A stretch of 62,538 nucleotides of DNA, filler included, from Bipalium vagum (lineage: Eukaryota): the NCBI GenBank assembly GCA_037834085.1. It is 3 parts of 3 records of this genome, joined end to end, with 100 filler letters (N's around TTAATTAATTAA, not from the genome) between each part and the next. Parts side by side here need not be neighbours in the genome. Positions count along the whole stretch, not along the records: positions 23,344 to 41,515 come from JBBMKC010037958.1; 2 more parts are not named here. The stretch is one strand, 5' to 3'. The notes beneath the pieces were generated by a model. It did not search any database. It worked only from the letters and a program-made list of their open reading frames with translations, and was not told where the DNA came from. Shown here in pieces: positions 1 to 62,538 of the stretch. The translations under genes and the position numbers were made by a program. Within the stretch, counting starts at the first letter, position 1. Every line of letters begins with the position of its first letter.

Positions 1-43
1 AAAATATATTTTTCTGTAAAAAAGCAGTCTTTGTTTTTCTAAT

Positions 44-77
44 AAAAAAACGCACGAACTTTCCGGACAACCCAATA
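44..77. mobile_element. Right terminal inverted repeat of a mariner element (body lies upstream of the window)
   Basis: aaaaaaacgcacgaactttccggacaacccaa+TA; the reverse complement TTGGGTTGTCCGGAAAGTTCGTGCGTTTTTT resembles mariner TIRs and ends on a TA target site. Confidence 0.55.
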
Positions 78-940
78 GTATAAGAATCATTAAAGTTTAT
101 GACAAGAATAAAATTTACAAATTTAAGAGACTTGCACAAAGTTGTAAAATAAGAATCATTGAAGTTTATTTATTTAACTTCTAGCTAGATAAATTTTCTT
201 ATATTGTTAGTGGTTCATTGTTTTTTATTTGATTTGGGTCGGTGATTGCTGTGAACTTTTGATATTTTTTGAACTTCTATGAGATTCCAGAAAGAATATT
301 AACTATTTGGAATAAGACTGAATTAATCCACTGTTTTCTGCGAATTTATGAGCAGTAATCCGTTAAAAGGAATGCAAAATTAACGAAAGAACTAGAGCGC
401 AAAACAAGATAAAAAGAAATGCATATACCGAGTACCGATTAGAGATTCTAGTCAAGGATGAGATTCAGATCACAGTAATAATTTTTTGTGAAATTGTAAT
501 AAAAAATGGAATTTTAGATAAAAATATTCAAGTTATTTTTTTTTACAACTTTTTGATCTCTCGTCTAAATATTAACCTTAATAACAAAAGCCACGTTATT
601 TTAACGACTTTATTCATAATCTCTAAAACCTATTATCACGCGGTATTTGTGAATTTAGTAAGGTCTCTCAAATTTCAGCGAAACCAAAAATTTTAAACAA
701 CCGTCAATTTATGTGTCAATACAATCAAAAGTCAGTGACATTATCTCATTTTTAAAAATCAATGATATCATCAGATAAAACAGCTATTACAGTGACTTTC
801 TCTTAAAATGCCAATCTATATATTTGAATGGAATCAGCTGTTATGCACCCATATACAACCCCATTAAAAAATGTACAATATTTATATTTAAATCAATAAA
901 ATCATTCAAAGCCGTTCAATATATACTCTCTCTTCTCTTT

Positions 941-2461
941 TCAGAGGCTTCCCGCCAAGAGCATCGGTCTTTTCCTTTTGGCCTTTTTAACAATCTGAGA
1001 ATATTTTATCTGCAACGCAGAAAACGATTTTAGCCTTTTCCTTTTTTTAAAGGAATGAGAATTCTGTGACGGTTTTACGTCCATCGACAGAATTGTACTC
1101 AATTTCGGTCCCAATTGACCCTTCGGGTCATCTGGGATTATAAATAGATCACCAACAAAAGTATAGGGTATCAATCTGGAAAAACAGCAGATGAAGCATG
1201 AAATTATAAATATTTGTTTTTTAATATTCAAAAATAATCTTTAATAGCAAAATTACGAATAAAAATATACAGAATAATAACAGGTCTTTACCTATTAATA
1301 ATAATATCTTTAAATTTATTTACATGGAAGAGGTCACGAAACTGATCGTTACTTATCACAACCCCGTTATGTCCAAGAGCTGCTTCCAAAATCAATCTGA
1401 TAATTGCAATTAAGTCAGATCAATTATTAAGGTAAAAAAACTAACTTGTCATCGTAAGAGGTCTCCCTTTTATTGTTTATTATTCTAGACGGAGTGTAAA
1501 TCAAATGTTTTGACTTCTCCAATTGATCAAATATTTTTCCACCTTCCATTTGTCGATGCCTTGGAATCAGTGCATATATGCGTTTGTGACCGCGCTGTTT
1601 GAAGTAGTTGACTGCGATGTAGACGCCTCTCGGACTGAAATTTCCACACCCATGCCTATTTTTAAAATTTAAATCGTTGTGAAGTTATGAAGAACATACG
1701 AGAACGCCACGTTGTTGCCGTCGACTATAACTGGACGTAAAGCTTTTTCTGAGTACTGGATAATAACATTCAAACATTACATAAATTTACTTGAACAAGT
1801 ATGTTTCTTTGGAGTCAGAATGACCCGCCTCTCACTTATACCAATCATCTGATTATCTTCGTCGTCTTCCATAGACAAGTCAATCACATTATTACCGACC
1901 TCTGATCTAAAAGAATTTCCCATACTGACATTGACAATCTCAATATCGTCAGAATTTTCTAACAAATTTAATAAGAGTTTCTGTGATTTGACTGAGAGGA
2001 ACTGATCAAGTAAAATATTTTCTCTTCCCGAAAGCACTAATAATCTTTCAAACTCATTTTCCGGCAATACATCATTTTTACACAAACTATCCCAATTAAT
2101 GTATTTAAGCAGCAAATTATATGACATTTCAGCATATGCTTTATTTCCGTGTACAAGAAGTTCATCATCTTTTAAAATTACAATTACTCTATTTTTTCTT
2201 TGAAAATAAAATTTGATATCATTAAATGTAAAGAGACTTCGCAAACTCTGGCATATTTTCATCCTCAATTTAATATTGTTTTTGAGAAAAAACCCAAAAA
2301 AGATCTAAATTACCTAAAATAAAATTTTTAAAATAAAAAAATACCTTAGCATCTTCAGCATTTGTTATAAGTTCATTATTTCTAATAGAAACTGGGATGT
2401 TAAATACTGATTTTATGTGAAATAGTAGATCCTCCAAAAAAGGTATATCTAAGATATTCAT
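941..2461 (-). CDS. N4BP1/KHNYN/ZC3H12 (Regnase)-family NYN/PIN ribonuclease, 6 exons, ~409 aa
   Basis: Exons 2461-2345, 2304-1791, 1748-1700, 1655-1446, 1396-1292 and 1175-941 joined by GT-AG introns give an open 1230-nt frame. It contains LRPVIVDGNNVAFSHG..RGVYIAVNYFKQRGH..YTPSR..SYDDKLIL..GVVISNDQFRDL..RLIPYTFVGDLFIIPDDPKGQLGP, the RNase_Zc3h12a signature, with catalytic Asp residues intact. The N-terminus is weakly N4BP1 KH-like. Confidence 0.9.
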
Positions 2462-2739
2462 ATATTTCAAAATGTACAAAATTTAAACAATCTTAATTGA
2501 AATTAAAGAAAGCAATTTTTAATTTTTAACATTTTAAAATTATTGAAAATACTAATTAAATTACTAATTAGTTAAAAAATAGAAAATTAATTTAAATTTA
2601 AAATCAAGAGGAAAATTTAACATAATTCAAAAATACTTATTAATATCACAGACTAAATAATAACTTTACAAGCTAATGTTGAGGTTGATTTTCTAATTAT
2701 CTTTAGATAATTATTTAAATTTATTTTTGTGAATTTCTG

Positions 2740-3350
2740 AAAGAAGTTCACACAGAATTGTGTTATTTCGGAAGTAAGAAAATATTACATTACTTAAAGG
2801 ACCTATATTTCTGGCCGTCGAGATGGAGCTCGATCAATACATGCTTTAAAACCTGTATTATATAGGCAAAACACAACTGGGATCAGAACCGCACAAATGA
2901 GATTCTAAGTTCAAGAGGAATTTCACATTTAATAGAACAAATTGCAATTGACGTTACCTACATGAATAAAGCCAGACAAGTCCATCTTTAAGATCGTAAT
3001 GAGTCAGTGGTAGACCAAATTAGGTAGACCAAAAAGTATTTTGACAGATTAAGGGAGGAATTTTGAAATTTTATGGTTACAGCAAAAACGGAAGAAACTG
3101 GAAACTAAGCATAAATTCAGCTCATTCTATAACTATCAATCAAATGGATTATTCGAGAGTAATAAGGACTCTCCGGGACTTGATCATTTCACCGTTAAAA
3201 GGGAAGACGTAAAGAAAAAAATGGACGAATTGTTACCAAGAATCGAATTCATTATTAATACTTCCCGACAGAGTTTATTTTGAAATCGTTTTGGGTTACA
3301 AGGTAGATCTACATGCCGATGTAGAGGATCACAAGTACTGAAATTGTCAA
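2740..3350 (+). mobile_element. Decayed Gypsy/Ginger-type retroviral-like integrase fragment
   Basis: Frameshifted pieces read TYFWP, IAIDVTYM, KSILTD*GRNFE, YNYQSNGL..RVIRTLRDL, DELLPRIEFIINTS and FEIVLG, which are rve integrase motifs. Confidence 0.7.
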
Positions 3351-4101
3351 GCAAGCCAGAAGGAAGAAAATTTATATCTCCACATCAAATTAAATTGAAT
3401 ATAATGTAATCGTAGAAAATTATAATAAATTATAAAATTATTTTATTTTAACTATTTCCCTTTAACTACGTTAAATAGAAAAATAGAAGAAACAAACAAA
3501 AAAGAGAAGATGTGATAAATATTTTATATGAAATGGAAAGAAAAATATTCGATGTTGAAGGGGAGATAAGAAATTTAAAAATTGCATCTTTTGGAGGAAA
3601 TAATCAAAAAAATATGCAAACAAATATTTATGAAAATAATCAGGATATAAATTGACTTTTATTTGAAAATGAAATGAACTAAATGAAAATTTTTAGTTTT
3701 TAGAAAAAATATATTTTTTATTTTTATTTATTTATAAAAATAGTATTTATATAGATTTTTATTTAAAATCGTACCTATTTTAGAAAACAGTAACCACAGA
3801 TAATTTCTATGGTAATTAAATATAAACCGTTTTCAGTTGACCTAATTATATTTGTAACTTCAACTCCAACTAAAACTCTCAAAAATTAATAATTTTATTT
3901 ATATTTGTACTATGCGAAAACAATAGTGTAGTGTTTAAATAAAAATAAAAAATAATTTGATCTAAATCAGCAGCCGTGAAGAAAATCAACAACCATGAAG
4001 GAAATCAGCAAGCGCTAAGGAAAGCAGTTCACATTATTTATAAACATGTAAAAATATATAAAATCATTTATATACAAAAAATTTTTTCATTTTTTTAAAA
4101 A

Positions 4102-4470
4102 ATGGCAACTGAAATTACAAAAGAGAAATTAAAAAATATAATTGATATACGAAAAGGATTAATTATTACTTTTAATAGAGATAAAAAATACTTATCATAA
4201 AAAATTATGAACGAAATTAAAGAAAAAATAAATGAAACCGAAGAATATAAAGAAGGAGGAATTCGCGGAGCTCACACCACTCCTTTAATTCCAATTCTTG
4301 GAGCTATATTCGCAGGATTAGGAGCAGCTGGTGGAGTTGCAACAACTGTTCAAAAAGTAAAAGAAACTCAAAAAACAGATTTTGAGAAAAAGAAATTACA
4401 AATGGAAATTGATAAATTGAAACCGAGCGACACCCAAAGAACAATCAACTGGAGCTGGACTTTTTTATAA
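4102..4470 (+). pseudogene. Polinton/adintovirus small protein with glycine-rich amphipathic motif
   Basis: KEGGI..PLIPILGAIFAGLGAAGGVATTVQKV matches the GGxLPLIPIFAGLxAxGG motif of invertebrate Polinton ORFs; an in-frame stop lies upstream of 4207. Confidence 0.6.
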
Positions 4471-4715
4471 CCCATATTTTGGAAAAGGATTAAGAGATTC
4501 AATTTTAAATTCTTTTGAATACAAAAATTAGAGAAATCTCAAAGAAAAGAATTAAAAGAATTATTGAAGAAAATGTATAAAAAAAGTTAAGATTTCGAAA
4601 CAAGGAAATGGTCTATTTTTTGATCCTTATGAGAGCAGTTCCTAAAATAATAATTCATATTTTTTTTCTCAATATAAATTTTTTCATGGGAAACTTAATT
4701 TTATTTTTTAAAAAA

Positions 4716-5275
4716 ATGTCTCGATTTAAGATTAAGAAAATTAACTTGCTTTTAGAATTCAAACGAAGTCCTTATAAAAGCTTGCTTTCATTTTTTTGTA
4801 AATATGGATTTATTTCAACATCAAATTTTGATTTAATTGATATTGCTGAAGATTTGGAAATCCCCTTAAAAGTTTTGATGCGGGATGAAATCCCTTGTGT
4901 TTTTAAAAACACGAAAGATGAACTCAAAGAAAAACATATTAAACAAGAAATACCCTTAATTATTAATTATCAAAATACAAATCAAAAAGGGGTTCATTGG
5001 GTTGGTTATTTTCATAATTTTTATTTTGATTCTTATGGTTTATCTCCATTAGAAAAAATTAGAAAAACATGTAAAAGAGTACAACAAATTTGATTTTCAA
5101 TCTGAAACAGATTTGGAATATTGTTGGCAATTATCTTTATATGTTTTATATCATTTGTATATGAGCGAAGCTCATGAGCCAAAGGCAACCAATAATAAAA
5201 AATTTGAGAAACTTCATGAGAGCTTCGATCACATTTTAGAAGAAATAGAAAATATTATTTTTGAGAAGTTGAAAC
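4716..5275 (+). pseudogene. Adenain-like (Polinton PRO) cysteine protease, frameshifted
   Basis: IINYQNTNQKGVHWVGY..YFDSYGLSP..QQI, then after a frameshift EYCWQLSLYVLYHL, supplies the His/Asp/Gln/Cys catalytic elements. Confidence 0.8.
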
Positions 5276-5288
5276 TAAAAATTAAAAA

Positions 5289-6620
5289 ATGCAAGATGAT
5301 GAAGTTTTTGTTAATATTGCTGAAAATGGAGAATATATTTATACTAAAACTAAACCACCAATTTATTATGATGATTATGATAATGAAGAAATAAACGAAA
5401 TAAATGAAGAAATTAAAAATATTCAAATTGACTTAGAAAATAAATTTTTAAATGTTACTGAAGATTCAACGAAAGGAATTTTAAATATGAATAATAATAA
5501 AATAATAAATATGCCTAATCCTATTAATGATAATGATGTTGTAAATTTAAAATGTTTAAAAGAGACAGAACAAAAAATATTAAACCAAATTTTTGAAAAT
5601 AAAAAAATGATTAATATAAATAATAAAATATAAAAGGTTTTATTTTTAATTTTATTTTGTTTAAACAAAACTTTCATAATTATAAAAAACAATTAAAAGA
5701 TATAATAAATAAAACTACATTAAATTTAGAGAAAATCTCCTTTCAAAATTTTAATAAAGAAAGAAAAAAATAAAAATATTCTGATATAGAAATAAAGTAT
5801 AAATCTATAGAAAAGATGTTAATGAAATGCGAATTATGTGTGTAAAGCGAACAGATTTAAAATTTTTATAAGAGAACATAAAAATTCTCGAAAAAATTTC
5901 AAGATTTTTCAGATTTTATAAATAATATTAAATTAAAATTAAAACAATATTTAGCAGTTGATGATTATAAAAAAAATCTATGAAAAATTTAAGTGAGCTG
6001 TCGGTTCTAGCACTGAAGGTGAGCCATTCGTTTGGCATTCTTACTGGAATCAACAAACAGTATATATTTTGAAAAATTAAAAATCAATATAAACAGTTTT
6101 GGATATTTTAATGGAGACAGAACATTTTTTTGAAAGATGAATTTACAATAATATTAGTTGCAGATAAAAATGAATACATAAACAGTATAGTTGTAAATTT
6201 TGGAACAACAAATAATCATAATGTTTTTGGTTGGTACACTTATAGGAATTATTTTATGGTGAATGGAAAATCTTTAGAAAAAAGTTTGTTATAAGTTATA
6301 AAGGAACTGATTTAATATTTCTAAGATTTGCTCAATTGATTTGGTATGATAAAAAAAAGAAATTTTATTTATTTTATAATTCAGAAAATAAATTTGAATC
6401 CATTTGTAAAACGCGTAGCTTTACTAAAGGTAGAAAAACTAATTTTTCATTTAAAATTAATTTAGAAAATATAAAAATTTATGAGATTATGGTTTTTCAT
6501 AGATATTTACAAAATAATGAATTAAAAGAAATTGAAATTTTTATGAAACAATTTTATCCTAATATAAGGTATGATGTAAAATTCTATTTTTTAAATGGAA
6601 GAACCAAGTGCACCTTTTGA
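5289..6620 (+). pseudogene. Polinton fibre-like protein (N-terminal fibre repeat, C-terminal LamG-like segment), fragmented
   Basis: GILNMNNNKIINMPNPINDNDVVNLK resembles the fibre repeat GxLNMxxxKIxNxxxPxxxxDxxNK; KIYEIMVFHRYLQNNELKEIEIFM resembles a LamG C-terminus. Many stops in between. Confidence 0.45.
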
Positions 6621-7235
6621 AAAAATGCATCCAAATTTAAAAAATAAATTTATTTATGATGATGAAAATTTTGAATCGGATAGATTTTCAAACCCTTTAA
6701 TTGAAAAACTTGAAAAATTAAAAATTGAAAATTTTATGAATGAGAAAAAAAATTAGAAGACTAGCTTACACATTATCGAAAATAAAAATTTAAATATACA
6801 AAAATAGGTTCTCATTTAAAATTAGGAAGTACTTGCATAACAGTAATTGTTGGAGTTGGAACAGCAGTAATGACAGGAATTTCAACTTTAAGAGTTGGAT
6901 TAATATTTTATATTCCTATTGGTACTGGAATTTTTGAAGTTGTAAATTTATTTATTTTTAAAAACCTAACATCTAAAAGAAAAAAACTTTAAAGAGAAAT
7001 TTGTGAATCAATAGAAAATTCAATTAGTAAACTTTATATTTTTCAAATGAAAGCATCAGAAGATAAAATATTAACTAATGAAGAAATTAAACAAGCAAAA
7101 TAAATAATTCAAGAATGTAAAGAAAATATTTTAAAAATTAAATCAGGAAATATTATTGAAAATGTTAAAAATGAAACAGAGAAAGAATTGAAAAATGAAT
7201 TGAAAAGAGTATCTAAAAATGTAAACAGTTTATAA
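6595..7235 (+). pseudogene. Polinton-associated two-TM/coiled-coil protein, disrupted
   Basis: MEEPSAP..LKLGSTCITVIVGVGTAVMTGISTLRVGLIFYIPIGTGIFEVVNLFIF hydrophobic hairpin flanked by Lys/Glu-rich helices; contains stops and frameshifts. Confidence 0.4.
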
Positions 7236-8209
7236 AAATAATTTTTATTTTTATTTTTAAAAAATGAGTGCTTTATATAATGGTAAAATTTTTTAATTAA
7301 ATAAAATTTTACATTTATTAGAAATTTTTCCTATTTTAAAAAATATTGAAATTCAATCTCTTCAAGATATTTATGATTTTTTGGAAATAAAATATTATGA
7401 ATTTCCTTGGGAATAATTATTTTAATTTTTTATTTTAAAAAATCGAAATGGATGCAAATTAAAATTCAATCGATCTTAAAAAAGAATAGAAAAATTAAAA
7501 AAATTACAAGAAGTAAAAAAGAAATTTGAAACTAATCAATTAAATCAATGGAAAGTAGAAAGAGGAATTCAAAAGATTTAACAATTGTTCATAAACCTTT
7601 TACTGATGCAGTTAATAAATCTAAACAAGAAACAAAAATTTTACAAAACGAAAAAGAACAAATAGACAAAGACAAACTAGCTAAAAATACTTCTTTTGGA
7701 AATTGGAAAACAAAAAAAGATCGAAGCTTAAATTAAAGATGAAACAACTTATAATATTTTTTATAAAAAAATTGATCAACCTCCACAATATGAAAATTTT
7801 AATTTTGAAAACAATTTTTGTATTAATGCTGCTTTACCATTAACAATAAAACCCTCAATTGAAAAGAATATTTAACAATAAATAAAGTTTCTTGTTAAAA
7901 TATTCAAAATTGGTAATAAAATTAATTTTAGCATACAAAATGAACCAAATTCAGGAGTCTTATCGGAATGTTTAAAATCATTAATTGAAGGTGAAGATTA
8001 TGATAATATTTTTTATAATAACTGAACAAGAGATTATAGTTTAAAAGATTTGAATAATTATATATATTTAATACAATATATTAAAGGATTTATGAATAAA
8101 ATTTATATAAAAAATATTCAAACTAAAATCAATGAATTAGAAAATATAAAAGGAAAAGGTGAAGGTTATAGAATTTATAAATCTTGAATATATATGAATA
8201 TATATCTGA

Positions 8210-9530
8210 ATTTATATCCTTTGGAACCTTTAAAACCAAATGTTTCTGGAAAAGCTTTTAATGGACATAAAGTAAAACTTACTGAATCCACAAATCTTAT
8301 ATTAAAATGTTTTATTTTCATGAATGTGATTTTACTTCCTGAGCTAATTTTTTCAACTGGTAATTTAATTTGTATTAACCAACCTTATATTGGTTATCGT
8401 ATCCTTTTGCATAATGTGCTATAAAAGTATATTTTTCAAAATCTTTATAAATAAAGAATTTTAAAAAAGTATCAACTAAAGAAATTGAGTCTTCAATTAT
8501 TATTTCTTCTATAAATTCTATATTATCTAAAATATTTTCAACTGTTAAATTTTCTAAATTTTCAGTAATAAGTTTAAAATATGATATTATGTTTGTTTGA
8601 ATTTTAAAATATTTTTTTCTTTCCTAATCATAAGCAATTGCATAATTCATTTCATGAAAACCAGCTGTTTCTTGTGTTGCTTCAAAATTAAAAAATATAT
8701 ATTTATTACTTTGTTTAAATTTTCCTTCATTATTTTTTAAATAAGATTTGTGATTATTGAATGAAGATTTGTATTTTTCATCACAAATTGGGCAATTCTT
8801 ATAACCACATTTGTGTTGATATGATTTAAAATATTTTTCATTACAAATATCACAAACTTTTTTATTTCTATAAGATTTACAATTAGTTGTTTAGCATGTA
8901 TGCTGATTTTGAAATCCTATTAAACAATCATGACAATATGTATAATAAATAATATATATATAAATAATATATATATAATAATATGTATATAAAAGTTTGT
9001 TTTTCAAAATTTTCATTTCCTTTAAATAAAATAGATTCATTATTATTATTAATATTATAAACGATAATCCTTACATTTAAAAAATTTTAAAAATTTTTAA
9101 TATCTTCAATATTATTTTCAGTTTTTTAATTTCTATTTGAGCCATATTAAGTAATTTTATTGCCCATTCTTCTTGAATTGGTTCACCTAGTTTAATATAC
9201 CTCATTCTATTATCTTGTTTGGAAAAGTTAAAATAGTTTTTATTTATTTCATTATCACAAGTTAAAGAAGTTATTATCGATCTTGCTAAACAGATTTTAT
9301 TATTATTTTGAATTATTAAATTTTTAGAATTTTTTCCACTATAAAATCATCGTTTCTTCCTGTTCCAACTGGTATTGGTATAGTTAAAAATTTAAAAGTT
9401 ACATCTTCAATATTTATTGTTTATTCTGATTGTAAACGTTTTTCTAATTTTGTAAATAATTGATTTACTACTTCATCCTTTTAACATAAAGGAAAACCAC
9501 TCAACTAAAAAAATATTTATTTGTCCCCAG
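8210..9530 (-). pseudogene. Protein-primed family B DNA polymerase (Polinton pPolB), N-terminal/exonuclease half only
   Basis: Minus-strand fragments: IIQNNNKICLARSIITSL; Cys/His cluster CDICNEKY..HKCGYKNCPIC; YIFFNFEATQETAGFHEMNYAIA (Exo I); FIAHYAKGYDNQY (Exo II); IRFVDSVSFTLCPLKAFPETFGFKGSKG. Truncated before the polymerase domain. Confidence 0.85.
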
Positions 9531-9536
9531 TACATT

Positions 9537-9749
9537 TTATTTTCGACTTTTTCTTTTATCTTCATTTCTACATTCTTTACATTTATTTCTTTCAACTTCA
9601 AAATCTGATAAAGATAAACATTGATTACAATAATTACAATTTTTATAAGTATTGTTGTTCTCATATTTTTCTTTTGTATTTTGATAATTATTAAAATTAA
9701 TATTATAATGACATAATATAATATTCTTCAAAAATTCTTGATTATTCAT
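9537..9749 (-). CDS. Small C4 zinc-finger ORF of the Polinton relic
   Basis: KNCNYCNQCLSLSDFEVERNKCKECRNE: two CxxC pairs, immediately upstream of pPolB on the same strand. Confidence 0.4.
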   Translation of the reverse strand: MNNQEFLKNIILCHYNINFNNYQNTKEKYENNNTYKNCNYCNQCLSLSDFEVERNKCKECRNEDKRKSRK

Positions 9750-9928
9750 TTTTTAAAATAAAAAATAACATTTTTATTTTTTAAAATTATTTGTACTGGG
9801 GACAAATATATATTTTTATTATAAAAAAACATTTTTATTTTTTTAAAATATTTGTACTGGGGACAAAATTAATATTTTTCATCATTTTTTATTGATTATT
9901 TTTTAATGATTTTTTTGATATTTATATG

Positions 9929-10212
9929 ACACAAAGTGTACTCTGTTTATCAATTCATTTTTTCATGAACAAAAACAAACCCTGAATTTTTAAATATATA
10001 TTCTATGTATTTTTATATGTTGTATATTTTACTTTTTTAATATTTTTAATATTTTTATATTTTTACATATTTTTCTACTTTTTTATATTTTTTATATTTT
10101 TAGTAATTTTATATAATTATTTTTATGTTGCCAAAAGTATATTTTTCAACCTATTTTTAGGACTGCTTTGTTCATGAAAAAAATAGGGGGATAAATAGGG
10201 TACACTTTGTGT
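9929..10212. repeat. ~50-bp imperfect inverted repeats enclosing a low-complexity AT core (foldback/MITE-like)
   Basis: acacaaagtgtactctgtttatc..tttttcatgaacaaa versus tttgttcatgaaaaaa..gataaatagggtacactttgtgt. Confidence 0.7.
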
Positions 10213-10215
10213 GAC

Positions 10216-10925
10216 ACATTTTGGTACCTCAAATGTCTGAGTAGCCTCAATTTTCGCTTTATCCGTCTGAACGTCCTTCTGGTTAATCACATGGCCTAGA
10301 ACTTTTTTTCTGATCTGAAAAGCTTACACTTTTCTGGGTTTACTTTCAATCCTGCTTTCATTGTTTTGTTGACAACCATCAACATCTTTCAGTACTTTTG
10401 TCATAGGCTCTTGGAAAGTGCTCGGAGCACTGTAATACTGAATGGAATTCGGTTGAAACAAAATTTTCTTTCCCCCGTTGAAAATGCCGTTTTTTCTTGA
10501 GATTCCCTATCAATTTCAACATGGTAGTAAGCCTTTCTCAAATCGATTGAGGAAAAATATTTTGATCTCCAAATTCTAGCCATCATTTCTTCAGTATTTG
10601 GCATCGGGAATGTTGGTCTAACAGTTACTGCATTTAGCTGTCTGAAATCTAGACAAATCCTAATATCCTAATTTTCCTCTTTCCAGGCGAAGATCATAGG
10701 AGAGTTATACGCTGAGTTGCATCTACGAATGATATTATTTTCAAGTATGTTTTCATTGTCTCGTTGAATTTTTCTTCTAAATGAACTGGCTGTCACCAAG
10801 GTTTTACATTAATTGGGCCTTCCATAGTTTGAATTCTGTGTTTTACCAGATGTGTACATTCGATATTCCAATTATCTGCCATGAACACATTCTCACATTT
10901 CTTCACTAACCTTGCGAGTTTCTTG
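10216..10925 (-). mobile_element. Gypsy LTR-retrotransposon reverse transcriptase fragment
   Basis: CNSAYNSPMIF..DIRICLDFRQLNAVT..FPMPNTEEM..KYFSSIDLRKAYYHVEI..KTAFST..FNRIPF; the YxDD region is deleted or frameshifted. Confidence 0.9.
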
Positions 10926-23753: not shown

Positions 23754-26700
23754 ATGCCTGATAGCATTAAAGAATTTCTTCATGATTGGTGTAATCAATC
23801 TAGAAGAACACAACCAACATATATTATAACAAATCAAGGTTTAAATGGAAAACGATTTATTTGCGAGGTTTTAATGTTTATTTTACGAATCGGACTTTAT
23901 ATGAAATAGGTAACAGTTGAGGGTTTTAATTATACAGGTTATGCAACTAGTACTGACAAACAAGATGCTGAAATAAAAGCTGTTCAAGATCTTGTAAAAT
24001 ATATGATTCGTCAGAATTTTATTGAAAAGCATTTGTTAGAAGAATTTGAAGTACAAAAAATAATGTAATTCAAATCAGGTTGAAAATTTTTTTCAGAAGA
24101 AAGGATCTTTTCAATATATGGATGAAAATCAAGTTAATGAGAGCAATAATTCACATGACTCAATTTCGGATGACAATGAGTCAGATATTGATAATATTGA
24201 TGAAAATCAAATGGAAGAAGTCATTATTTATATTTTAATTAATTATATAATTTTATCTTAATTTTCAAATGCATTTTTCAGACAACTGATGGAAATTGGT
24301 CATTAAGCAATGCAAAAGAAAGATTAGATAGGTTCATGCAACAGAATAAAATGTATTCAGAATATAATTACAAGGCTGTTGGTCCAATTTATAACAGGTA
24401 GAAAACATTTTTGAAAAACACCTCTTAAGAAATAAAGTTTTATTATTTTAATTTCAGTTTCTAATTACGATAACTTTTATGCAGTATCTTAAATTTGTAA
24501 ACACCTTTTAAAATAATGAAATTGTTCAATGTTTATAATAAGACAGTGTAAAAAATCATTTAATTTTCTGTTGCATTTCCATATTATTGCTTCAAAAGGT
24601 CTTTACAATTTAAGATATACAGCTATTTTTATAATGAATTAATAATGATTATTAGTGCATTTAAATTTAGGTACATTTATGCTTTCTCTTTGATGGTTGG
24701 TGTTATTTACAATGGTATTAAAATTGCAGAAGAAACATTTGTGAAATGACAATCTATTTCAAGAAATTGCAAAGAACTCTGAAAGCATGTGAGTCGGGAG
24801 CCACTAAAGAGGAATCGTCTAAGGCTTGTGCACTCAACTTGGTAAAGCAATTGTATCGATTAGGACTTATTGAATCGTTCGGTGGAGTACTTAAGAAAAA
24901 ACGAGGAGGCCAAGTAAGACCATTTGATTTAAGAAATCTTTAAATTTAAGATTTTTCTTATTCGAGATACTAAATAAGACCCTTTTTATTTGTAAAAAAT
25001 ACTTTGTAACCCTATAATTTTTAGTGTTTATCTATTGAAATTAAAGAAAATTAGGTGTTTAAATTGACAATAAATAGAATCAATATATTTTATTTTCTTC
25101 ATGTTGTACCACAATTCATTATTAATAAATGATTTTTTATACTATAAAATGATTCTTTTTGTTATTTGACTATTTGATTATTATCTTCTCACTGTTTTTC
25201 AATAATTCTATTAAAGAGGTTCACTTTTTTTAAAGACAAATATATTACTTTATAACTCACTGTAACTAGAAACTAACACAAATTAGTTTTTTGTGATTAA
25301 AAGAATATTTTAACATTAAATATCCAAGACTGACAATTTTTAATGTCTAGATTCCCTCATATAAAATCACTGTTTCCGAAGATTTTAAACAGAAATTGAA
25401 GGACCTTGTAACTAGTCTTGGAGGGCAGCCACAGTCACAACCAAATTCAGAGACAACAGAAAAAATAAATTTGATTCGAAGTCAAAATGTTGTTGATTTC
25501 AAACCTCAGGCTGATCTTCAACCAGAAGTTTTGTCGTGGACTCCTGTTATTCCAAACTGGAATACATGGACATCAACGAATATTAAAAAGATTGGAAATG
25601 TTGAAACCTTATGTCAAATTATGTAACCGTACTGAAATCACGTTTTAGGATTCATTTTCTTCATTGGATGAGATCAGTGCACAACTCAAAAATGCGTTCT
25701 TACAACCGAGACCGTTCAACGAAGAAATGAAAGCCATTCGAATTGAGCGTGATCATCTGCCAATTACAGCAATTAAAGAATTAATTGTGAACAGTGTTTG
25801 TGACAATCAGATTGTGATAATAAATGGAGAAGCTGGTAGTGGGAAAAGCACCCAGGTATAGCTAGAGATAGTTATCGATAATTTCTTGAATTTTTTTTAT
25901 CCAGGTTCCACAGTTTATATTGGATGACCATATTCTGAAGAATAAGGGATCACAATGCAATATAATTATAGTTCCGGCTTATCGGTTTTCTGCTATTTCC
26001 TTAGCAAGCAGAGTAGCTCTAGAAAGAGGAGAAATGTTGGGTTATAGTTGTGGATTTTCAGATAAATTTGAGTCAATTTATCCGCAACCATACGGATCTT
26101 TGCTTTATTGCACTGCCGAAATGATTTTGAGAAAACTGGAGTTTGGTTTGAAAGGAATTTCTCATATCATTATCGATGATTTTAACGAAAGAGATTCAAA
26201 TGTAATTTTATTGATCTTTTTATATTTATATCTTTATTATCCATTGATTTCTGTTAAATTTATTCAGCCGTTGTTTTATAATTATTTTGCCAAATCTTCA
26301 CTCTGTTTTGTGATAACATTTCCTTGGTTGGTCAGATAAAAATTGAAATTTGTAATTTTTGCACTTCTCTATGCTTATTTTTATTTTTGACGAACGGATC
26401 TTTCGAGTTCGTTATCAGTCCAATCACTTTCTTCATTTTCCCTAATTTTTCAATATTTTTTCAATGAAAATTTTGGGTTTTTAACTATCGGTAATTTTAA
26501 TATTATTACCGTTATATATGTTATTCAAAAATATTAAAAAAAAAATAATTTTTTACATTAGAGTTTTCATTATAAGTTTTATGCAGTTTAGTGCATGAGT
26601 TTGGAAACTTTCATCTCATACACAGTATTAAATTATTGATTTTAGATAAATTTTAAGAATTTAAAATTATTTAATCGATATCTTACATATGACTGCCTTA

Positions 26701-29700
26701 TTTGTGAAATATTTTATGAAATACGTTGATTTTTTCGAAAAATTTTTTATGTTTAAACTTTGTTTCAGATAGATTTCTTGGTCATTTTATTGCGTGACAT
26801 GGCTTCTGTTTATCCCCAATTAAAGATCATCTTGATGGGTGTATCCCTTGACATAGAATCTCTGAAAAACTACTTCACCAACAATGTGATCATCCAAGTT
26901 GAAGGTCGTTCTTGTCCAGTCGAATGTAATTTTAGTACTAATTAAAAAAGTTAATTATTGCTGCCGTCATTTCACAGATTATTTTCTGGAGGATTGCATA
27001 GAAAAAATCAATTTTCAAGCGAAGACCATTGGTAATTTTATCGATCTCGAAATGGAAGATGAAGTTGGCGTAGATTGCAATACTATTTGTGATGATGTCT
27101 ACAAACCGTCTACTAAACTAAACATGTCAAAAATATCGGAATCCGGGATTAGTTTAGACCTCATTGAAGCTCTTCTTTCGTAAGCCATAAATTATTAATT
27201 GACATTTTTAATTTTTCGATTTCAACATTGACTATTGGTTTCATTACCAATGTACATATATTTTGACTTCTAACCAATAGTAAATATTTCTAAATCAATT
27301 AAATTAAACAATTATTTACAACGAAAACTCCTTAATTATTTCTTCCATTATCATTTTATGAATTCCGATTTATTTGATTTATTTTATCGTGAAATAATAG
27401 GTACATTGACACTATTCACCCGACTGGATCCGTGCTGATTTTTCTACCTGATTTCAATGTGATCCGAATGCTTTACAAACATCTTTCGAATCACAATAGT
27501 AATGGAAATCATTCATTTTTTCTCACAATGCTACACGCACAAGCTCCTCAGATTGCTCAGAAAAAGATATTTCAATTTCCTTGTCCTGTCCGAAAAGTAA
27601 TTCTTACTACAAATATTGCAGAAAGCAGTCAGACAATCAATGATGTGATGTTTGTTATCGATTTCTGTAAGGATGCTGTCAAGGGATATAATGCTGACAA
27701 CAAAGTAATATATAGCACCCGATGGGTGTCCAAAAGCAACGTGGAACAGCGTAGAAGTCGAGCATGCTATTCGCCAAAAGGTTATGTTTTTCATCTCATA
27801 AGCAAAGCGCGATATCAGAATTTGAAAGCTAGCCAAAGTCCCGAAATATGCCGAACTTCATTGCACAATTTGGTGTTGAAGATTAAATTGTTGAAGCTGG
27901 GAAATATCTATGAGTTTTTGTCCAACGCCATTGAGGAGCCACCAATTCAGAACATCAAAGAGGCGGAAGACTTTCTGAAAGAACTGAACGTTTTAGATCC
28001 AAGAGGAGAGCTTACGGATCTGGGTCGAGTTATTGGTCGATTACCCATTGAGCCGAGAATGGGAAGAATGATAATTTTTGGTTGCATGCTTGGTATTGGC
28101 GATGCTTGCACTCTCATTGCAGCTATCACATTAATGGGCGATCCGTTCATTTTAACTAACCAACAGAATGCCTTGAGCAACAGGCGATTTAACCTTTGTG
28201 GCGATCGATTTTCAGACCACGTTGCAATTCTCCACGCATTCAAAAAATGGAGCTGGGTTTCCCAACAGCACAATTTATCGGAAGAACATTATTGCATATC
28301 GAACGGTCTCAATTATTCCATCTTGAAAATGATCCAAAGTGCAGCTTTCCAAGTTTTTGTTTTCATTCAAAAATTTTTATTTTTAAATTTCAGATGAAAT
28401 CAATTCTAATCCAATCTGGATTCCCAAAAGATTGTCTTGCGCCGCAGTATTTCGACTACAACTATCCTCTTTCCATGCTCAATAGTGTCATTACACTACT
28501 TGTAATGGGTCTGTATCCTAATATTTGCCATTACAATGGAAACCGAGAATTGCTCACCAAGGATTTTGAATCGGCATTTGTTCATAAGTTATCGGTTAAT
28601 TATCGGTTTGACGATGTTTGGATTGGGTCACCGTTTTTTGTATTTTGTGAAAAGGTAGTTTACTTGTTTCTTTCACTCTTAACTATTTCGTGATTGGGGA
28701 TCTTTACTAAAGATGTTATTACTAGTATGGTTATTAATAATTTTTAAGAATATTAATGATTTTCAAGATTTATTATTTAATATTCAATTTACAACTACTA
28801 TTATTATCACTTATTATTTATCATGATTTTATTTTTTTTTAATTTTGATATTAATTTAAAATAAGTAATTGTATAGTGTTATATGTAATAATTATGATAA
28901 TAATAATAATAAATAATCATTATTCTTTAAAATATCAAATGTTTTTTTATAATTATTTCTTGTTAAGTAACTTTAAAATGAGTATTGAAATATATATAAT
29001 TTTAATTGTTTCATTTTTTAACTTATTTTGGAATTGATTTTATTGATTATTTGAAGATAAGAACAAAATTTTATTAAACTTGTTGGAGGAAATGTATAAA
29101 GATTTACACATATCAAGTAAACATTTCAAAATATGTTTTAGATTCGAACTCATCCCATATCCTGCAAACAATTGACCAGGATTTCCCCATTACAATTGCT
29201 TTTATTTGGTTGTCGCAAGGTTACATATCAAAATAAACGAATCACCATCGACAACTGGCTGACATTTGATATTGATTTCGAACTTGTAAATAACATTTTA
29301 TCATTGCGACCGGCCATGGAAAAAATGCTCCTAAATATATGTTCAAATCCGGAACTGATTTTAAATCCTTTTGATCATGACTTGCAATTGATCACTGTTG
29401 TGGCAGAATTGGGTATTCCTTCCTCATGGAAATGTGATGCGGGGGAGTTAGTTTTGATAAAGCCGCCGCCGACACCAGCACAGAAAAAATCCGCGGGTAA
29501 TCGTAAACGGAAAAAATCCGATTGGAACGCATATCAGTTTGAGAACCATCCGGTTCCAGATAAGATTCCAGCTAAAGAAAGTAATACACATTCCAGTTGT
29601 AATTCCATTAATGGATGCACGCCATCTGAAAGTTACCATAATATGAATATAAAGAAAAATAAAATCGAAAAAATTAATGAGAAAACACCAAAAAAGGGAT

Positions 29701-30395
29701 TTTTGCTACCGACCCCAGTAACCGCACCAGTAAAACATGTTCACAATCCCATCAAAAATCGACTAGGAAAAAGTGTCAATTTGTCTTGTAAACAACAAGA
29801 TTTTACTGAAAATGATTTCTCAGAATATTACTATGACCACAGTGATGCCAGTCAGTTCTCATCAGAGTTGAGTGGAAATAGCATTTCCAGATTCAGGTCC
29901 TATGACAAAAGTGACACGCTGCATTTCGATGTCAAGAGCTTGAACGGTTGTCGGTCATTCTCTCAAATGTCACAGAAATTACTCAGCAAAAATCTTTCAA
30001 TCAATTCCATTTTCCCGGTTCATGTTCCATTTAGTCTTTTATCAAATGGAGCACTGCCCTCTCACCCCATTCCAAAGACATACGAGAAAAACGAATACAT
30101 GAACATTTTACAATCAGAATCTCAAAAATCGATAGTCGAAAAATCGACTCGAGCATTGGTTAAAACTCGACCCTGGTACGATCACAACGATTATGAAAAT
30201 GTCAACAAATCGGACAATGTGCTCGACGCTTATAAAAACACCAAAGGTTTTTTAAAGATTTCTGCTGCTGCTCCAGTTCCCCCAGACAATCCCTTAGATG
30301 CGTATGAGAACACGAAGAGTACACTCAAAAGCAACAATAATAAAGAATTGGATGACCCTCAAAATCCAATTTTGTCATACGAATTACCGAGTTAG
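23754..30395 (+). CDS. DHX9: DHX9/RNA helicase A/Maleless-family protein with degenerate ATPase motifs and novel C-terminal tail (13 or more exons)
   Basis: Exons 23754-23867, 23910-24050, 24097-24219, 24282-24397, 24730-24913, 25351-25599, 25649-25855, 25905-26201, 26769-26925, 26978-27179, 27401-28352, 28394-28654 and 29142-30390; possibly 1-2 more small exons to ~30641. dsRBD1 IKEFLHDWC..RFICEVTVEGFNYTG, dsRBD2 GNWSLSNAKERL..SKACALNLVKQLYRLG, MTAD-like WTPVIPNWNTWTSTN, RecA1/2, HA2 and OB fold. Confidence 0.9.
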
Positions 30396-33300
30396 TTTCT
30401 TCTTGGAAGGCAGTTGGGAGGATTCTCAACTGCTTCGATTTGCAATATTTTGTGTAATTTTATTAATTAAAAAAACATTTTCAGACAACACTGAACTCAT
30501 GAGAGGCCAGTTCACATTTCTGAATCCGAGGCGTTCAGAAAATATTAGTAATTATACATTATTTGATTTAATTTATTGACTATTATTTCAAATTCAGGAG
30601 GTAGGTACCTGGTCGCTAGACAATGGTGAAGATATTTTATGACTCAGAAAATGAGAGTAAAACGTGTAGAAAATAATGAATTTATCTCCGATATATTTTC
30701 ATCGATGTAAAATGATATATTGTATGTCCGCTGTCTCTGAGGCGATGCTGTTTTGTGTCCAGTGTGAAAATTAATAATGTTCTTTCGTTAATTCATTTTA
30801 TCTTCTAGTAGAATTAATACGAAGGAATAACAAAATTTGTAGTCGGGCATCCTATGATTTTGTGGTCCTCGTGTTTTAATTATTTTTCACAAGTTTTAAA
30901 AGATATTTTTGTTTCAAGTGGGCATTTAGGCCAATAATTGGATATGAATTTTGCGCAAAGTTTAACTTTAAAAGCGTTGGTGATAAATTATAAAACAGTT
31001 AATAGGTCACCCGATTATGTTAAATCTGACAGTGCTTATTCTCATATATCATAGAGGTATGTTAGGGCATAATTAAGTTTTGTTTAGGTACCGCAAAAAG
31101 TATATAATTTTTTAAAATAGTATTTTTTAAAAATATTTCTGTAATATGTATTTTTTGAATATGTAAATATTTTGTATTTAGTTTGACCTTAACATCAAAT
31201 ACGAATTTTTGTTAATGAAAATTAATTTTTTGAAAAATGTTGATTTCGAGGAATTCTGAAATGAAGAAATCAGTAAGGACTTTAGATTATTCATTAACTG
31301 AAGAAAATGTTAATTTTATTTTTGATAAAATTCCATAAATTTTGTTGAAGCTAAATATTAGATTGCTAACATACAAATGTGCGTTTAAAAAATGAATTAT
31401 GTCTAAAACTACAAATATTTTTATTAATTTAATACATTTTCCACGAATTCAGTAATTGCACCAAACATGATTGTTACTTTATTTTTTTGTGAGTTTCGAC
31501 ATTGGTTCCAATAATAAGTAAAGCATTTAAATTTTCATCTTTGATATTGTCTTCAAACAAAATATATCAAGCTAAAAACTAAAGCAAACACTTAAGTTAA
31601 AATATTAATTAGATGAAAGAAAATTTTTGAATTCAATCGGATTTGCTTCTTTATACTTATTTCGAGATTTCAAATCAATAATTTCCAATTTTAAACCGAA
31701 AGGTAAGTCTTCAAATATGGAATTACTTTAAGAAAAGAATAACTTGGCTTGTCGTTTTTTGGGAACCACTACATGAAAATGACGTCATCATTTCAAAATT
31801 TGGGTGAGATATCCTTCGCAATTTTTCATATAAGTAAAAATTAAGTAACGAAATTAAACTAATTTTAAATCATCAAATTATTGTTTCATTAATTTACGCT
31901 TTTTTAAGCATTTAAATTAACTTTTTCAACATATCTTATTTTCAATAATTATTAAACCTTACAAATACCAATTGCTCCAAGAATGCAAAATAATACACGA
32001 GTACTGCAATACAGATATCCCAATCATTGTTATAAATTTTTAAAATCTGTAACTCTTAAAGGGCATTATTTTAATTGTGATTATATCTTTTTATATTTTA
32101 CTTTTTTGTGTTGATTTCAATTTTAATTCTCAAATATTTGACGTAATATAATTACTTACACTTTACATTTGATTAATAAAGTCTAAGTGAGAGTCCAACA
32201 AATAAGCCAATTTTCAGTTATTGTAATAATTTACGAAAGGAATTATTTTGACTAAAGGAAAGAGTGACAAGCCATTTATTATTGCCTTAAAATTTTACTC
32301 TTTTTATTAACTTTCGATTCATAATTATGCGTAAATAAATAAATAGAATTTTTTGAGAAACTTTATTAGTTATGAAGATATCAGAACTTAATAACCAATT
32401 CAATAACAAAAAATTTAATTGAGAAAGTTTAGACTGAAGTCTGATTAATTATTTCACTATTTTAAATATATTATATAATAATTAGAAATATTGATAGTCT
32501 ACTTTTTTAAAACAATGTTTTATCACATTAAAACATTTTTACTAACTCAGAAAGGAGAGAGATTCGAAATATCTTATTTGTTTATTATAATTATTAAAAG
32601 TGGTTATATTCAGAGAAACTCAACTTCCATTTTTACTTTAGCACTGATCGTTACTAAAATTGACAGTTTATATATTTATTTTTTAAAGCAAAAAGGAAAT
32701 ACATTTACCAAGAATGGTTTAACACTGGTTAAACACTGATGCCATCCTGCTAGCTATTTTGACATTGAGTATCTCTTGACTTCCCACATTCTGAGTAGGC
32801 TTCAACGAAAGAACTCTAGTGACTTCCTTCAAAAGAGAACGTAGCCCGTTTCATTAATTCTGGTATGAAATTGACCTCGAGATCAGTATTCAATAAAAAT
32901 AGATCTAATTTTACTCAAAAATCAGTGACAAGCGATTTTTTTGGAAAGCATACGATGAAAAAATTTCCCTATATTTAATGCTTCGCAATTGGATTATAAA
33001 ATATTCAAATATCCAACATTTGTCTTCCTAATTGAACAAGATATTACTTTTCGTTTTCCGATGGTGAAATTATTAACATTTCACAAAGTTGAATTACACT
33101 CCCAATTAAGTTATTTGCAAAATTACCAATAAATAATTAATAATAATTAATTTATAATTAAAACATTAACACTTCTCATAAGTAACATTTATGCTTTGTT
33201 AAATAAGAATAACTAATATATATTCTAAGTATATATTCTAATTTTAATTTCCAATGAGAAACAAATTATAGTTAATTAATAATAAATATTATTTTTATAC

Positions 33301-34169
33301 TTATATTCACTAGATAATTGGATGTTTTATTTATGTGAAAAACGTTTGTAAGAAGAAATAAAACCTGTATATGTCCTAATTGAGATATCACTGATCAAAA
33401 AAATAAAGCATGAATATTGTATAGATTTCTTCCAGAAAAATGGAACAATAATTTGATATTCTATTTTCCTTTTTATTAAGTTTTTAAATTCAATAAATAA
33501 TAATTGATTCTTGTATATATCCTTATTTTATCTGTATTATTCATTTTTGCTATAGAGCAGATTTTAAAATAAAAAAATAAATTATTAACTCTCAAAAGTC
33601 AAAAGGATTAAATGAAAGCTGTCTGGAAGTTGAAGATAAGGTTGGTTTGTTGTGGATTTTTTATAATTGTTCAGATCTGAAAATATTATAAGCGGCTTTG
33701 AATTATATTATATTTATATGGCACAGATAACTCATGAAAAAAATATCAAAATGCTAAATAATTTATTTCGAAATACAAAAAGTTTATTCATGTGAATTTA
33801 ATCGTAAATTAAATTGAATATATTTAATCATTTATTATTAAATATCAATATTATCAATATATTAGAAAGATGATCAGTCAAGGAGATACTTAGATTGATA
33901 TAAAATAACATTTAGTTTAATATGTTTATAATATATAATAATTAAATTATTTGCAATTTTCTGGATTTTTCTTTTGAGTAATTTTTTGGAACGTTTTCTT
34001 TGTTTTATTTTGTTTCCGCCATTTGATAATCATATAGAAAATAATTTTTTTGTATACCATTAGGTCGAATAAATTTAAAATAATAATAGCTTTATATTAT
34101 ATATATTATATAATATAATATAAAATTTTGACAATGTTTTTTTATCCATTGCAATATTGTAGATGAAAT

Positions 34170-34340
34170 TATTAGATTGCTGCTACAAGCCTGCGAAAAT
34201 TGATCCAAAAATTATCTTTTCAATCATATACAGAATAGTTAGACAAGGCAGCACAATATACACTGATGAGGCAAGAGTATATCGTGAATTAAACAAAACA
34301 TAATTATGAAGCATATAAACTATGAATTTGTTAATAAAAC
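34170..34340 (+). mobile_element. Merlin (IS1016/ISXO2-like) transposase fragment
   Basis: IIYRIVRQGSTIYTDEARVYREL..H.NYEFVN resembles the GSxIxTDxWxxY..HxxVNH motif. Confidence 0.55.
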
Positions 34341-34349
34341 TATAATTTT

Positions 34350-35783
34350 TTATTATTGAGATTGGTTTTTATTGTAGGTCATAAAAATCATTGTCCCAAA
34401 ATTTTAAAATTATTCACAAAGCGACATAATCTGAAGTTAAATTTTTTATCTGGTGAAAGCGGAAATAGTAATCTACAGCAAATTGAATCTGCTAAACTTC
34501 AATTGATAAAGATCATTAAAGATTATGAACTATCCGTATCTATAATATGGATGAAACTGGTCTTATATATAGACATTTTCCTTCAAGAACATTTAGCAAT
34601 CATAATGTTTAAGGCGTCAGAATGGATAAACACAGATTGACTATTGTATGCTGCTGCAATGCGACTGGTAACGATAAAAGGAAACATACTGTAATCGGTA
34701 AATCTAAATCTCCTCGATACTTTCGGGGTATGAATATATTAAAACTTATTAATTATCAAACAAATTCTAAGCCTTGCATGACAACTCTGTAATTTAATAA
34801 TTGGGGTAAAAATTTTAATAGTGATATGACAATTCAAAAGAGAAAAGTTCTATTAATTTTGGATAATGCACCTTGCCATAAGAATTTCATATTATCCAAT
34901 GTACAGTTGTTATTCCTGCCAAAGAATTCAACTGCAACTTTAGAACCTCTTGATGCTGGAATACTTCGAGCATTCAAATGTCATTATAAAGTTTTATTTG
35001 AGAAAACTATTGGACATACAAGAACTTCATGATAACATTAAGAATATTCAACAAGCTATTAATAATGTCTTATTTTTTGCCTTTCAATAAAATATGCTAA
35101 ACTTTTAGCGGCAACTGTATATATATGTTATACAGAACTCACGGAGCGAGATTAGTGCTTCAATAATTGTAAATGTTGGAATCATGCTGGGTTAATCACT
35201 CTTGAAATCTACTTGCCAAAATATGACTAAGTATTGCACGATATTCAGATTTCCATAGATAAAATCAATTTGGAATCTCCGTTATCAGTCGATGAATATA
35301 TCTACCTTGATGATAATATTGACATTTTGGAGGAGCTGAATACGGAAGGATTGTTGGAATCGTTAAATCAACGAATAATTTATCTTCAGATGAGGAGGAA
35401 TCAATCAATGAACTAGTGTATATTCCAAGTAAAAAGAAGTTGTTGATTGTCTTGATATTATTAGGAGATTTCTTTGTTCAAATAAAGGATGAAAATCCCC
35501 TCAAAAATTTTATGAAGTTTGAAGAAAAAATCAGAATTAATTTGCAGCCGACACTGAAACAAATAACATTGATTGAATACTTTACATTGAAATATTGCAT
35601 TTGGAATGTGACTTCCGTTTCTTTTTTTCAACTTATAATAATTATTAAATTACTTTAAAATATCATAATATTTTAGTTATTACTTTATTATATAATCGAC
35701 AACCCCCGCTGTAAAGGGCACCCGGTTATAATTGAAATTTTCACACTGTACAAATCTGTCCCTTATAACGGGGTTTGACTGTA
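34350..35783 (+). mobile_element. pogo/Tigger DNA transposon relic
   Basis: KRHNLK..LSGES, IYNMDETGL, VIGKSKSPRYF, LLILDNAPCH..FLPKNSTATLEPLDAGILRAFKCHY; right end cccttataacggggtttgactg+TA. Confidence 0.85.
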
Positions 35784-35859
35784 TTTTGTAAAAATAATTA
35801 AATATATATAAATGTTTATTCATTTTATAATTATTTATAATAATTATAATTTATTTTAC

Positions 35860-36170
35860 ATGTGGATCGGGTGAATATTCACAGGTAATGGTTCCATGAA
35901 GAAACAATATATCGAAAAAATTTCATATGGTTATAGTGTGCAACTTTCCTGGAGCAATTTATTTTGAAATACCCGAATATGGTCAATGTATTAACGCTGA
36001 AAGACACGGAATTTGTCAAAAATTTGAATATTGGAATAGGTGATAGACAAAAAAGATGGTTGATGCACGATGATGCTCCTTCCCAGAGATCCCAACGACC
36101 CCGATTATAAAGCAAAAGGAATGTAGAAAGTTGGAAAAACATTCTGAACATGTTATCCAATGTATTGGCA
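35860..36170 (+). mobile_element. mariner-like transposase fragment
   Basis: GAIYFEIPEYGQCINAE..RWLMHDDAPSQRS remnant. Confidence 0.45.
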
Positions 36171-36489
36171 ACTATATTTATTAAGTTTAAATATATGTTT
36201 ATTAATTTGCTTTATTTATTATTAAAACGGAATGTTTTGTGTCCCCTATAAATAAGCATAAAAAGCTTATTTTCAAGTAAAATTTTGAATATTTTTCAAA
36301 GTTTAATTTACTAAATATCCAATTTATGAAAGCACGATTTTGTAGTTTTATTATTATTAATTTTTTTTATAATAAACCTAAATATTAATATTTTTAAAAA
36401 ATATTCTCAATTTATGATTTCAATAATTTTACTCTAAATAATTAATAAATTTTATCTATAATTAAGTCTATAATAATAATGATATTAAT

Positions 36490-37200
36490 AATAACTTTCT
36501 CCCAATTTTCAGGAAGCTGATGAATTCTTGGATAAAAGAAATCAGCATTTTTGGTGGCTGTTCAATCACTGATCCATTTTTCACCTTCCTAGAAGGATTA
36601 GAAGCGCTTCTCGAAAAGTGAATGTACCATCGACCGAAATAGATGATAGTCAGGTACGCAATCTGGTTAATTTTCCGCATGGGTTAGCACTTCTTATAAA
36701 AGCAACTTTAACGTGTCCTGGAATCGTTTGTTGACGTGTGACCGGGTGTTGTCATACAGCAAAATTATTTTATGCTGCCTTTTCTTTTATTCTGGTCTTT
36801 TTTTGCGCAATGACTGACTCAGACTTATTAATTTTCTCACGATGAATTTCCTTTGAGTCCCACCAGATTTTAGATATCATTTTCCCTATGAATGTTTCTC
36901 TTGGATGTTCATTTGGAGGACTATCCGGAATCGCAATTTTTTTTCTGTGTTTAGGGTTTTCTAAAGAAATCCACTTTTCGTTACCCGTAATAATGCAGGA
37001 AACATTTTTTTGCCTAGCACACAAAGTTTCACTTGTGACTTTAAGTCTTTTCATTTCTTTCACCTCTAGCTCGTGTGGTACCCATCTTTTTACTTTGTAT
37101 ACTTTTTCCATGGCTTTTAAATATCGAAGATTAAGAAGCATTTAATAATTACATAATTTTCAAGAAAAAAATCTCACATTTTTCTTCATTTCTGCATAGA
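36490..37200 (-). mobile_element. mariner transposase relic
   Basis: WVPHEL and IITGNEKWI motifs in ORF 36770-37141, with decayed downstream catalytic region. Confidence 0.8.
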
Positions 37201-37305
37201 AATTAAAAACGACAGATTTTGAAACGCCCGTGTCTTCAGTAGCTGACTTTTGTGATCTGCCCAGGGCCCATAAATGTAATAAATGAACACATTTATTTAG
37301 ACGTA

Positions 37306-38602
37306 AAGGGTGGTCAATGTTTAATTGCGCATTGTTTAAATAGCTCTTCTGTTAAATATATTAAATTTCTTTCTTTATTTTTTGAATATTATAGATCAAC
37401 TATATCAATTTAACGATTTACAAGTTTAGTTTTTAAATTGCTATCAAGATGAAGTCAAAAAAGTGTGAAGATGAAGCCAAGAGAATTATTCAGTTTTGAC
37501 AATTAATGGAGATTGAAAGATAACGATTAAGCACTTCGTAGATGAAGGATGCAAAAGGTAAACAATTCAGCAAATGTTGAAACGTTATGTTGATACTGAT
37601 AAAGTTGGATACTCTAAAGGTAAGGTCCACAACCATCCGTGTTAACTGCTAAACAGCTGAAGAAGATCAAAAATCATTATATGCGCAATCCAAACATCAG
37701 TGAACGTTCAACAGCTACTAAATTCAAAATTTCAAAAACCAGTGTAGCGAATGCGAAGAAAAAATTTAGAATCAAATCTTAGAAGAAGATTAATGGTCCA
37801 AAATATGTGAAAGATCAAAAGGAACGGGCAGAAAGATCACTTAGAAAACTGTACAAGCTGTCGATTCCGTCTGGCGGTAATAAGTTCTACGTTATGAATA
37901 ATGAAACATACTCTCTTGTTGATCCATCTCAGGTGCCAGGTAATGAATATTACAACATAATCGGCGATTGTGAGATTGATAATGAATTTAAAACAAAGAG
38001 AAAATCTAAGTTCTATCCTAAATATTTGGTATGGCAGGCGATTGCGCAGGATGGTCAAATTTCAGAACCTAATATCACGTCTGGAACGATTAACAAGCAA
38101 GTTTACCTTGAAAAATGTGTCAAGAAACATTTAGTTCAATCTATAAACAAATTTAAACAGGATCACGACGTAATCTTCTGGTCAGATATGGCTACCTCGC
38201 ATTATCCTACAATTGTGTGCAATTATCTAAATGAACATAAAATTGATTTTATAACCAAAGAGAGAAATACACCTGCTGTACCTAACCAAAGACCAATATA
38301 ACGTTTCTGGGCATTGTGCAAGAGAAGGTACAAAGAAATGAACAAAGATTGTGACACAATTCGAAAATTTAAGAATGCTTGGGTGAAGATTTCAAAGGAA
38401 GTAGCCCAGAAAAGCGGTGCTAATCTGTTTAAAAATTTCAATCATAATTTGTACACTGTTGGTTATAGAGGACTGTATTTTTATTGAATTCAAATATATG
38501 TATTTGTGTTCTTTGTATTTCCAAAGAAAGTTTTAAAAAATTTCATTCAGTTCAAATTTTATTCACCTTTGAACATCGCGCAAATAAACCTTGACCACCC
38601 TT
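37306..38602 (+). mobile_element. Full-length but inactive ITm DD37E-type transposon
   Basis: TIRs aagggtggtcaa../..ttgaccaccctt flanked by TA. VMNNETY..QVPGNEYY..KYLVWQAI..FWSDMATSHY..PNQRPI*RFW, with the catalytic Glu position as a stop; several other stops. Confidence 0.9.
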
Positions 38603-39449
38603 TATTTTGAATTTCTCAAAAATAGAAAAATATCTATTGTAATTTATGCAATTTTTGATTTAGCACCGCCATGAAACACAATAAGTGTTTATTTTTGATG
38701 TGCTATCCTTGAATATCGTGTCACAATCATTGCATTTAGCTAAAATCATTAATGATATTATAAATTACCTGATATGAATAACAGACTGTTTTCTCTTTAA
38801 AACATAATTGCGTCGGATGGCACATCCATCACAATTCTGTTTATTAATTTAATATTCATTTCTTTATTATCAACATGAAAAATTTGATATCGATCAAAAA
38901 AGAGACTTGGTTCAGTTTGTGTATAAATAATGAAAATATTATTTTAAAAAACAGATTTATTATTATTATTATTCAGATTACAAAATGTTCTATTTGAATT
39001 AAATATTTTTTTATTACTTAAATTATATTTCATTTCTAAACACAAATTAATTATATAAAATATTTTCAATTATTATTATTATCTTCGATATTTTACTTTT
39101 CATTAATTATCACACTTATAAATTTATTTACTAATAATTACATTTTTATCATTATTATTTCGTAATCATTTCTTTTATTACCTTCATTATTTTAAAATGG
39201 AAGTAATTTTTCTTTATAATTATTTAGAAAGTCTTTTACAGCTTACATTGAAATCAAGATTCTTGTAGATTCATCATGTAATTTTAAGAAGAGAAGATGA
39301 ATTATTGGATTAAGTCACATTTTCTCATATTCCAAATGGTATAAAAGAAGTTATCTTCCCATCACAGTAATGTAAAGACTGCGTAAAACTGTGACAAAAA
39401 ACAGATTTATTTATAAACAAATTGTAATTCTTTTTGAATACGAAAAAAC

Positions 39450-39762
39450 CAAAAGTAAACAACCTTTTAAGCTCTCACGGTACAAAGGGTAAACACAGAG
39501 ATGGCTCCGCTACATTTGTAGCACTATGATTGATATCTGGCAGGAGTTAAGATGCTCAGTGCTGTCTGTGATTTGATTGGCTGTTTGTTTGCATTTTATT
39601 TCAGCCAATCAATAATGCCATTGTAAATTATAAAAATTGTTTGAATAATCAGTCGATTATTATTTAATTTTGTGGAATATAATTCGCTTCCAAACCTATT
39701 GATTTCCTATAAAATTTGGGGCAAATATTTCATTTGGTATTTTTGTTTTCAATGAGGTGAGT
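39450..39762 (+). promoter_or_regulatory. Candidate promoter and first micro-exon of an unidentified gene
   Basis: Forkhead-like GTAAACA twice, opposed CCAAT boxes (ttgattggctg..cagccaatcaa), TATAAAA twice, then ATGAG|GTGAGT consensus donor at 39752-39762. Confidence 0.4.
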
Positions 39763-40459
39763 TGTTTAATTTAATTTTTTTTTCGTCAAATATTTGTATT
39801 TGAATTATAGAAAAGTTGACCTCGAAAAAATTTTGCATAATAAATTTATATTTTTAATGAGCAAATATTACTTGATCAAATAGTTAATTTTTATCAATGG
39901 AAAAATTGAGAACCTTATTATTAAGATTTTATTTTTTATTATAAAATACTTATTATTTCCCCTTTTCTTTGATCTTGGATCAATGATCTTCAAATATTTT
40001 GAAAGTTAAAATTTTGTATTTGTGATTGTTTTAAAGAAAATTTTCATTAACCCTCTAAAAATGTGAAGAAGTAATTAGAAATATATTATATAAAATAATT
40101 AAATATTTAATTATTCTATTTTCAATTTTCTAATCACATTTTTTATGTTTAACGTTACATTTATTTATTACAAAAGTACTTATCTGATTGAAATTTCAAT
40201 GAATTCTGTAACTACAGTGATCTTTTTCACATTTCCCATTTAACACAATGTAAATAAAAATGGATATTAATGGATATTATAATTTTTTGCAATTAAAATA
40301 TCCTTAAGTGAAACAACAATCAGGAGAAATCTTTCACTTTTGTTTTAATTACTTTAACATTGTTTCACTATTATTACAATGATGATAATTTTTAAACAAT
40401 TTTGTTCTCTCAAAAAACATTTCCAAAAATTGTATAAAAGAAAAAATTGCGAAAACAAC

Positions 40460-40472
40460 AATAATAATAATG

Positions 40473-40524
<52 letters not shown>

Positions 40525-40547
40525 TAATAATGATAATAGTAATAATA
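40460..40547. repeat. (AAT)n microsatellite
   Basis: Near-perfect AAT run; source of the spurious poly-Leu and poly-Tyr ORFs. Confidence 0.95.
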
Positions 40548-40559
40548 GCAAAAATTAAA

Positions 40560-41150
40560 GTCTGTTGATTTCTGGTAAGATTTTATATTTAGCCTGATTA
40601 AGAACAAAAGAACCTGAGGTCACAAGCAAAATAATGGTGCTTGTACTTCTAATGAACATACCGTTCCATGTTGGTTTGTTAAATTTCTTAGCGGAAATGA
40701 AAGTCTGGAAAATGAGAGGTACGACAGTCGAGTAGTTTTGCTTGACAATAATTGAAAGCTGCAATTTAAGCTGGCCTCCGATTAACCACAGAGGAAATTG
40801 CAAAAGAATTATATGTCATCCACACCACAAATTAAAATAAATAGAAAATTGAAGAAATAAATTCTGCATGACATGACGGAAAAGCAAAAATAATCTTCTT
40901 GCTTCTTCTATTAAACAAGAACCAATCACTTCTGAAACACATTGTAACATGTGAGGAGGAGTGGATAGCGTATAATGAAATGAAATGAAATGGTCAGTGG
41001 TTAAATCATGATGAACCTCCAAGAAACGTTTCCAAGCCAAAATTAGAGAAAAAGAACAAAATGTCTACTGATTCTTGGTCTCAAATGGCTCTGAATAATT
41101 TCAGTTTCGTAAAAAATTAAACTCCAGTAATCGGGAAGTTGTTATAATTG
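40560..41150 (+). mobile_element. mariner transposase relic
   Basis: NEHTVPCWFVKFLSGNESLENE, LKHIVTCEEEWIAYN and QWLNHDEPPRNVSKPKL. Confidence 0.75.
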
Positions 41151-41319
41151 CCTTTAGAAAAATTTTAGTTTCTGGATAATAGTTTTTCTCTTTTCGAAAA
41201 AACTGTATAATCGAATGGTTCTTATTTCAAATAATAAAATATTGTTACACATGAGTCTTAGCAGTTTAAAATTAAAAGTATTTGAATCAAAATTTCTTTC
41301 GTACTAACCTAATAATTAT

Positions 41320-41515
41320 CATTAATTAATTATAATTAACTATAATTATTATTAACTATTATTATAAATATTATTATCATTTATTATTATTACTTTATTA
41401 TTATTATAATAACTATTATTATTATTATAATAACTATTATTATTATTATAATAACTATTATTATTATTATAATAACTATTATTATTATTACTTTTATTAT
41501 TATTATTATTTTTTA
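41320..41515. repeat. AT-rich tandem repeat (tattattattataataac-type units) at contig end
   Basis: Seen directly. Confidence 0.85.
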
Positions 41516-41615
41516 NNNNNNNNNNNNNNNNNNNNNNNNNNNNNNNNNNNNNNNNNNNNTTAATTAATTAANNNNNNNNNNNNNNNNNNNNNNNNNNNNN
41601 NNNNNNNNNNNNNNN
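41516..41615. other. Artificial contig spacer
   Basis: 44 N + TTAATTAATTAA + 44 N. Confidence 0.95.
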
Positions 41616-42152
41616 TATTGGCCTTTCAATGTTAATGACATTTTTAAAATCATTATTCAATTACTTAAAAGCTGATATATATTAAATTGAACAGGAAGCC
41701 AACGTTTTATGATTGAAGGAACTTGAAAGAATACTTGCATTGTAAGTTTGATTTCTCCAACAGAAATTTGAAATAAAATAAGCTGATTTCATTGATTTGA
41801 TTTCATGATCCGTTCATCAACATCTATAAATAGTTGTCCAATAGGAATGCACTTACTATTGGCTGTCAATAAGTGCGTTCCTATTCCAAAAAAGAACCCA
41901 AAATTTTTAAATTTCTTAAAAAAGGGGTAATATTTTTGCAATATTTTTACAAAACAACCTAATATTATTATTTTTTCAAAATGATCAAATATTCTTAGGC
42001 AAAATTGTTATAATTTTTTAAAGTATAATGTAATTTAAACAAATTATTTATTACAGTTTAAAATATAAAAATTGTATTACGTTATTTTATTACTTTATTA
42101 TTATGACATTTGAATCAGAATAAAATGTAATGAAAAATTTAAAATGTTTATT

Positions 42153-43454
42153 TCCTAGTTAGTCCAAAAATTTTCCAGGAAGAAAAATTTTAAAAAATTC
42201 TAAAAATTTTATTTACAAAATACATTTTAATCACACATAAATTTAGTCATTAACGTAAAGTCCATCATTCTCTATAACATTGCGCCATTATTCTGCAATT
42301 AATCTGATCTTTTTGAAATATCAGTCACGATCTTTAAAATCAAAACTGATTACAAGCTTTTTCAACCTCTGTAACTGTTTGAGACTGCCGATCACGCAAG
42401 AAATGTTGTATTGAGCGGAACAAACTATAATCCGAAGGTGATATATCGGGACTTTAGAGTGGATGTGGTAATACCTCAATCCATTTAATTTTTTGTTGGG
42501 TTAATTTAGCACGATGTGGAGAAGCATTGTCGAGCACGTTTCTTGTTGATTAAGACAGAATATTTTTCTTTCAAAATGTTGTAAGCACGATCTAGGTGTT
42601 GGCAGTAATACTTATCATTAATTGTTTGACTATATAGAAGAAGCTCAAAATACAATAAATCATCAATGTTCCACCAAACAATAACCATCAACTTTCTAAA
42701 ACGATCTTGCCGAACAACTGGTACAGTTTCTTGCCTACGTTAAACCTACTGCTTCTTTTGATAGTTATTCACGTAAAATCCAACTTTTCATCACAGGTTA
42801 TAATGCGCTTTTAAAATCGGTCATCTAATGGATTATTCAGTAACTCCTGGCATATTTCAACACATCGCCTGGTTTGTACATCAAATCGGATCAAACGGAA
42901 GATTTTTGAGAATGTAACCATGCTGTTTCAAGTAGTTATGAATTTTTTGCTTACATGTGCCAGGACTGCTGCCACATCACTTGTACTTGAGTGAGGTTGT
43001 TCTTCCAAAACATTACATAGCTCTTCCCTGTTTCCTACAGATGGCCTTCCTGGCTTAGGTTTGTCTTGGAGACTGGCATCCCCTTGGTTGAAACAATTCA
43101 GAAGCATTAGACTTGCTTACTTTGCCTTCTACTTCAGTAATGCAATTTTCTGTAACATCTTCCCTGGTAGACAAACCTTTCTTTCAGAAATACTCGAATT
43201 TCAATTTTTTCATCTGACATTTCCATACAAATAACTAAACAAAAACTATAGTGATGATTCATAGTCTCATTGATTAATATATATAACATACAATACGTTG
43301 TGTTTGTAATAGATATTTGTTGTGCTTTTAATAGATTCTAATAAGATTTAATATTAACATTCTTACAGTGATGGTAATGTATGATTTCAAAAAAGTTACT
43401 TTTGCTTTATTATTCATTGTTCATATTATCTGGAAACTTTTTGGACGGCCTGGT
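42153..43454 (-). mobile_element. Full-length decayed mariner element (~1.3 kb)
   Basis: TIR cores gtccaaaaattttccag / ctggaaactttttggac. Minus strand reads IITCDEKL, MVIVWWNIDDLLYFELL, DNASPH, HPL*SPDISPSDYSLFRSIQHFL. Confidence 0.88.
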
Positions 43455-43580
43455 AATTGATATTTTTTTATGTGATCATTGTCTTCAGAGCCTAACGTTT
43501 CTTTCAGAATCTTAACAGAAAGACATTTATAAGATTTTGCCAGATATTAAAATCATATTTTAACATAATAATTAACATAT

Positions 43581-43871
43581 CAGTGGTTTTCAACCTTCTT
43601 TGTGGAGCGGAACCCCACGAAAACATTCTTCTAGATCGAGGAATAATTGTGCAATAATATAATTGTTTTATGTAGAAAACAGCATTTATTTTTTAAAATG
43701 AAATAAAAATATGTATGTTCAGAGTTTTGTACATGTTTGTTGACGAAATGAAAACAAAATTGTACATGTTTAAATAGATTAAATTTATTCTACTCAAAAA
43801 CTGCGATTTTCTCATTTAGAAATTGAAGAACCCCTGGAGTATACTGATGGAACAATGGTTGAAAACCACTG
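43581..43871. mobile_element. hAT (Charlie-like) MITE
   Basis: Perfect 15-bp TIR CAGTGGTTTTCAACC / GGTTGAAAACCACTG; the 8-bp TSD is not cleanly preserved. Confidence 0.8.
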
Positions 43872-44078
43872 ACACACATAATGCAAATGTAAAATAAATT
43901 TATATGATACATGTGTAGTAAAACAATTTGTATGTTTTCAAATATTGATCTATTACCATTTTATGTATTTTTCTTAGTTAAAATTATAATCTTTTTTCAT
44001 TTGGTAAAATTTTAATATTGTCTTATTTAAAACTTAATTTGTGTTTCAAATAAAATTATTTACATTAGTTTACTTTAG

Positions 44079-47000
44079 GAACTATATTAATATTCTTACC
44101 TGATTATAACCATTTGCAACAATTAAAAACAATGTTAGTTAACAATTATGAAGAAATATTTGACAAAATGAACAAGTTTTATTTTTTCAAGATCTTACCA
44201 TAAATAGAATTCTTTATCAGATATCAGATATATCTTTTACATTCGTGGATGATGATACAAGATTTGAATAGTTTATTAACGAACTACACAAATGATTACC
44301 GAAAAATAGTAATATTCTTGATTTTTCATACAATATTTTTTGATCTATTAAGTCATTTTTGAGATTGATAAGCCTTGAATTTAATCAAGTCAATATTATA
44401 ATCAATTAAGTCACTATTGAATCTAATAAAGTCAGTATTATTCATGTATCCCGAAACGCTGATTGCACAAATGAATGAAGATTCAAATATTCTCAGGAGC
44501 TTTGTCAATTGGAACAAACTCATCTAATTGAATCATTTTAATTTTTAGATTATTTTTAAATTTTGAATTTAAAGTGATAACATGACCACAATGGAATCAA
44601 GTGTTCATGCATTACATTAGTCCCCCAATCAGGAAGCCGAAACATCTCTTGTAGATATTATGAATAGAAATGAATTTTGCAGTTAATGGAGAATTTTCTC
44701 AATTTAGTCTGAGTAAAAAGATAAGTGTAACGAGATTAGTATTGTATCCCATATATTAATTATGTATAATGCACATATACATCAATAAAAAATGGAATTT
44801 TGAAAGATTCTACATTTTGTACCTGCCACTGTATGTACATAATCACCTCATTTTTTCATGTTTTTACAATTTATCTTAATTGTATTTAATCTCTATTTTT
44901 GTGAACAGTATTTCTTGTTGATCATAAGTTTAGCTAGAAAAAGAATAATTAAAATATTAAAACTATATTTAACCCTTTCGCTGCTCCACACGTATATATT
45001 CGCAAAAAAAACTTGTGTATCATACGCTCCCGACGAATATTTTCGCGCTTAGTTTTAAATTAGTTAGCTGCTCAATACGACTATTTTTACTATGTATTAT
45101 TCATGTTTTCTGCTCTATACGATTATTTTTGCTGTTTAATACGTATTTAAGGCTACCAAAATAAATGCGCACAGCAGGCACAAAATCTCAAAACGAATTG
45201 CGCAGCGAAAAGGTTAAATATCTGTAATTAACAATTATCAATATTAACAATATCAATATTAACAATGGCCGCCTTTAACATTTATCATTTTCTACAAGCG
45301 CCTCGAAATACTGTCATTAGTTTTGTGGAACATATCATAAAAAATTTCATTGTGGAACCAGACTCTGTCAGTGCTACTGTTTAGATTCTTTTTCGTTGTG
45401 TGAGTCATCTACCACAGATTAGTCTTCATAATGCTCCAGATATTTTCAATTTGGTTCAGATCCTGTGAATTCCCTGACCAGGACATGGCATTGACATTGT
45501 TACAAGACAAAAATTGGAAACAACTTGTGATAAGACGCGGAATCATGCATAAATTTGCAGCTAGAAGTCGATCCGAACCATTTTTTATCTGTGACAGCAA
45601 TTGTGGTCTCATGACTTCAAGATATTGTATCTTCTTCATCATGCCATTGACTACATAAAGACATCCGGGGCTTTAAGAACTGATAACACCACACAACATG
45701 ACCTGAATGCCTAACAGTTTCTGTCAACGGTGGCGGACTAATCGGCGTTTGCCAAAAGTGTTTCTTTTTAGCTGATTGATACTCGAATATACTGTCATCA
45801 CTGAAGCACACCTTCCTTCAGAAATCAACTGGTTTATTAATGAAATGACAAGCAAACTTAATACACTTGACTTTCGAGGTTGGAATGTCAACTTTGGTTT
45901 CTTCAAGGGATTCACAGATTTGCATCCTAATTCATTGAGACGACGCTGCACTGTGTGTACCGTCACATTCACTCCCATCTCTACTAATTGTGCTTTGAAC
46001 TGATTAGCTGAAAGCACCTTGTATCGTCTTATCATGGTGACCATAGGACAATTATTTTGACTTTATGTCTTCCATTTTGGGTCACATCTGCCGAACCTAG
46101 ATTTCGCTAATCCTCTCTTGTTTTTGAGTATACTCGAATGGTGAATATTTCATCTGTCTTACGGAGAAATTACCTGTACGAAATAATAATATCTGAACTT
46201 GGCCAACAATGATGGAGTTTAAATCTGTACCTTAACCCATGCTTAATAATGATGGAATCAATAAAAATGATAATTACATTAATAATAATTCATTCAAAAC
46301 AAATTAAGATAACTTGAAAAAAAATCCAATGGTTATAATTGACACGTACTGCAGTTGCTATATGAGTTGAGTTTCTTTAAACATAAAATGTTAAGTATAA
46401 CCTATAATTTTAGATATTATCCACAAGTATCGGGGAGTCTAGTTTAAATATCCACAATGTATCTTTTGTGATTGATAGTGGATTAGAAATAAAAGTATAT
46501 GATTGGTATATATTGATATAAACAAAAATCATTGATAGAAAGTGTATGATGAAGTCTTAGATGTCACAACTTTAAAGACTATTTTCATATCTAAAGCCCA
46601 AGCTGCTCATCGTGCATCTCGGTAGTTATATTTTAAAATATTATATTTCAATTTATATTTTAGAGCTAATAATTCTGTAAACCGATTTTGCTTTCATTTA
46701 TTTACAGTAACTCAATATCAAGCGCTTGACGATCACAGTGTTCCTCAGATCATGCACCATCCTTTAAATGCACATAATTATTATATATTAAAATATTTAT
46801 ATATGTATAGGATTTCATCTTACAAACTAAACTGTTAGTTCCAGTTGGATTTACCATAAATCAATTTATCGGAACAATGATAGACTATCCAAAAATAGAG
46901 TCTTGTCAAATGTCTATGAAATTACTTCAGGTTTTTATAAATATAAAAAATTATTAATATTGTATTAAAATTCATATAAATCTCTCAAAAACCAAAAATA

Positions 47001-50000
47001 TGTACGAATAATACCTTAAAGTGATTACCACTTAGTTACTATATGCTTAGTGTTAAAATTAAAATAAGTTCAATAAATAAATTAATAACTTTAATTAATA
47101 AATAATTAATGAATGTTATTTAATAAATACTTTATAAAATAAAGTGAAAATAGATCATTTTAAAACTTTAAATAAATTGAAATATCAATACTTATAATTG
47201 AATAGTAATTAACATATATCCCAAGATCGTGTAAAACATTATGAAATTTCTATAGATTTATCTTTAATCAATTTCAAATTAAACTTAAAGTTGAAAAATC
47301 CATACTATATTTAATTTGACTTTATTATCATTTATATATTTTATTATCATTTTTTATTTTATTATTTTTCGTTCTATTATATTTGCAACTACAAAATTAT
47401 TTTCATTAATTAAATAATGGATTGAACATTCATGAATTTAATCAAGAATTTTTGAAATTAGATATAATTTTATTTATTAAAATTTAATGTAATGTAGTTT
47501 ATTGGTGCTCTGGATAACTGTGAAGACCTAACTGCACTTGGATATCATCTCTACGATTTACCATTGGATCCAGCTTATGGTAAAATGGTATTATCGAGTG
47601 TCTTCTTAAAATGTTTGGATCCAATTTTAACAATATCATGCATATTAAACATCCAAGATCCTTGTAAAAATTTTGATAATCTTAAATATATAAATATAAA
47701 TTTTATTTATTGCTGAAGTTACTGATATTTCATCGTTTACGAAATACAGAGAGTTAATGGAAATTAAGAAAAGGTTTGCATCTACTACATATAGTGACCA
47801 CATGGTTTTATTAAGAGCTTTTCAAGTATAAAATTAAACTTGCATAGAACTGAAGTTAATCTTTTTAGTTTTGGCAAAAATCTCGAGCTGAAGGCTGGGA
47901 AAATACATTTTGTCAGAAAAATTATTTATCATCAGCAACATTTGAAATAATTACTGGTCTAAGGTAAATTTTAAAAAAATATGTTAACTCTCATTTCACT
48001 TTTTCTAGAAGAAAATTCGGTAATTAAATTTATTTATTTATATATGTACATGTATATTTAAGGATGTCACTTTAAGCCCTTGGTTTACTGACTTTTATCT
48101 TTTTTCTTGGCGTGTTCTTTTAATTTGGAATCAAAATTAAGGACAATAGTCCTTACTATTAGATTAATTCAAGTAAAATGGAAGATGAGATTTTTTTATT
48201 AAACAAAATATTAAACAAAAAGTAAAAATCAAGAATCTATACAATTTTAAATAACGTTAGATATAGGATACGCGTACAACAATGACACCTTGCCAATAAT
48301 CAAAAAGTTATTCGATATAGGCCAATTTCTGGCTTCGGTTATATTTTTTTAAAAGTGTTTTTTAAAATCGAACTAATCTGTATGTTGCCAACCTCGAAAA
48401 GTTCACTTAAGCTGACAAAAGCAATCGTAATCACATGGTAAAATATCTGAGGAATATCGTGGCTTCCGTAATTTCTTTGTATATTAAAAATTTCTGAACA
48501 ATGTTTGATTTGCGTGTGAGTACCTTGTCATGGGGAATAAAAGATGCTTTGAATGATTATTAAAGCCATTTTACTTATTTTGCGTCTTAATATTGTTTTG
48601 TAAAATTCAGTATTAACTATCTTGTTCTCTTCACAAAGATGACACCAAGCGACACCTGCCTAGCCCATTACTATCAACAACATCCGTTTATCAACACAAT
48701 TCGATTCACTATGAACTAGTGCATTATTTGTTCTCTTACCTCGCTTAGTCGTTATGAAAAAGTTGCCTTTCCTAAAGCTTTTGAAATATTTTTCGATTGT
48801 TTCCTTTGGAATGTAACTGTTCGGAAACAATTTCTTTAATTCATTTTCAACAGCACCTGAATTGAACCTTTTTAAAAATATAATTTTTAAATAAACATGA
48901 TGTTCGTCACGACTAATTGATTTGTTTATTTTCTCCTTGTTTAAAATCAAAATTGTTATTTAAATTAGACTCGAACATTCTAATATCTATATATGCATTC
49001 TTTGAAAAAATTATTTACCCACTGTGTATTAGAATGAGTATTACGTTTTACTTAGCTTTAATCATAAATAAATATACAATATTATATATAAGTTATTTGC
49101 CTAATGTATAATTTATATTATTATAATTGATTTAGTTATGAAATTCGATTTATCAGGCAAATGATATGTTTCAAGCAGGTAAATCTCGCAAATGGATTTC
49201 TGAATTTTTGAATGTACCAAGGAGAACAGCGGGGTATTGGATTCATCAATGTCAGATTAGAGGAACCATCGATCATAAATTGGGTGCAGGCAGACCAAGA
49301 AAATGTCATCCAGAGCCAATAAATTATTAGTAAGACTAGCAAGAAAACATCGTTTTGCTTCTACCAGATGCCTATTAAATTTTGGGGTGAACAAGTAACG
49401 TACCGACCTGTGTATCGGCGTTTACGTGATGTCCGGATAAGCAGATACAAGCCTGTTAAAAAACTCTTATTGACGAAAGTAAATGTTGAAGCTCGAAAAC
49501 AGTGGTCTTTAAGTGAAAGTCTCTGGTATCTAGTTAGAATCAATTGAATTTTATTGTGTGTCTGAAGAATCCCATTTTCGGATCTTCAATAATGATGGTC
49601 GAACTAGAGTGTGGAGAGAGAAAGGAGAAAGATTTAAGAAAGCTCTAGTTGTGCAAGCTGTTCAATGTGGAGGAATTTGTGGTGCAATTTGAAAAGGAAG
49701 CCGCAGCGAATTACAAATCTTACATGGGAATGTGAATAGCTGTAGAACCATTTTTTAATTTTTAGAATCTGACAACAGTCTACCAAACCAATGGATTTTT
49801 CAACATGACAATTCTCCAGCATATTAATCTTGTACTATCAAAAGATTTTTCGAAAATTTGGAATTAGAGTTTTACCATGGCCTGCCAGATCGCCAGACCT
49901 TAACCCCATTGAAAATGTCTTGGATTATATAGGTAAAAAAATTAACTCTCGGGAAACACTACCTATTAACTTGGAACAATTAAGGCAATTTATTATTGAA

Positions 50001-53000
50001 GAATGGCTTAAAATTCCACAGGCTTATCTGGATAGTTTAATGAATAATATGCCTAGAAGAGTTAATGCAGTGAATGAAGCTGGAGGCGAGCACACCAAGT
50101 ATTAACTGTTATTTTATTTTTTTATTTTGTATATTTGAATAAATGAAGTATTTTGAGTTAAATATTGTATATTAATTATAAAGCATGATTAAGGCAAAGT
50201 AAAATTTATTATTCATTCTAATAAACAGTGGGAAAATAATTTTGTCAAAGAGTGCATATGAATAATGATAATAAAATAAAAAATTTCTGGCTCCCCATTT
50301 TACGTTAATTAGCCTATAATAATAATAATAAAAAAATAATCACAGTTAATCTTTATTTATCAATTTTTTTATAAATCAAAATGATAATACAAATCACAAT
50401 GCTATCCTGAAAACAATTAGAAGAGAAAAATCAAATGAAAGATTTTAAACCAAGTTCAGATAATTTCTCTTCACCACAATACGAATTAAAATTAATATAA
50501 CTATTTTATAAAAAAATCAAACAATAAAAGAAAATAAAATAAAATGTCTCTCACCGTGATCAAGCAATGGGTACCACTGTCGTTCATTAGGCCCTGTACG
50601 CTTGCCTAGGGATTCCCAAGTTCCACGGGAACCATTGAACAACCATGTTGTGACAAAACAAAAAAGAAAACTTACACTGCAAATAATTACTCCGGGAATT
50701 TTTTTCTTCCCAAATAAATATACAATTGCTTTCTTTTCTAAAACAAACTTTCGTATCCAAACTTAGGTTTGTAAAAGACATTTTATACCCGTCGACAATT
50801 AATCTCTTCTTGCCGAAGATCGAAATACCAACGGGATTATTTTTTTTGCCTTTGGTAATTCCAACAGTACTGATATTAAACATTAAAAGGAAATAAAAAT
50901 GTAAAGTAATGAAATTAATGTGTATATAATATTACTACTAATAGTATTAGAATATTATTAGTAATATATTATTATTTTAAAAAATAATATAATATCATTT
51001 TAGGAACACATTTTGAGATACGAAATTATTGGTAAGAAAATTCTAAATAAATTTTTATCAATTATAGAAAAAATTAGAAATATAAATTGAATCGAAATTA
51101 TTTAAATTGTGACTTTAATGCTAATAATAGAAATTTAAATATTATTATTGTTACCTCTTAATAACCAATTACATTTATTTTATATTAAATTATTTTTTAA
51201 AATTATAGAACTCAATTACTTGGTCAGTTAAGGGCTTCTGGATTTGTCAAGGCTAGGGGTAATGGTGATATAAGAGATCTTAACTATAATTCGGAAAATT
51301 GGGCAATTGTTAAGGCTGCAATAGTGTCTGGTCTTCCCAACAATTTTTTATTATTTAATAATTCACATGAAATACTGGTTGGAAACTCTAATGCAAAGGT
51401 ACTTCAAAAATAATTATAAAAAGATGATCAGTTTNNNNNNNNNNNNNNNNNNNNNNNNNNNNNNNNNNNNNNNNNNNNNNNNNNNNNNNNNNNNNNNNNN
51501 NNNNNNNNNNNNNNNNNNNNNNNNNNNNNNNNNNNNNNNNNNNNNNNNNNNNNNNNNNNNNNTCTTAAAATAATTTAAATTAAAAAATAAATAGTAACAA
51601 ATTTCTAAAAAATATTAAAGAAAAATAATTTACTTAATAAATTATTTGGAGTTAGATTCATTTTTCAAATTGAGGTTAATTTTTTTGTATTTATTACTAA
51701 AATGATGTATAATCATCGTCAAACATCTTAGTCAGGTGAAATATATTAAAAATAACGTGATGAGTTCATATAATTTCTGTTAAGCACATGAATTGAACGC
51801 AATTTATTTTAGAATAATTAACTAATTTATAATTTGTGTTTTTATACATCATTAAAATTAATTAAGAAATTTACAATGAGCGTGAGACATGAAACATACA
51901 AATTTGAGAGAGATCTTATTGTTGAGTTATTAGAAGCTAATTGTCGAAAGTTGAGGTAGCACAAAGAGTTGGGTGATCCAGATGTGTCATTCAGCGTATT
52001 TGGAAGAAATTAAATAAAACACATGTATGTGAAAACCTTCTCAGATCAGATAGATCGCCATTAACAAGCAATAGAGATGATGTTAGTCAGAACGATAAAA
52101 AACAATCGTTTAGTTCCATACAGATTGTTAGGTAATTATTATAAATTAAATAAGCTAAAAACCAAACAAAAATTATGTAGCAGCAAAGTTTCTGTTCCAT
52201 TATCTGCAGAAAAATTTAATAGACGTGGTCTACAATTTGACTTCCAATCTAAACGATCATTGTTGAGAATTCCTCTGTCACCGTCCCACAGATATTGCTG
52301 GTTACAATGGTTTAACAAACGAATAAATGAAGGAAAGATGTATTGGAGGGGTATTGTGTTTTTAGATGAGTCACACTATAACCTAGACTCTCATGATGGA
52401 AAAGTTTGAGTTCATCGCCGCTTTTTGAAAGGTTTAATGAAAAGTGCATTTCACAAAATGACTGCAATGGTAGAGGCAGTGTAATGGTATGAGACACTAT
52501 CGGTTTTTCGGACACTATGTTTTCCGATCTAGATTGATTTTTATTGAAGACATTTGAATGCTCAGCGATACTTTGATGAGATTTTAGATTTTGAAGTGTT
52601 TTCTTTGTTGCACGAAAATGCAAGACCAGATATCGAAATTATTTCGAAAATCGCTCTGGAAAAAGCCGGTATTGTAATGGCTTTCATGGCTGCCAAGATC
52701 TTCAGATTTGAATCCAATAGAACATGTGTGAGGCATCCTGAGCAAGCGATTGTCTTCAACATATGAATATCCACCAGCAACCATACAACTTTTTCAGCGC
52801 CTCAAAGAACAATGGAATGTTCATGTTTAATTGAATTGATGCCGAAAAGGATCAATGAATGCGCATCCAAAAAAGGCCACATTTGTTATTAGCAAATTCT
52901 TGTGAAAATGTTGATTGTTGATTATTAAATTTATCTGCCTAAGAGTTTTGACTATTAAAATATTTAAAAAGTTTATCATTCTATTATTAATAAAATGAAA

Positions 53001-56000
53001 AAAAAAACCATTTTTACATATTTTATATACAGATTTATCCTCATCCAACATCTGTCCTTCATAGTGGGTACTCGCCAGGGTTTTTACACCAATTTAACCA
53101 CTCTACAAATTTCTTCATATATGACAAATCAATAACTTCCCAAAATATATCAAATATAAATTGGAATGAATATAATTGTCTTAAAACTGACAATAAGAAC
53201 TTACAGGCAAAATTGATCACAATGGTGACACCAGTTACATTGGCTTTATTAGGACAAAATATTAACATAATTTCGGACTCAAACTCACACGGTTAGTTTT
53301 ATTTTCTAAAATACATTTTGATAAACATTTTAAAACATTGATTTTCTATCAGACTAGATAGGAAATACCAACTAAATATTCCTCAAAGACTCTGTAAAAG
53401 TTCTACGCTAAAAATCTTATCTTATGGAGCAATAAAAATAAAATTAATAGTTCCTGAATTCAAAATTTTGTAATTGTTGATTTTTATTAGTCTCACTGCT
53501 AAGACGTTACCTACTTGTTATCCTTGGGTTTGAGCTCACAAACTCCTGGGATAGTATAAATAATAGAAAAATAAATGAACGCAATTTTGTAACAAAAATT
53601 ATTTGTTTATCACAGCTACAAATTAATTAGTCTTCTATAATAAAATTTTTATTATTATTATTATTAAATTAAAAAGACGATAAATGTAGAAAACTTTTGT
53701 TAAAAGTATGTATTCTGTCGCTTAAAGAGTACCAAAATCAAAAATGTATACTGAATAAATAAGAAAATATTTAATCTACTATTAATTATTTATTTTCGAT
53801 TTAACGAAATAAATAGAATTTTTTGAACTTTTTTATGTTTTACCTTTATCTGCATATTAATTGCGTTATTTATTGCAATGTTTGTTTCATTGGTTTCTAA
53901 GCTACCCAATTTCAAGATTTGATCAACTTGATTAATAATTTGTAAAGAAAATCTGTGTAAGTTTAAACTGATACTTCTAATTTTAGAAGGAATTTAATAA
54001 ACTTAACAACCTAGTAGTGTTATTAACGTTTTAAATTCAGTAATTTACAATTTTAAATAGATAATTTTTGTTAAAATTGTTGTACTACAGTAAAACCTGC
54101 GAGAGTCGGAAATGGAAGGGACCAAGAATTTTTTATTTATCTGGGATGTATTTACAATATTAAATTACTAATTTTACTTTAAAGTTATTTTTAATCAAAC
54201 TATTTTGTTTTTTTGTAATATTTTGCATTTGCATAAAACCAAATAAATATAGCAATGCCTTCTCATGCACAAGCAATATATCAGATAACGAACTAAGTTT
54301 TTTCGTTTTTTCAGTTGCTTAAATTTGCTAGCTCCTGGGATTCTCATTTATCTACAGATTTAAATTTTCTTTGTTTTAGTTTACTGCTTAAACATGTGAG
54401 TTTCAAATTTACTGTTATAATTAATGGAATTAACCAGTATCCTCTGGAATAGGTGCTCCAAAAGTTCGCTGGACAAATCAAAAATTCGAGCAATTATTTA
54501 TTACGAAAGGAAATATAACACAAACACAAATGAAACTGTCTCAAAACTTAACGAGATGCTTAGTGAAGGAACAATGCAACTGCGAACAGTACAAAATTGG
54601 TTCAAAAATTCAATAGTGGGTATTTTTCATTGGAAGACAAAAAGAAGTCTGAAAGGCCAAAAGAATTGGAGGATTATCAAATTATGGACCTTCTTGAACA
54701 AAACAGATCAATTAGTGCTAAACAAATCGCTTCTGAGTTAAATATAGGCGATACAGCCATAAGAAACGGACTGAAAGCGTTAGGATTCACTTGTAAACTC
54801 CACAAATGGGTTCCCTACAAATTTTTTCAAGACTTCTCGAAAGAAACCGAAATGATCCTTTTCTCGATCTAATAGTCATGACAACTCTATCACGACAACA
54901 TAACCAAATGAAGATCGTGATCGTTGAAAGGAGAGCTTCCGCAAAAATTGAAAAACGCACGAAACAAAGTTCTTTTATGCATTTGGTGGGTCTCTCGTGG
55001 AATTATTTATCAGGAGTTTCTGTAATCCGGGAAACCATTAATTCTGATGTCTATTGTGACATGCTAAGAAGAGTTCATGCCATTATGAAGGAAAACCGGA
55101 GTAGTTTGATAAACCGAAAACAAGTGATTTTCCACCAAGATAATGCCAAACCTCAGACGCCAATAAAGACATTGAAGGTTATTCAGGTATTGAACTGGAC
55201 TCTAATGGAACATCCGCCATATAGTCCCGATATCGCTCCATCCGATTTTTATTTGTTCCGAGTATTACAGAATCAGTTGATGGGTAAACATTTTAAGAGT
55301 TCCAAAGGTATAAAGAATGAAGTGTTTTTTCTTTCATTCAAAAGATTGAGATTTCTTTAATACTGGGATCAATAAACCTTTAAATAGATGGGAGGCAGTA
55401 ATAGAAAAAGATCGGGAATATCTCGATGATTAACTGTTTAATAATGTTTTATGATTAATAAATTAAATTTAACTTCAGTCTTAGTTTAGTTTTTAATTAA
55501 AAAACGAAAAAAGCTTAGTTCTTTACCTGATAAAATTAAATATAAAATATTGTTAGTTATCAGCTATAGAATATTGATCCCGAGCTTTGGAAACCCCATC
55601 ATCTCAGACGACTTGAATTCAGTTACTTTTGGGTTCTACTTTGGATAATCTGATGGTTCAGACAATTTATAGTTTTATATTAACAGTGTAATAATTTTTA
55701 CTTTAATTTTAATAAAATATCAAAAAAATTATACAACATTAAGAAACAGATTATTTTATAATAAATATTTTGAAGAATCTGTAAAAAATCTAAATTTGAT
55801 CATATAATTTTTATAAAACTTTAGGATATTTTAATTCAGACTCCTTCAAAGAATCAAGTACGACGAAAACTGAGTCAGAAAACTCTGCTTGCCCTTTCGA
55901 TAGAGAAATTAATTTGGAATTCAAGGGTGATGAAGAGCTTTGTCAGTTAATTATAAAGTTACGACAAAAATGGCAATTTCTTGTTATGAGAAAATTGAAA

Positions 56001-59000
56001 AATCCAACTAAACAGTCAACCCCACAAGATGAAGTTATATTTTTTAAAAAATTGTTTTAAAAATAAAAGATTATAAATCATTTATATAATTGATTTATTT
56101 TAAATAAAATAGTTTTAAAACATTTTTTTTAAAATTAAATTTGACATTTGTATGTAAGTTATATAACGTAAAAATAATAGCAGTAAATTAATTATTTTAT
56201 TAAATTTATAAAAATTTTAACAAGCATATTATTTGAAAAAATCCTAACTCATTTCGTATTGCAATATGTTGGATAATCTGAAAATATTGAGTTAGCAAGA
56301 AATGTTGTGCACTACTTAAGATATAATCAAAATATTTTATTGACAAAATAATTTTAATCAATTATATGTTCACAATTATTAATAATTGTCTTTCTCCATC
56401 TTTCCGTCATAATTCTTGCTGCAGCGTTCGTAGAACCCCTGGGGATTTTTGGCAAAAAAGTGTCAATGTGTCTTTGAATGTTTTCCCATCTAAGGAAATC
56501 TGCAGCGACCGAAACAGATAATAATCGGTAGGAGCCAAGTCCGGTGAGTATGGAGGATGAGGCAAAACATCTCATCCAAGGGCTAATAATTTTTACCAGT
56601 GACCAAAGATATGAAGCCTGGGATTGTTATGTTTGTAGACAACACCCTTTCGATTTGCCAATCTTGGACGCTTTTTGTGGATTGCATTGTTCACCTGTTT
56701 CAGTTGGGAGCAAAACACATCATAATTAATCGTTTGGTAAGATGATAACAGCTCGTAATAAATTACACCTTTAAAATCCCATCAAACAGAAATCATGATA
56801 TTCTTGGGGTACATTCCTACCTTTGGTGACAATTTTGGTGGCTCACCAGGTTGGCCCCACGACCTTCTGCGTACCACATTGTAATAGACAATCAACTTTA
56901 CATCACTGGTAAGCAATTGTTTCAAGAATGGATGATTTTCTTGACGTTTCAATTGATATACGTGACAATAAATTGACCTCCGACGTTGAGTCGCGAAAAA
57001 AATCTCAGATTACACAGAGTACTTTCTACCGTTTTATGCGATGTCTTTAGTATCATTGTGATTTTCCGAATCATGTTCGACGGATTCCTACTGTTAATAG
57101 ACTTAATAGCATTTAGATCAATGTGAGATGGCATCCTGAGAGGGATGCATCGTTCATACCGAATTATTTATAACTGAATTTTGGTAAACATTTTTTGGCA
57201 TTCTCGTATTAATAAAGTATTATCTCCATGTACTTTACATATTTTCCTATGTGCATTCGAGACTCGCTTACCTTTTTAAAATTAATATAAAATTTAAAAA
57301 TAATATAATACAAACTTTTTTCAAAATGAAACAAAATATGACGAAAATGCAGTTTTTTTGTTGCATAATGATATTTATTATCGCATAAGAATAATATATT
57401 ATTTAAACAACAACTGAATGATTAATTTATGAAAATTTAATTTACAAAGTCCAATATTAAAAAGCTTACAAACTTCATTGCCAACCAGAGATATTGTATA
57501 ATAAAGAAAATTTATCAATAAATCATTAAAATATTTAAATCTTAAAAAATAAAAATTATGTCATTTCGATTCTTGCATCAATAATCAATCCAATCAAAAT
57601 TGTCTTAGACCACAATAGAATCTTTTAGCGAAATATCTAATTACCGAATTACCTTTGCTTTTTTGAAAAAAATTCACACATTCCAGTATATAATTTATGA
57701 TATCCTTCACATCAAGTGATTTCATTTTGTACAGTGCTAGTACGCTGATCTTTTGCTTTAATAGCTTCGAAACTTCGTAATACTACTGATTTAGATCAGC
57801 AAACATAAGAAATTTTCAGTGGATTAAAACAAGGTCGTTATTTATTCCATAATATGCTTCTGGTTTTAAAAACAGGCTTGTGTAAATCGCTATTACTATT
57901 AAATTTTGCCAGAATTCACTATAATAAAATGTCTTATAATATTCGATTCATACTAAAATTGACAAGTAGTTTGAACGGATCTATTATATTAATCAAATAT
58001 TATGAATTTAAACAATATATGTTTCCATTTCATATTACTTACTAATATTTTTAAAATTATTTCTTTAATTGTCAAAGGAAGCTTAAACATTTTTAAATAG
58101 GTGATTCTAAGAACCCTTGTAAACGTATTAACCTTGGAAGAACAGTCTTACGGTCTAAAACAACCTTATGGTGTTGGTGCCAGACCTAGACCAATGGCAC
58201 CTGAATATTGCAATCTGAATGATGATACTTATACAAACTATAGCAAATCAAATGTATCTAGTGAAACAATTACATTGGAGTATTCAAGAAATACTTTGAT
58301 AAATGACAAACTGATTCCGGTTATTCAAAGTACATTTATTAATTAATAAATTAATTGAAATACATTTTTCAGTTGACACTAAGTCTCTATCCAAATTGGA
58401 AATGATGAAATCTCCAGTTAAAGATCCTAAGGAAATATGGGTTAATTTTAGAAATTGAATATTTTTTTAAATTTGTACAAATTAAAACTCATTATCAAAT
58501 ATAAATATCTGTTAAGTTACCTTAATTTTTTCTAAATTTTATTAAGGCACTGGAAAATATACATTATTTTTTAACCTTCTTTTGAGTTCACTCAATACAT
58601 CTGTCTATCTGGTTATAGTCCAATTTTAAGGACCAACCTCGGTGTATTAATCCTTTCAAAAGACCATTTTTATACTTAACGAGAGAAAACTTTAAATCAT
58701 GATAGTGATATCATTTGAAGATAAGGAAGAAGAATATTAAAATTAACTGAAGAAGATCTGAATCAAAAGGTCGAAACATGTATCAAGATAGAATTAAAAA
58801 TAAAATTTTGTGCTCAAAATTTTTTTCAAAAAGCGTGTATTTGAAAAAAAATTATCTTTTAATTTTACATGAACACTAACCAATAAATAACAAGCTTTTT
58901 ATAATCGTCAGTAAAAAATAATAAACTTTAATAATAATAATAATAAACTTTAATAATGATAAATATTTTGACCGCTTCTGCAACTTTCTGACTTCAATAA

Positions 59001-59698
59001 AGATAAAATACTAATAAGTGGCGAAAATGGAATGTTTGATAAACTTAGAATTTCTATTCAAAAAATGACAAAAACTGTAATGTTCTTTGGCAGTACAGAA
59101 AAAATATATTTCAAATAAATGATACTGTAAAACAAAACATAACATAATAAAATCACGAAAATTTATGTTACAACCTAATATTTTCAACCAAAAGTTTATA
59201 TTTATCTATGGTTATTTATGAACCGTAATAAAAATTAATATTTATTAAGAATAATTCATTGGTGACAATCGAAAAATGCAAAATTCTTAATTGTGGAGCG
59301 AGTCACTTTTTCATTATTAAATTACTACACGATAATGAAATGAGCGGTATCTTAAATTCTCAGACCTACAAAGTTAACGCAAGCCTAAAATTACAAATAG
59401 AACATTTACTTTTGGTATGGGTACATTAAATATTAATAATTTAAAATTCAATTTATTTTAGAATGGATTTACAATTTATTTCATTTTCATAAATGGTTCT
59501 AATAGTGTCATGTTGGGATATGCAAGAATACTTCAAGTTATCTATCCCGAAGCAACGAATTCCAAGCAAATCATGAATACTATTGAAAACCCTCAACATA
59601 ATCTTAACAGAAATCAAATATTTTCACTTAGCCTTGATGTATATCCAGACAAATTACATGTAATACATTTTGATATTTTATTCATATATTACACTTAA
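44079..59698 (+). CDS. YTHDC2: YTHDC2-family RNA helicase-like protein, 5'-incomplete (RecA2, WH/HA2, OB, eroded YTH)
   Basis: Exons about 44079-44175, 44221-44308, 46414-46494, 46539-46621, 46664-46769, 46811-46930, 47498-47663, ~47718-47825, 47869-47963, 51209-51398, 53033-53291, 55840-56033, 58101-58329, 58374-58440, 59250-59414 and 59462-59659/59698. Diagnostic stretches: WQKSRAEGWENTFCQKNYLS..TQLLGQLRASGFVKARGNGDIRDLNYNSENWAIVKAA and LTLEEQSYGLKQPYGVGARPRPM. 3' end uncertain. Confidence 0.9.
44973..45213. mobile_element. piggyBac-type MITE
   Basis: TTAA|CCCTTTCGCTGC .. GCAGCGAAAAGG|TTAA. Confidence 0.85.
45270..46350 (-). mobile_element. Tc1-family transposon relic (intronic)
   Basis: VTVHTVQRRLNELG..PLKKPKLT, CFSDDSIFE, WSGNSQDLNQIENIWSIMK. 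Confidence 0.88.
48200..48985 (-). mobile_element. mariner relic (intronic)
   Basis: HTH-like ORF 48660-48950 and downstream PRYSSDILPCDYDCFCQLK (a YSPDLxPCDY remnant). Confidence 0.65.
48994..50256 (+). mobile_element. Tc1 element with ~70-bp TIRs (intronic, inactive)
   Basis: tgcattctttgaaaaaattatttacccactg.. / ..cagtgggaaaataattttgtcaaagagtgca; FQHDNSPAY and WPARSPDLNPIENVL (DD34E). Confidence 0.92.
51435..51562. other. Sized assembly gap
   Basis: 128 N with no spacer sequence, inside a YTHDC2 intron. Confidence 0.95.
51860..52900 (+). mobile_element. Tc1 relic (intronic)
   Basis: ERDLIVELLEAN, WRGIVFLDESHYNL, LHENARP and PRSSDLNPIEHV motifs, frameshifted. Confidence 0.85.
54281..55530 (+). 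mobile_element. Full-length mariner (DD34D) element, frameshifted
   Basis: TIRs tcagataacgaactaagttttttcgtttttt / aaaaaacgaaaaaagcttagttctttacctga flanked by TA; WVPYK, FHQDNAKP, HPPYSPDIAPSDFYLF. Confidence 0.93.
56265..57490 (-). mobile_element. Decayed mariner element
   Basis: LLTSDVKLIVYYNVVRRRSWGQPGEP, SILTGLGSYRLLS (a shifted YSPDLAPTDY), ERWRKTIINNCEHIID; TIR-like ends. Confidence 0.8.
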
Positions 59699-60264
59699 AT
59701 TCTAATAAATTTTAATTCAAAATAATCAAAACAATGTTTTTCAATGTCTTTTTCTATAATCTCAGACGATATTTTTCTTCTTTTCAACCATAACTCAACC
59801 TATAATTCAAAAAAATAATGTTTTTGGCAATGAAAAAATAACTAATCCCCATAATATCTTGTTTTTCAGTTCGTATAAGACTGCCAACTATGACCGATCC
59901 TTACTTTCTGACTTTTAAATAACTATTTTGATCTCTCTAGCCCTATCTGCGGTCTTTCTTAATCTGGACGAGATAAAGTTACGATAAATTATTATTATTA
60001 TTTATTTTTTTTAAACTATTAATAATATTAATACTTAGACCTTTTTCTGTCTTCATGAGTGGTGTCTATACCATTCCAAGAAAATATTTTAAAAAATGAT
60101 TTGATATATAAGAATTTTAAGATTTTTCAATTGATATTTAGTCTTATTTAATTAATGTCAAAATTCAGTAATAAATTATAAATCTTATAATTATCTATTA
60201 CTTATTATTGTTCAGTAATAAAAATAAAATGTAATATATAATTCATAATATTTTATTTTATAGA

Positions 60265-61160
60265 ATAAGATTGGTGACAAAAACTCTGCCATTGGATATA
60301 AATAATGAATATTATTGTAGTATTTATTTGAAAAATTAGGATTGAGTTTTCAATTTAAATAAATTTTTGTTGTGTTTAATTAATTTGATAAGTTTATTAC
60401 TATTCTTATTTTATGAATCAAAATTAAAATAAAAATTTTTGAAAGTAGAACGTAATTTATCTTGTTTGAACACAATGAAAAAATTGAGAAATAAATAAGA
60501 AGATGAATAATAATTTAATTACATTTTGGATATGATCAAAAACTAAAAAAATATTGCCACACTATTTTACCGAAAATAATAAAAAAAATTTTGCTGCAGG
60601 CAATTTCGCCTAAATCAAAAAACCCAAGATTATAATGAACAATTTTATTACAGAATCATCAGGATTGACTAGAATGATTTATTTCAGATCCATAGAAAAC
60701 CAAGAATAAAATAAAACAGATATTTTCATATGATCATGACCTGGGTGGAATTTTGCGAGTTTGGGTCGTTTTATAATACTCTTGAAGAATAATATTGTTG
60801 ATAACAATCTCAAAGTTTTCGAAATTTCTAATAATCAGGTTATTTATCACAAAAGTTCTATTCAACAATATAAAGTCATCATACTGGATCATGCTTCAGA
60901 TCACATACATCACCAATATCTAGGTATCTTCAAAGACCTTATGTGGGAAGTTCTTCAACACCTGTTACTAAATGGTGTATTTCAGTTTTAAGTATTCAAA
61001 GACATGAAACTCATTAAATGTTCTAAATAATTTTTTGAAAATTCGGAAAAAAAATTGTTTAGTTCATTATTATTTACTGTTTATAACAGGATAAAATTTC
61101 ATATCTACACTAAATCCAAATAATATTTTTATAAAAAAAATATTTTTAAACCCGCTTTTT
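60265..61160 (+). mobile_element. Highly decayed mariner-like relic
   Basis: TIR-like taagattggtgacaaaaac; IILDHASDH..LMWEVLQH remnant. Confidence 0.45.
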
Positions 61161-62538
61161 AATATATTAATAAAACTCTCTCTAAAGATGTTTTTAAAAT
61201 ATTTAGAGAGAAAATGATAAAAATGCAATAAATGATTATATATTTACAGAAAGAAAAAAGTTACATTATTTGATAAAGTTAATGAAAAAAATAAAAATGT
61301 TAAAAAAAATTTGGATTTTTACAATTGCATAATAGAATTATTTATAATATATAGGAAGAAATTACATTTACAAAAATTGATATAAATAAAGAAATATTCA
61401 TGGAAAAATTTGAGAATTTTAGTTGAAAGTAGTAGATATAAAATTGTTAATTCCAGAAAAAATTTAAATCTAAAATTAGAATTAAATTATTTAAAAGAAT
61501 TGAAGATGAGCAACCAATATAATTTTTATGTAGACATTGTGAAGAAAGAGATTAACAGAGGTATAAGCCATGCTTTAAAATTATTTAATGTTCCTAATAA
61601 ACCAATTTATATTTTGATTTTTGAGAAACTGTATTTGATTTTAATAAAATTAATAGTTGCTTATTCAAGATTAAAAGTTTAATAGTTCGAGTTAATAATT
61701 CATATTATCCTTTAAATTCTATACATACTGAAAAGGTAAAAATAATATAACATATTCGAATTATGTAAAAGCATGTAATGTTTAATAATAATCCTCAATT
61801 ACGCTTATGTAATTTCAAAATTCATATTCTATATTTTCTTATTTCATATTTCTATCAGTATATTCATAAATAAATAAATTTATTACGAAATTAAATATTA
61901 TATTAAGGATTTCTATAATAATTAAATTAGCGAAAATAAACAAATTAATTCTAAATACAATTGATAAAGTGAGTTCATTAAATATTAAGAAATGGAACAA
62001 TAGTAATAATAGATTAAATAAGGACCTCGTGTATTTATGATTACAATCATAAAAATGTATTAATTAATTAATTTATTGGATTTTAATTACACATCAGCTT
62101 GATTAAATCAATTTTGACGAATTGTGCATTGAGGCATATCACCATGAGCTAACTCCATCATAAAACCATGGGGTCAATGGAGTCAGATGAGCTAAGTGAT
62201 GTCAGCTATGTAAAAGGACATCATTCACTGCATATTATGTTATTTATAGTATGTGACATCATTTAAATATCCTATAATAAAAAGTTCTGTAAATTCCCAG
62301 ACGAAACCTAGTAAAATCAGGAATAAAGTGACAATTGTTTAAGAACAAGATTGAAATATATAAGAACTAATCGATTCAAACTGCTAATATATTTTTTTAT
62401 TTATTTCTTGCAATAAATCTAAACCCGAACTAGTCGATAGTTCTTATATCTTACCTTCAAATTTGTTGGCGCAAACCTGCCCCCTAGCGTATCTGACCTT
62501 AACTAAGGTTGCTATGGGCTTAACTATTGAGCTCGCAC

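Follow-up and report, generated by a model that had tools for sequence, protein, structure and literature searches.

DHX9 is thought to depend on its motor for most of its principal functions; the share of its work that is plain scaffolding is usually probed through engineered K417R or Glu-to-Ala mutants. Among related proteins, Bgcn of schizophoran flies is a DExH duplicate derived from YTHDC2 that has lost motifs I and II, carries motif changes expected to preclude ATPase activity, evolves fast, has been kept, and works with the partner Bam, according to the available text of PMC5832417. The pseudohelicase Utp25 (PMC9539457, as far as described there) and the inactive C-terminal cassette of Brr2 also have an SF2 fold without catalytic function; from the descriptions available, these are DEAD-box or Ski2-like proteins, ancient and conserved, and not lineage-specific copies of DHX9. 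For DHX9 itself, worm RHA-1 ATPase mutants are reported to behave as the deletion (10.1101/2025.05.11.653140, available text), which implies that normal DHX9 needs its motor and that a dead copy, if kept, would need another job. Here we describe a DHX9-like gene in a 62,538-nucleotide stretch of Bipalium vagum DNA (GCA_037834085.1), hereafter the window, and compare it with these systems.

Gene structure and family placement

The gene extends beyond the span flagged in the original prediction (25826..27790), and the expected frame, open across at least 13 exons, was recovered as a 13-exon model with a coding sequence of 4257 bp, 1418 codons and no internal stop. All 12 introns are GT-AG, with sizes of 41-567 bp. 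The model was built without RNA, its weakest calls being the donor of exon 6 (GTTGAA) and the acceptor of exon 3; the helicase motifs all lie within exons. The features are as follows.

23754..30395, + strand: whole DHX9-like gene, 13 exons, 1418 aa plus stop, DNA matched by a run contig
23754-23867, 23910-24050, 24097-24219, 24282-24397, 24730-24913, + strand: exons 1-5
25351-25599, 25649-25855, 25905-26201, 26769-26925, + strand: exons 6-9
26978-27179, 27401-28352, 28394-28654, 29142-30395, + strand: exons 10-13
23754..24050, + strand: dsRBD1 (exons 1-2), by alignment, contact residues as given in the available text of PMC3597700
24282..24913, + strand: dsRBD2 (exons 4-5), by alignment
25351..25756, + strand: linker and MTAD-like segment
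25826..25855, + strand: motif I (Walker A) GEAGSGKSTQ, of which GEAGSGKST is 25826-25852; K417 kept, T418S
25971..26012, + strand: motif Ia VPAYR (25971-25985) and R456, by homologue alignment
26052..26132, + strand: hook turn GFSDKF and motif Ib TAEMILR; G492E, with T490 and R496 kept
26175..26186, + strand: motif II DDFN; D511 kept, catalytic E512D, H514N
26838..26846, + strand: motif III, SAT to GVS, by homologue alignment
27441..27644, + strand: motifs IV FLPDF (FLPD at 27441-27452), IVa LHAQ and V TTNIAESSQTIND, by homologue alignment
27747..27770, + strand: motif VI QRRSRACY; Q760, R761 and R764 kept, G763S, G766C, R767Y
27816..29360, + strand: winged helix, ratchet and OB (PF04408, PF21010, PF07717)
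29424..30395, + strand: low-complexity tail of 323 aa with abundant Ser, Lys, Asn and Pro

An assembly error, which the original prediction had named as a possible source of the odd motifs, was looked for and is ruled out by record 8 of the run X1 contigs (10,799 bp, depth 21.6), which spans 23443-30600 with 0 mismatches and 0 gaps, although this run may itself be the source of the window and is not an independent individual. Recoding to Glu in motif II was likewise rejected, since both Asp residues have the same codon (GAT GAT) and recoding cannot turn one of them into Glu, as was A-to-I editing, none of the motif changes being of the A-to-G type. The GC content is 37% in coding sequence versus 21% in introns, and an Rfam search gave 0 matches.

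Judged by its sequence, the gene is a DHX9-family member nested within the flatworm clade. The order of two dsRBDs, MTAD-like linker, RecA1-RecA2, HA2 and OB is the same as in DHX9/RNA helicase A/Maleless/RHA-1 (PDB 8SZP, 5AOR), and in trees the protein groups with DHX9 and not with DHX36 or YTHDC2. DHX9 is also the best PDB match for exon 11 (E 3e-84), and it heads the Foldseek matches of an AlphaFold model of that exon alone (pLDDT 79, pTM 0.45), but at TM 0.44 and rmsd 16 A these are little informative. The clade formed with P0034, a canonical DHX9 that may be from another species, and P0185 is supported at 100/100, and the flatworm clade at 95/99; the order among the three flatworm rows has support of 76/59 (alternative topologies p-AU 0.27, 0.31), and a test for a single origin of the window protein and P0185 gave 4, 3 and 3 shared derived sites. 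The branch of the window protein measures 1.13 versus 0.066 for P0034, about 17 times longer, with 56% protein identity between the two. No full-length canonical DHX9 of this clade is among the matches listed (120 of 805), and the 109 pattern matches of a metagenome scan reduced to 9 loci, none of this lineage and all with canonical motifs wherever covered. Another DExH gene with broken motifs, this one YTHDC2-like, is located 13.7 kb downstream along the window, which is made of three joined records.

Retention of the MTAD-like segment was borne out, with 10/11 conserved sites kept across it and the linker, and conservation continues through the winged helix (28/38), the ratchet (18/20) and the OB domain (24/30). 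Unlike DHX9, the protein has no RGG tail and ends in the low-complexity tail, which contains no RG dipeptide, was assigned to no family and drew no usable match in a protein atlas search; the SF1 exon, searched in the same atlas, was uninformative as to taxon. We rejected the missing RGG tail as a special trait, as the Schistosoma tail is also without RG.

Helicase motifs and constraint

The six motifs described in the original prediction are all present where it had placed them, and alignment with homologues agrees that Walker A is retained and that motifs Ia, II, III, IV and VI, which are intact in DHX9, are altered. Motif I follows the GxGK[T/S] pattern of active DExH helicases, and its T418S also occurs in 5/152 homologues. 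Motifs II (DDFN), III (GVS) and VI (QRRSRACY), in contrast, depart from the active consensus DExH, SAT and QRxGRAGR at sites that hardly vary elsewhere: among homologues covering them, E512 and H514 are each found in 156/156, the Ser, Ala and Thr of motif III in 160/160, 160/160 and 159/160, and R767 in 166/166. Thus E512D, H514N, SAT>GVS and R767Y occur in 0 of 156-166 DHX9 homologues, except for one with T545S. In motif Ia, T443V, Q444P, P445A and R446Y are changed, with R447 and the base-stacking R456 kept. The original prediction had missed V473D/R474K in the hook and further altered sites in motifs Ib (G492E), IVa (S688A) and V (I720Q), along with K735A. Nucleotide-binding residues are retained, as are F699, T713, N714, T721 and D724, and so are 4/5 RNA side-chain contacts; these contacts, and the roles of E219, Q428, R432 and R435, are taken from the available text of PMC5262380.

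From invariant to variable columns, the sites kept number 111/140, 101/141, 134/268, 69/211 and 68/308, with invariant structural sites kept at 79%. Among conserved sites, those in motifs were lost in excess of the rest (24/58 versus 32/175, p=7e-4), and a second alignment and panel gave 25/59 versus 43/194 (p=0.004); the shift in p came with the change of alignment and panel, and the motif windows were picked by us from known motifs. Canonical DHX9s show the reverse, with 0/59 versus 23/194 in Macrostomum and 3/59 versus 32/194 in Steinernema. In neutral simulations, restricted to substitutions and still compatible with a very recent loss of function, 38/1000 copies remained free of stops at 1% divergence and 0/1000 at 5%. 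Because the frame is open, the conservation gradient is kept and motif sites are lost in excess, the proposal of a maintained, DHX9-derived pseudo-helicase is supported at the sequence level, and we consider it quite probable that the motor is dead but maintained. E512D, which leaves a carboxylate in place, counts against a dead motor.

Proposed function and competing readings

The best overall reading, which we hold with slightly more confidence than doubt, is a hydrolysis-dead, Bgcn-like RNA-protein adaptor. By analogy, a canonical DHX9 would have been duplicated to give rise to it, and we consider it probable that the gene is a duplicate with a canonical copy elsewhere. The protein is predicted to bind nucleotide without hydrolysing it or unwinding RNA, acting as a static adaptor as Bgcn does in flies. 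Judging from Prp43 and MLE structures, K417, S418, D511, R456, F699, Q760 and R764 could hold Mg-NTP, even if the retention of such residues, which also support the fold, need not imply binding. The water-activating Glu is shortened, R767, which is one of two motif VI residues that assist it, has been replaced, and the coupling motif III is lost as well, so that no cycling of the two RecA domains would be expected. Within the tunnel, single-stranded RNA could still be held by T490, R496, T713 and N714, a grip that the new acidic residues V473D, G492E and G659D may loosen. Retention might then reflect partner binding, for which the linker, ratchet and OB surfaces, all well conserved, and the new low-complexity tail would serve, and by analogy the setting would most likely be germline or stem-cell RNA control. 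For the adaptor role as such, the balance seems about even.

The dsRNA clamp or sensor of the original prediction, which would load through its dsRBDs without release and shield or mark duplexes or compete with active DHX9, appears rather unlikely. Both dsRBDs were recognised by alignment; Pfam dsrm has no match on the split exons. Their folds are retained (9/13 and 15/22 conserved sites kept), whereas their RNA contacts, a point that the original prediction had missed, are not: only 5/14 of those known from human DHX9 are kept, the joint lowest of 38 rows, with canonical rows keeping 6-14 and the degenerate P0081 and P0061 still 10/14 and 9/14. In dsRBD1, K5, N30 and K54 are kept and N6E, Y9H, N53D and K55Q are changed, leaving a net charge of 0 where three canonical rows carry +4 to +6; in dsRBD2, K182, K235 and a net charge of +7 speak for binding, beside the changes N186D, Q187R, H207Y, N234T and K236E. 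In human DHX9, Y9A or the N53/K54/K55 triple mutant abolishes dsRBD1 binding and H207A lowers dsRBD2 binding about 20-fold, as given in the available text of PMC3597700, and it is these residues, altered here as Y9H, N53D, K55Q and H207Y, that together with the contact score weaken the clamp idea. Canonical nematode DHX9s are also without H207, and canonical flatworms lack K236, so that we rejected K236E as a mark of lost binding. A slow or re-tuned enzyme, in which Asp replaces Glu and compensating changes sustain a low NTPase or helicase cycle, could draw on the intact P-loop, on K417, D511, Q760, R761, R764, R456 and F699, and on the four RNA side-chain contacts kept, but is unlikely given that E512, H514, the whole of motif III and R767 are altered together, and that divergent yet canonical DHX9s protect these same sites.

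We also regard as quite unlikely a redundant duplicate that has gained no new function and is drifting to loss under relaxed selection, or a tendency across this genome for enzyme copies to evolve fast. The very long branch and the second broken DExH gene in the window would fit such drift, but about 1 substitution per site has built up while the frame stayed free of stops and frameshifts and every splice site was kept, and the proportion of invariant structural sites kept and the GC difference between exons and introns argue against it as well. That the gene is the sole DHX9 of the species, an orthologue that lost its motor and retains scaffold roles only, is very unlikely. No second copy was found elsewhere in the window or in run X1 at 85% likeness, and the possible origin of P0034 in another species and the unsettled order of the flatworm rows agree with a sole gene; a paralogue as distant as P0034 would, however, be invisible at 85% DNA likeness, and DHX9 function is reported to be ATPase-dependent in worms and, from K417R, in human cells (available descriptions).

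Bgcn and degenerate DHX9s in other animals

Predicted gene models of degenerate DHX9-like proteins were found in Panagrellus redivivus (P0081, nematode), Gordionus (P0061, nematomorph), the planthoppers Laodelphax striatellus (P0102) and Nilaparvata lugens (P0069) and the flatworm clade (P0185, UniParc UPI0006015F27), publicly annotated only as ordinary RNA helicases. Motif III is altered in the window protein and in all four of those that cover it, and K417 and D511 are kept in the four lineages compared; the window protein shares E512D with P0081, R446Y with P0102 and G492E with P0061. Unlike in the window protein, loss at motif sites in the others does not exceed that at other conserved sites (p 0.09 to 1). 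One shared origin was rejected (p-AU 3e-6), the proteins not forming one clade, and by their sequences damaged DHX9s likely arose more than once. More tentatively, and with doubt outweighing confidence, spare DHX9s may repeatedly have become uncoupled, Bgcn-like pseudo-helicases in flatworms, a nematode, planthoppers and a nematomorph by the same route, in which the Walker A Lys and motif II Asp stay while motif III is destroyed together with portions of Ia, II and VI; they would make up a convergent, so far undescribed class of RNA regulators, with the dead DHX9 and dead YTHDC2 here forming one germline or stem-cell RNA-control module.

Our literature search found no described DHX9 pseudoenzyme, as the original prediction had held, and no measured Glu-to-Asp DEAH mutant; the idea is nonetheless less unique than supposed, because Bgcn is a dead DExH duplicate of a sister family and dead-looking DHX9s recur. 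A natural dead copy under selection would isolate the motor-independent role of DHX9 and, should the host be a planarian-type flatworm, would be accessible to RNAi. Repeated origin in several animal groups, if true, would reveal which residues are removed and which kept when a DExH motor is switched off, and would turn the Bgcn case, known from one fly family, into an instance of something general.

In its predicted state the protein resembles Utp25 and the Brr2 cassette, and it resembles Bgcn as a fast-evolving, probable DExH duplicate with catalytic motifs gone and with frame and fold under selection. By descent it differs: in place of the YTHDC2 origin and ankyrin insertion of the Bgcn family, it has the layout and tree position of DHX9, and, unlike Bgcn, it has kept its P-loop.

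The gene model and its catalytic motifs

The DHX9-like feature of the window is real and beyond chance. Exons placed from the window sequence and stop-to-stop frames give a predicted model of 13 exons (23754-30395) in which 12/12 introns have GT-AG borders and the spliced exons read through 1418 codons with 0 stops, bearing out the original prediction of a frame open over at least 13 exons; the six motif positions that it listed were all found at their coordinates in the spliced model. One contig of sequencing run X1, which may be the window's own source, spans 23443-30600 with 0 differences. The exon 11/12 and 12/13 junctions of the predicted model align gap-free to the spliced relative P0185 (UniParc UPI0006015F27), and the genomic reading frame of P0034, which with P0185 makes up the two nearest relatives, stops just beyond the intron 11 position of the window gene. 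Among solved structures exon 11 best matches DHX9 (E 3e-84), with MLE and DHX36 ranking behind, and Pfam detects Helicase_C, HA2 and OB.

Conserved helicase residues lost or retained in the window protein (human numbering; alignment of the window model with 167 homologues, vertebrate-heavy; long-branched P0049 and the oversized model P0190 were left out beforehand, and P0185 was excluded from the consensus)
Motif Ia: T443, Q444, P445, R446 lost
Hook: V473, R474 lost
Motif Ib: G492 lost
Motif II: E512, H514 lost (each present in 156/156 homologues)
Motif III: S543, A544, T545 lost
Motif IV: G659, W660 lost
Motif VI: G763, G766, R767 lost (R767 in 166/166 homologues)
Further losses: S688, I720, K735
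Retained: K417, D511, R456, F699, T721, D724, Q760, R761, R764

T418 is replaced by Ser, as in 5/152 homologues. In Prp43 (PMC5262380), the attacking water is placed by the motif II Glu, the motif VI Gln and the last motif VI Arg, while motif III links hydrolysis to unwinding; in the window protein two of these three water ligands are altered, as is motif III throughout. When the five RNA side-chain contacts common to Prp43 and MLE were transferred by motif spacing, four were retained (T490, R496, T713, N714) and K735 was lost. The dsRNA clamp of the original prediction fared less well, as only 5 of the 14 dsRNA contacts defined for human DHX9 (PMC3597700) are retained, tied for the lowest count among 38 rows, with 6 to 14 in the canonical ones, and the net charge of dsRBD1 is 0, although dsRBD2 is still basic. 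Strong duplex clamping thus seems doubtful.

Ancestry and selection

In trees built with 44, 14 and 24 rows, the window protein, P0034 (57% identical to it; motifs IVa, V and VI canonical) and P0185 (53%; motif VI HRRDCAGR, motif IV FLPQW) always form one clade, with support of 100/100 in one tree, which nests in flatworms with Macrostomum and parasitic flatworms (95/99). Branch lengths are 1.13 for the window protein, 0.23 for P0185 and 0.066 for P0034, and no branching order among the three was favoured by the tree. From this placement the host is probably a flatworm.

Against 55 non-redundant homologues, the window model retains, from invariant to variable columns, 111/140, 101/141, 134/268, 69/211 and 68/308, a clear constraint gradient, and it has lost 29 invariant columns, where each of five canonical rows has lost between 1 and 13. 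Losses fall on 24/58 motif sites versus 32/175 other conserved sites (p=7e-4), and in a second alignment of 34 homologues on 25/59 versus 43/194 (p=0.004); canonical Macrostomum and Steinernema, in contrast, protect their motif sites. Simulated copies, with substitutions only, were still open in 38/1000 cases at 1% divergence and in 0/1000 at 5% or more. Because of the constraint gradient, the excess of motif-site losses and the simulated frame decay, we conclude that the motif damage accrued during continued selection.

Degenerate DHX9 proteins in other animals

Among the 150 best cluster representatives surveyed (DHX9, DHX36, YTHDC2 and others), motif VI deviates in 5 of 150 covered, motif II in 4 of 110 and motif III in 9 of 117, some of these deviations being alignment gaps. 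Three DHX9-like proteins with dsRBDs have at least two broken motifs, namely P0081 (Panagrellus), P0102 (Laodelphax) and P0061 (Gordionus), and P0069 (Nilaparvata), sister of P0102, has partly broken motifs. These four and P0185 (a nematode, a nematomorph, two planthoppers and a flatworm-clade record) are annotated as ordinary helicases. P0081 is placed with nematodes (98/99), and the planthopper pair and P0061 are long branches without placement. A single group for all six degenerate rows was rejected (92 log units worse, p-AU 3e-6), the forced group having been chosen after the tree was seen and involving long branches. Two or more origins are supported. K417 and D511 are intact in 4/4 compared lineages and motif III in 0/4. 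Weighing against recurrence, the other degenerate DHX9s are predicted gene models and show no excess of motif loss (p 0.09 to 1).

Two further observations concern a killifish protein annotated as YTHDC2 (P0075), with motif II DDVH and motif III SAA, and metagenome DHX9 genes (L004-L008), with motif IV FLDGW and motifs II, III and VI canonical where covered.

Other features and comparison with known systems

Further features of the window
941-1240 (-): fragment of a Regnase-type NYN ribonuclease (E 1.4e-4 for Pfam PF11977, narrowly missing the cut-off)
4581-6620 (+): intron-free ORF pieces, perhaps an endogenous element remnant; 4581-5093 (+) has a motif like that of a Polinton-type cysteine protease, with no Pfam match
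13669-14253 (+): exon resembling Splicing factor 1/BBP (passes the Pfam cut-off for KH-I_KHDC4-BBP)
20476-20820 (-): PDZ exon (Pfam search), which may resemble Mint/X11
~22540-23020, 36770-37141, 37783-38301, 45724-46062, 49809-50105, 54797-55360: Tc1/mariner-type transposase remnants (3 weak Pfam matches, the rest by resemblance)
~44078-58340 (+): YTHDC2-like gene, same strand as the DHX9-like gene (RecA2, HA2, OB, C-terminal part)
23244-23343 and 41516-41615: filler between records (44 N, 12-base AT spacer, 44 N)

The YTHDC2-like gene has broken RecA2 motifs (IV FLPDY, V STSIGESSLNIHN, VI HRASRANN, the last spanning intron 46622-46663) and a better preserved C-terminal half. A search of 30400-44077 did not recover the N-terminal half of this gene; R3H, RecA1, ankyrin and YTH parts were likewise not recovered in the window, and 2/12 junctions had no GT-AG solution in the search. 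It may be a Bgcn-like pseudo-helicase, truncated, or mis-scaffolded. Its long introns contain transposon remnants. The first filler sits 410 bp upstream of the DHX9-like start codon; the second separates both helicase genes, so that any linkage between them crosses filler.

The DHX9-like protein is best read as a nucleotide-binding, hydrolysis-dead adaptor, which would bind NTP without turning it over and might also bind ssRNA. By analogy, the gene may have arisen by duplication and could serve in germline or stem cells. Pseudo-helicases are already known; a DHX9-derived one was not encountered in print, and the type seems to recur. The original prediction knew of no described DHX9 pseudoenzyme, and a natural one is described in none of the literature matches listed, most subscription papers lying outside the search. 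In 10.1101/2025.05.11.653140, worm RHA-1 ATPase mutants resemble the deletion, and therefore a dead DHX9 copy cannot perform the usual job. The account of Bgcn in PMC5832417, whose accessible part does not mention flatworms, provides a precedent for a dead helicase kept as an adaptor.
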